Assembly: GCA_044892505.1 (NCBI GenBank) | Contig: CM097883.1 | Span: 308,698,001 to 308,762,000, forward strand | From: Schmidtea nova | Lineage: Eukaryota | Reading direction: 5' to 3' | Length of the DNA stretch: 64,000 nt | In this document: one piece after another, positions 1 to 64,000 of the stretch | How the letters are laid out: the number at the start of each line of letters is the position of its first letter | Numbering within the stretch: position 1 is the first letter of the stretch | Notes under the pieces: generated by a model | Databases searched by the model: none | What the model saw: the letters and a program-made list of their open reading frames with translations, nothing else | Told to the model about the DNA's origin: nothing | Position numbers and translations under genes: made by a program

Positions 1-401
1 TTTTTTGTAAATATAATTGTTCAAAAATAATTAGTTGGTTGTTTGATTTTTACTAATTATTAGTTATTTTAGAGCTTGGAGAATAAAGCTTGTAGCATAT
101 ACACACGCACGCACGTATACAAAAGTATATAAACATACACCCCGACTGTCTCCACATAATTTCGTAGGACTCTCTCGGGCACTTTAATATCTCTTTACAC
201 TCATTCATCCACAATATATATTATAATAAAAAATCATAAAAGCATAAAAACATAAAAGCATAAAAAACATAAAACATAAAAGCATTCACAATATATATAT
301 TCTAAAAAAATACATTCATCATAATAGTGATTATACACCATTCACAATTACATTTATAACTATTAAAGAAGCAGATTGAGCAGGATTTATTCAGCTTAAA
401 A

Positions 402-1020
402 TGACAAGTATGCTAGAAGAACTGTATTCGGAACATTGATTAATTGATTCAAACAGTTCTACGATTGAAGATATCCGAATAACAATATCATATAATGCAG
501 AAATTAAAGAAACATTCACATTTAATAAAGATTTATACATAACTCATATTGATGATTTGTGTAAATATTTATTATTCAATTGTTCTCACCTCTTTTAAAA
601 CTCTAGAGACTAATAAATGGTTCAAATGTAGTCTCAACGATAATATTAGTGAAGTTACATTCGATAAAAATTTGTCCACCACTTTAGTAATGAATAAACA
701 AACATTTAGAGATAATAACATTATTGATGGGACTAAGAAATCTAAAATTCATGTTCATCATCAACAAATGTTCATTTACAATAACATTATTGAACCAATA
801 ATTGTCGGTGATTTTTTGGTTCCTCTACTGAAATCTGTATGGATCGAAAAATTTGAGCAAGATGAAGTTGTTCAAATTTTAATGGATAATCCAATGTACT
901 TAACAATAAAAAATAAACAATAAAGAAATAAATATCCGTGAAGAAAGCAAAAAATTGATAAACTTTCCAAAAGATTCAAAAACACATTTGACATTACATT
1001 TTCGTAAATTAAATGATTAA
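402..1020 (+). pseudogene. Polinton/adintovirus minor capsid (penton) protein, disrupted
   Basis: ORF 549-923 contains FIYNNIIEPIIVGDFLVPLLKSV...NPMY; a shifted frame continues EINIREESKKLINFPKDSKTHLTLHFR to a stop at 1020. Both match the Polinton penton C-terminal pattern (Y.DI.EP..VGD...PLLR; F..G...LHFR). Confidence 0.75.
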
Positions 1021-1044
1021 TCCAAATATAATTTCATTGTTAAT

Positions 1045-1403
1045 AATAGCCAAACTGGTAGAGAATTACCTTATTTCGCAAGTAAACAATATGGATCAGG
1101 TTGGTCAAAAACTATAAGGCGATTTGCACTCCCAATTCTTACGCGAATAGGTAGTTTTGGAATGAAAACTGCCAAAGACGTGATCATGAATGATCAAAAA
1201 ATATTACTATCATTAAAACAAAAGCTTTGTCTGCAATTGGTAAAGTACTGCTTACTGTGACTAGTATGATTCCTAATGTTGGAAGTATGTTTAATAAAAA
1301 TGAACCTGAACCGGAACCTGAACAAGTGTAGCCTAGACGTAAAAAGCATCGAATGTATGTAAACAATCGAATGAAGGGACATGGAACTATATTTACAAAA
1401 TGA
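1045..1403 (+). pseudogene. Polinton small basic core-like protein, disrupted
   Basis: Translation QTGRELPYFASKQYGSGWSKTIRRFALPILTRIG...AKDVIM...SLKQK fits the Q.G.G small ORF that lies between penton and major capsid in Polintons. Confidence 0.55.
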
Positions 1404-2372
1404 TTTGTGGTAAATCTGAACTGTTTTTTTGACCGACCGTCACTTCAAGCATTTATTGAATATGAAGCATTTGAAGAAGTATTTTCCATGAATTCTATTA
1501 CAGACGGTAGAAATTATGTGAAATTTTACATTAACCGTTCTCAATCTGAATATTTAGATTTAAATGATACTTTACTAACGGATCAAGTAAAAGTTGTAAA
1601 TTCCGATAAAAAAGATTTGTCAGCTACTGATGACGTTATACCGGACATTTTCATGTTTCAAGTATGCAATTTTTGGATATAACAATATCAAGATTGAATG
1701 TGGAAACAATACTTATGAACAAAAGGCAATAATCGAAACTATTTTAAATTATAATGGTGATACTAAAAAAACTTGTTTTACTCCAACGGGATATGGTGAT
1801 TCTGATGAGAGAAAAGCCTGTATCAAAGGCTCAAGATTATTCACAATGTGTTCTTCTCTACAACTCGATTTCATGGATCAACCGAAATACTTTTTAACAG
1901 GTATCAATGTTCCCATCAGACTGGAGTGATCTGATTCTGCACTATCATTATATTCAGAAAATGGCGTGCCAAAATGTCAATTAGTTGATGCAAAATTAAT
2001 GTTTCGCCGTGTTCGTGTTGAACCATCGGAATACGCTAAGAATCAAGTTGGACTTAATTCAAACATGCAATTTATCCAATGAAAACCAAAAAAATCGTAC
2101 AATTTGTTATTGGTAAAGGTGCGTCATCTTTCTACAAAGAACAAATATTCGGCGATCGAAGAATGCGTAATTTTTTTTTCTGGTCGTATTTAAAAGTGAA
2201 ATCAATACAATGGGTCATATACTGCATCAAGTTCGAAATTCACACATTTCAATGTAGCTTCCCTATCTCTATCGACAAACACCTATTATCTAGAAACATA
2301 CTCAAGATTTTGAACATGATAATTATTGTACTACATATATACAGTCGATGGTCAGAAATATGGAATATTTAA
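1400..2372 (+). pseudogene. Polinton major capsid protein (double jelly-roll), frameshifted and 3'-truncated
   Basis: MICGKSELFF..., FYINRSQSEYLDLNDTLL..VKVVNSDKKDLSATDDV, NNTYEQKAIIETILNY, LQLDFMDQPKYFLTGINVPIRL, KLMFRRVRVEP and FTHFNV are spread over several frames and match Polinton/adintovirus hexon motifs. Confidence 0.85.
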
Positions 2373-2374
2373 AT

Positions 2375-3035
2375 AAGATTTTAAATTTTGGTATAACTCT
2401 CCCTGATTTTAAAAACAAATATCCATTCTTTACATTTTAAACCTCGATGCGATGAATGATTATATGCATGAATTATTTTAGGTAAAACATTTATCCATCT
2501 TTTATTACCTTGATGTACAAAATATTTTTTAATTTCTCTCTTAATATTTTATTAAAACGTTCAACATGAGCGGCTTTATATTGTGAATGCACTGTGTAAT
2601 GATTACCATTATTTTCTTCCAGGAGCTGTTAGACTTTAGAATTATAAAATTCCTTACCTAAATCAGGATGACCATTCAAAAATTAAGATTTATTGCATGA
2701 ACCGTTTCTATAGCAGATTTTGTTTTGATTAGGATAGCACGAGCAAAAGGACTAAAAACATCGATACAAGACAAAATATATTTGTAACTTTTATTTATTT
2801 TTTCATATGGTATCATTTCCATCAGATCTATTTCCCCAAATTATTAATTCCAAATGTTTTATATGCTCTTTTTGGAAATCTTTTCAACATTGGTTTGTTT
2901 AGACTCTATGCTAATTGATTGGTTAACCATTTTTGTGACTCTTTCTTTGAATTCTTTACTGCATTTTTTAACTTTACTACCCCACCGAAACCTGCCGGGT
3001 TTTCGGGTTTGTTCATATTTTCTTCATCATTTTTT
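2375..3035 (-). pseudogene. Polinton retroviral-like (rve) integrase, disrupted
   Basis: Minus-strand pieces PENPAGFGG, KWLTNQ, WEIDLMEM, YILSCIDVFSPFARAILIKTKSA, DLGKEFYN, KAAHVERFNKNIK and YNHSSHR match the Polinton integrase DDE core; convergent with the capsid genes. Confidence 0.8.
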
Positions 3036-3297
3036 CTTCAATAAGGTTTTTGGTTGGGATACCTATGACTTATTTATACATAAAATGCCCATGAATTGAT
3101 GGAGAAATTCTAACAATTACGTCAGAAATTAATTTTAAAAATAATTTTTATTCAAAGTCTTTGAAAGTGTCATATAACATTTTTGGCATCAATACTGTAA
3201 TAATTTATCTATTATTCGGTAATGTGTGTATCAGTTTGTAGTGTTTTTTATTCGGCAAAACTGTTGTAATAATTTTCTTCAATAACTTCATGTTTCT

Positions 3298-4334
3298 CAT
3301 ATTTCAAGCTTGTAAAAAAGAATTTTCAGAAGGCTAAAATCAATATTTTCGACATTTACCTTTTCTCTTTTCATCGAGATCAAAAAGCTGTCAAAGCACT
3401 TCCATACATCTTCGCAATGTAGGAAAAACGTGTTATATGTTAATTTACTATTTGAAAATGTCGAACTCTGAGTCTCTGGTTGACGTTCCATGTTTGAAGA
3501 GGATTGTATCAAAGATCTCTTGAAAGAAGACAACCGTCAATCTTGCAGAGAGTTGGTTAAGAAAATGAATAGAAATGTGACAATCTCTCGTCACTTAATG
3601 TCACATAAACTGAACAAAAAAACAAAAGAAATTGGCCCTCAAAATCTCGTCCACTATTGAGCGACATTTGAAAGCAACGTTTTCTGTGTTAAACATCATG
3701 GAAGATAAAAAAGGTGTCTATACAAAAGCATGGGCAAAGGAAAGAGTGGGTCGCCTCGGGGAACACACCAAAACCAGTAGTTAAGAAAAACCTTCATTCC
3801 AAGAAGATTATGATCTACTTTTAAAAATTATTTGTGAATTGGTTTGTGAACTGGGAAAAACTGGAGAAAATCAAAACGATAGAGACAAAACTTCTATATA
3901 GTTCAGCTACACAGAATAAACGAATTTATTAAACTGAAAAGACCCAATCGACAATACAAAGTCGTCCCTTTGCCCTACAACGCGCGACATTACATAGCAA
4001 ACATCGTTAAAGAATCCTTTCATGAGTTCGATTATAAAGTTCCTCAGCATCCTCTTTACTATTCGGACCTTGTGCCAACGGATTATCATATTCCCACTCA
4101 TTGTTGAAATATGTGTGCCGCGTAACCTTCGATAACGATGAGAACCTCAAAAATTGTCTCGTCAACATTTTCAACTTCAGTGACTTTTAACGAAATGGCT
4201 TCAGAAATTTGTTTGAGAAGTGGAAGAAGGGTAAAAACAACCACGTGGAATACATTATTTATTTTTATAACTATTGCAATATATAATAAAAAATTTAAAA
4301 ATTAAAAACACTTAACTTATGAAACAACCCAATA
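3298..4334 (+). mobile_element. Mariner (DD34D) transposon remnant, 5'-truncated
   Basis: Degenerate HFRH, LHSKKIMI, YNARH and HPLYYSDLVPTDYH (YSPDLAP-like) motifs; 3' TIR-like end ...CTTATGAAACAACCCAA followed by TA at 4333-4334. Confidence 0.75.
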
Positions 4335-5008
4335 AATAAAGATTAGATTAAAATGGACGTTTCAATTCTTTCTATTAATTTTATCGCCACTATGTAAATA
4401 TGACATCATCTATTATACAACATCTCATAATAAAATATGTTGTCCGGAGTAAAGTGCTTGATCCAGAAATTTTAAATCTGCCCATTTCTACCAATAACTA
4501 TAAAAGTAGAAAATGAAAATAAAATTTCTATATATTATTTCTGTACTTGACGATGAATTACCGTTTTATAGCTGATATTCATGTCTTTGCAAATCAAGAC
4601 TAACAAAATTCAGTTTAGACAATCCCAGTTATAAAGGATAATAATATTCAGATAATGTAAATATAGTTTGCGCTGCCTTCTTGCGTACCAGTTTGAGATT
4701 ACTATGATTATATAAAAATAACTCAGGTTAACAACATATTTTACAGTTTTTTAACAATTTAATAATTTAAATGAAACACATTTTTATTTTAAAATTCTTA
4801 ATAACTTATAAAATTATATTTCCTCTATCATCTGTAACGGCTACAATTTCTATGAAACGGCCTTTTCTCATTCGCCTATAATCTGAAATTTGATTGGCTG
4901 GATAATCAACACACACAATCTAGCTCATAGGTATTCCAAAACCAACAATGAAACATACAATTATGGCAAAATTACCATGTGAAATTGAATTATTACATTA
5001 ATAAAAGT

Positions 5009-5379
5009 ATGCTAATTGCGACTGAATCTGAAATAATTTCGACCAGTAACAGCACTCTGTTCGATATGCAAGTTCCATGGAAATTGTTCTTGATAATATC
5101 TGTCTTTTCAATCATTTTCTTTCTCTCTGTATTGGGAAACGGCATAATGGTTTGGATCATACTGAGCCAGAAATCAATGAGGAATTCTACGAATTTCTTT
5201 CTTGTCAACTTGTCTGCTACAAATGTGTTAATGGCGGTCACGCATATTTTTCCCAATGTCTACTATTCCGTAAACAATCAGTGGATATTCGGATTGACAT
5301 TGTGTAAGTTATCTCAATTCATCACAGCGTTTTCCGTAACAGTCACAGTTCTGACCTTTATTGGCATGGCGGCAGACAG
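5009..5379 (+). CDS. Class A GPCR, tachykinin-receptor-like, coding exon 1 (N-terminus to DR of DRY)
   Basis: ATG 5009; N-glycosylation site NST; FDMQVPW; TM1 GN; MRNSTNFFLVNLS; W.FG...CK; ends MAADR with a phase-2 donor AG|GTAAAC at 5380, the intron position known from tachykinin receptor genes. Confidence 0.9.
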
Positions 5380-5732
5380 GTAAACATTTTATTCATGAAT
5401 TTAAATTCCAAACCCTTTACGGTGTCTCTTAAGCAGGGTTTTTTATTCGTCGTTAAATACTGTTCCTCAGTGACTTGATTTGAATTGTTGCATTTATTAC
5501 ATGTAATAGCTTTAATTTGTCATCGTTTAGTTTTATCCAGAAGCTCCCCTAAAGCAGAAAATAAAGGGATATAAGTAGAGTAGGGTGAGCGCCCAGAAAC
5601 AAGAACAGACCCCCCGCCCACCCTGTTTTTGTTTTTAATTTTTTTTGTTTAAATTAAGTCTTTATTTTATTTTTTATTTATTTTTATTTATATAATTAAT
5701 TAATTAATTAATTTTTTAATTTTTTAAACAAG

Positions 5733-6215
5733 TAAAATACATTGAAATTATTTTGAATAGGATTTTCTACTCCCAGATTTTTCTCAGGCAAAAAGGGACT
5801 CTAGTAATTTTGAACTAAAATTTTAATGGTAAATAAAAACACACGTAAATTTTTAAACAAATAAAATACATTGAAATTATTTTGAATAGGATTTTCTACT
5901 CCCAGATTTTTCTCAGGCAAAAAGGGACTGGTAATTTTGAACTAAAAGTTTAATGGTAAATAAAAAAATGTGTAAATTTTTTAAACAAGTAAAATACATT
6001 GAAATTATTTTGAATAGGATTTTCTACTCCGAGATTTTCTAGGGCAAAAAGGGACTCTGGAATTTTGAACTGAAATTTAAATGGTAAATAAAAAACACAT
6101 GTAAATTTTTTTTTAAACTAGTAAAATAGATTGAAATTATTTTGAATAGTATTTTCTACTCCGAGATTTTCTAGGGCAAAAAGGACTCTGGCAATTTTGA
6201 ACTGAAATTTAAAAT
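5733..6215. repeat. Tandem array of four ~129-bp units
   Basis: Units start TAAAATA(C/G)ATTGAAATTATTTTGAATAG at 5733, 5862, 5990 and 6122. The upstream CCCCCGCCCC/TGTTTTTGTTTT block (about 5600-5640) recurs near 10230-10320. Confidence 0.85.
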
Positions 6216-6340
6216 AAAGATTTAAGAAAAGTGTATAAAGAAGAATAATTTAAAATAATGATTTATAAAAGAAAATAAAGTTGTTTAAATAAGTAGATTT
6301 ATTGACTGAATAAATATTTAAATTGTCTTATTATCTCACA

Positions 6341-6352
6341 AGCTATCCGGGC
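6341..6352 (+). promoter_or_regulatory. Atypical primer-binding site AGCTATCCGGGC, complementary to nt 1-12 of tRNA-Lys(UUU)
   Basis: Directly abuts the 5' LTR. Its reverse complement GCCCGGATAGCT equals the 5' end of animal tRNA-Lys(UUU) (GCCCGGATAGCTCAGTCGG...). No TGG-starting PBS is present. Confidence 0.8.
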
Positions 6353-7024
6353 ATGATAAAAGATATATTGAATGCAATCGAATGTTTTGATGGCGAAACC
6401 GTGAAAATCGATGAATGGTTCGATAAGTTTGAATTAATATGGAAGCTTCACAAATTCAATGGAAAAAAAGAAATTTTACCTGCTGTCATGAAGGGGAAGG
6501 CATTTATCACCTTGAAGGAAGCAGTGAAAAACGAAGATATTAGTTATGAAGAAATTAAAATATCATTGATACGAGCTTTCAGTGATCCCCCAGAAGCATG
6601 TTTTTCCAAGTTGTTAAACAAGAGATTCCAGATCGGGGACAATATTAACATTCATTTATCAGAAATGAAGAATCTGGCTTGTAACGCTGGAGATCTCTTA
6701 ATAAACATTATAATCAAATCCTTGCCAGTAGAAATCGCAGCTGAGGTGAGACGACAAGGATCAACGACGATCGACGCAATCGGTGACATCGTTTCACGAC
6801 TGAATCTAACTCATGGACATCAGTCTGCCTTTGTGGCGAAGATAAAGAAGATGCAATGTTATATTTGTAATGAAAATCATTTTGCCCGTAACTGTCCGAA
6901 CAAGAAAAAAATTCAATGTTCTAGGTGTGAAATGCTTGGACACCAATCCCGATATTGTAAATCGGGAAAAGACAACGGGATCGAGAATATTCAGGAGTCT
7001 CTCTCGATCCCAAAAAGATGTTAA
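6353..7024 (+). CDS. gag: Gag with two CCHC zinc knuckles
   Basis: ATG at 6353 right after the PBS; CYICNENHFARNC and CSRCEMLGHQSRYC; stop TAA 7022-7024. Confidence 0.9.
   Translation: MIKDILNAIECFDGETVKIDEWFDKFELIWKLHKFNGKKEILPAVMKGKAFITLKEAVKNEDISYEEIKISLIRAFSDPPEACFSKLLNKRFQIGDNINIHLSEMKNLACNAGDLLINIIIKSLPVEIAAEVRRQGSTTIDAIGDIVSRLNLTHGHQSAFVAKIKKMQCYICNENHFARNCPNKKKIQCSRCEMLGHQSRYCKSGKDNGIENIQESLSIPKRC
6964..7011 (+). promoter_or_regulatory. -1 programmed ribosomal frameshift signal
   Basis: In-phase slippery heptamer G GGA AAA (6964-6970), 6-nt spacer, then a perfect 10-bp stem GGGATCGAGA (6977-6986) / TCTCGATCCC (7002-7011). The pol frame is -1 relative to gag and open from 6961. Confidence 0.85.
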
Positions 7025-9696
7025 AAGAAAGACTCCTTTCCATAAATGGATCAAAACGTCTTTGTCTTATAGATTCCGGCTGCTCGACAACAATTATACG
7101 CGGAGAAGCCATCACATCACCCAACGCTCAAGTGTTCCTAGCAGATGGATCAATACTGCCAGTGAGCCAGAGCAAGGCAGAAATCGAATTAGAAGGAAAG
7201 TACTTTATCATTGACTGTTTTATTTCTAGAAAAATGATAGCGGGATATGATGTCATATTAGGTATGAACGCCATTATAGCACTAGGAGGAGTGACAATCA
7301 GTGAAGACGTCAGATTCGGATGTGAATTGAAATGTTTTATGGCTGTAAACGGAAACGAAGCTCAGAGTTTTTTAATTCAAAGGAAGAACTTCGAAGCAAC
7401 GTTCAACAAAGAATGGATGGTATCATGGAATTGGAACACAGAACCCCCTGTATCAATGTCAGATCGATATTCCAAGTTAGATCCAGATAAGCCCAAAGCA
7501 GGCCAGGCTCTCAAAGTCATCGAGCAGTGGGTCAAAAATGGATGGTTAGTCGAATATGACGAAAACCGGTTCGGTAAGCCTGTTGGAGCAGTAACTTTAT
7601 TTCCGGTTATGCAAAAGAACAAGAGCAAAATACGGCCAGTGTTCGATTTTAGAGCTTTAAATCATTATTTAGACGTCTATAGTGGAGAAACAGTAGTTTG
7701 CAATGAAACAATAAGAGATTGGAGAAAGAAGGGAAAGAAAATAGCGATTTTGGATTTATCTGATGCATACATGCAAATCCGGGTTGATGAGAGTATGTGG
7801 AAGTACCAGTCATGCATTGTAAACGGAAGGCGATATGCATTGACAAGACTAGGCTTCGGAATCAATATCGCTCCCAGTATTATGACAGAGATCGTTAACT
7901 ACGTGTTGGGTTTAAATGACAGAATAAAACAAGGAGCCAGTGCGTACATTGACGATATTTTTATCGACGAAGAAGTTGTCCCAGCTGAAGAAGTAAAAGC
8001 CTGGCTAGGAAAATTTAACTTGATGACGAAAGAAATTGAACGCCCCTCATCAACAAAAGCTCTAAGAATACTTGGATTATCAGTTCATATTGAGGATAAC
8101 TTATTAAAATGGAACCGAGCCAATGTCATCCGGTACGAATTTGAAGAAAAGAGAATGGACAGACGAGAACTGTATTCGTTATGCGGTCAATTAACCGGAA
8201 TTCTTCCAGTTGCAGGTTGGTTACGACCCGCGTGCTCTTATCTCAAACGATTAAGCGAAGGAGAATGGGACCGGCCAATCGACGTTCAATTACTAAACAA
8301 AGTTAAATGGTTAATAAAGGAGGTTGAAAAGAATGATCCAGCTCATGGTATATGGAAAGCACCAATGGACAGAGGAAATATTTTATGGTGTGATGCCAGC
8401 TCTATCGCCATAGGAGCAGCGCTAGAAATCGACGGAAATATTATGGAAGACGCATGCTGGTTGAGAAAGGAGAAGGACGTTAGGCACATTAACCTGTGCG
8501 AACTTGAGGCGATCGTTAAAGGCATCAACTTATGCATCAAATGGAATTTAAAGACTGTTAAGATCATGTCGGATAACAAATCCGTGGTAAGTTGGGTACA
8601 TAATGCCTTGACATCCGAGAGAAAGGTTTCAACTAAAGCTTCCTCAGAAATGTTAGTAAAAAGAAGGCTCAACATAATTAAAGAATTAATTATTGAATAT
8701 GAGATAAAGGCTGAAATAGAATACGTTCCAACAGACAAAAATAAATCCGACATATTAACCAGAATTCCCTCAAATTGGATTACGAAACATACGTGTAATA
8801 CGGCGTTGCTAGACCCGGGTGAAGATCCCATCAAGAACGCAGTTGAAATACACAAATTAAGCCATTTCGGAGGAGATCGGTTGAGGTTCTTGACCGAGGA
8901 AGCAGGAATTAACCTTTCTCAAAATGAGTTAAAAGAGATTGTCGAGAAGTGTGACAAATGTCAATCAATAGACCCTCATCCGGTTAAGATCAGCAAAGGG
9001 CAATTAGAGGTAAAAGATTCTTGGAAACGATTAGCTATCGATGTGACTAAATTACATCAAAGAAAATTTTTAACAATCATAGATTGCGGGACTTCTCGAT
9101 TTGCGATTTGGCGAGAAATACGAAACGAAAGCGCAGACGAAATTTGCAAACAGTTGGAACAGGTATTTTATGAAAGAGGACCTCCTGACGAGCTTCTGTT
9201 GGACAATTACTTATCGTTTAGGTCAGAAACTTTCACTTCTCTAATGAAAAGGTGGAGAATTAGAACTGAATTCAGATCCGCTAATAGACCAGCAGGCAAC
9301 GGCATTATTGAGAGGAACCATAAAACAATAAAAGCTGCAGTCACGCGATCGGAATGCTCAGTGCAAGAAGCAATTTACTGGTACAATAATACACCAGTAA
9401 ATGGTTCTTCCAGACCTCCGATAAAAGGCATTTACGCTTATGACCTAAGACTTCGATTTAATGAAACGAAAAGAACGGCTCAACAAATAGACAATGGCTT
9501 TCAGATTAACGACAAGGTGTGGGTGAAACCCGCGCAAAATCAACCATGTACATCTTCCTGGATGAGAGGAAGAATCATGAAGCTGCTGTCTCCGCATAAA
9601 GCAATCGTCGATTACGGAACCGTGGCAATGCCGCGTCATGTAGCTGACTTGAGGCACAGGAATGAAGATTTGTTAGAATCTCGGGGAGATGTATAA
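7018..9696 (+). CDS. pol: Pol polyprotein (protease, RT, RNase H, integrase)
   Basis: Uninterrupted 892-aa ORF: LIDSGC (protease), YIDDI (RT), WCDAS and SDNKS (RNase H), H..SH...CDKC plus D,D35E with NGIIERNHKTIK (integrase); no chromodomain seen. Confidence 0.95.
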   Translation: MLKERLLSINGSKRLCLIDSGCSTTIIRGEAITSPNAQVFLADGSILPVSQSKAEIELEGKYFIIDCFISRKMIAGYDVILGMNAIIALGGVTISEDVRFGCELKCFMAVNGNEAQSFLIQRKNFEATFNKEWMVSWNWNTEPPVSMSDRYSKLDPDKPKAGQALKVIEQWVKNGWLVEYDENRFGKPVGAVTLFPVMQKNKSKIRPVFDFRALNHYLDVYSGETVVCNETIRDWRKKGKKIAILDLSDAYMQIRVDESMWKYQSCIVNGRRYALTRLGFGINIAPSIMTEIVNYVLGLNDRIKQGASAYIDDIFIDEEVVPAEEVKAWLGKFNLMTKEIERPSSTKALRILGLSVHIEDNLLKWNRANVIRYEFEEKRMDRRELYSLCGQLTGILPVAGWLRPACSYLKRLSEGEWDRPIDVQLLNKVKWLIKEVEKNDPAHGIWKAPMDRGNILWCDASSIAIGAALEIDGNIMEDACWLRKEKDVRHINLCELEAIVKGINLCIKWNLKTVKIMSDNKSVVSWVHNALTSERKVSTKASSEMLVKRRLNIIKELIIEYEIKAEIEYVPTDKNKSDILTRIPSNWITKHTCNTALLDPGEDPIKNAVEIHKLSHFGGDRLRFLTEEAGINLSQNELKEIVEKCDKCQSIDPHPVKISKGQLEVKDSWKRLAIDVTKLHQRKFLTIIDCGTSRFAIWREIRNESADEICKQLEQVFYERGPPDELLLDNYLSFRSETFTSLMKRWRIRTEFRSANRPAGNGIIERNHKTIKAAVTRSECSVQEAIYWYNNTPVNGSSRPPIKGIYAYDLRLRFNETKRTAQQIDNGFQINDKVWVKPAQNQPCTSSWMRGRIMKLLSPHKAIVDYGTVAMPRHVADLRHRNEDLLESRGDV

Positions 9697-9969
9697 AGAA
9701 GAATAATTTAAAATAATGATTTATAAAAGAAAATAAAGTTGTTTAAATAAGTAGATTTATTGACTGAATAAATATTTAAATTGTCTTATTATCTCACAAA
9801 AAGGATATTAAACACGTGGTTAAATTAAATAAGCAATAAAACATGGAGAATTTTACAAAAACAAAAGAATGACATAATTTTTAAAATTTATTAAAAAACG
9901 GTAAAATTAAGGCAAAGTCAGAATAATAATAATAAACTTAGAAAAAATTTTGAAAATAAAAATAATAAA

Positions 9970-10026
<57 letters not shown>

Positions 10027-11579
10027 CTTGGAAAAATTTTGAAAATAATATTAATTTTGAAAANNNNNNNNNNNNNNNNNNNNNNNNNNNNNNNNNNNNN
10101 NNNNNNNNNNNNNNNNNNNNNNNNNNNNNNNNNNNNNNNNNNNNNNNNNNNNNNNNNNNNNNNNNNNNNNNNNNNNNNNNNNNNNNNNNNNNNNNNNNNN
10201 NNNNNNNNNNNNNNNNNNNNNTGAACAAGGACAAGAACAACCCCCGCCCCCACTCCCACTCCCCCGCCCCCTGTTTTTGTTTTTGTTTTTAATTTTTAAT
10301 TTTTTTTTGTTTTTGTTTTTAAAATTTTTTATAAAATCTTAAACTAAATACAATAAACTTTTTTATATTGAAATTTTCAAGAGATTTTTATGTTAAATAA
10401 AAAGCACGTGTAAATTTAGAAAAATGTTAAATAGATTTAAATGGTTAAATTAAATAGGCAATAAAACATGGAGAATTTTACAAAAACAAAAGATTGACAT
10501 TATTTAAGAAAACAGAGTGATATCAAGGCAATGTAAGAGTTTAAATGACTCTGGTATTTTTGTATTTGATTTTTTGGTCTGGTATTTTTGAACACAATAT
10601 TTTGGACTCATTATTTTCGATAAAGAATTTACGTCTGGGAATTTCCAAAAATTAAAAAGTGGTCAGAATTCAATAACTTTTATACCAATATACTGAGAAT
10701 TGAAAAGCGAACAATAAAGGTCAAAAAATTAAAATCATGAAAAAATCAAAATTTTATACGGAAAATGTCAGTCTCAGTAAAAGAGGGTAAAATACATAAA
10801 AACGTGGAAATATTTAAAAAAATTTTAAACTAAATACTTAAATCTAAATAAATTTATCATAATTAAATAAAAAAGTAAATAAATTCTATACGAATTTCAA
10901 AACTCAGTAAATAATTCACTGATTATTTTGTATTGAATTTATCAAGTAAAATGGTACATTAAATAAAAGCATGGAAATAATAAGTAAATTAAAGTTAGAA
11001 TTTTAAAATAATTTGTACTGGATTTATGAAAAATGGTAAAGTAAATAAATTAAAGATAGAATTTTAAAAATAAATTAAGAATTTAAAGATAAATAGAATT
11101 ATAAACAAATAATTTTTTAAAAAATAAGTAAATTAAGAAAGACGTGAGTTTTTGTAATAATATTAAAATGAATTGATTTTAAATGAACTTTTAAGGTAAT
11201 ATTTGAAAAATGTGAGAATTATTAAATATTTTTGAAATTTTTTAAAGTAATATATATTTTTTTACCAATAAAGTCAATGTAAAATTTCTTTTTAAACATT
11301 AACCAACAAGTAAATTTTTTAATTAGCAAATACAAAGTAAATATTTTTCACAATTAAAATTTTTAATTAATAAATACAAATCCTAATATTTTTCAATATA
11401 ATCATTTTTAAGGAAATGAACAAATAAATATAGTAAATAAAACACATGTAAATATTGAATTTATTTAGAATAAAAGTAGTTATTAAACAAGAGTTGTTAC
11501 AATTTTGTATAATAAGTTATAAAATATTGAATAAAGACATAAATTTTTAAAAATAATTGAAAAAATGGAAACAAGTAAA

Positions 11580-11590
11580 ATAATAATAAT

Positions 11591-11667
<77 letters not shown>
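11580..11667. repeat. (TAA)n microsatellite
   Basis: Direct reading; other (TAA)n tracts lie at about 9970-10023, 23540-23592, 30165-30200, 38283-38312 and 60720-60751. Confidence 0.95.
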
Positions 11668-11699
11668 GTAACGTCTATCATTCAATCTAAGTACCTACA

Positions 11700-13060
11700 A
11701 TAAACCGATCAACTAACTAATAATCTTATTACACACACAAATCAACCACTGACTAGTAACTGATCAAATGTCAACTGACTCTATCCACAAATCACCAACC
11801 AACTAGTTACTTACCAGTTACCAACTGACTATGCATTAACCAACTAGGAAAATTGTTCCATGTGTCAATCAATTATCTCTTTCTATTAACTAGATATCAA
11901 TTAATCCAATACCCTTAGTTAACAAACAGACCAATTTCTTACCAACCAACTGGTTATATACATCAACCAACTACTTCTATACATTAACCAACTAGTTCTA
12001 TACCAACCAACTAACTACACTAACCAACGAACTAACTATACATACTAACCAGCAACTAATCTCTTACTTACTAACTAGTTCTATACATCAACCAACTTAC
12101 TCTTCTCATTAACCAATTTACTCTATTCACAAATCACCAATCAACTACTCTAACTAACTAACTAACTATACACACTAACTATCAACCAATACTTTACTTC
12201 CAAACTACTTCTTAACATTAATCAACTAGCACTATTCACAAATCACCGATCAACTACCCACTCTATACATACTAATCAGTCAACAATCAAATACTTACTT
12301 ACCAAGTAGTTTTACACATTAACGAACTACTTCTACATGTTAACCAACTAGTTCTATCCACCAACCAATTGGTACTATTCATTAATCTTATACAAACCAA
12401 CCAACTAACCGCTCTATACATACTAACCAGCAAATAATTCGTTACTAACCAACTAATTCTATACATTAATCTTATACCTATCAATCTACCTACCAACTAC
12501 ACTAACCAACTAACTAACTATACATACTAACCAGCAACTAATCTCTTACTTACCAACTAGTTCTATTCATCAACCAACTAGTTATATCCATTAATTTTAT
12601 ACCTATCAATCTACCAACCAACCAACTAACCGCTCTATACATACTAACCAGCAACCAATTTCTTACTAACCAACTAGTTCTATTCATCAACCAACTAGTT
12701 CTATTCATTATTCTTGTACCAACCAACCAACTACATTAACCAACTAACTAACTAAACACTCTAACTATCAACCAATTCCTTACTTCCCAACTAACTCTTC
12801 TCATTAACCAACTAGTTCTATTCATTAATCATATACTAGCCAACCAGCCACTCACTCTACACACTATCCATCCAAGTACTTACCAACTACTTCTATACAT
12901 TAACCAACTAGTTCTATACATTAACCAACTAAATCTATTCATAAATCAACAACAGACTAGTTAATTATTAAATATCATTTGATTCTATCCATAATCAACT
13001 AGTTAAATCAAATAATCGGATACCAACTGACTCTATACATTAAACAAATAATTCTTCACT
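11700..13060. repeat. Degenerate G-poor minisatellite (ACCAACTA/CTAGTTCTAT/CATTAACC units)
   Basis: Recurring ACCAACTAGTTCTAT...ATTAACCAAC motifs with strong G depletion on the + strand. Confidence 0.8.
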
Positions 13061-14909
13061 CTAAGGAAATTGTTCCACGTATCAATTAACTCTTCGCATT
13101 AACTAGATATGATATTTAAAACTAACTGATTCTAAATGTCGTGTCATAAAATTAAATTTATTACTTAGAATAATTGAATTAATTTTTAGTTGATTATCAG
13201 TTTTTAAAAAGGTATACTAATATCTACGTTGTTAAAATGAAATTTTTTATTAAATAAAGTTCTTTAAATTTTGAATATATTTAAAATGCAAATGACTTTT
13301 AATCCAAAGCTCTATTGAAATCATTGTTCATATAATTCTCCACTTGATAACTAACATGTATAATTAATTTAAAAACCATTAGAAAAACCCGATTAACTAG
13401 GTAAACCTATTAAAATGATAAGATACGCAACTAATGAAATATTTCTTGATATTTCTTATTACATGTACAAATTATTTCTTCACTCCGTTAATTTAAAGGA
13501 TTAAATAAATAAATATTCAATTAATTTGAATTTAACTTTAGAATGTTATTAAAAAAATAAAAATATACAATTTAAAAGATACGTACATTTTTATTTCTAT
13601 TCTTCTTGAATATATTTTCTTGCATAAAATAATTATTCATGTTTTCTTCATTAAAATAGATAATCATATTTTCTTGCATAAATTCTTTGTTGATTGTCAA
13701 TAAATTCTAAAAATAATAAAAATTAATTCAAAAATTTCAATACAAATATTTATTTATTAAACATTTTTATTAACCACTCTAAACTGTGCTATCACGTGTA
13801 ACTTTATGTCATCGGATTCTGGTATCAGATTCTGTTATATTCAATTCACTGATACTAAATGTTCTGCTACTGGATAAAAAATAATGAAAATTCAAAAAAT
13901 ATTGGTATATGAGTGAAAATACATAGTATGAAGCTTTTACAGGTAAAAACCATCACAAAAGAGGTTCTGCTACTAAAGGTTTTGCTAGGAAGGTTCTGTT
14001 AGTGGAAAATAGACTGAAAAATTGTCTAAATGGGTGAAAATATTTATTAGCTTTGAAGTGTTAAAACAGAATGGTTTTCGTCTAATTTTCAACGGATTGT
14101 CTCAATAGATTATTCACTTCAATTGGCCATCCCAGTTTCAACTTCTTTTGAGTGAAATTTGAATAAATTTACCCTTTGTGTATTTTCAACTAAAGAAACT
14201 ATCAATTTGAATATTTGCCTTGATAAATACATCATTCGAATGAATGTCCCATCATTTTTATTTTCATCTTTAAAAGCTTTTCAAGTTAATGAATACAATG
14301 AATTTTAAAAATTTACATCTTTTTATGTAGTTTCTTACCTGAATTTATTTATTGTAATTACCAATTGAATTTTCTCCAATTATTGAACCTTTTTCAGTGG
14401 AATTCTCATTAAAGATTTTACAATTCTAAATTTATAATAGTAAAATATTTATTTATTTAATCCTTTAAATTAACGGAGTGAAGAAATAATTTGTACATGT
14501 AATAAGAAATATCAAGAAATATTTCATTAGTTGCGTATCTTATCATTTTAATAGGTTTACCTAGTTAATCGGGTTTTTCTAATGGTTTTTAAATTAATTA
14601 TACATGTTAGTTATCAAGTGAAGAATTAGATGAACAATGATTTTAATAGAGCTTTGGATTTAAAGTCATTTGCATTTTAAATATATTCAAAATTTAAAGA
14701 ACTTTATTTAATAAAAAATTTCATTTTAACAACGTAGATATTAGTATACCTTTTTAAAAACTGATAATCAACTAAAAATTAATTCAATTATTCTAAGTAA
14801 TAAATTTAATTTTATGACACGACATTTAGAATCAGTTAGTTTTAAATATCATATCTAGTTAATGCGAAGAGTTAATTGATACGTGGAACAATTTCCTTAG
14901 ATTGAAGAA
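13052..14909. repeat. Long inverted repeat (~466-bp arms, ~930-bp spacer)
   Basis: 13052-13517 is the near-perfect reverse complement of 14444-14909 (e.g. CTAAGGAAATTGTTCCACGT / ACGTGGAACAATTTCCTTAG), with only a few substitutions. Confidence 0.9.
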
Positions 14910-15039
14910 CTTCATTAATTGTTTGGAGCTGCTGATAGATTTTCGACTTTAATAGATGCAGGTTTCTTCTGTACTGATGATTAGAATATAAACATATTAT
15001 TTTGATGAATTAATAATATCTGCAATATCAGTATGCCTT

Positions 15040-15123
15040 CCTAACGAATAAGGATACACATATCTACGATTGAAACTATCAAAAGTCAATTTCACGAGGT
15101 CTTTTCAAAGTAGAACAAGCCAT
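15040..15123 (-). pseudogene. AKIRIN: Akirin-like N-terminal fragment
   Basis: ATG at 15123 gives MACSTLKRPREIDF, matching the conserved akirin start MAC.TLKR...F(D/E); the frame is lost right after. Confidence 0.6.
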
Positions 15124-15199
15124 ATATATATATCACAAATAAAAATATATTACCTGATATCCTAAAACAAACGTTTTAATTTTGTGATTTAACATACTG

Positions 15200-16335
15200 A
15201 TCTTTATACTACGCCAGAAAGTCTTTGTGAGTTTAAATATAAGAAAATTTGATAAAAAGATTGATTTAAGATCATTGTGTTTATCCTCTACTTTCAAAAG
15301 TTCTGTAAAAAGTATAGATACACTAGTGGAACTGTTAATAAAAAATGGTTATTCAAAACAATTTTTGATGATGATAATGATGATGAGAGAAACTGTTGAT
15401 AAATGTATAAATAATCCTAAGGATCCATGTAAGCGAGAATGCAACTAACTTATAATTTGGATGATGTAGCGAATAATAGTAAAGGATCAATCAAACAAAA
15501 AAATCATAAAATCACGATGGTATTGCTGTATTTGGAGGGGTTTTAAGAATATAAAAGGAATATAAGAAAGCAATTCAGTGGTTTTAACTTTAGGATTGAA
15601 TCCAATTCGTGCAAAGTGGATAATATGTTTGTTAATAAGTCGCAAACTCCGATTGGATTGTGTTCAGTTCTTGTTTATCAATTTACATGTAATGGGTGTA
15701 ATGCCACATACATTGGAGAAACTGCTTATCCTCTCTGTACTCGAGTTCGTGAACACGGTCGACTGAAGGGAGTGTCGAATATTAGTAATCATAATAAAAT
15801 CTGTAACAGAAAGATTGGTATGTCTGATTTTAAAATCTTATCGAAAAATCTTAATAATAATTATGAACACATTATATGCGAAGCGTTGCTGATAATATCG
15901 TTGAATCCTAAAGATAATGTGCAAAATGCTGTGAACGCGTGTATTTTGAGTAATTTTCAATAGTTTGTGTGTTTTGTTGTATTAAATTGAATGATGAAAT
16001 GAAATGAAATTAAAAATTAAAATTAAATTAATTAAATTGAATTAGTTTAGGTTAAAATTTAATAAATAAATTTTTTAAAAATATATATAATTTGAAATAT
16101 TTTAGAAATTTGAAATAAAATTTGTTAATAATTAATCATTTTAAAAATTTATTTGTGGATTGTTTCTTAATAAATTAATATTTATATTTTAAAATAAATG
16201 TTTGAAAAAAAAATTTTTTTTAATGTTAACATCTTTAGCTAATTATCTTTTCTAATTTGTTTGTTTAGTCTGAATTTAGCATAGTTTTATGAATACATGA
16301 TGATGGCAGGGAGTCTGTCCAAATATATTGTTCGT
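15200..16335 (+). mobile_element. Penelope-like retroelement 3' remnant (RT C-terminus + GIY-YIG endonuclease)
   Basis: LLIKNGYSKQFL; VYQFTCNGCNATYIGETAYPLCTRVREH...EALLI...P..N; degenerate hammerhead motif at 16291-16333. Confidence 0.85.
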
Positions 16336-16399
16336 TTGTTGTATAAATGGCGTTTTACGTTAATTTAATCGTTGCATTGTTTGTTTACTTATTTATATA

Positions 16400-17249
16400 T
16401 AATATAGTTTTTCTAACACGGTTTTCGCCAAATTTATTATTACAAATTTAAACCTCTACATAGTGATACTCAAACTATTAAAAATACCTACCACGTTTAG
16501 ATCAAAGGTAGACATAGAGGGTCACAAGCAACGACAAATTGAAAGCAACAAACAATGCTGACCAACTTATATTTACTGAAATCTGCATCGCTTTTCAATT
16601 ACCAATAAATTACAATCCATTTCACAATTTTTTATCAAAAGTAGATTGTTTACGACAATATTCTTATAAATGGTTGGAAAGGAATGAAGTGCATAAACAA
16701 TTTCAAAAACTAATGTTCTTTCAAAGTTAGGCCATAGGAATTGTTTGCAGGTTTACTGCTGGTATTATCTACTATGAGTTTCCCATTTCTGGTGAAACCA
16801 TCACAACAGTTAAGTATCAACATGAGATCGACGAAATACATAAGAATCCTCGACTCCTTTCCCCGAAATTGGAAAACAAAATGAGCCCAATCCTCTTGCG
16901 TGACAACGCTTTGCTACTTGTCATGAAACTAGCACTACTGAAGCTTAATGAATTGGGATATAAGATTCTGCCTCATCCCCAATATCCACCTGACGTCTTA
17001 GCAACTACCTATTTTTAAACATTTAGATAACTTTCTTAGTAATAAAATCTCGAGAAAACGGGATGCTGTAAAAAATGCCTCCCGACAATTTGTCATGAGA
17101 AAAACAAACTTTTATCCGGTTATCAAAATTGTATCAAAATTGTATCAAATCAAATGATTCTTATTTTGATTAATAAAGTTCAGTATTAACCATTTTTTAG
17201 CTTTCAATGTTTATGGTAAAAAAAATGCATTAATTTTGCAACAGCTTAA
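16400..17249 (+). mobile_element. Mariner transposon remnant
   Basis: GIIYYEF...GETIT, PILLRDNA, LNELGYKILPHPQYPPD; degenerate 3' TIR AAAAATGCATTAATTTTGCAACAGCTTAA. Confidence 0.8.
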
Positions 17250-19071
17250 AAGCTATAATTTACCGATATTATTTAATTAAAATGTACTTATCAGATTATA
17301 ATATGAATTATAATGTAAAAATTTTGTAAATCTTTTGTAAATCTTTAATTAATTTTATTATTTTTATTAAATTTTATAAAATTTATTTATTTTTTCAATA
17401 AATAAAATCAACGAAAGCAGTTTTCTAGTGAACCCAATTTCAATAATTGCCTAGTTATTACTGAAGACTTTTATGGTCCTTGAAAAAGAGAAAATTAAAT
17501 ATTTTGATTTCTGAAAGACTATTATCTATATTTATAAATGTTAGCTAAATAAGAGCGCAGATAAAAATCAACAACTTGGATTTGCTTATTTTTTGAATTT
17601 TTATTTTTTAATAACAGAGACGAATGAAAGCTGATGCGAACAGAGTGGTAATGTAAATATGATGACCCAAAATAACAGATATCAAAACATATTTTTATTT
17701 ATAGACTCTATAATGAAAATATTTCTTAAAAATANNNNNNNNNNNNNNNNNNNNNNNNNNNNNNNNNNNNNNNNNNNNNNNNNNNNNNNNNNNNNNNNNN
17801 NNNNNNNNNNNNNNNNNNNNNNNNNNNNNNNNNNNNNNNNNNNNNNNNNNNNNNNNNNNNNNNNNNNNNNNNNNNNNNNNNNNNNNNNNNNNNNNNNNNN
17901 NNNNNNNNNNNNNNNNNNNNNNNNNNNNNNNNNNNNNNNNNNNNNNNNNNNNNNNNNNNNNNNNNNNNNNNNNNNNNNNNNNNNNNNNNNNNNNNNNNNN
18001 NNNNNNNNNNNNNNNNNNNNNNNNNNNNNNNNNNNNNGTATTGTTTAAAAATAAATTTAAGAATAGAATTTGTTTAAATAATTTCTTGCAATATATTTCC
18101 CTGTACTTTTACAAAACATGTATTTTTTGGGAAAAGGCTGGGACCTAGCAGAGATATTTTTAACAATTATATCAGGATAATTTAGAGTGAAGGTATGTTA
18201 CTGTTGTATGTTTGTATAAGTGCAGAGTGCAATAAAAATGTATTTAATAAAATTATATTTAAGACAAATTTAATATGAATAAAACTAATTATATTATTTT
18301 CCAAATTGAAATTTTCTTAATAATAAAAAAACGAAATTTAGTTAATAAAATTAATTACTAACTTTCAATATATATTTTTTAATATTTTTTGATTATTTCA
18401 TTAGGATTATTTTATTATAATGAAATGATTTGTAATTTATTTCTAAGTTAAATTTTTTAAATCAAAAATTAAATTTTTATTATTTATTTTAAATTCCCTA
18501 TAATTTCTTACAATTGAAAATTGATACGCGTACTAGGAGATTATTTAGTTTATGTATGCTACTTTTGTATGTTTGTATATGTACAGAGTGCAATACAAAA
18601 ATAAATTAATAAAATTAAATTTTGAAAAAAAGACAAATTTTATCTCAACAAAAGTAATAACAGAAGTAATAATAGAAGAATGTCATTTAGTTAATAAAAT
18701 TAATTACTAACTTTCAATAACTTTTAACTTAATTTTTTTAAATTAAAAATTAAATTTTTATTATTTATTTTTAATTTCCTACATAATTTTTTACTATTGG
18801 GAATTGATCCGCGTGACTTTATTATAAATTCAGTTATAATTAGTTTAAAAAGAAAATATAAAAATAACATTGTTATGAAGAANNNNNNNNNNNNNNNNNN
18901 NNNNNNNNNNNNNNNNNNNNNNNNNNNNNNNNNNNNNNNNNNNNNNNNNNNNNNNNNNNNNNNNNNNNNNNNNNNNNNNNNNNNNNNNNNNNNNNNNNNN
19001 NNNNNNNNNNNNNNNNNNNNNNNNNNNNNNNNNNNNNNNNNNNNNNNNNNNNNNNNNNNNNNNNNNNNNNN

Positions 19072-19305
19072 GCTGTCCTTAGGGTCCTCTGAAACTGTTG
19101 ATGCATGATATTGTTGGCTTTCTCGACTTGTTAATGGGGCGAATCCTGGAACGAAAAAATGCAAACGTGGAATTGGAACCATGTTAAAGGTAAATTTGCC
19201 CAAATCAGCTTTCAATTGACCAGGAAATACCAAACATGCCGTCCCTCAACTTGCAGCGCTCATCAAATGATCAAATCCCGGTAAGCTGAAGTTGTCGATT
19301 TCCTT
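19072..19305 (-). pseudogene. TUBB: Beta-tubulin internal fragment
   Basis: [40 protein letters not shown] matches beta-tubulin [40 protein letters not shown]; the upstream YGDLNHL region is frameshifted; truncated by an N-gap. Confidence 0.92.
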
Positions 19306-19313
19306 TCATCTGA

Positions 19314-19517
19314 TCACGCGTCTGTAAATTTCTCTAATTCCATCAGACATTTGATTCGTCTGAGTTTGGTCATTTCATCGTAATCGAGATTATATTGAAT
19401 TGCTGAATCGCAATCCATCGGAGCATCGGGATATTTACCAAGTTCTATCAATGAAAAAGTATGATTGGAATAGCATAACGACGTTAATAGCGGAAATTTA
19501 CTGTTACTCATATTCAA
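19314..19517 (-). pseudogene. TPR-domain fragment (DNAJC7-like co-chaperone)
   Basis: CYSNHTFSLIELGKYPDAPMDCDSAIQYNLDYDEMTKLRRIKCLMELEKFTDA follows the TPR consensus (Y.NR....KL..Y..A..DC..AI....Y.K...RR..C....E...A). Confidence 0.65.
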
Positions 19518-19536
19518 CGTTTCAGTATATCTGTCG

Positions 19537-19705
19537 GATGCACCTGTTTTGCCAGTTCCATTTTGGGCTCTAGCAATTACGTCCTCACCTCGTATTATTG
19601 AAGGAATAAAAATAGCTTGAATTGGTTTTTCTTTAGTAAACCCTTTTTTGATGATTTCACCTCAATCTAGACAGATAAATTTGGCTAATTCCAAATGATT
19701 AATCA
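19537..19705 (-). pseudogene. DEAD-box helicase fragment (Q motif + motif I; DDX6/eIF4A-like)
   Basis: KKGFTKEKPIQAIFIPSIIRGEDVIARAQNGTGKTGA. Confidence 0.85.
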
Positions 19706-19939
19706 TTATGCACTTTGATATATTTACTTTAAAAAATATCTGCGTCAACAACAAGGACAAAATGAAACAAAAATTCCAAGCCAGTTATTTATGTTTTTAA
19801 GAAAACTTCCAATTCATCGAAATTTCAAAACAAAAAACTCCCACAAAGACTTTCGAAACTAAACTCTAGAAATCACAAAAAAGGTACAGTAAAACAACTG
19901 CCAAAGTTTATTTCAAAAAACCCATAATTTCATTGATTA

Positions 19940-20023
19940 TTATAAAAACCGCAAAGCCAATTGAACATCCTTGGGTTTGTGTACGCACACCGACCAAGAC
20001 TCCACATAAATGTCATTAAACAT
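19940..20023 (-). pseudogene. Possible histone H3/CenH3 C-terminal fragment
   Basis: MFNDIY...KPKDVQLALRF resembles LFED(A/T)...PKD(V/I)QLARRI, but the match is short and has a gap. Confidence 0.3.
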
Positions 20024-20062
20024 CACCACCGCACACACAGACGCGACGAAATGTATCTTTAT

Positions 20063-20398
20063 AAAGAGCTGTATTGGAAATGTGTCCATAGGCAATAAGT
20101 TTATTGAAGGCAGTCCAGTGCAATGATGATTATTGTTTGAGATTTTTAATTAAATGCCAATTTAAACGGTTGGAAATACTTTCCATTATTCAGTAATGTA
20201 TCGATATCGGATTTAATTGGTGGTAACACAGAACTGACACCATTTTCAACGAGTTTTTCTTTTAATTCTGATAGGACGTTATAGCAACATTTTTTCAATT
20301 CTTGATTGTGATTTTTATTTATTATTTTTATTTATGTCTTTATCTTGAAATATTCTTTGGATTTCCCATATGAGAAAGTTGTCGGTGTTTGATTGCAT
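20063..20398 (-). pseudogene. ARFGEF1/2: BIG1/BIG2 (Sec7 Arf-GEF) N-terminal fragment
   Basis: From ATG 20398: NFLIWEIQRIFQDKD...QELKKCC..VL.ELK...LPPIKS...KYFQPFKLA.. then IALDCLQ(K)LIAYGH, matching human BIG1 KYFLPFELACQSK...SLDCLQKLIAYGH; one stop and one frameshift. Confidence 0.88.
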
Positions 20399-20557
20399 TT
20401 ATTTGGATAATATTTGATATAAAATTTATATAGATTTCGATAAGACCGTCTAACGGCTTCCAGGCTCGCCACAATCTCTCACACCAATCATGACCCACTT
20501 TTAATTATTTAATCTTTATTTTAAATACGTTTTAAATATTTTATGAAGCGGGCGTGA

Positions 20558-20561
<4 letters not shown>

Positions 20562-20610
<49 letters not shown>

Positions 20611-21170
20611 ACAACTCAGCTGCAATTTTCAGACACGAAACAAATTCAAAATATATTAATCATCTTTATTAGTTTAATAGTGATTGCATAATCAAATGTA
20701 AAAAAACATTTGTTACTTTTTATAAAATTAATTAAAACCCACCAAATGCAGGTGGATATTGCATTTTTATATTAATTTAGGAATTAAATTATTTTATAAT
20801 CAAAGCTCCACAACTTATATGTTCCAATTAATGTTTTAAACCATTTTTAATACTATAAACTTTAAAATATTAATTTTCGATTTACATGTCTTATTAGGCC
20901 CAATAAAATTTCTGCTTCCATTTGGGCTTTTGAACCCGTGCTCACAGATTAACGAGCAATTGTTCTAATGTATGCAACATAACACCCATTACAAGTAAAT
21001 GCGATAAACAAAATCAGAACATAAACCAACGGTGTCATAGATTTATTACTGAGCGTGTCACGATCTTTACATACTTGGAAATCATTAACATTGATATTTA
21101 TGAGTTTTTTAAAAAGACTTTATAAAATTTACAAACAATTAAAACTAAAACCACAAAAAAAGTCAAATCT
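20562..21170 (-). mobile_element. Old Penelope-like remnant (GIY-YIG + degenerate hammerhead) ending in (TA)n
   Basis: FTCNGCYVAYI on the minus strand; colinear similarity to the copy at 23600-24635; CTGAAAA-TTGCAGC-TGA-GTTGTT-GA(TA)n at 20562-20632. Confidence 0.75.
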
Positions 21171-23539
21171 TATTTATTTCATGAAAAAAAAAAATTTTTA
21201 AATGATAATAAAAATTTCTTTCTTTCTTTTAGTCAAAATTTAATATCATTTTGTCAATTTCTATAGCTGACGTGACCTCCATTCAATGTTCTTTTATCTT
21301 TTATTATTGTAAAAATAAATAAATAATTAGCCCTGGTGTCTATTCTTTTTCGCTTTTCAATTTTTTTGATTTGCTCTTTATTTTCAATCCCCGGTTAACC
21401 ATTATAATAACGATGACAATAACTATTGTTAAAATAAAATGTAAGTAAGTTATCAAAGTGAAATCAACTGCTTAACGAAAGGAAATAAAGGAAAAACCAG
21501 CTGGAGATGCAGCAAGGAAACTTACAATAGATAACTCGTTTCATTTCGTTGCGCCACGTGGAGAGTGGGTCGTTTAGCAATTGTTTTGGTTTAATTGAGT
21601 CTGGTTTACGCACGAGACAAAACTTTCTCTAAATACCGATATTAAAATATAAAACGAAAAAAAAACATTTTACAAAATATATTTTAGAAACGGCTTAAAT
21701 TTTTAAATAAGTGACAGAAATAACTTTTTCATATGTCTATTATTTCTTTCTGTTAATTGGGATTTATAGGCAAAATGCAACAACTATTGCTGCCTGTCAG
21801 TCTGGTGAATCCTTTGAAACACTTAAAATATTTTTATGAAAAATTATTTGAAATAAACTGCGTAACATTATTAACACCATAAGGTTTTAATAATATTTTT
21901 TTTCCTATTCCGTTGAGAATGTAAAATATTACAATGTATTAATGGGACACAAAAGGTAAAATGTACCGAAAATATCCGAATTTGTAAATTTCATAAATTA
22001 TAATTGTAAATCCCAATGTTGGCGTGGCTCTGTATGCAAAAATAAAAACGAGGCTGAAAACATATGGAAACATTTTTTTCTAATCTAAACTTAATTATTA
22101 AAATAAATACGCGAGAAAACAAAAAGAAAATTTATGGTAACAAAACACTAAATTAAAAAGACATGTATATAAAGTAGGGTTGTCACATTTCAATGAAGAC
22201 AAAAATAGTGACGAATATTATTACTCGTGCAGTTGCGTGCGGTACAAGCCCATATCGTCGGCCTAGCTTAAACATTATGTCCATTTGTTTACGTAGATAA
22301 AATAAAACATGTGAAAAAATTGCTAAAATCTGCATTTTTGAAAAACAGTATTGTAAAATAAAAACAATTAATTCCAATCATGTTATTTGTTTGTAAAATT
22401 GTAATATTTTCTTAAATATTTGCTAAAAACAATTAAATAAAATAATAATAATAATAAATTAATAAAGTTTATTTAATTAAAACAAATTAAAATAAACAAA
22501 ATCATTTCAAATAATATCACAAAACTGAGAAACCTTTACATAAAAGTATTTTTTATTGGTTTTTACACATAAATTGCAAAAATATAATTAATAAAAAATG
22601 CAAATATTTTTTATTCTTTTAACTTGAAAATATCAACATTCCAATCCAATGGAGTCTATTACTGGAGTCGATACTGTTTGATGCCAACATAGCTATCTAC
22701 TCTCGTAATGGTGCATAACGCAGGAGAATTATATAGATCATTTAAGTCGCCTTACAAATCCGACGCATAAAATCATGATTATTCATCACTCTCAAAATCA
22801 CGATTCTTTCATTCAAATAAAACACAAATTGTTAAATTTCATCTTTTTTGTTCTGGCAGTAATTCGCATATTTAATTAAATTGTCTTTACAATTTTCAAA
22901 CAATTATTTTTACTATCAATAGGAACAGGATAGCTGCTTTCAAAACAATCTGGAATGTTCAGTTTTTCATCAACTATTCCATTGCTTTCTTGTTTCTGTA
23001 TTTTAGGTTCAAACAAGAAAATTTCTCTTTTGTTATAAAATATCCTTTTTCTTAGGAAATTAGTTTTATAACATTTTTAATAGTCTTCATTTTCTATTAT
23101 TTTTTTTCAAATATTTTGAAACATTTTTTGATTACTTTTTTCTGATAACTTTACAAATTTTATTTTGTAGAATCAATTTAATACACAATTTAATACACAA
23201 TTTAATACACAATTTAATACACAATTTAATCAATTTAATATGCAATGGAAGATCCCCACTATCAACTAAACTTTGACAAAATTCAGATAATCAGGAGTTA
23301 AATTTTGATAGCGATTCACTTTAATAAAGAAAAATAAATACAATAAATTTTAAATTTTCCATAATAATAAATTTTAATATAATTATAATAATAATAGTGA
23401 TATTAACACTAATATCGTCAACATTTTTAATTTTGATAATTTTATCTTCAATTAAGCACTTGAAAATTTGAGTGTTGAAAATTTGTGTTCAAATGAAAAA
23501 CTTTTGATATTTTGTCTTTAAAAGTTAATATATATGAAC

Positions 23540-23594
<55 letters not shown>

Positions 23595-23599
23595 CTATT

Positions 23600-24635
23600 A
23601 AATAAAAATGGCAATTTATTCATATAAATAAGAGAACACATTTTTTAAAATATATTAATGCAATATATTTCAACAGCTTAGCTGTCATCATCAGGCTTTC
23701 ACAATCTCAATAAAATATAAAATTGATCTTAATTATACGCTTAATAGTGATTACATAATTACATGTGCATAATCCAATAAAACTTTTATTTACCCTAATA
23801 AAATTAATTAAACATTCTCAAAATGCATGTAGATATTGCATTTTGTATATTTATTTTAGGATTAAATGATTTTATCATCAAAGCCTCACAATTCACACGT
23901 TCATAATAATTTTTAAAACCCCTAGAAAGTATTTTGAAATTAGAAATATTAATGCTCTTCTTGCAAGTCTTATTATGCTCAATAATGTTACTCTTTCCGC
24001 TCTTTCTGGCATGTTCTTGAACTCGTGTACAGAGATGACGGGCAGTCTCTCCAACGTATGTGGCATTACACCCATTACAAGTAAAACGATATACGAGATC
24101 AGAACACAGACCAAATGGCGTCACAGAGTTATTACTGAACATGTCCCGAACTTTGCAAGACTTAGAAATTATTTTAACATTAGTATTTCCAATATATTTT
24201 ATAATAGATTTTTTAAAATTTACAAATCCCTCAGAAAAAGGTAAAACTATAACAGAACCAATGTAATCATTCAAGTTACTTTTATTTATTTCATTATTAT
24301 TATTGCAATCAACACCATCATTCATTCCCATAACAACATCACCTGTTTCAATCAAAGGAGCACTATCAGATGTATTAAACGGATCAACACCAGGAGAAAT
24401 TTTTTCATCAATCACATTCAACTTATTAATACACTTATCAACAGTTTCACTCACCATTCGTTGCAAGAAACATTTTGAATATCCATTATTCTGTAGTAAT
24501 TTAAGTAATTTATCAATACTATTTATAGATTTACAATAAGTTGACGGCAATGTCCAAGAACGATAAACCAATCCCCTTATCATATTTCTTTTATATTTAA
24601 AATCACAAAACCTTTCCGGTGATGTATACAAACCA
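23600..24635 (-). mobile_element. Penelope-like element 3' portion (RT thumb + GIY-YIG ORF 23804-24631)
   Basis: (TG)LYTSPERFCDFKYK...LVYRS...LQNNGY; VYRFTCNGCNATYVGETARHLCTRVQEH...EALMIKSFNPKIN; 3' UTR carries a hammerhead motif. Confidence 0.92.
23653..23704 (-). ncRNA. Minimal type I hammerhead ribozyme motif
   Basis: Reverse complement reads CTGATGA-T-GACAGC-TAA-GCTGTT-GAAA-TATATT-GC. Confidence 0.65.
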
Positions 24636-25332
24636 GTGTATTAATAAGTGTATTAATAAGTGTATTAATAAGTGTATTAATAAGTTGAATGTGATTGATA
24701 AAAAAATTTCTCCTGGTGTTGATCCGTTTAATACCTCTGATAGTGCTTTGTAAATTTTAAAAAATCTATTATAAAATATATTGGAAATACTAATGTTAAA
24801 ATAATTTCTAAGTCTTGCAAAGTTCGTGAAATGTTCAGTAATAAATCTGTGACGCCATCTGAACTGTGTTCTGATCTCGTATATCGTTTTACTTGTAATG
24901 GGTGTAATGCCACATACATTGGAGAGACTGCCCGTCATCTCTGTACACGAGTTCAAGAACATGCCAGAAAGAGCAGAAAGAGTAACATTATTGAGCATAA
25001 TAAGACTTGCAAGAAAAGCATTGATATTTCTAATTTCAAAATACTTTCTAGGGGTTTTAAAAATTATTATGAAAGTGTAAATTGTGAGGCTTTATTGAAA
25101 AAATCATTTAATCCTAAAATAAATATACAAAATGCAATATCTACATGCATTTTGAGAATGTTTAATTAATTTTATTAGGGTAAATAAAAGTTTTATTGGA
25201 TTATGCACATGTAATTACGTAATCACTATTAAGCGTATAATTAAGATCAATTTTTATTTTATTGAGATTGTGGAAAGCCTGATGATGACAGCTAAGCTGT
25301 TGAAATATATTGCATTAATATATTTAAAAAAA
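24636..25332 (+). mobile_element. Inverted partial Penelope copy (pseudo-LTR-like), internally deleted
   Basis: Reverse complement of about 23640-24450 with an internal deletion; GIY-YIG ORF 24831-25169; four copies of GTGTATTAATAA at the junction. Confidence 0.9.
25269..25320 (+). ncRNA. Minimal type I hammerhead ribozyme motif
   Basis: CTGATGA 25279-25285; stem II GACAGC/GCTGTT; GAAA 25302-25305; palindromic ATATAT stem III; imperfect stem I. Confidence 0.65.
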
Positions 25333-27882
25333 NNNNNNNNNNNNNNNNNNNNNNNNNNNNNNNNNNNNNNNNNNNNNNNNNNNNNNNNNNNNNNNNNNNN
25401 NNNNNNNNNNNNNNNNNNNNNNNNNNNNNNNNNNNNNNNNNNNNNNNNNNNNNNNNNNNNNATAATTTGACATCTCCCAGTTTCAGTTTATATTGTTTGA
25501 AAAGACTAATAAACATTAAAGCTTTCCATTTCGAGTCCTTTTTAATACATTAAAATAAACTGAATTTTGTCATTGAAACTTTACACTCTTTCATGGGCCA
25601 TACGGATCTCTTTAATTAACGAAGTCTAGCTTTGTGATATAACTTCATAATATTTTTTTATAAAACTGTCTAGTAAATAGTGAAAAATTGCCTTTTAATT
25701 TAGGAAAAATGCAAAAATTCTAAATGATTTTTACATTTGGGAAAAAAGTAAACATCTGGTGGAATAACATCCGCAAACATATGTCAAATCTGCAATCGTT
25801 TTACTTGTAGGTTTGTCGACTTTCGTAAGCTTTGATATAAATTTAACTTTAATTATCAAATATAATTTACTATGTAATTGGCCGATACACAATAAAAACG
25901 GCAAATATAAGTTTAATGGTTGCACAAATTAATTTTAATTTAATTAATGTAAAAATCAGTTTATTTATGGTAAAGAAAATGTGGAAATGTGAGGCCATTG
26001 TGAAAACTAATATCATTTCCACTTGACGCTAAGGTCTCTAGAGGGATTAGTTTAAACAAAAAATTAAATTAATTAATTAAAATGTTATTTACTTCAGTTT
26101 ATAATTATTATTTGAAAAACAAAATATACTTTTTGACAAGTAATATTTGACAAGAATATTACTGCACACGATTGCATTTATCTTCCTAACTTTATTCCAA
26201 AAAAGGGGAACGAAGTTAGAAGACAACTATTAAATGCGTAAGAATAAAGTCTTGCGTCACTGTAAAAAATAAAGTCAGAGTATGTTGACAATTATAATAA
26301 AATTTGCAATTAAATATTCTTTTTTTTATTATTTGTATTCTTTTTGATTCTAAGCTAGTTTGTTCGTATATTATCATTTACATCCCTTAATTTCATTTTT
26401 GATTTTATCGTTTCTACTTCAGAAATTTTAAGATTTTTCATTCCGGTTTGTTTATACTAATTAAGTCTTTTATTAATATTATTTAATTAATTAAACTTTC
26501 TAATTTTCATACTTTTTCGTATACTTTCCTTTTCGTTTTGTTGCCTCTCATCATTTTGCGATTATCTGAATTTTCTTTTGTTTTTTTTTGATTTTTTTAC
26601 ATTTTCTTGCAATTTGCCCCCAACACTTAGACGCATGAATCCAGGTGTAAAAAGCCACGAAAAAAAGACATGGAAAAAAATGCCAAAAACAATTTAGATA
26701 ATGTCACAATTATAAATTCATTTAATGAATATTTAAGGTAAGCAAAGCCATAAAAAAGTATATAAAATGTTAAATAATTTTTCAAATGAAAATCTGCTGC
26801 TTTCCGGTATGCTTTGTTACATACGTATAACCATCTAAACGTAACTTCTTATTTCCTTTCTGACTTTCAATAATTTTATATTCCTTTATGCTTAATATAA
26901 TATGCTTTTTTTCCTTGGCTTTTTTCCCTTAGTTTTTTCCCCCGGCAACCGTTACATATTGTACACCTACATTGATCTTATTTAATAGTATTTTTAATAA
27001 TTTTTGCCGTGCCTAATTAAATTGCTGCATAATTAAATTACCAAATAAATAAATAAATAAAATATAAAATAATGATCAAAACAAAACATAATTAAATATA
27101 TTAAATTATAAATAAAATCTTTAATTTAAACTCAATTCAATCTTAGCAAGTTTTACTTTTTTAATTATAAACAACTGATGTCTTACATTTTAGCTTTTAC
27201 AGAAAGACTCCCAGACCCGGCGTAATGCAGCTCTTTTAATGTAAACATTAAATTGAAAAGGTAAAACTGCGCAATATTTATTTTATGCTCTAACTTTTTA
27301 GAACTCAAAAATACAGAAACGTAATGAGTTAATGGTTAGGATGCTATCAAGCTGATTATTATGATGCACATTGATATAGAAATTGATACCAGTAACTGTA
27401 CCGACTTTCATGGGACTTTGCATTTGGCGCTTGGTTGCTTTACAAAAAACAACTGGTTGTCGAAGACATAATGATTGTCATAGTAATTGACAAAATCATC
27501 GGGCTAAACATCACTAAAAAGAAATTTCGGACTTCTCCATTTTTGACCAAAATGCATCTAGGAAGATATGGTGTCATTGTCTAAACCTGAATGTAGAGAA
27601 AAATTATGACAGCTCTAAGTGGGTAACAGTCTGATCTCACAACAATTCGCTTTATGGTTCTGTGACCTCTTTCTGATATACTGTTTCTGCTATACAACGA
27701 TAATGGCATTTAAAAATTAAAATTTGACAGTTTAAAAAATATTTAAATTGACGGTTAAAATTAAAACAAAAATAACCTTGACCCCTAATTCCGTTATAAT
27801 ATGTGTGCAAGGTAAATATCAAAGATTATGAATTAATATGTATTTTATCATAATTATCTTTTTTCACCTTTGATCTTTTTTT

Positions 27883-27995
27883 ATTATTATTATCAATAAT
27901 TCTCATAATGCCGACTGTAGATCAAAATTTTTTTGTTTCTAAAAAAAAATTTTGATCTATAGTCAGCATTATGAGAATTATTGATAATAATAATA
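27883..27995. repeat. Hairpin repeat family A, copy 1
   Basis: ~53-bp arms TATCAATAATTCTCATAATG...TAGATCAAAATTT with two mismatches; preceded by ATAATTATCTTTTTTCACCTTTGATCTTTTT. Confidence 0.85.
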
Positions 27996-28029
27996 TGTAT
28001 TTGTTTATGTTAGTAACAGTTACCACGTG

Positions 28030-30157
28030 AAAAAATTCGTCCCGTCTGCTCATTATGTCCTACTAATCAATTTGCATTTAATTTGTTAAATAATTAACAA
28101 CTATATTTTTATCTTTCAAACAAATAACCAATTTTAATATTATTTCTCGGTGGACGACTGTTTAATTAACAATGCACAGTTTACATTTAATTAGTTATTT
28201 AGCGAATCTTTCATAAATTTTAATTGTAGTAGGTTTATTACACTTACATAGAATTATTTACTATTTTTCATAGTTTGCTTATCCCAGAAACCTATCGGGA
28301 TCTTTTGGGTTTGTCCATATCTTTTACAATTGTTTTTTTTTAAAATTTTCTTTTTGGTTAATATTCTATTTTTGGATAATATTTCCTCAGTTATTACAAC
28401 AAAATGTTAATATATTTAAGTCTGAATTAGGATTATCTGATTTTGAAATTTAGTACCTATTTAAGAATTTAACGATGGAATAAATAATTGATTGCATTTA
28501 TAGCTGGTAATATTATTGGAATTAATGTAACTAAAAATCCACCATTTTATTTTTAAATGACTTTTCAAATAAGTTAACAATTTTTTGCATTAACTAACGA
28601 TAACAGAGAATTTTTATGTTTTTGTAGTATAAGTCTTTTAGCTTTACTAATATTTACATTACACGAATTACATTGACAATAACTTCAAGCAAATCATCAA
28701 TAACAAATGGTGTAAAAGCCTGTAGAATAGTCATACGGTAATTAATTGGAGTCTTAATCAAGGTATTAAAATATGGTAAACTTCGTTCAATTTTTATAAT
28801 TATCAATTTTTTTAATTTGTTTTTTTAATAATTTAATCCAATTCTTCTTTTTAATGATTTCATTTTTATGGACAATAGATCAAATATATTTTATTAATAC
28901 ACGAAATTTCAACTATTGTCTTAAAAATAAAATTATCTGAACTTTTATGATTTTCAAAAGTGAGCAGAAAGATTTTATTTTTCGGCGATTCAAAAAAAAA
29001 AGAAAACATATTATTACTTATTAATATTTATAATAGAGCATTTTTGTAATAATTATATGTGATATTAACCGTATCAACCTCAATTTATACATAATCACGA
29101 ATTCCTCTCAAATCAGGATATATGGTGACGACCATGATATCAGCTTAAATAAATTAAAATAATTAACAATCGCAAACAGCATTCTCATCAATTAAATTCT
29201 ATTTCCACATTTTGAGCATTTTTCAATAATAATTATAATTAATTACAATATTTTCGATTTTCTTAAAATTATAATTTACAATTTTTCACAATTGTAACTT
29301 CATCACAGCAAGTTTATAATTACTATTAATTTTAATAATATATTATTTATTTGAATTTTATTACGAATTTCTTATTTCCATTAAAAATTAATTTAAGTTG
29401 TAAGATTACGTATTATTAAAAATATCAACGAGTAAAAATGGAAAAAATTACCGGAAATTTCTGAAGAAGCCATGTAGGAGAATTATTTATGATTATGATT
29501 ATTTTTTTCGGATTTTTAATAGAATATTATTTTAAAATAAATTTATTATCGATTTTAATAAAAAAAGTAAATATTTTAATTATTAACTGAAAAAATGCAG
29601 ACAATCTCTAATTTTTCTAATTTGGTTAATTTAACCGCTCACGATAAAATATTATAAATATAAAAAAAGAATAATATTTCTTGTTATTAATATAAAAAAT
29701 TAATTATGAACATATTTGTATTTAAGTTTTGAACAAATTAATATTTTTAATTCTGTAATATAAGGTTTTTTGTTTATCAATGTGACATTGAAATTTAATA
29801 TTATTTTATTTTAAATGGATTATGCTAATTTTATCCGTTAGTTATTACTGCTTTTGTATGAGAAAAATTTAAATATATTAATTGATTTAATCTATTTTTA
29901 ATCAAAATTTATTTATATATTTTATAATAATTAAAATATAAAATTACTTTAATCATGTAAAATTAAAAATTAACACTAGCAAATATTAAGGCGTCACGAT
30001 AATATATGAAAATGTTTATAAGGAAAAATAAAGAATATTAGATATTTATCAATTATTATTAATTAATCATTTAATATTAATTAATAATTATTATTTATCT
30101 TTTAATTATAATTCATAATTTATTAATTATAATTTATAATTTATAATTATTATTAAT

Positions 30158-30200
<43 letters not shown>

Positions 30201-30850
30201 TATTATTATTATTAATTTACAACTATTATTAATTAATTTACAATTATCATTAATTTTTCCGTTTTATTTGTAATAATAATTTTCTGCTTAAGTATTTTTT
30301 ATTTTTAAGCAAACTGCTCAAACAACTTTTAAAGAATTAATGATAAATATTTTACGAATTCTATAATCTCCCAGTTAATGTAGAATGTGGACAACGCTGC
30401 TAATTTGCATTTTCTGTCTCTGGATTATCACATGCATTTCTGTTAGGCTCTGCGGAGAATAAATTCTGCAATTAAAAACAAAGGAATTTTTATTTAAAAT
30501 AATTTTAACCAAAATCGAAAAAGGATGAAACTCAAATTAATTTATGCATCAGCATTTTTCTCACTGGTAAAATTTATCTTTTATGTAAAATGGATTAGAG
30601 ATACTATAATTTTACCATTTTAAAAAATAACCAAAAATATTTTGTTTGTTTCTACTCAATTGAGAAAATAAACATTTACCAGATGGGCAAACGTTTGTTG
30701 AAAATGCAAAATTTATTACTTTTGATATTATAATGCAAAACATATTCCACCAATGACATTTGTTTATTGGTGAAATTTATAGAGATAAATAATCAACAAT
30801 ATATTATGGTTAATTGATATCATGAATAAATGTTGCAGAATTTGTGACAT
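28030..30850 (-). mobile_element. Highly decayed Polinton block (pPolB - probable ATPase - GGFL ORF - integrase N-terminus)
   Basis: Minus-strand remnants: CDNPETENA...GDYRIRKI and FFKSCLSSLLKNK (pPolB-like); MTILQAFTPFVIDDLLEVIVN...NGGFLVTLIPIIL (conserved Polinton small ORF); IWTNPKDPDRFLG (integrase start). The ATPase assignment is weak. Confidence 0.5.
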
Positions 30851-32417
30851 ATAATGAAAATAAATTACAAAAACATTTTATATAAATTTAAATTTTGAAT
30901 TTATTAAATTTTGTGTATTGGGATTAAAATTTTTTATTTATATATATTTAAATTTTTAAAATTTTTAAAATTTTTAATTTGTTATATAATAAAAAAAATT
31001 GAACGAAAATATTTCGAAAATGATTTCAAAATGAATAAAGTTTAGTCAAATTATAAATAAAACCAGAACTTTTGAAAATTATTGTAAAAATGTGTGTGTT
31101 TTAGATAAGAATAATTTAAAACGATATTTATTTATCAATACAGATATACAGACAGCAATACAAACACCAGCAATAAAATACCGATTATAAAACTCGCAAT
31201 CTGTAATTCCGATGGTCCGTAATTAACCACTTGATGTTTGGTTACACAACTATCCTTAGACTGAAAAACTTTGCCGATTTTTGGAGGGAAACAGCTATTA
31301 ATCACCAGTTAAATTCTTAAATTTGAAATAAACTTTCATTATGTAAACTATTTGATTATTTCTTTTTCAAAATATATTTTTTGTGTCCTAATTGTTTTTT
31401 ATCTCTTGGCTAGAATACCTGTTGACCAAATGATTTCAACCAGTAACCCCGTAGGATACACACACACATATATATATATACTACCAAAATTGACTTTTTT
31501 CATTTGAAATAAAATCATACATGACCAAACTTTAATAAACTCAAATAAAATCTACACACAATTAGACACTCAATTTTTTAATATAAAAAATTGGTAATTA
31601 TATAGCTATTTAGGAAATTCGTTCATTAAATCTTTTTTCTGCAGTCAAGTTTGTATTTTTCATGTAAGCTGCGAAAGACATTTGTTATATATTTTTAAAA
31701 AAATTTTAAAATATAAAAATTTCAATTTAAGTAGATAATGAAAATATTTAAAATATTATACATGTCAAGACTGTTCTAAAGTTGCTTTTTTATAGTTATG
31801 TATTGGAATATAATTGTAGGCAAAATGAATTTGTTTTTATTTAAAATAAATAAAAGAAAATAGAGGATAAAACATATTTGAGAATTAAATTTAATAAATT
31901 ACGGTTATTTAAATATTTATGTAAAAATTATTCTTATTATGGAATATAATATCTAAAATCTTACCCCCCCCCTCTACAAAAATTGTAGTCTATTAGATTG
32001 CTAGGATACGACGGAATAACTTTTCTTTATCTAAATAGATAATTAGTCATCTACAAATAAAAATTCTATAAAATTCTGATATTGATTTAAAATATATTTT
32101 TAAAGACTAATGGTAAGGGACACGCTTGCTTCAAGTATTACAATAGTTTTTTAAAAGAAAATAACAAAAAAAATGAAGTGCGAATGACATTGAAGACGAG
32201 AAATAAAGAAATGTATACAAAAGGTAATTATTTACTGAAAGGTTTATCCAGAAATTACTATAAATTTAGATATAACTCTATATTTTGGAGCATAAAACGC
32301 TATATACGTCTAATAGTTGACAGCAGAGGTTTTTTTATAATAAGATAACCACATAGCTACAGTCATTTCCAATGCAAATGTTTTCCAAAAATAAAGAAAA
32401 ATTAATGTATAAAACAT

Positions 32418-33742
32418 GGTAAAGGTAGCGTATGGGAGGGCCAATTTTTAAAATTAAATAATTAATAAAAATTTATTAAATAAATTGATATTATATTAAA
32501 AATAAGTCTTAAATTATGCAATAAAGAAAATAAGCAAGTATTATATTGTTTAACTAATTACGACAACAAAACAAGAGTTTACATAATAAAAACCACATCA
32601 AAGCAAAATTAATGTGATACATATAAAGTAAAGTAAAAATAGACAATCTCAAGACAAATTTAATACCACCATATTATGTTACCATATTTTTTTCTTGCAT
32701 TGTTTCCATAAAGATATTAAATACTGCTCGATCATGAACGAACCGCCTTCTCCAAATAAATTCATCAACGTAGCTTGGTAAAAACGAATTAGGAGAACCG
32801 AACATGTACTTGAATTTACGTTTGCATAAGGCCCAAGAGCCTTCAATACTATTGGTATGCGCGCCTGTAACTGGATCGATGAAGTGCAAAGAATGATTGA
32901 CCCATTGATGTTCGTAAGGACCTAGTAGTGCGAGTGGTGTAGGATGAGAAGTGTTTCGATTCGGCCCCCCCCGTATACGTTGCATATTCATCCGACCAAA
33001 TCAATGTCCCTGGCAAAACTACTCTCCTAATAATCGGGAATATAGTTTCCTGTTTTCTATCTCTCACAAATTCCAAATGTACATTTTTAGTAGCTTCATC
33101 GAAGATACCAAACACCCAACCTGCAGCGGTGTTCCCCCTTGGCTCCCCTCTATGGTGCTTCAAACGCATGAACTTGGATTCATCGATCTGCACTCTACGT
33201 CCAATACCACCGAATACCAAAGGCTCTCGTAACAATTTCCAGCTACATAGATCTCTGAAGTACTGAAACCACTGTACTATTGCTGTTTTGGATATTCCAG
33301 TGTACAGTTTCACTTGTTTGATTGATGTTTCTGCGCTCCAAAAATATACCAATTCAACTAGTTGACTAAGCGGCAAACGGGAAGTTTCAAAATAACTCCC
33401 ATGTGTAACGTACCTTTTCTTCCGGTGTGAATTATTTCGTGTTCTATCACGACATTCGTATAGGTATTTATTCAGTACATTGTTTTCTGCTACCAATTTC
33501 ATGTTCCTTCCGCAAATTTCACATAAAGGTGGACCTTTAATAAGGCCATTATTTTCGCAAAACGTTATGCATTCTTTTGCATCGTTTGTAATTGCATATA
33601 ATTCTTTTAACAGCATGGTTATTTATAATAAAGTTTAATATAAATATTTCTTATTTATAATATAATATCAATTTATTTATTTAATAAATTTTTATTAATT
33701 ATTTAATTTTAAAAATTGGCCCTCCCATACGCTACCTTTACC
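32418..33742 (-). mobile_element. Merlin (IS1595/ISXO2-like) DNA transposon, complete ends
   Basis: ~89-bp TIRs starting GGTAAAGGTAGCGTATGGGAGGGCCAATT; 8-bp TSD TAAAACAT (32410-32417, 33743-33750). Confidence 0.95.
32674..33616 (-). pseudogene. Merlin DDE transposase split by one frameshift in a G8 run
   Basis: VQIDESKF, WSDEY and HTNSIEGSW catalytic motifs. ORFs 32849-33616 and 32674-32991 join if one G is removed from the run at 32965-32972. Confidence 0.9.
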
Positions 33743-34167
33743 TAAAACATAATTTGTTAAAAAATAGTAAGCATTGTAAAGACAATTTTATTCCTTATTT
33801 ATTAATATGCGAGGGTAATATAATAGACAGAAACGGAAACGGTATTTTTTTCGTTCCCTGCTCTTGTCTTCAACTAAAAATTATTGTATGCCAATATAAT
33901 TTCACAAAATTTGTCTTTGTAATATTCATTATACTATGACCCATTATAATTATTATTTGAAAAGGATTGAATAGGTTTCTCATTTACGAGTGTGATATTT
34001 GCATTAAATAGTGTTAATATTTCATTAATAGTAACAAATTTTCAATTAACTTCCAATATAGTTTATTTATAATTATATTTGAAATAAACTATAATACTAA
34101 ATGACCTAAATAAACGTATAAGTTATATAAAACGAAGAATAATGTATATATTTATTATACTATATGA

Positions 34168-34887
34168 CAGGGGTGTCCAACTTTTCTGTATATAAGATCT
34201 ACTTTCTTTCTTAAAAGTGTGTCACGATCGATTTATTGTCATAGGCGTAGTCTAAGGGGGAAGAAGGGGTGTGAAATACATGTTTATACACTGTGTTTCA
34301 GCATAAGGTGCATTCCAGCGAAGTATTGGTAGATAAGTAAAATATATATGTTCAAAACTATTTTTATTTTTAAATCACTCATTAAGTTTTCGAGATATAG
34401 GCTCCTGAAGAAAATAAATTCCCAGACCCAACTTTTGATAGCAGCATTCCGTACCTAAAAAAATTGATTTTACAACAATTTTTCGAGATAGATTTTTACT
34501 AACTTAAAATGCAATTTGGGCTTTTTTTCAACTGCAATGTATAAGTTGTTGTGGTATTTGTTCGTAAATATAAAAACGTAAAAATGCACAGTATGGATGA
34601 TAATTTGCTTACAATATTTCACTTGTTTTTTGGGTCAAGAAAATTTATCACGAGAGAATAATATGACTTACTTTTGCTAATTTATCAATAGCTCGCTAAG
34701 TACACCTCGTACTGAAATATAGATATACGGCTTATCTACGTACGTAAAAAACATCAACAATAATTATTTAAAGGACCAAAAAACTCACGTCCAAGGGAGA
34801 TTAAAGAACATGGTTAACTATTAACAATATTTTTTAATTCAAAGTAGCCACAGATAAATACAGATTTAGAATTTACTTTGTTCCCTT

Positions 34888-34943
<56 letters not shown>

Positions 34944-48479: not shown

Positions 48480-49393
48480 TTATTAATTAAAACTCAAATT
48501 CATATTTATACATATTTATACATACATAAATCGCTTGTAAAATCTCATAAATTTTCATAAAAGCAAATTGCGTTTTTTCTTTAATTTTAAATTGTCTTAA
48601 ATTCTAAATTCTCGAAAAAAGGCTGTGGTTAAGTTTAATTTATTTATCTTATTTGCTTTTTCGAAAAGGAATTATTTAAAGCCAAATTTGGTATTTATTT
48701 TTTAACTGTTACTAATTTGGCATACATTTTACGACAATTAGCAGTAAAATTGTCATAAAAGAACAAAAGTGCATTTCTTTTGTAAATTGACTCTTAGATT
48801 TCAAAATGTCACTTATTTTTCATTTGAAGTTTTTTCATTGTTATCTTATAATTATGAAAAAAAGAAGAAAAAAACATCCGAAAGCAAAAAGCCATTAATT
48901 TGAATACTTTTTCAGACAGTTGAATGAAATGCTCTTAATAAACACTTGACTAAGCAATAACTTATGATCATCAAAATTAATTATTATTTTTTGTTTTAAT
49001 TGTGTAAATGCTTATAAATCTCTGAAGTTTTATTTATTATTTATTGATAGAAAATTAGTTGATCACCATTGATCTTTTTTCAATATCTCTTTTTTCCAAA
49101 TATTTTATTCTTATTTTCTAAATATAAAATAATTTTAGATCTATAATTTATAAAATGAGAAAAATAAAAATAAAAAATAAACCCCTTTTCATTTAATACC
49201 AAATAACTACGAAGAAAATACCAATTTCTAGAACTCTATGCCATTCTAAATTGCGTTGGAATATCTTAAAGTTTTATCGTCGATGTTTGCACCTAAACAA
49301 GTGAGCGATCTGGCACACGCCATTTATCCTTAAACTGTATGAATTTTGTAATAATTATACGATGACCCCTAAAAATATACAGTACTACATAAT

Positions 49394-49433
<40 letters not shown>

Positions 49434-50725
49434 GTAATCATTATGAGATGTCGTGTGTATTACATAACAGTTACGTATTACTTATTACATAATATGCCCG
49501 ATGTCGTAATACTTTATGTTTTATCTAATCGATGACGCATTGCTTTATATTTTGTATTACTTTTTGTCATTACTTTGTTAATTATGTAACATTGAAACTT
49601 TTTAATTTTAATTAATTTAAATTTAATTTTCAATATTTTCTCAAAAAAATACATAGTCTATTAATCTTTTCAAATTGTATTCAAATACTTCCAAAAATTT
49701 ATTAGAATTCAATAATTTTTATACCAATTCACTGAGAATTACACAAAAAGGATCAAATTTTACACGTAAAAACCTTACTCCTACAATTTTCAAAACTTTA
49801 AAAATGGTCAGAATTCAATAATTTTTATACCAATCTACTGAGAATTGAACGGAAAGAAAAAAGGATAAAAAGCCAAAATATGAAAATTTGGTCTCATATA
49901 ATCAAATTTTACACGTAAAAACCTTATTCCGGGAATTTACAAAAATGGTCACAAATAAATAATTTTTACATCAAAATACTCACAATTTAATGGTGAAAAA
50001 TTAACAACACACGTTTAAAATAAATCTTTATATGATAAATTTCTTCGGCCTATACTTTGTATTGTAAAGATCATCATAGTATGCCTTTCGAATTTCGGCA
50101 ACCAAAATATGTACTGATTGTTGTAGTTTAAAGTCATGACAACAAGCACATCCATTGGAACTCGAAACTCGTATTTTTTCTTTGCATACCAATGCATTGA
50201 CATATCCTTGAGTTTGGTCATAAAGTTACTGGGTTCCATTCTGGATAAGATCGAGTTACATGATAATGATGAGTCAAAAAGCTCAAAACACGTCTTCTTA
50301 TAAAAGATCTCATCGAATAACACAATACCCAAAATTATTTGATTTTAAAAATTTAAAAGTATAAATTTATAAATTATTAATTGCTTATCAGGTTTTTTGC
50401 AACATTATTTTACTGATTTAATAGCATTTTTAACAATTCCAATTTTCTTTTCAAAATTGTAAAATTCCTTGCCAGTTTTTCAATGTCTGAAATTCATTAA
50501 TTTTATTTTCTTTTTTATAAGAAAATAAAATTTTTTAAACTCTGAATTTCGAAAGATATTCAATCGGGTAGATTAATAATATACATTTTCAACAGTTGCA
50601 TTAAAAATGGCTTTAATAAAAATCATGTTGAATTATATTATTCTGAAAATTATAATTTTTATGTTTTTACTATTTACACGTTTTCCTTATTAAAATTCAT
50701 TTTCTAAATATTTTTCAATAATATT

Positions 50726-51173
50726 AATATCAATAATTCCCATAATGGTAAGACTAAATATCAAAATTTCTTTATATAAGTACACAATATTTCAGTACAG
50801 CCTTTATCAAGTGTGTATTTGGAAATACAAACTTGAAAAAGGCTGTGCCGAAATATTGTGTACTTGTTTAAAGAAATTTTGATTTATAAATTATTATAAA
50901 AATATAAATTTATAAATTATTAAATGCTTATCAGTTTTTTTGTTACATTATTTTACTGATTTAATAGCATTTTTAACAATTCCAATTTGCTTTTCAAAAT
51001 TGTCAAATTCCTTGACAGTTTTTCAATGTCTGAAATTCATTTATTTTATTTTCATTTTTTTAAGAAAATAAATTTTTTTGTAACACACACTTGATAAAGG
51101 CTGTGCCGAAATATTTGTACTTATTTAAAGAAATTGTTATCTATAGTCATCCATTATGGGAATTATTGATATT
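50726..51173. repeat. Hairpin family A, expanded copy 3 (~88-bp arms around a duplicated flank segment)
   Basis: Arms AATATCAATAATTCCCATAATGG...TTTATCAAGTGTGT and its reverse complement; the family flank appears in reverse orientation at about 51178-51216; interior 50895-51080 repeats 50355-50540. Confidence 0.75.
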
Positions 51174-51425
51174 TATATTAAAAAAAGATCAAAGGTGAAA
51201 CAAAAAGATAATTATGACATTTTTCATTAAATTTATATATTTTTTATTTTTTATTTCTTATTAAATCCATTTCTGCTGAATTGATTTGCAATATAGCTAT
51301 ATACAATAAATATAATTTTTATTTTTTTCTTTAAAGTTTTTCCTTATCAAAATATATCATAGCTGTAACTTGGCTTTTAGAAATTGGTTATGAAGGTTAA
51401 GAACGTGTTATATACATTATAGTAT

Positions 51426-51751
51426 AAAATGGTGATTCCTTGGTAGCAGCATTAAGTATAAATTAATTAATAAATAAGTAACAAAATAAGCCTTTGCTGC
51501 AAAAATAATTTTATTAAGTGAGAAAATTTTTGATTATAAAATAATCCTCGTCATTAATAAATAAACAATTAATAAATAAGTAACAAATTAAGCCTTTGCT
51601 GCAAAAATAATTTTATTAAGTGAGAAAATTTTCGATAATAAAATAATCCTCGTCACAGAGATTGACGAGAATTATTTTATAATCGAAAATTTTCTCACTT
51701 AATAAAATTATTTTTGCAGCAAAGGCTTAATTTGTTACTTATTTATTAATT
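51426..51751. repeat. Hairpin repeat family B, copy 1
   Basis: Leader AAAATGGTGATTCCTTGGTAGCAGCATTAAG, a direct copy of the arm, then ~89-bp inverted arms around the loop at 51656-51662. Confidence 0.85.
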
Positions 51752-52990
51752 AATATATACATAATAATAATAATAATTATTATAATCATTGTTATTCGCC
51801 GTATATATTTATGTCCTTTACCAAATCATATCTAAATTTTCTAAATAAATAAATCAGTCTTTTTCGGTAAATTATAAATCAAAATCGATTTAATTAAATA
51901 ATTAAACACAAAAATGAAAATATCAAATTAAAAAAAATTAATAACGTCGAATGATCGGCCTTTGATTCCATCTAGTTAATGAGATAATTAAATCAGAAAC
52001 GACATTTGAATTTTTCAAAAGACGTAATAATCTTACCAACAGAAAAAATAGGAATTATTATTAGCTGTTGTTTTAATCAATGACTTGGTGTTATATTACA
52101 CTTAATTATATATATATATTGTTTAAATCACGCTTCTTGAATTTATATGATTTCGATGGGTATTTTGTAATAATGTTTTTAAGATTAATTTATTATTATT
52201 ATTGTTATAAAGTAATAGATATATATAATATNNNNNNNNNNNNNNNNNNNNNNNNNNNNNNNNNNNNNNNNNNNNNNNNNNNNNNNNNNNNNNNNNNNNN
52301 NNNNNNNNNNNNNNNNNNNNNNNNNNNNNNNNNNNNNNNNNNNNNNNNNNNNNNNNNNNNNNNNNNNNNNNNNNNNNNNNNNNNNNNNNNNNNNNNNNNN
52401 NNNNNNNNNNTTTCGATCTCACATTTTGGAATCATTTGCAGAGAGTAGAAATAGATTTTATGACTAGTTTGCCAGCGTTGCAATGACGGGTGAGTTTATC
52501 TTTTTCTGGAAAAAAATTAGCAAATCGGTTTCATAATTGATAAATTTCCCATCATAACAACTATGAAAAGAGAGGCTTTATTTATCCAAAAAAGAGTTAT
52601 TATATCTTCCATTGGACTATGAAAACGATGATTTGTAGCATATCTGTTAGTTCTTCACTGGCATAACTGCAACCATGGTTATTTAACAGCATTAAAATTA
52701 TATTTACACTATTTAACGTAAAGTTATTTTAAATATGAACAACAACATCTTAATATTATAATAAGTTGGTAAAAATGTTTAGATTTGCAATTTACCCGCA
52801 AAATTAAATGTCAAATTAAAAAGGCTTTTTTTGGTTATAAATTAAAATTGATAAATTGATATTGATATACTTAGCAGATTTATTATTTTATAATTAACAA
52901 ACAAATTAATTTTTGAAATTTAACGCAAGTGTAATATTATTTTATTATATAAGTGTATATATTAAATAATAAATATTTTAGGGTGATATT

Positions 52991-54743
52991 ATGGACAATT
53001 TTGTAGAAGAATTTATAGAAATTTACGAGTTGGAAGAAGATGCTAATAATAATAGACACTGAGTACCAAGATCAAAAAACCGGGAATGGTTCAAAATTTC
53101 AGAATTCCAAAAAACTGAAGAAGCTGATGATTATATCAATAAAGAAGGTGCTTGGAGCCAATGCTCCACAAAGAAAACATTGAAGGGAGACAAAACCGAA
53201 TTTAGATGCAAACTTGGAAATTATCGTAAAGAAGAGTGCCCTACTCGAATATTCTCACTTTTCCATTCGACTAGTGATATGGTATCACTTTATTCAGCAG
53301 ACAGTGAACATTTGCACCATAAAACAAATAACCGTGGTTAGATGATGAAATTAAAATTGTAGTTAAAGACTTATTCCTAAGTGTCGTAGAAAAACAATAT
53401 TCTATTTTAAGTAATCTTAGAAAGAATGGTTTACCAGAACCGTCAAAATCAAAACTAATTACGTTCATTAGACAACTTGGAACTAATAAGAATGGTCCAT
53501 CTACAATTTCAGGATTCGAACAAAACAATTGGTGCGAAGATCATAAAAATGTGCCCGAATCTTGTGATACCCTCTTTGTGCTGGATTATCATACTAAATG
53601 CAATTCTATCAATATAGGTGATCAAGAGTTAATCGTGTTAGTTTCTACTGTAAGACTGTTACAACAATTACAATTTAGTGACATGGTGCAAAAGAACCTA
53701 TAAATTAATATGGCGAGGAAATCCAGTGATAATATTTGATACAATTGATAAAAATAAAGTTTTCCATCCTTTTGCAATAACACTATTTAATAAAGAAACT
53801 GAAGACGAATTTCAATTCATTTTTACTGACCTTTGAAAATTTGATTCAATTTGGAAACCTACAATTTTACTGGCTGGCGGAAGTGCAGCAATTACTAACG
53901 GTTTCATTAGGACTTTTGCGCCACCAAAAATACGACTAATGTGTTTTTTTCATGTCTTACTAAATGTTGAAAAAATATTAAGGGTCTTAAAGGTGTCAAC
54001 AGAAATAAAAAAAACATTCATTCATTACAAATGTCAAATAATAAACGAAAACTTTGTAAAGGCATCAGTATTTTTCGTAGAAAAATGGAAAGAAACTGTT
54101 TCGGAATTTATTAATTATTTCAATACTGCGTGACTAAAATCATATCAGAATTGGTTCGAAGGTGCAGCATCCAAGTACAAACAATGGGATTGAATCTGAC
54201 AATTCCATATTAAGAAAGAACACACTTTAAGAGATCGTTTACCTGTTTCTCAATTTTTAAACAAATTAAATGATTTACTTATTAAATGGTCTTTGGGCAG
54301 AAACCTAGAGCTGCAGAGCTACAAAATGTTTTCTGTGAAACCAACAGTTACTTTAACAGAATGAACCGAATCTTATCATTGGGCATTGCAAAACAAGAAA
54401 ATAATAAAAGTGAATAATACATACTATGTATGTTCTCAAATTCGAATTATAAAAGTATAACTTCCGAATTGGTAACCAAACCTATTTATGAAGACTGAGA
54501 AACCTTTGAAGATTTTGAACAGAGTTTTTATGGCACTTGGGCGTTTAATATAGATGCAGATATTAGTAAATGTAATTGTACGTGTCAAATATTTCAATAA
54601 CATTATAAGTGCAAGCATAAGTTGGGTCTTCTAATCCGTTTAAAGAAATTGAAGTCCATGACGAAGCAAGATGTATTCCTTTAGGGAAAAAACGTAAACG
54701 TGGGCTCACATCAAAAGCAAAGAAAGCTTTAATTATTCAATAA
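52991..54743 (+). mobile_element. Mutator-like (MULE) transposase pseudogene with SWIM finger
   Basis: TYKLIWRGNPVII...FHPFA...ETEDEF, MCFFHV, WFEG, KKEHTLRDRLP, C.CTC..F....KCKH and PLGKKRKRG; many stops and frameshifts; TIRs not identified. Confidence 0.85.
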
Positions 54744-56483
54744 ATTTACATAAATTTCCTTAACCTCTTATCCTGCCTTATGCGGTGTCGAGGTAACCAG
54801 TAACCCCGAGCCACGTAAAAGTTTATAGCGAATTTTATTAATATTTATAGCTAATTTCGAAATTATTTCAGAATATTTGTTATTACCAACTTAACCCTAT
54901 TTGAACGTTTTTAATTCTATTTTCTTCACGCTTGTGTTGTCGTTTTATACTTAATTTATGCGTCTATTTGATCTATCTTGGAGCTAAATGTTTAAATCTG
55001 GCATGCAAATCATTTATTTAAAAAAAATAAATAACTGGCGTTAATTAACATATTTTAATGTGTACTTATATATACCCCAATAATTATTACTATTNNNNNN
55101 NNNNNNNNNNNNNNNNNNNNNNNNNNNNNNNNNNNNNNNNNNNNNNNNNNNNNNNNNNNNNNNNNNNNNNNNNNNNNNNNNNNNNNNNNNNNNNNNNNNN
55201 NNNNNNNNNNNNNNNNNNNNNNNNNNNNNNNNNNNNNNNNNNNNNNNNNNNNNNNNNNNNNNNNNNNNNNNNNNNNNNNNNNNNNNNNNNNNNNNNNNNN
55301 NNNNNNNNNNNNNNNNNNNNNNNNNNNNNNNNNNNNNNNNNNNNNNNNNNNNNNNNNNNNNNNNNNNNNNNNNNNNNNNNNNNNNNNNNNNNNNNNNNNN
55401 NNNNNNNNNNNNNNNNNNNNNNNNNNNNNNNNNNNNNNNNNNNNNNNNNNNNNNNNNNNNNNNNNNNNNNNNNNNNNNNNNNNNNNNNNNNNNNNNNNNN
55501 NNNNNNNNNNNNNNNNNNNATCATCATAATTTCCCTTAAATTATTTAATTACCATGTTTTCTTAATAATTTATTGTCTGTAAATTTTTTTTGCTTTCAAG
55601 AAATAATAATTAATTCAATGATAAAAATAGGAAGTTATTGTCCAGTGAAACCTAATTGTAAAATGCTGCTATTATTTTGTTGATAATTGTACAAGCACAT
55701 TTGAAAATCAAAATAAAAAGGAAATATCTCCATTAAATTAAATGAAATTTTTAGAATAAATTTATTTATTTATTGTTAAGGAATTTCTAAATTTTCGTGA
55801 ATAATGGTAAATAAATTTCCACCCGATTTGGTTGCCAAAACCTAAAAATGTTTGGGAAGTATGTCAGGACGAATTGTAATTGAGATATGTACCGTAATTT
55901 AATTTCCTAATTCTATCTGTAAACAAATTTCCAGTTTTGAATACATTATCTTTCATACTGAAATAAATCTTTTTTCTTTGACTAAATTTCAATGTTTTTA
56001 TATTCAATTAATGCTGCTGGAACCTTTGGATAATTTTGACATCAATAGTTTATAACAGTAAATAAAATTTATTGTAATTTAATTTAATTTATTTCAATTA
56101 ATTATAATAGTTAGATTGAGTTTTTACGATATGTAAGAAAAGTTTTGGACTTTATTTTATTGCAATGGNNNNNNNNNNNNNNNNNNNNNNNNNNNNNNNN
56201 NNNNNNNNNNNNNNNNNNNNNNNNNNNNNNNNNNNNNNNNNNNNNNNNNNNNNNNNNNNNNNNNNNNNNNNNNNNNNNNNNNNNNNNNNNNNNNNNNNNN
56301 NNNNNNNNNNNNNNNNNNNNNNNNNNNNNNNNNNNNNNNNNNNNNNNNNNNNNNNNNNNNNNNNNNNNNNNNNNNNNNNNNNNNNNNNNNNNNNNNNNNN
56401 NNNNNNNNNNNNNNNNNNNNNNNNNNATTTATATTTTAATTAATATTTTAATATTTTCCTATATTTTTTAATCATATTTTTAG

Positions 56484-56666
56484 ATTTACAGTTATCATGT
56501 ATCCTCTTCGAACAAGACTGAGTTCAAAAATTATCCTACTTATCATTGTCATTATATGGCTGATTGCAATAGCTAGTGGGCTCATTGGTGCCATCAAAGC
56601 AAAAATTGTAATGGATGAAAACAGACAAATTTGTGATTTTCTCACTGAGGACGAATGGAAACTAAA
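56484..56666 (+). CDS. Tachykinin-receptor-like GPCR coding exon 2 (ICL2-TM4-ECL2)
   Basis: Acceptor TTTTTAG|A restores AGA (R) of DR; reads (R)FTVIMYPLRTRLSSKIILLIIVIIWLIAIASGLIG...RQICDF...WKL; phase-2 donor AA|GTAAAA at 56667; 183 nt. Confidence 0.88.
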
Positions 56667-58473
56667 GTAAAAGAACTTTTTTGTTTTGTTTTTATTTATT
56701 TAGGTACTTAAATAACAATTTTTTGTATTTTGTTAGAGATATGGTTATTTCTTTAGAAATATTAAAACAAATTATATCTAAGTATTAAGCATCGAATTTA
56801 TTAAATGCGTAGACATCAATTATTTGTGACCACTTTTGACAAATTGGTCAAGTCTGAAAGCCGGACAAATCCAACATCCCAAATGCATTACCTGAAACTA
56901 ACAAAATGCACCGACTATCACTTTGTACATGTAACCAATTTGGTAACTGCTATCCAAATTGAAAATGATTTCCTGCTCTGTAAAATAATTTAATTAAACT
57001 TTTTAATTTAAGAAAATAAACGGTTAATTTAAGATTCCATCATTTGCTTTTCGTCAGAAATCTAGTATTGCCTTCGATTACTTTAATTTATTTAGAGATA
57101 ATATAATTCTGCTGATGAAAGTACTGGGTTCTTTAATAAAAGTCGGTATTAGAACTTTTATTTCAAATTTTTATTTTAAATTTTATTTCAATTGTTTCAC
57201 AATCACAACAAATCTGTAAATAATATTTCAATCTTTTATCTGCACTTTTACATGCGTCACGGTAGGTCGTCCAATGAGAGATCGCCCAGTCTGAAACGTA
57301 GTTTGATTTGATTAGCTATGCACTTTTGATTTGCACTAACTCTATTTCGGATCAATATTTCTTTGTAATTTTGACTCGATATATTCTTTTCCAAACGCAT
57401 TGGTTCATAATAACTTTATTTTTTAATTCGGATTATTATTTCTTTGAATAGCTGACTCAAGTATTATCTTCGATAAACTGGCAAACTGAAAATTTGGAAA
57501 TCCTTTTTATCCCTTTTTTCTAAAAAATACAAAATAATTAATTTTCGGATTTTTAGGAATTCTCTCGAAAATAATCCAAAAATCAACTTTTTCCATGTTT
57601 GTTTTTCACCACTCGCAATCGCCAAATTTGTAATTTTCTTCGATCACGAAGGCCGTCAGCTTAACCAATTTTTTAATTAATTTATATGACGGCGGGTTTC
57701 CCATTACCCGGATTTCCAATTAACTAATCAAGTTTATTTTGTATTTTGATTTGTATTTTCTTAATATCATTTTCTCGGCACTCCTTACTTATTTTATATT
57801 ACTATATCGTTTCATCATTTGGTATCTGTTCATACATATTTCTTCCGTGACATGATAATTTATAATTAATTTTTATTCTTTATTTATGTTGGGCTGGAGA
57901 AGTCGAAAATGAGGTTTGTTTAAAATCATCAAAATTAAAGGAATACAAAAAAATGGATTCAAAACGCACCATAAAATGTTAAGCACTAAAATAACGCAAA
58001 CTAAATTAAACAGTAAAGTGCAATAGTAGCCATCTGAGCCGCATTCTAATAGTCAGTCTAGATAGGGTTAAAACGATATAAAATAGGCATTTCAAGAGTG
58101 AGAACAGAATTTGAGTGCAGGTCGAATTTACATACGAAAGACCGCACAAGAATTGAATGGGGAAGATCATTGCTTGTATCGTGAATAAAAAAAGCATAAT
58201 CAAAGTAAAAGATTTGTATCAGAATAAATGAAATAATTTATTAAAAATTATAGAAAAAATCCCGATTGAAATATCGTAAAAATAACAGAGTTAAGAATGA
58301 AAATAGAAATAAATTAAATTTGGTTGTTTTAACCAATCAAATAACTTACAAAAACAATGGATACACACCATCATTTAATAATATTAAAAACAAATATTTT
58401 ATAAAATAAATAAATCAAATTATCAAAATCAAATTTACAGAAAATAAATAAATACTCATTTATTAAAACTAAT

Positions 58474-58620
58474 AAAATGGTGATTCCTTGGTAGCAGCAT
58501 TAAGTATTAAATAAATTAATAAATAAGTAACAAAATAAGCCTTTGCTGCAAAAACAATTTTATTAACTGAGAAAATTGTTTTTGCAACAAGGGCTTATTT
58601 TGTTACTTATTTATTAATTT
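58474..58620. repeat. Hairpin repeat family B, copy 2
   Basis: Same leader as at 51426; shorter ~49-bp arms (58513-58561, 58572-58620). Confidence 0.85.
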
Positions 58621-60719
58621 AATTAAAACTAATAAATAAGTTTAAATCGTTAATATCCGTTTTTAAATAACAACATACGTGGGTGGCAGTAGAATTTGTT
58701 TAAATAGACGCTGAAAAAGCACAATCAAAACTTACTTTTGTATTAATTAACTAAGTGTGATTTTCGGATTCTGCCAGTCAGTCGTAGAGATCAAGTATGT
58801 GTTTATATTTTCTTTTGTAAAGTTTTATGGGTAATTATAATGTGGTGTTTTACACTAGACTTTTGAGGTAAAAGTTTTGTTTTGATTAAGGGATTCCCGA
58901 TTAAACTCTGCCCATAAATAAATAAATGCGGCCTTTGCGATGAAAGCCACGGGGTTGAAGCCATAACTTTCGTGACTTTCAGAGTTATGCGGGTGCTGTA
59001 AGATTCAAACAAATAAATGTTGACAATTAAGTTAAGGGTGGTAGGGAAAGATAAATTAGACACATAATGGTAAACCAAGTGAAGGTAAGAAGGATTATAA
59101 ATATTTTTGGAGAATGAACAAGCACAAAACTACGATACTATAAGGTGATATGAAGCTAAGATTTGAACATGCGACAGGACCATAAAGCAAGTAGATGCGT
59201 AAGTCTTTCTATCTGTAGCAGGAACCCGAAAGAGATAATATAGTAGTTTTGACAACGAAACTCACCTACTCACTAGATTCTCGCTACCGTTTACAGTACA
59301 AACATAGTTTACCAAGAAAGAACCATGTGTACACGAGTGAGGCAGTTTCACAATTATGAAGGGCAATGGCTTGTAGTCATCCCTAGTAACCAATAACATT
59401 TTTAATAACAGCCCATAGCACCAACATTTATTATTTGCTGATTTTTTATGAATTTACTCTTTTTATTGATCTACACTCTGTGTATTTCATTTTATTTTTG
59501 CATCAATGTAGATAACTCTAACAAAAGGAATATGATTTACCATTATGCATATACAACCTTTTTTACCCAACTTCGTCCGGGATGAATTCAAATTCATTCT
59601 TTATTCATTATAATTAATTGTATTTATTAATTTGTATTGTAAATATTGCGGCGTTATTTTGGTGTTCGCTAATATTAAAAGTTGAAAATATCACCGTGGA
59701 CCTTATTTCATGTGGCACCCGCAAAGTATAGTGAACACACAATTAATCTGTTAATAATAATATTAAGTTGGAAATTGGAAATTAAAACGCTAACAGTCCA
59801 TCAAATAATCAAACAGACACGTTTATTTCCTGTTTTATACTTCAGATCAGCAATTTCTACATGTTGAATGAATAATTTTGGTTCCTACAAGAGTACATTA
59901 TAAATATTTACAGGGGATAATTATTATCGCATCTACTAAACTCAATAGATTAGAAATGTTTATGTTATAAAGTTATTTGTAGTCTAAATAATTTGGAACA
60001 ACCCCTTTGGTTCTTAGTTTTAATTTCTGGTATGAGAGATACAATCACCCTTTTAAATAGACAAATGAGAAAAACATCTTATTGAACCTCAGTTAGTTGA
60101 GCAGGTAAAAGGGTAGGCGCGTGAGGGTAATAATTTCATTCGCGTCAGATGTGTCTTCACAGCTGAAGATGACAGTGAACATTACAGAGCAGCTGTAGGG
60201 TTATCTGGTAAAGTCTTGACAGAAAGAACAAATATTCAATAGCCTGGTATGGCATTGACCTCACACAACTGTGTGAGGGTTAAAACTAAAAAGTAAAATC
60301 ACCGGATTCTGGAAATGGTAGGATAATAGTTGCCATAATAATGATAAGCATATGAGGTGGCCATATTGAATATTATCGTCTAATTAAGAGAAGAAATTTT
60401 TATTAAAAATATAAATTTATAAATTTATATATTCTATTATCATCAGTGAAATCCTATTATACTTCTTGTTTATCTTATGTCAAAAGATAAATAATTTGAA
60501 AACACTCAGATTCACTACATTTTCTGATATAAGTAAACATTCATTATTTCGTAGCGTGATAAATGGCATTACTGTCAGAATTCTAACACAAAATATACAA
60601 TTTATCTTTACAGCAGTTAGATGATTTTATTTCTACTGCAAAATACAACTAAAAGAGCTCTTGCAAATGTAAAAAATCTGAAAAAATTATATTTTTGTTT
60701 AAATTACATTCATTTGAAC

Positions 60720-60751
<32 letters not shown>

Positions 60752-60753
<2 letters not shown>

Positions 60754-61362
60754 TAAATAAGAGAACACCATTTTTTTAAATATATTAATGCAATATATTT
60801 CAACAGCTTAGCTGTCATCATCAGGCTTTCCACAATCTCAATAAAATAAAAATTGATCTTAATTATACGTTTAATAGTGATTACATAATCACATGTGCAT
60901 AATCCAATAAAACTTTTATTTACCCTAGTAAAATTAATTAAACACTCTCAAAATTCATGTAGATATTGCATTTTGTATATTTATTTTAGGATTAAATGAT
61001 TTTATCGTCAATGCCTCACAATTCACACTTTTATAATAATTTTTAAAACCACTAGAAAGTAATTTGAAATTAGAAATATCAATGCTTTTCTTGCAAGTCT
61101 TATTATGCTCAATAATGTTACTCTTTCCGCTCTTTCTGGCATGTTCTTGAACTCGTGTACAGAGATGACGGGCAGTCTCTCCAATGTATGTGGCATTACA
61201 CCCATTACAAATAAAACGATATACGAGATCAGAACACAGACCAAATGGCGTCACAGATTTATTACTGAACATGTCACGAACTTTCCAAGACTTAGAAATT
61301 ATTTTAACATTAGTATTTCCAATATATTTTATAATAGATTTTTTAAAATTTACAAATCCCTC
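60752..61362 (-). mobile_element. Penelope-like 3' fragment (GIY-YIG + hammerhead motif at 60783-60835)
   Basis: Near-identical to 23625-24236; abuts (TAA)n at its 3' end and the AGTAGG terminus at its 5' break. Confidence 0.9.
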
Positions 61363-61363
61363 A

Positions 61364-61859
61364 AGTAGGAGGTAGTGTCCTGTCCAGATCCACTACCCCC
61401 ATGTGTGTATATTACGTAATCGCTCGGACTTTACATAGCACACATGATTACGTAATTCTCGGGTTCTACATAACACACACGTTATTATGTAATATTTCTC
61501 GGCCTTTTACATAGCACACGAATTATGATGTCATGATTACGTAATCGAGGTCAAAGGTCAAAGTCGTTTCGAGGTCAAGGTCATTTCAAGGTCATTTTGA
61601 GGTCAAGGTCAATTTTTTGTTTTAATTTAAATTTTTTGGCGCAATATTTGAATTTTACCGCATTTTTTTTTGAATTTTTGTTTAAATTTTAGATTTTTTC
61701 TCGAAATTTTTGAATTTTAGCGTCATTTTGTTTAATCAAAGTAAATTTTCAGCGCAATTTTCAAAAGTTTTAAATAATTTTTTTTTATTGTATTTATTTT
61801 ATTATTTTATTTAATATTATTTTTATATAATTATTTTTTTTATTACAATTAGTATTTAT
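61364..61859 (+). mobile_element. Possible Polinton terminal inverted repeat
   Basis: Begins AGTAGGAGGTAG (Polinton ends start AG/AGT), followed by short repeated motifs and GAGGTCAAAGGTCA clusters; partner end not in the window. Confidence 0.45.
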
Positions 61860-62099
61860 NNNNNNNNNNNNNNNNNNNNNNNNNNNNNNNNNNNNNNNNN
61901 NNNNNNNNNNNNNNNNNNNNNNNNNNNNNNNNNNNNNNNNNNNNNNNNNNNNNNNNNNNNNNNNNNNNNNNNNNNNNNNNNNNNNNNNNNNNNNNNNNNN
62001 NNNNNNNNNNNNNNNNNNNNNNNNNNNNNNNNNNNNNNNNNNNNNNNNNNNNNNNNNNNNNNNNNNNNNNNNNNNNNNNNGACAAGATAAAGAACATGT

Positions 62100-62460
62100 G
62101 CTTTAATATTGCCAGACTTAAAGAGCGGTGATTAAATGCATGTGCCTAACAGACAAGCTGGGCAAGTAATCGCGTCCACAAGGGTCGTCAGTGCCTCCCC
62201 CAAAGTGGGGTCAATAGGACCTGGGCATCAATAGTTCGCTATCTATAGCGATCATGTCTCGGATAATCAAGGGTAGCCAGCTACCAAGACATCACCCACA
62301 ACGTAGTGTTTCATACGTCATGAATGTGCCGGCAAGATATCGTCATAGACACTAATGACCGAAATTAATTAATATGTTGTCAAAAATAAGCAAACATCGC
62401 AGAGGCCTCCAATTTGGTTGGATAACGGTCGCCCACCGCAACGATTGGCATGCTTCGAAA
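62100..62460 (+). pseudogene. Possible Gypsy pol C-terminal remnant
   Basis: LILPDLKSGD.MHVPNRQAGQVI resembles the post-integrase L..L..GD.V.V motif of Mag/K02A2.6-like elements; weak. Confidence 0.3.
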
Positions 62461-64000
62461 AAAATAAAGGGTGAAAACAAACCCACCCACCCTAATATAT
62501 TTTAAAATAAAAAACAAATTAAATTTTTCTCTTCTTTTTGTCCTCAAGCTTCTAGTTTTATCTAAAATTAATAAGTAATTAAAAATAAAAATAAATTACC
62601 AGTCCCAAAAGTTTTTCCCGGCCCGTTGAAATAATTATCTAAAATAAAATTATTAATAAATATCATATTTGTTTTAATTAATTTTTTGTACTGAAATATA
62701 TTTATTTAAAAATAATAACAAAAATTCTATTAATATTTACTAAACACTATTTAAATTATTAGTTTACACTGAAATACAAAATGTTTCCTAAAATAATTAC
62801 TTAAAGTTAAATTAATCTTGTTTAAATTATTTATTTTCCTTAAAATGCGAAAATTTAAAATATTTATAAAAAGTTAATTTAAAATTATTATAATAAAATT
62901 TACTAATAAAATTTGTTTTAATTTACTGTTTGCATTAAAATGCATTTATTTAAAAAATAATAACAAAATTTACTAAAATACTAAATTAAATTTAAATTAT
63001 CAAAACTAAAAGTAATTTGTTTAATTCCTATTAGTGCAAAGATTTAATTAAAAAAAGTCAATTTAAATTACTACATAAGATCAATTATTATTAAATTGAC
63101 TAATTAAAATTGTTGGATTATTAATTTTCATAAAAATGTAAAAAATTTATACTTAATATTATATATAATTAATTATAATTAATGTTAATTTAATTAATTT
63201 AAAATAAAAATACTTACATAACCAAATCTTACATCTGTTTCTCCATATAGTAAACATTTCATCATACCTTAATTATCTAAATTAAAAATATATTTATAAA
63301 TAAAAAATAAACTTACAATTATCCAACTTCATATAAAACTAAACATTAAATAAAAAGTAAATTAGTTAAAAATTAAAAAGATTTCTTACTTTCTTTTTTG
63401 AATATGATCTAAAGCAAAATAATTAATTTGATATAATAAAACAAAAATACTTACTTGATTAATTTATTTTTAATAAGTTTTACTTAAACTTTGCATTAAA
63501 CTAAATTAATCTTACAAATTAATGTAAACTATAATATAAATTTGAAATTTTCATTTAATCTATAATTTGTAATATAACTTTGAAATATAACTTTTATTTA
63601 ATAATTTACAATCTAACTTATATTAAGATTTTATTTAAGAGTTTGTAATAAATTTTATTTTAACTTTAGATTTAATTTTCAATTTAGTTGAATTGTCTAA
63701 TTTTAGTGAAAAATAAGAGTTTTTCATTGAACTTTTAATAAAAATGGTTCTTGAATGCGTTCAAATTCCCATACTTATGTGTTTTTTATCAAACATTCAG
63801 ACTAATTTGATCGGAACCCCGTGTATCAAAGTTGATGGAGGTATCTTATTACATGGAATTTGATGGGTCAAAGATGATATCGACATATTAACAGTTATTT
63901 AATTTTAATGGATGGGTTCGTAATTGTACTATATTTAATATTTTATATACAAATTAACATACACGTGTGTTTTTTATCAAACATTGGGATTAATTTTATC

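What the first reader, a model, noticed from the sequence alone, without database searches (positions are those of the whole stretch)
6341..6352. Primer-binding site complementary to the 5' end (nt 1-12) of tRNA-Lys(UUU): possible priming by a short 5' tRNA fragment
Seen: the whole LTR-to-ATG spacer is AGCTATCCGGGC, with no TGG-starting PBS. Established: animal (human, Drosophila) tRNA-Lys(UUU) begins GCCCGGAUAGCU; canonical PBSs pair with the tRNA 3'-CCA end; known exceptions are anticodon-cleaved tRNA-iMet halves (copia, Ty5) and self-priming (Tf1). Inference: the match begins exactly at tRNA nt 1 and places nt 12 (D-stem) next to the LTR, the geometry needed for minus-strand priming by a 12-nt 5' tRNA fragment, either made by the host or cut by the element's RNase H in a Tf1-like way. 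AGCTA pairs with nt 8-12, so this is not just acceptor-stem self-complementarity. I do not know of this priming mode having been described, but cannot check the literature.
Basis: partly seen in the sequence, partly recalled or inferred. Interest (0 to 1): 0.9.

Follow-up and report, generated by a model that had tools for sequence, protein, structure and literature searches.

The report
Retrotransposon primer site matching tRNA 5' end
An intact, very small retrovirus-like mobile element has, where such elements normally carry a site matching the tail (3' end) of a tRNA, a 12-base site matching the first 12 bases of a tRNA, and dozens of distant relatives do the same with different tRNAs, which points to a so far undescribed way of starting reverse transcription.

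Summary
Window 6232-9798 is an intact 3567-bp LTR retrotransposon. It has identical 109-bp LTRs, a 5-bp target duplication, gag, a -1 frameshift site, pol in the order PR-RT-RH-IN, and a polypurine tract. The only bases between the 5' LTR and the gag ATG are AGCTATCCGGGC (6341-6352). This is the exact complement of nt 1-12 of animal tRNA-Lys(UUU), as quoted in papers.

It is not chance. About 57 of 87 related sequences (pol 31-46% identical) carry a 12-mer of the same build at the same place, directly after the LTR's terminal ACA. These come from metagenomes, a whipworm, a barnacle and a leafhopper. The part facing tRNA nt 7-12 is nearly constant. The part facing acceptor nt 4-6 varies. Variants match tRNA-Phe(GAA) and tRNA-Lys(CUU) 5' ends exactly.

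There is no self-primer complement in the LTRs and no canonical TGG site. One distant sponge relative has a canonical 3'-end site.

Best reading: minus-strand synthesis is primed by the 5'-terminal 12 nt of a tRNA, cut after nt 12. This resembles Tf1 self-priming but acts in trans. Priming itself, the cutting enzyme and the exact host tRNA are inferred. I found no prior description.

The parts
6227..6231 (+). target-site duplication, left copy (AAAAG)
   Evidence: read; identical to 9799-9803
6232..6340 (+). 5' LTR, 109 bp, TG...CA; TATAAAG near its start and AATAAA at 6274-6279 and 6309-6314 (read from sequence, function unverified)
   Evidence: 100% identical to 9690-9798
6341..6352 (+). primer-binding site AGCTATCCGGGC, complementary to tRNA nt 12 to 1 (GCCCGGAUAGCU); it fills the whole space between the LTR and the gag ATG
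   Evidence: family conservation
6353..7024 (+). gag, 223 aa, with two Cys-His zinc knuckles near its C-terminus (nucleocapsid-like)
   Evidence: ORF; knuckles read from the translation; no strong Pfam hit
7009..7015 (+). CCCAAAA heptamer of the X XXY YYZ type in the gag frame, inside the 64-nt gag/pol overlap (6961-7024); probable programmed -1 frameshift site
   Evidence: pol lies in the -1 frame relative to gag
6961..9696 (+). pol open frame (first ATG at 7018; 892 aa from that ATG). By the model: protease about residues 1-100, RT to the YIDD hairpin at 307-317, thumb-like helices holding Pfam DUF7047 at 382-438, RNase H at 454-570, integrase at about 604-880. The stop codon lies inside the 3' LTR
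9683..9689 (+). polypurine tract GGGGAGA, abutting the 3' LTR and lying inside pol coding sequence
   Evidence: read; relatives have ...GATCAGGGGGGAG at the same place
9690..9798 (+). 3' LTR
9799..9803 (+). target-site duplication, right copy (AAAAG)

Best explanation
The 12 bases are the element's primer-binding site, and they pair with the 5'-terminal 12 nucleotides of a host tRNA: the acceptor-stem 5' strand, U8, A9 and the first three bases of the D stem. In this host the tRNA is most likely tRNA-Lys(UUU). Proposed course, inferred unless marked shown. (1) Gag's zinc-knuckle region helps open the acceptor and D stems so that tRNA nt 1-12 anneal to the site. (2) The tRNA is cut after nt 12, at the end of the 12-bp RNA:RNA duplex. 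The cut is most likely made by the element's own RNase H, as in Tf1 self-priming. This leaves a 3'-OH that faces the last base of U5. (3) Reverse transcriptase extends it through the short U5-R to give minus-strand strong-stop DNA. (4) Plus-strand DNA primed at the polypurine tract later copies the 12-nt RNA primer to its physical 5' end. This regenerates exactly 12 nt of site without needing a modified base as a stop, and it rewrites the site to the host tRNA's sequence at each cycle. Shown: the complementarity, its exact register between the LTR end and tRNA nt 1, its conservation and covariation in the family, and the absence of a self-primer and of a canonical site.
For: The element is intact and recently inserted: identical LTRs, a target duplication and open gag and pol. 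It therefore has a working primer site, and the only non-LTR, non-coding bases are these 12. They match nt 1-12 of animal tRNA-Lys(UUU) exactly. At the same position, directly after the LTR's ACA, related sources carry AGCTAT+NNN+GGC. The counts are GCCGAAA type 18, GCCGCGA 12, GCCTAGA 9, GCCGTGA 6, GCCGGGA 4 and GCCCGGA 2, plus single variants. GCCGAAATAGCT is the 5' end of human and Drosophila tRNA-Phe(GAA). L042's AGCTAGCCGGGC changes the base facing nt 7 as well and equals the tRNA-Lys(CUU) 5' end. L076 changes the bases facing nt 12 and nt 7 (CGCTACCGAGGC) and stays 12 nt long. Conservation drops to background at position 13, the first base past the 12-mer (commonest-base share 0.33-0.52). 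In five elements the gag ATG starts right there. Each type is spread over pol lineages only 40-55% identical. Two divergent barnacle elements share the Phe type, so the site appears to follow the host, as expected if it is recopied from the primer. Strings of this form are real tRNA 5' ends. The reverse complement of the 12-mer matches no more than 9 of 12 bases in the LTRs, the same as in control sequence (window). No TGG-type site exists. A distant sponge relative, L086, has a canonical TGG site at the homologous place, so the place is the primer site. A 2019 survey lists only three known primer types: whole tRNA 3' end, half tRNA cut in the anticodon stem, and self-primer (PMC6317226).
Against: No primer, strong-stop DNA or tRNA fragment was observed, so all mechanism steps rest on geometry and analogy. 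The host's tRNA set is unknown: there is no tRNA gene in the window or in any fetched locus. Five common variants (GCCGCGA, GCCTAGA, GCCGTGA, GCCGGGA, GCCTCGA) could not be matched to a documented eukaryotic tRNA. The 12 nt alone do not fix the anticodon. A cut inside the D stem of a tRNA has no known precedent. The motif counts partly depend on a pattern that I set myself. The unbiased set, with the LTR end fixed by two copies, is 8 elements plus one near-match. The literature check was limited to open-access full text.
Confidence: 0.75

Rival explanations
1. The pairing is the same, but the primer is a short 5' tRNA fragment already made by a host nuclease and recruited as such. It is not a whole tRNA cut in place by the element's RNase H.
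For: 5' tRNA fragments are abundant in animal cells, including ones from Lys-TTT and Lys-CTT (papers). A ready-made 12-mer would need no unwinding of the tRNA.
Against: From what I know of the field, the fragments reported end in the D loop or later (14 nt or more), not at nt 12. The probes and fragments in the papers are all longer than 12 nt. A longer fragment would leave an unpaired 3' tail against the LTR's ACA and would still need trimming. The fixed 12-bp length across different tRNAs suggests a measured cut, as in Tf1.
Confidence: 0.15
2. The 12-mer binds the tRNA 5' end, or is kept for another reason, but is not the priming site. It could be a packaging or translation-control element next to the gag ATG, or a target of host 5' tRNA fragments. 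Priming would then happen elsewhere or by another route.
For: The site sits 0-40 nt before the gag start codon, so a role in translation cannot be excluded. Priming was not observed.
Against: There is no other candidate site. The site abuts the LTR's terminal CA with zero spacing in nearly all members (ACA in 51 of the hits). A distant relative has a canonical site at the same spot. An element would not keep a host silencing target.
Confidence: 0.06
3. Tf1/sushi-type self-priming: the 12-mer pairs with the 5' end of the element's own transcript.
For: The site length (12 against 11 nt) and its position abutting U5 resemble Tf1.
Against: The reverse complement of the 12-mer is absent from the window, even with 2 mismatches. 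In 42 relatives its best match in the upstream LTR is 6-9 of 12, no better than in control coding sequence.
Confidence: 0.02
4. Chance resemblance of a short spacer to a tRNA 5' end.
For: A single 12-mer in 64 kb is not significant by itself.
Against: The same build recurs at the same position in about 57 sources across pol lineages 31-55% identical, with variants equal to three documented tRNA 5' ends.
Confidence: 0.01

Closest known systems
Tf1/sushi self-priming (Schizosaccharomyces pombe Tf1 and relatives)
   Same: A short site (11 nt in Tf1, 12 here) abuts U5 and pairs with the extreme 5' end of an RNA. The primer 3'-OH must then be made by a cut at the end of an RNA:RNA duplex. In Tf1 this cut needs the element's RNase H (established knowledge; the mode is listed in PMC6317226).
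   Different: Here the partner is a host tRNA acting in trans, not the element's own transcript. The pol is not a chromovirus pol.
copia / Ty5 / 1731-type priming by a 5' fragment of tRNA-iMet (half-tRNA)
   Same: The primer is a 5' piece of a tRNA made by an internal cut, not the CCA end.
   Different: In those elements the site pairs with an internal stretch ending in the anticodon stem, and the primer is about 39 nt. Here pairing starts at nt 1 and the cut would fall after nt 12 in the D stem. The tRNAs used are Lys- and Phe-like, not iMet. The pol order is PR-RT-RH-IN, not the copia order.
Canonical tRNA 3'-end priming (retroviruses and most LTR retrotransposons; lentiviruses use tRNA-Lys3)
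   Same: A host tRNA acts as primer, the site abuts U5, and a polypurine tract lies at the 3' LTR. The tRNA species likely used here is the one lentiviruses use. A distant sponge relative, L086, still has a TGG-type site.
   Different: The opposite end of the tRNA is used, 12 nt instead of 18, and there is no TGG. The stop for plus-strand copying would be the tRNA's physical 5' end, not a modified base (inference).
Odin retrotransposons (Wang and Han 2022, PMC9040795)
   Same: Both are small gag-pol LTR elements of invertebrates whose pol resembles retroviral pol more than Ty3 pol. Here the best solved-structure matches are foamy-virus and HIV RT and MMTV integrase.
   Different: Odin was reported only from sea anemones and is defined by a dual RNase H. 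The model here shows no room for a tether domain. The Odin paper says nothing about primer sites. No Odin sequence could be compared.

Membership tests
Autonomous LTR retrotransposon | Two LTRs with TG..CA ends, flanked by a short target duplication | tested here: met
   109-bp LTRs, 100% identical; 5-bp AAAAG duplication
Autonomous LTR retrotransposon | gag with zinc knuckles and pol with protease, RT, RNase H and integrase | tested here: met
Autonomous LTR retrotransposon | Polypurine tract abutting the 3' LTR | tested here: met
   GGGGAGA at 9683-9689; conserved G-run in relatives
Autonomous LTR retrotransposon | Primer site complementary to the 3'-CCA end of a tRNA | tested here: not met
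   No TGG after the LTR; no TGGN + acceptor complement in the element; the site pairs with nt 1-12 instead
Tf1/sushi self-priming elements | Site complementary to the first 11 or so nt of the element's own transcript | tested here: not met
Tf1/sushi self-priming elements | RNase H-dependent cut of an RNA:RNA duplex creates the primer | not testable with these tools
   Needs observation of natural intermediates
copia/Ty5-type half-tRNA priming | Site complementary to the anticodon stem-loop region of tRNA-iMet | tested here: not met
   The complement is nt 1-12 of Lys- and Phe-type tRNAs
copia/Ty5-type half-tRNA priming | Ty1/copia pol order (integrase before RT) | tested here: not met
   The order is PR-RT-RH-IN
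Odin / retrovirus-type pol | Dual RNase H (degenerate tether plus a second RNase H) | tested here: inconclusive
   The model has about 135 residues between the YIDD hairpin and the RNase H, made of three strands and three helices (thumb-like, = DUF7047). No second RNase H-like fold is evident. No domain-level fold search was done
Odin / retrovirus-type pol | RT groups with lokiretroviruses and Odin in a phylogeny | not tested
   No Odin sequence was available. Animal virus sequences were not fetched, by rule
Bel/Pao | Pao-type protease and gag Pfam families (Peptidase_A17, DUF1758/1759) | tested here: not met
   Absent in the window protein and in all 113 relatives' precomputed Pfam lists
Ty3/gypsy | Ty3-type RT-RNase H Pfam families (PF17917/PF17919) | tested here: not met
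   Absent from the family. Proteins carrying them match only at E 4e-7 to 4e-4. RNase H matches PF00075 and PF13456 weakly

The most novel reading that the evidence does not exclude
A whole, widespread lineage of small animal LTR retroelements starts reverse transcription from the first 12 nucleotides of a tRNA. This would be a fourth primer type, beside the whole tRNA 3' end, the anticodon-cut half tRNA and the self-primer. The primer would be released by the element's own RNase H cutting an RNA:RNA duplex inside the D stem. The site would be rewritten to each new host's tRNA at every cycle because plus-strand synthesis runs off the tRNA's 5' end.
Probability: 0.55. Interest if true: 0.9.

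Novelty: new variant of a known kind. Interest (0 to 1): 0.82.

Why it matters
If this is right, there are four consequences.

- **A fourth primer type.** Textbook accounts and surveys list three primer types for LTR retroelements (PMC6317226). This would add a fourth. It would also link tRNA priming and Tf1-type self-priming mechanistically: same geometry, with the partner in trans.
- **Blind spot in annotation pipelines.** Primer-site finders search only with tRNA 3' ends (for example the method in PMC13524379). Elements of this kind would be reported as lacking a primer site. A 5'-end library would recover them.
- **A new place for host control.** 5' tRNA fragments are abundant and poorly understood. 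They could compete for this site, as 3' fragments do for canonical sites.
- **A simpler stop for plus-strand copying.** It suggests how a primer site can be copied without a modified-base stop, and how an element can adapt its site to a new host.

Tried and rejected
- **Chance:** rejected by the family data.
- **Self-priming:** rejected.
- **Hidden canonical site:** none found.
- **RNA structure around the site:** the 5' leader folds no better than shuffles, z = -0.05.
- **Host tRNA genes:** none in the window or in any fetched locus, so the host tRNA could not be read directly.
- **Naming the other variants from the literature:** GCCTAGA, GCCGCGA, GCCGTGA, GCCGGGA and GCCTCGA occur in no paper of the library. 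My recollection that nematode tRNA-Phe starts GCCUCGA is memory, not a test.
- **IMG/VR scan:** it shows that such strings are real tRNA 5' ends, mostly Phe and Thr. Those are not the hosts' tRNAs.
- **Prior description:** no paper holds any of the six site 12-mers in a retrotransposon context, and phrase searches found nothing. Searches were format errors.
- **Family name:** I first recalled Odin as widespread, but the paper limits it to sea anemones and does not mention primer sites.
- **Closest relatives:** L081 and L082 lack the 5' region. P0110 returned no DNA. L087 is embedded in a tandem array, with no LTR found.
- **First motif scan:** my first relaxed scan took the first hit and gave false positives. 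It was replaced by the stricter count with a reverse-strand control.
- I did not send it elsewhere and used the allowed alignment A1 instead.
- **Sequences and rules:** The N runs were left alone.

Full report
**What is there.** Window 6232-9798 is a complete LTR retrotransposon of only 3567 bp.
- The two LTRs (6232-6340 and 9690-9798) are 109 bp, start TG, end CA and are 100% identical. The repeat finder gives 110 nt only because the next base is A on both sides.
- A 5-bp target duplication, AAAAG, flanks the element (6227-6231 and 9799-9803).
- gag (6353-7024) ends in two Cys-His knuckles.
- pol is open from 6961 to 9696 in the -1 frame. The heptamer CCCAAAA (7009-7015) lies in the 64-nt overlap and fits a programmed -1 frameshift site.
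- pol has protease, RT, RNase H and integrase in that order.
- The pol stop codon lies inside the 3' LTR, and the polypurine tract GGGGAGA (9683-9689) abuts that LTR.
- The window holds one copy and no solo LTR.

With identical LTRs and open frames, this is a recent insertion of an element that looks functional.

**The observation.** Between the last base of the 5' LTR (CA at 6339-6340) and the gag ATG (6353) there are exactly 12 bases, AGCTATCCGGGC. Their reverse complement is GCCCGGATAGCT. [quoted passage not shown] A zebrafish probe for the 5' fragment of tRNA-Lys-TTT ends ...GAGCTATCCGGGC (PMC4688932). No TGG follows the LTR. A canonical site built from the same acceptor stem (TGGNGCCCGGA, up to 2 mismatches) is absent from the element's + strand. 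Taken alone, one 12-mer in 64 kb means little.

**The family test.**
- The pol protein has more than 100 relatives at 31-46% identity. Most lie on 3.5-4.5-kb metagenome contigs. Others come from Trichuris, the barnacle Amphibalanus, the leafhopper Macrosteles, Hydra and the sponge Sycon.
- I fetched 80 metagenome loci and nine loci by protein look-up.
- In every clade member where two LTR copies fix the LTR end independently, the bases right after the LTR are AGCTAT + NNN + GGC. These are L009 and L010 (AGCTATCTAGGC), L029 and L033 (AGCTATTTCGGC), Trichuris suis L084 (AGCTATCGAGGC, target duplication GACCC), and Amphibalanus L085 and L088 (AGCTATTTCGGC).
- The closest full-length relative, L089, has AGGTATCCGGGC. 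This is the window's 12-mer with one change, in a copy whose LTRs have already diverged.
- A pattern scan finds the same build in about 57 of the 87 sources held at the time of the scan, nearly always after ACA and 0-40 nt before gag. The counts are GCCGAAA type 18, GCCGCGA 12, GCCTAGA 9, GCCGTGA 6, GCCGGGA 4 and GCCCGGA 2 (window and L073), plus single variants.
- Most of the remaining sources lack the region because the contig is cut.
- The looser pattern gave 76 hits on the + strand and 21 on the reverse strand of the same sources, so the looser hits include background. The AGCTAT...GGC hits after ACA are the signal.

**Covariation with tRNAs.**
- GCCGAAATAGCT starts human tRNA-Phe(GAA) (PMC10505166). 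A Drosophila tRNA-Phe 5' probe ends ...GAGCTATTTCGGC (PMC7038984). This type is found in the insect and the barnacle.
- L042 reads AGCTAGCCGGGC. The change at the base facing tRNA nt 7 goes together with the acceptor part, and the complement GCCCGGCTAGCT is the 5' end of tRNA-Lys(CUU) fragments in many papers.
- L076 reads CGCTACCGAGGC. The bases facing nt 12 and nt 7 change, and the length stays at 12.
- L040 changes the base facing nt 7.
- Single-base departures (L005, L080, L089) look like decay of the Phe or Lys types.
- Column shares show the pattern. The three LTR-end bases are 96-100% constant, the bases facing nt 4-6 vary, and from the first base past the 12-mer conservation is at background (0.33-0.52). 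Columns fixed by my own pattern are not evidence.
- In five elements the gag ATG begins immediately after the 12-mer. So the conserved unit ends exactly where a tRNA begins.
- The base before it, the A of the LTR's CA, cannot pair with C13 of these tRNAs. So pairing also ends exactly at nt 12.

**Who follows whom.** A clustering of intact pol frames shows each 12-mer type scattered over lineages that are only 40-55% identical. Two divergent elements of the same barnacle share the Phe type. The site thus seems to track the host rather than the element's descent. That is what is expected if the site is recopied from the primer in each cycle.

**Rivals tested.**
- Self-priming of the Tf1 kind needs the complement of the site in the LTR. 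It is absent from the window, even with 2 mismatches. In 42 relatives the best match in up to 350 nt upstream is 6-9 of 12, the same as in control coding sequence.
- The leader has no unusual fold.
- A distant sponge relative, L086, has at the homologous spot a canonical site: CA, three bases, then TGGTACCGAAACCCGG. This shows that the spot is the primer site and that the 5'-end type is derived within this group. That the sponge site looks like the 3' end of a Phe-type tRNA is my reading from memory, not a test.

**Mechanism.** The only way a tRNA paired through nt 1-12 can prime synthesis towards U5 is with a 3'-OH on nt 12, so the tRNA must be cut in the D stem.
- The nearest precedent is Tf1. 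There the first 11 nt of the transcript pair with the site and the RNase H domain is needed for the cut (established knowledge). Retroviral RNase H is also known to cut RNA:RNA duplexes in arrested primer complexes. I therefore favour an in-place cut by the element's RNase H over a ready-made host fragment, but nothing here tests this.
- A consequence of the geometry is that plus-strand DNA can copy the primer to its physical end. This explains why the site is 12 nt in every member and stops at nt 1.
- From established knowledge of tRNA modification, nt 1-12 of tRNA-Lys3 carry only m2G10, which still pairs. tRNAs with G9 usually carry m1G9, which would block copying. All sites whose position is fixed by two LTR copies face an A9.

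**Caveats.**
- No tRNA gene lies in the window or in any fetched locus. The host is an unidentified, very AT-rich animal genome: about 25% GC, with GPCR and ABCD-transporter exons.
- A scan of IMG/VR for GCCNNGATAGCTCAGT, followed by ARAGORN, shows that such strings are true tRNA 5' ends. It also shows that the same 12 nt can start different tRNAs. There, GCCCGGATAGCT starts Thr, Asn and Phe genes, and the whole class is mostly Phe and Thr.
- So "a tRNA 5' end" is solid, while "Lys(UUU)" is likely for an animal but unproven.
- Five variants could not be named.

**What kind of element.**
- None of the Pfam families typical of Bel/Pao or of Ty3/gypsy RT-RNase H appears in the protein or in its 113 relatives. 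Proteins with the Ty3-type families match only at E 4e-7 to 4e-4.
- The nearest solved proteins are retroviral: MMTV integrase, and HIV and foamy-virus RT. Ty3 matches only by its integrase. The fold search agrees.
- The model (mean pLDDT 81.5) shows only three strands and three helices between the YIDD hairpin and the RNase H. This is a thumb, which is where Pfam DUF7047 lies. I see no tether, so the dual RNase H that defines Odin elements and retroviruses is not evident.
- Odin elements were reported only from sea anemones, and their paper does not mention primer sites.
- I leave the lineage unnamed.

**Novelty.** A 2019 survey states that three primer types were described: complete tRNA, half tRNA cut in the anticodon stem, and self-primer (PMC6317226). 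A 2026 survey searched only with the 12 nt at tRNA 3' ends (PMC13524379). None of the six commonest site 12-mers appears in any paper in a retrotransposon context; all hits are tRNA probes. Phrase searches found nothing. The library holds only open-access text, so an older subscription paper could have been missed.

Noticed in passing
window 5718-6213; 9955-10025; 11579-11667; L085 2371-3631 and 8087-10526; L088 2165-2749 and 7733-9649: The element sits at the edge of a 129-bp tandem array, with (AAT)n arrays a few hundred bases downstream. Both barnacle copies are likewise flanked on both sides by satellite arrays. This could reflect an insertion preference or better survival in satellite DNA.
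   Followed up: partly
L086 4557-4900 / 8320-8663, site at 4904: A distant Sycon ciliatum relative (gag-pol in one frame, with DUF7047) has a canonical TGG-type primer site. This suggests the 5'-end type arose inside this group.
   Followed up: partly
L017, L020, L004, L023, L001 and others: Many metagenome contigs of the family have long terminal redundancy, up to 2.9 kb, with a period of one element minus one LTR. This fits assembly cycles through collapsed LTRs, tandem copies or circular forms.
   Followed up: no
window 7009-7015: CCCAAAA heptamer in the gag/pol overlap: a probable -1 frameshift site.
   Followed up: partly
window 23804-24631 (-), 32849-33616 (-): ORFs with a weak GIY-YIG nuclease match and an IS1595/ISXO2-like DDE transposase match. 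These are probably remains of other mobile elements.
   Followed up: no
window 4979-5383 (+), 46649-47119 (+), 18724-19233 (-): Host gene pieces: a rhodopsin-type GPCR exon just upstream of the element, an ABC-transporter (ABC_membrane_2) exon, and a weak tubulin C-terminal match. The host is an animal with about 25% GC.
   Followed up: no
L090 2830-3870 (-): A Tc1/mariner-type transposase gene lies next to a truncated family member on a metagenome contig.
   Followed up: no
   Followed up: no
pol residues 382-438 (window 8161-8331): In the model, Pfam DUF7047 coincides with the three-helix thumb between the RT palm and RNase H. This may explain this 'domain of unknown function'.
   Followed up: partly

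Follow-up and report, generated by a model that had tools for sequence, protein, structure and literature searches.

A mosaic of host gene fragments in Schmidtea nova as the probable decayed solo LTR of a non-autonomous, mRNA-capturing retrotransposon lineage

The mosaic of host gene fragments at positions 19072–20562 of the window (the whole analyzed stretch of DNA from Schmidtea nova, a flatworm with trans-splicing, 64,000 nucleotides in length), together with approximately 22 adjoining masked nucleotides, is very likely a decayed solo long terminal repeat (LTR) from a lineage of non-autonomous LTR retrotransposons, in which host mRNAs are captured by template switching of the reverse transcriptase. 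The unit is an LTR, its gene pieces were acquired through RNA, the gene residing in the capture slot varies between copies with older captures stacked behind it, and capture is still ongoing in the lineage, since in one relative (L069) the Per1 piece and its parent exon show 100% identity. The window copy represents an old, dead solo LTR for which a function is unlikely. In an earlier sequence-only reading, the feature had been described as a mosaic of housekeeping-gene fragments at 19072–20500, borne by a carrier that was left unnamed. The mosaic is real, its BIG, DEAD-box and (at the DNA level) beta-tubulin fragments being recovered and its TPR fragment weakly so, but it runs on to 20562 and does not include histone H3. 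The carrier is an LTR and comes from a non-autonomous retrotransposon lineage, not from a Penelope element. The features of the LTR are compiled in Table 1.

Table 1. Features of the LTR and its flank in the window
Feature	Position	Strand	Basis
Decayed solo LTR, visible part	19072..20562	(-)	homology with 19 other copies
(AT)n microsatellite	20563..20608	.	abuts the LTR 5' end directly
U3 head, 105 nt, starting TGGTCACGCCCGC and ending ..GCCTGGAA	20458..20562	(-)	79-88% across LTR sub-families
Spliced leader (SL) relic, 42 nt	20416..20457	(-)	40/42 identical to SL exon L068:1491-1532
BIG/Sec7-GEF mRNA 5' end	20052..20415	(-)	91-92% DNA identity to host gene
Conserved block with 14-mer GCGTCTGTGTGYGC and degenerate inverted partner	19960..20051	(-)	sub-family comparison
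Non-coding spacer	19707..19959	(-)	no ORF; conserved among family copies
DDX6/Dhh1-like DEAD-box piece	19539..19706	(-)	Pfam DEAD E 2.5e-5
TPR-repeat piece	19317..19538	(-)	in-frame fusion to DEAD-box piece
Internal beta-tubulin piece, approximately residues 215-288	19088..19302	(-)	81% DNA identity to host genes L032/L033
Start of LTR 3' terminal module	19072..19087	(-)	rest masked; paralogues end ..GGTCAACCA

The BIG, DEAD-box, TPR and beta-tubulin pieces are all co-oriented, as first described. The almost end-to-end joining proposed for them applies to the DEAD-box, TPR and tubulin pieces, which are directly adjacent, whereas approximately 345 nt of non-coding sequence lie between BIG and DEAD-box. 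The BIG piece features a 17-nt 5'UTR, an ATG at 20398–20396 and approximately 115 codons, interrupted by one TAA stop and a 1-nt insertion. Its parent was located at 396.397 Mb (G000:C1:396397417-396397761; E 1e-144), where the matching segment is part of an 874-aa open exon with a DCB domain. The DEAD-box piece extends from an ATG via the Q motif to motif I (GTGKTGA) and contains one in-frame stop; its best relatives of solved structure are Dhh1/CGH-1/DDX6 (E 3.5e-6). The TPR piece is weak in the window (Sec72/SPAG1 TPR match, E 0.004–0.01), and in four sibling copies TPR_1 reached E-values of 2e-5 to 2e-4, all of them under the Pfam cut-off. The parent genes of these two pieces were sought in the genome and not found, the searches being swamped by LTR copies. 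The beta-tubulin piece, carrying a frameshift and stops, matches its host genes with an E-value of 2e-56, and the parent has no intron across the captured stretch; the more than 80 tubulin loci may include a closer paralogue. Regarding the possible H3 fragment, only a 10-residue look-alike (PKDVQLALRF) was seen near 19975, its likeness being partly due to copy-private changes. The spacer may derive from the DEAD-box mRNA, as its 5'UTR, or consist of older debris. The 14-mer of the conserved block was also considered as a host promoter motif and rejected, since LTRs carry it and the BIG parent locus does not.

Positions 19072–20562 represent one copy of a dispersed repeat with 80–89% identity between copies, and a genome search with it resulted in 1716 first-look candidates and 65 scored matches. 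The mosaic, which could have been taken for a local one-off chimera, is thus a replicated unit, of which the window copy is a solo LTR; it occurs with fixed ends at dozens to hundreds of loci. Because the same mosaic recurs at dozens of loci on three chromosomes, exons of real genes at this locus and an assembly chimera are excluded as explanations of the mosaic structure as such. Homology with 19 other copies extends from 20560–20571 to the mask border and, in the paralogues, for approximately 22 nt beyond; below 18883 and above 20571, homology among copies ends. Judged by the register with the paralogues, the 3' end of the window LTR should therefore lie approximately 22 nt into the masked region 18883–19071, which was left unread, and the CA end, target duplication and solo status of this copy were deduced from paralogues. 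The solo status was also deduced from the surroundings, since a search for a primer-binding site (PBS), a polypurine tract (PPT) and a second LTR near the window copy returned none, the window containing one LTR only. The analysis of the paralogue 3' ends drew on the last 9 nt, coordinates and a conservation profile without letters; two loci representing the same place as the window copy (L001 and L041) were left out of all analyses, their lengths and N counts alone being tallied.

The (AT)n microsatellite is the probable insertion target of the window LTR. AT-rich microsatellites were also detected on both sides of the sibling LTRs L002, L009, L069 and L071, and at the 3' end of L006, L010 and L012. 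A non-LTR or SINE-like reading, suggested by the first BLAST pattern of apparent 5' truncation and microsatellite tails, was rejected, as most copies keep both ends around a variable middle. A tRNA scan of the window found none.

The LTR hallmarks were obtained mainly from relatives. The start TGGTC.. at 20562 is common to the window and all copies, and the paralogues end in ..ACCA. Full elements (L069, L070 and L071) are bounded by direct repeats of 1.75–2.0 kb with a pair identity of 99.8–100%, and both of their LTRs open with the same head as window positions 20562–20458. In full relatives, the 5' LTR ends in ..CCA, after which comes TGGTAGCAGAGCGTGG.., a tRNA-type PBS, while AAAGGGGGGGAA, a PPT, directly precedes the 3' LTR. 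The PBS was detected after the LTR in L005, L016 and L069–L071, L005 and L016 being members of the window's own family, and the purine tract before the LTR in L018 (also of this family), L058, L062 and L069–L071; in L016, the LTR and PBS are followed by a second, truncated LTR. Target duplications of 5 bp were identified at L003 (CTGTG), L004 (AACAT), L019 (ATCAT) and L070 (GACGA). L002 and L009, which lie within microsatellites, are consistent with a 5-bp duplication, and L010 matches in four of five positions; a clean duplication is absent at L013 (3/5) and L015 (2–3/5). At the unit ends, neither a poly(A) tail nor terminal inverted repeats beyond TGGT/ACCA (4 nt) were present.

The internal regions of approximately 3.1 kb comprise HSP90 and ubiquitin pieces and a conserved protein of 616 aa, and young related elements retain a long chimeric reading frame. 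Since no PR, RT or IN domains were found in these internal regions, the elements of the lineage are regarded as non-autonomous. An autonomous gag-pol partner was sought and not found; a compact Gypsy element at 6232–9798 was rejected in this role, having LTRs of 110 nt and no matching PBS or head. The lineage is probably derived from BEL/Pao elements, an assignment that rests on sub-threshold matches to the Pao-type domains DUF1759 (E 0.0017) and Peptidase_A17 (E 0.06). An Atlas search with the 616-aa protein yielded no match.

Passage of the captured pieces through RNA is evident from the spliced leader and from missing introns. In the window, the SL relic fills the interval between U3 and the BIG 5'UTR exactly. 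Homology to the BIG parent begins at the ttttttAG acceptor, the BLAST alignment being approximately 10 nt longer by chance, and the parent locus contains the acceptor site only and no SL. The true SL RNA gene (L068) features the exon, a GTACGG donor, an AATTTTT Sm-like site and a stem-loop; its upstream region is unlike the U3 head, and a contig from this gene diverges exactly at the first SL base. The 105-nt head was accordingly rejected as an SL RNA gene promoter, and also as a small RNA in the style of U6 chimeras, Rfam finding nothing in it. Within the sample, 44 of 47 SL copies directly follow a U3 head, with one SL per LTR, and 44 of 46 U3 heads are followed by an SL, the sample having been collected partly with the SL pattern. 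The genome contains approximately 1,200 occurrences of a 28-mer spanning the U3/SL junction, against 0 in the control. In L005 and L009, U3 is joined straight to an mRNA without SL, indicating that SL homology is not required for every capture. The PIP5K piece in L009, a member of the window family with the same slot, consists of seven joined parent exons from which all six introns are gone, two of them 13–15 kb in size, and the Per1 piece of L069 lacks a 20-kb intron. This loss of introns from sibling captures, up to 20 kb in size, points to the RNA route when the parental introns are inspected as the sequence-only reading had suggested. Its proposal that a capture mechanism operates in this genome is borne out, and among the routes it listed, reverse transcriptase switching on mRNAs is favored by the SL relic at the junction and by the introns spliced out of sibling captures. 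Literature searches recovered neither the SL sequence as text nor any report of SL-bearing LTR captures.

The general layout of the LTRs comprises the U3 head, the SL relic, a slot with the 5' end of one host mRNA, and older truncated pieces. The U3 head is common to many LTR sub-families whose bodies are otherwise unrelated. Across approximately 35 LTRs, at least 20 different sequences were detected after the SL; the slot is occupied by BIG in the window, sibling LTRs having at least 20 other genes there, and its contents include BTB, SMC_N, PIP5K, LEM, SIKE, DCB, CHGN, Per1 and WD40. Four public contig sets from one study (contig type unspecified) displayed k-mer depths of 43,000–62,000 for the SL, 25–320 for the slot and approximately 500–12,000 for the remaining LTR, and many different continuations begin after the last SL base in these sets. 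Stacking was observed directly in L064 and L065, where a new gene is followed by the last approximately 35 nt of the BIG piece and then by the conserved block, and in the L048 family, where 30 nt of another mRNA precede a 5'-truncated BIG. Identity to the parent in the window is 91–92% for BIG and 81% for beta-tubulin, an age gradient limited to these two points, as the searches did not recover the parents of the DEAD-box and TPR pieces. The captured gene stops directly at the conserved block in many sub-families, and at least ten different genes share this end, which would not be predicted for many independent captures with a purely random switch point.

To account for this layout, the following course is proposed. 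The element itself would own three parts of the LTR, namely the 105-nt U3 head with its TG start, the conserved internal block and a short 3' end in CA, and the remaining LTR sequence would be host mRNA acquired via RNA. In minus-strand strong-stop synthesis, the reverse transcriptase would quit the element RNA for a host mRNA and copy it, with the 42-nt SL, as far as the capped 5' end, and the first strand transfer would then join the copied mRNA end to U3. A new LTR would therefore be composed of U3, SL, the 5' part of the new gene and the remainder of the old LTR. Because the transcribed part of such an LTR would start with the SL, which is common to trans-spliced mRNAs, the SL could be used as homology for the next transfer. 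Captures would repeat, each newcomer adjoining U3 and removing the front of the previous capture; the order in the window would accordingly run from the youngest to the oldest piece, with BIG (SL, 5'UTR and ATG) followed by the truncated DEAD-box, TPR and beta-tubulin pieces. The element, once amplified, would have been reduced to a solo LTR and then decayed. We infer a transcription start at the U3/SL border and a switch of the reverse transcriptase at the stage of minus-strand strong-stop synthesis, and rejoining of U3 is perhaps achieved by an SL-guided strand transfer. Only tentatively, and at somewhat less than even chances, do we suggest that the SL was co-opted as the R region guiding first-strand transfer, which would let the lineage sample the host transcriptome in a self-perpetuating manner. 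Should the SL act as R, any trans-spliced mRNA met by the reverse transcriptase could enter both LTRs beside the promoter, gene 5' ends with start codons would stack behind a mobile promoter, and captured starts in young elements would feed the long frame running into Gag.

The best-surviving alternative shares the LTR and the RNA captures and differs in the mechanism, assuming a very short R (..GAAGCC) and the SL as a passenger rather than a guide. The reverse transcriptase would jump end-to-end from the element RNA 5' end (in the conserved GGCAAATTT block) onto a host mRNA, and from the mRNA cap to the RNA 3' end with 0–3 nt of microhomology (GCC). The SL-less LTRs L005 and L009 agree with this route, as do the heptamer GGAAGCC duplicated at the junction in L058, L062, L071 and L009, the common end of at least ten genes at one block, and the SL start GCC, which equals the end of the ..GAAGCC junction in L005 and L009. 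We nevertheless judge it unlikely, since the switches in L064/L065 and the L048 family lie inside an earlier captured gene and not only at the block. Furthermore, the SL at 44 of 46 heads far exceeds the share of chimeric transcripts reported to be trans-spliced in a related species, 12.5% (PMC10899757), an argument that is weak because the sample was partly gathered with the SL pattern.

Far less probable is a one-off chimeric retro-pseudogene, a dead mosaic produced by a LINE- or Penelope-type reverse transcriptase hopping between mRNAs in target-primed reverse transcription. Such an event would agree with the co-oriented, intron-free, decayed pieces and with the AT-rich microsatellites seen after several copies, but the whole unit occurs with fixed ends at dozens to hundreds of loci, its relatives feature PBS, PPT, identical LTR pairs and 5-bp duplications, and its ends are TG..CA without a poly(A) tail. 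Neither a hammerhead nor a reverse transcriptase remnant adjoins the mosaic, contrary to the Penelope remnant with hammerhead initially placed just upstream. Rfam detected no hammerhead in the whole window at the gathering score, none at E≤5 in 18000–23000 and none at E≤1 in 23000–26000, and ORFs in 20600–23000 had no RT-like Pfam match; the feature thus differs from Penelope-like elements, there being no hammerhead in the terminal repeat and no RT-like ORF upstream. L1-mediated chimeric retrogenes of the U6-mRNA type arise by target-primed reverse transcription and do not replicate further; they bear poly(A) tails and long duplications of variable length. Such retrogenes and mosaic retro-pseudogenes share with the LTRs studied here the head-to-tail, same-sense RNA joins and template switching at RNA 5' ends, whereas LTR ends, PBS and PPT in relatives, 5-bp duplications and continuing replication set the present lineage apart from the L1 products.

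DNA-level capture by a Helitron, Pack-MULE or other cut-and-paste element is extremely improbable, for although such elements bear co-oriented gene pieces and many of the insertions lie in AT-rich sequence resembling Helitron targets, the SL is fused to the BIG 5'UTR while the parent locus has an acceptor site only, introns of up to 20 kb are missing from sibling captures, and the ends (TGGTC../..ACCA, inverted over 4 nt only, with duplications of 5 bp and not 8–11 bp) are not the TC..CTRR with 3' hairpin of Helitrons, those of Helentrons or those of TIR elements, in agreement with the initial remark that no Helitron or MULE ends are visible.

If the reading as an mRNA-capturing LTR is correct, a whole LTR lineage (approximately 1,200 U3/SL junctions) spreads promoter-proximal host mRNA parts over a genome of 1.25 Gb. 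This would provide a steady source of exon shuffling and of new chimeric frames bearing start codons, as well as of sense/antisense transcripts and small RNAs matching housekeeping genes, and would be liable to mislead gene annotation and the assembly of transcripts in genomes of the planarian type. We know of no earlier case of a host-wide RNA tag supplying homology for retroelement strand transfer; if true, it would be the first.

In dinoflagellates, SL relics occur in genomic gene copies referred to as 'recycled cDNAs'. There, too, a DNA-encoded SL before a gene marks passage through a mature mRNA, but those are gene copies and not transposon cargo, and they have no fixed junction with a promoter module. 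Pack-MULEs and Helitrons likewise amplify co-oriented mosaics of host gene fragments, whereas their capture is at the DNA level with introns kept and with TIR or TC..CTRR ends, features that were looked for here and not found. The Bs1 element of maize is an LTR retroelement with three transduced host gene segments and a chimeric ORF (PMC13317346). It resembles the lineage described here in being non-autonomous and carrying intron-free, co-oriented pieces of several unrelated host genes. In Bs1, however, the pieces reside in the internal region and not in the LTR itself; in the lineage studied here, captures occur in series and in large number (at least 20 genes in a single fixed slot), and pieces in the slot begin at the mRNA 5' end, mostly with a spliced leader (absent in L005 and L009). 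Abnormal template switching into LTRs was described for BARE-2 and the Veju TRIM by Sabot and Schulman, as cited in PMC13317346. As in those cases and in oncogene transduction, the reverse transcriptase would change between co-packaged RNAs, and both LTRs inherit foreign sequence, but the known cases are rare, single events, and retroviral oncogene capture starts from read-through transcripts and places the gene in the body. Unlike in those systems, the junction here is the U3/RNA-start border, and the host-wide 42-nt leader may supply the homology.

As a minor observation outside the LTR, a hammerhead-like core string was seen at 23668–23694, 3.1 kb away and within a separate inverted-repeat element.

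The carrier of the gene-piece mosaic, which the sequence-only reading had left without identification, was found to be an LTR retroelement. In the 1.25-Gb genome, the 1.4-kb mosaic yielded 1716 first-look candidates, and its 65 scored matches showed 69–97% identity (79–89% for the long ones of about 600 nt or more). Multiple copies with shared termini were obtained: homology to 19 other copies begins at 20560–20571 and reaches the border of the masked stretch, and the homology among paralogues stops approximately 22 nt past this border, at ..GGTCAACCA. The comparisons excluded L001 and L041, two loci that cover this same position unmasked. Both ends are kept in most copies, and the middle part varies copy by copy. 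A head-region 34-mer has about 940 occurrences in the genome, often as same-strand pairs 4–5.6 kb apart. Three such pairs (loci L069, L070, and L071) are direct repeats of 1.75–2.0 kb with 99.8–100% identity, each repeat opening with the 105-nt head found in the window. Their left repeat finishes with ..CCA; next comes TGGTAGCAGAGCGTGG.., a primer-binding site (PBS) of tRNA type, which may resemble the initiator tRNA 3′ end. AAAGGGGGGGAA lies before the right repeat, and GACGA is present on both flanks of L070.

In the window's own family, a PBS follows the LTR in L005 and L016, a purine tract precedes it in L018, and 5-bp duplications were detected in L003 (CTGTG), L004 (AACAT), and L019 (ATCAT). 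Because the window holds a single repeat, with neither PBS, purine tract nor second head within it and no homology below the mask to the L005 or L016 internal regions, we read this copy as a solo LTR, whose own 3′ end and duplication would lie under the mask. It is old and dead; the lineage behind it is unusual. AT-rich microsatellites, e.g., (AT)n, (AAT)n, and (ATAAC)n, often surround LTRs of the lineage (the window copy, L002, L006, L009, L010, L012, L069, and L071), which suggests an integration preference for such sequences.

The minus-strand fragments described earlier between 19072 and 20500 proved largely real. The host locus matching the BIG piece encodes, within an 874-aa open exon, the DCB domain of an exchange factor of BIG/Sec7 type, and the beta-tubulin and DEAD-box pieces were likewise recovered. 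For the TPR piece, the reading frame carries on from the DEAD-box piece, and the match in the window copy is weak; in four better-preserved sibling copies, TPR_1 was detected with E values of 2e-5 to 2e-4, under Pfam's cut-off. The possible H3 piece was reduced to a look-alike, its resemblance being owed partly to changes private to the window copy. As a separate observation, more than 80 loci across the whole genome have long open frames that include a complete Tubulin_C domain, with clusters including C2:230.2-230.4 Mb and C2:138.36-138.84 Mb, and represent either an unusually large gene family or many retrocopies.

Coordinates of features in the window
Feature	Position	Strand	Remark
(AT)24 run	20561-20608		adjoins start of homology
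U3 head	20562-20458	-	105-nt LTR start
Spliced leader (SL) copy	20457-20416	-	42 nt, 40/42 match to SL RNA gene exon (L068:1491-1532)
BIG piece	20426-20052	-	host locus G000:C1:396.397 Mb, 375 columns, 91%, E 3e-153; second alignment to same locus 92%, E 1e-144
Conserved block	19960-20051	-	contains GCGTCTGTGTGCGC; common to many LTR sub-families
H3 look-alike	near 19975		10 residues
DEAD-box piece	19706-19539	-	Q motif to motif I; nearest Dhh1/CGH-1/DDX6
TPR piece	19538-19317	-	
Beta-tubulin piece	19302-19088	-	DNA 81% identical to two clustered host beta-tubulin genes
Masked stretch	18883-19071		
Triple direct array of GCGTCTGTGTGCGC	44569-44657	-	
Triple direct array of GCGTCTGTGTGCGC	46274-46365	+	
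(ATA)n run	near 44225		
Hammerhead-like core string	23668-23694		
Inverted-repeat element	23641-25332		arms ~590 nt, 96-98% complementarity
Third copy of CTGATGATGACAGCTAAGCTGTTGAAA	60798-60824		identical
Gypsy-like element	6232-9798		identical 110-nt LTRs, spacing 3458

The BIG piece and the head are separated by a copy of the trans-spliced leader. Bona fide SL RNA genes, at least three of them, are clustered in L068 (G000:C2:409.013-409.018 Mb), a finding suggestive of a planarian-type flatworm as host. In each gene, a 42-nt exon that closes with ATG is accompanied by a GTACGG donor, an AATTTTT site of Sm-like type, and a stem-loop on the 3′ side; the upstream region of these genes differs from the LTR head. 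The ttttttAG acceptor of the parent, located 17 nt ahead of the ATG, is where BIG homology begins, the BLAST alignment overshooting this acceptor by ~10 nt by chance. Since the SL stands at the junction, the homology starts at the parental acceptor, and the parent locus itself has no SL, the BIG piece is, judged from these sequences, a copy of a mature, trans-spliced mRNA. No introns occur in the BIG and beta-tubulin stretches of the parents, which are hence uninformative for an intron comparison; sibling LTRs are informative. In the same slot (the host-mRNA position after the SL) of the same family, the PIP5K piece of L009 corresponds to seven parent exons (91–97% identity) and is missing six introns, two of them 13–15 kb long. 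The Per1 piece in the young L069 LTR lacks a 20-kb intron. The route of capture is RNA. Being 100% identical to its parent exon, the Per1 piece also indicates that capture went on until very recently.

Among the sequences examined, 44 of the 47 SL copies stand straight after the U3 head, the remaining three being two real SL genes and one copy inside a truncated LTR. The U3|SL 28-mer has ~1,200 genomic occurrences and none in the control. After the SL, at least 20 different sequences were found in ~35 LTRs, most of them opening with a short 5′UTR and an ATG, and the cargo includes BTB, SMC_N, PIP5K, LEM, SIKE, DCB, CHGN, Per1, and WD40. In contigs of four public runs (one study, type unknown), compared with one young LTR, summed k-mer depths were 43,000–62,000 on the SL, 25–320 on the slot, and ~500–12,000 on the shared 3′ part. 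In these contigs, several different continuations start past the last SL base, and an SL-gene contig departs from the LTR at the first SL base. Across the window, the 14-mer GCGTCTGTGTGCGC of the conserved block has 7 matches (0.02 expected), including two arrays facing away from each other, toward AMD1-like and ABCD-like gene pieces. Both arrays probably belong to related LTRs, with one LTR ending at the (ATA)n run.

The layout of sibling copies revealed how pieces accumulate. In L064 and L065, the SL is followed by a different gene, the final ~35 nt of the BIG piece, and the conserved block; in the L048 family, 30 nt of another mRNA precede a 5′-truncated but longer BIG piece. New pieces therefore enter beside the SL, removing the front of the preceding piece. 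For this reason, only the U3-nearest piece has a 5′UTR and ATG, and the DEAD-box, TPR, and tubulin pieces, their fronts cut off by newer captures, are internal fragments. Parental identities in the window (BIG 91–92%, tubulin 81%) fit such stacking, on two points only, and there may be a closer tubulin paralogue than the one giving 81%. L048–L056 (e.g., G000:C3:56.726 Mb) represent a second LTR family of more than 20 copies, whose BIG DCB-domain piece is partly open, with frames of 150–240 aa. Since this family also carries the piece, the BIG host gene was captured on two occasions or else handed from one sub-family to another.

To our knowledge, the U3/R border is the sole place in an LTR element where the promoter module and the RNA 5′ end meet. 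It arises during the first strand transfer. In what we infer to be the simplest account, reverse transcriptase would move from element RNA to a host mRNA during minus-strand strong-stop synthesis, copy it up to the capped end, and then transfer to the RNA 3′ end and continue into U3. With an R starting with the SL, any trans-spliced mRNA would supply 42 nt of homology for strand transfer, rendering captures repeatable and the junction exact. A very short R combined with end-to-end jumps is kept as a rival, and would fit the LTRs in which the head is joined straight to an mRNA without SL (L005, L009, and a few others), the GGAAGCC heptamer duplicated at some junctions, and the many captures ending repeatedly at the block GGCAAATTT..GCGTCTGTGTGCGC.

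Transduction of host-gene pieces by LTR retroelements is known from Bs1, as are template switching of an abnormal kind into LTRs (BARE-2, Veju) and the capture of oncogenes by retroviruses (PMC13317346). In contrast to these cases, the cargo here resides at the U3 border, inside the LTR itself, and the captures are regular and numerous, always begin at the mRNA 5′ end, and carry the SL at the junction. No report of SL-bearing host-mRNA captures in LTRs was found in the literature search; the LTR-to-acceptor splicing described for a cestode TRIM (PMC4558846) is a different phenomenon.

Young relatives have internal regions of ~3.1 kb that code for pieces of HSP90 and ubiquitin together with a 616-aa protein. 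Conservation of this protein is 96–100% across at least 71 scored copies, from 3937 first-look candidates. As neither protease, RT nor integrase was found in these regions, the lineage is non-autonomous; sub-threshold DUF1759 and Peptidase_A17 matches hint at BEL/Pao ancestry. L069 1669-8539 (G000:C1:92.885 Mb) and its relatives form an LTR family that is both abundant and very young. Its frames are intact, ~1,300 aa long; they begin inside the LTR, cross the PBS, and contain FKBP or FHA, HSP90, and ubiquitin pieces, then the 616-aa protein. Some copies are in tandem with a period of 4.07–5.3 kb, e.g., six units at C1:485.05 Mb. The compact Gypsy-like element in the window was rejected as kin, since its head differs and it lacks a PBS that matches.

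The Penelope remnant with an adjoining hammerhead, proposed upstream of the mosaic, was not borne out: ORFs there had no RT-like match, and Rfam searches were negative (window, gathering score; 18000-23000, E<=5; 23000-26000, E<=1). A hammerhead-like core string lies 3.1 kb off, inside a separate inverted-repeat element. This string, CTGATGATGACAGCTAAGCTGTTGAAA, stands near both outer ends of the element and combines a 6-bp helix II with a possible helix III (Rfam E>1, unrecognised). The element may be the source of the proposed Penelope hammerhead, and the string recurs once more toward the far end of the window.
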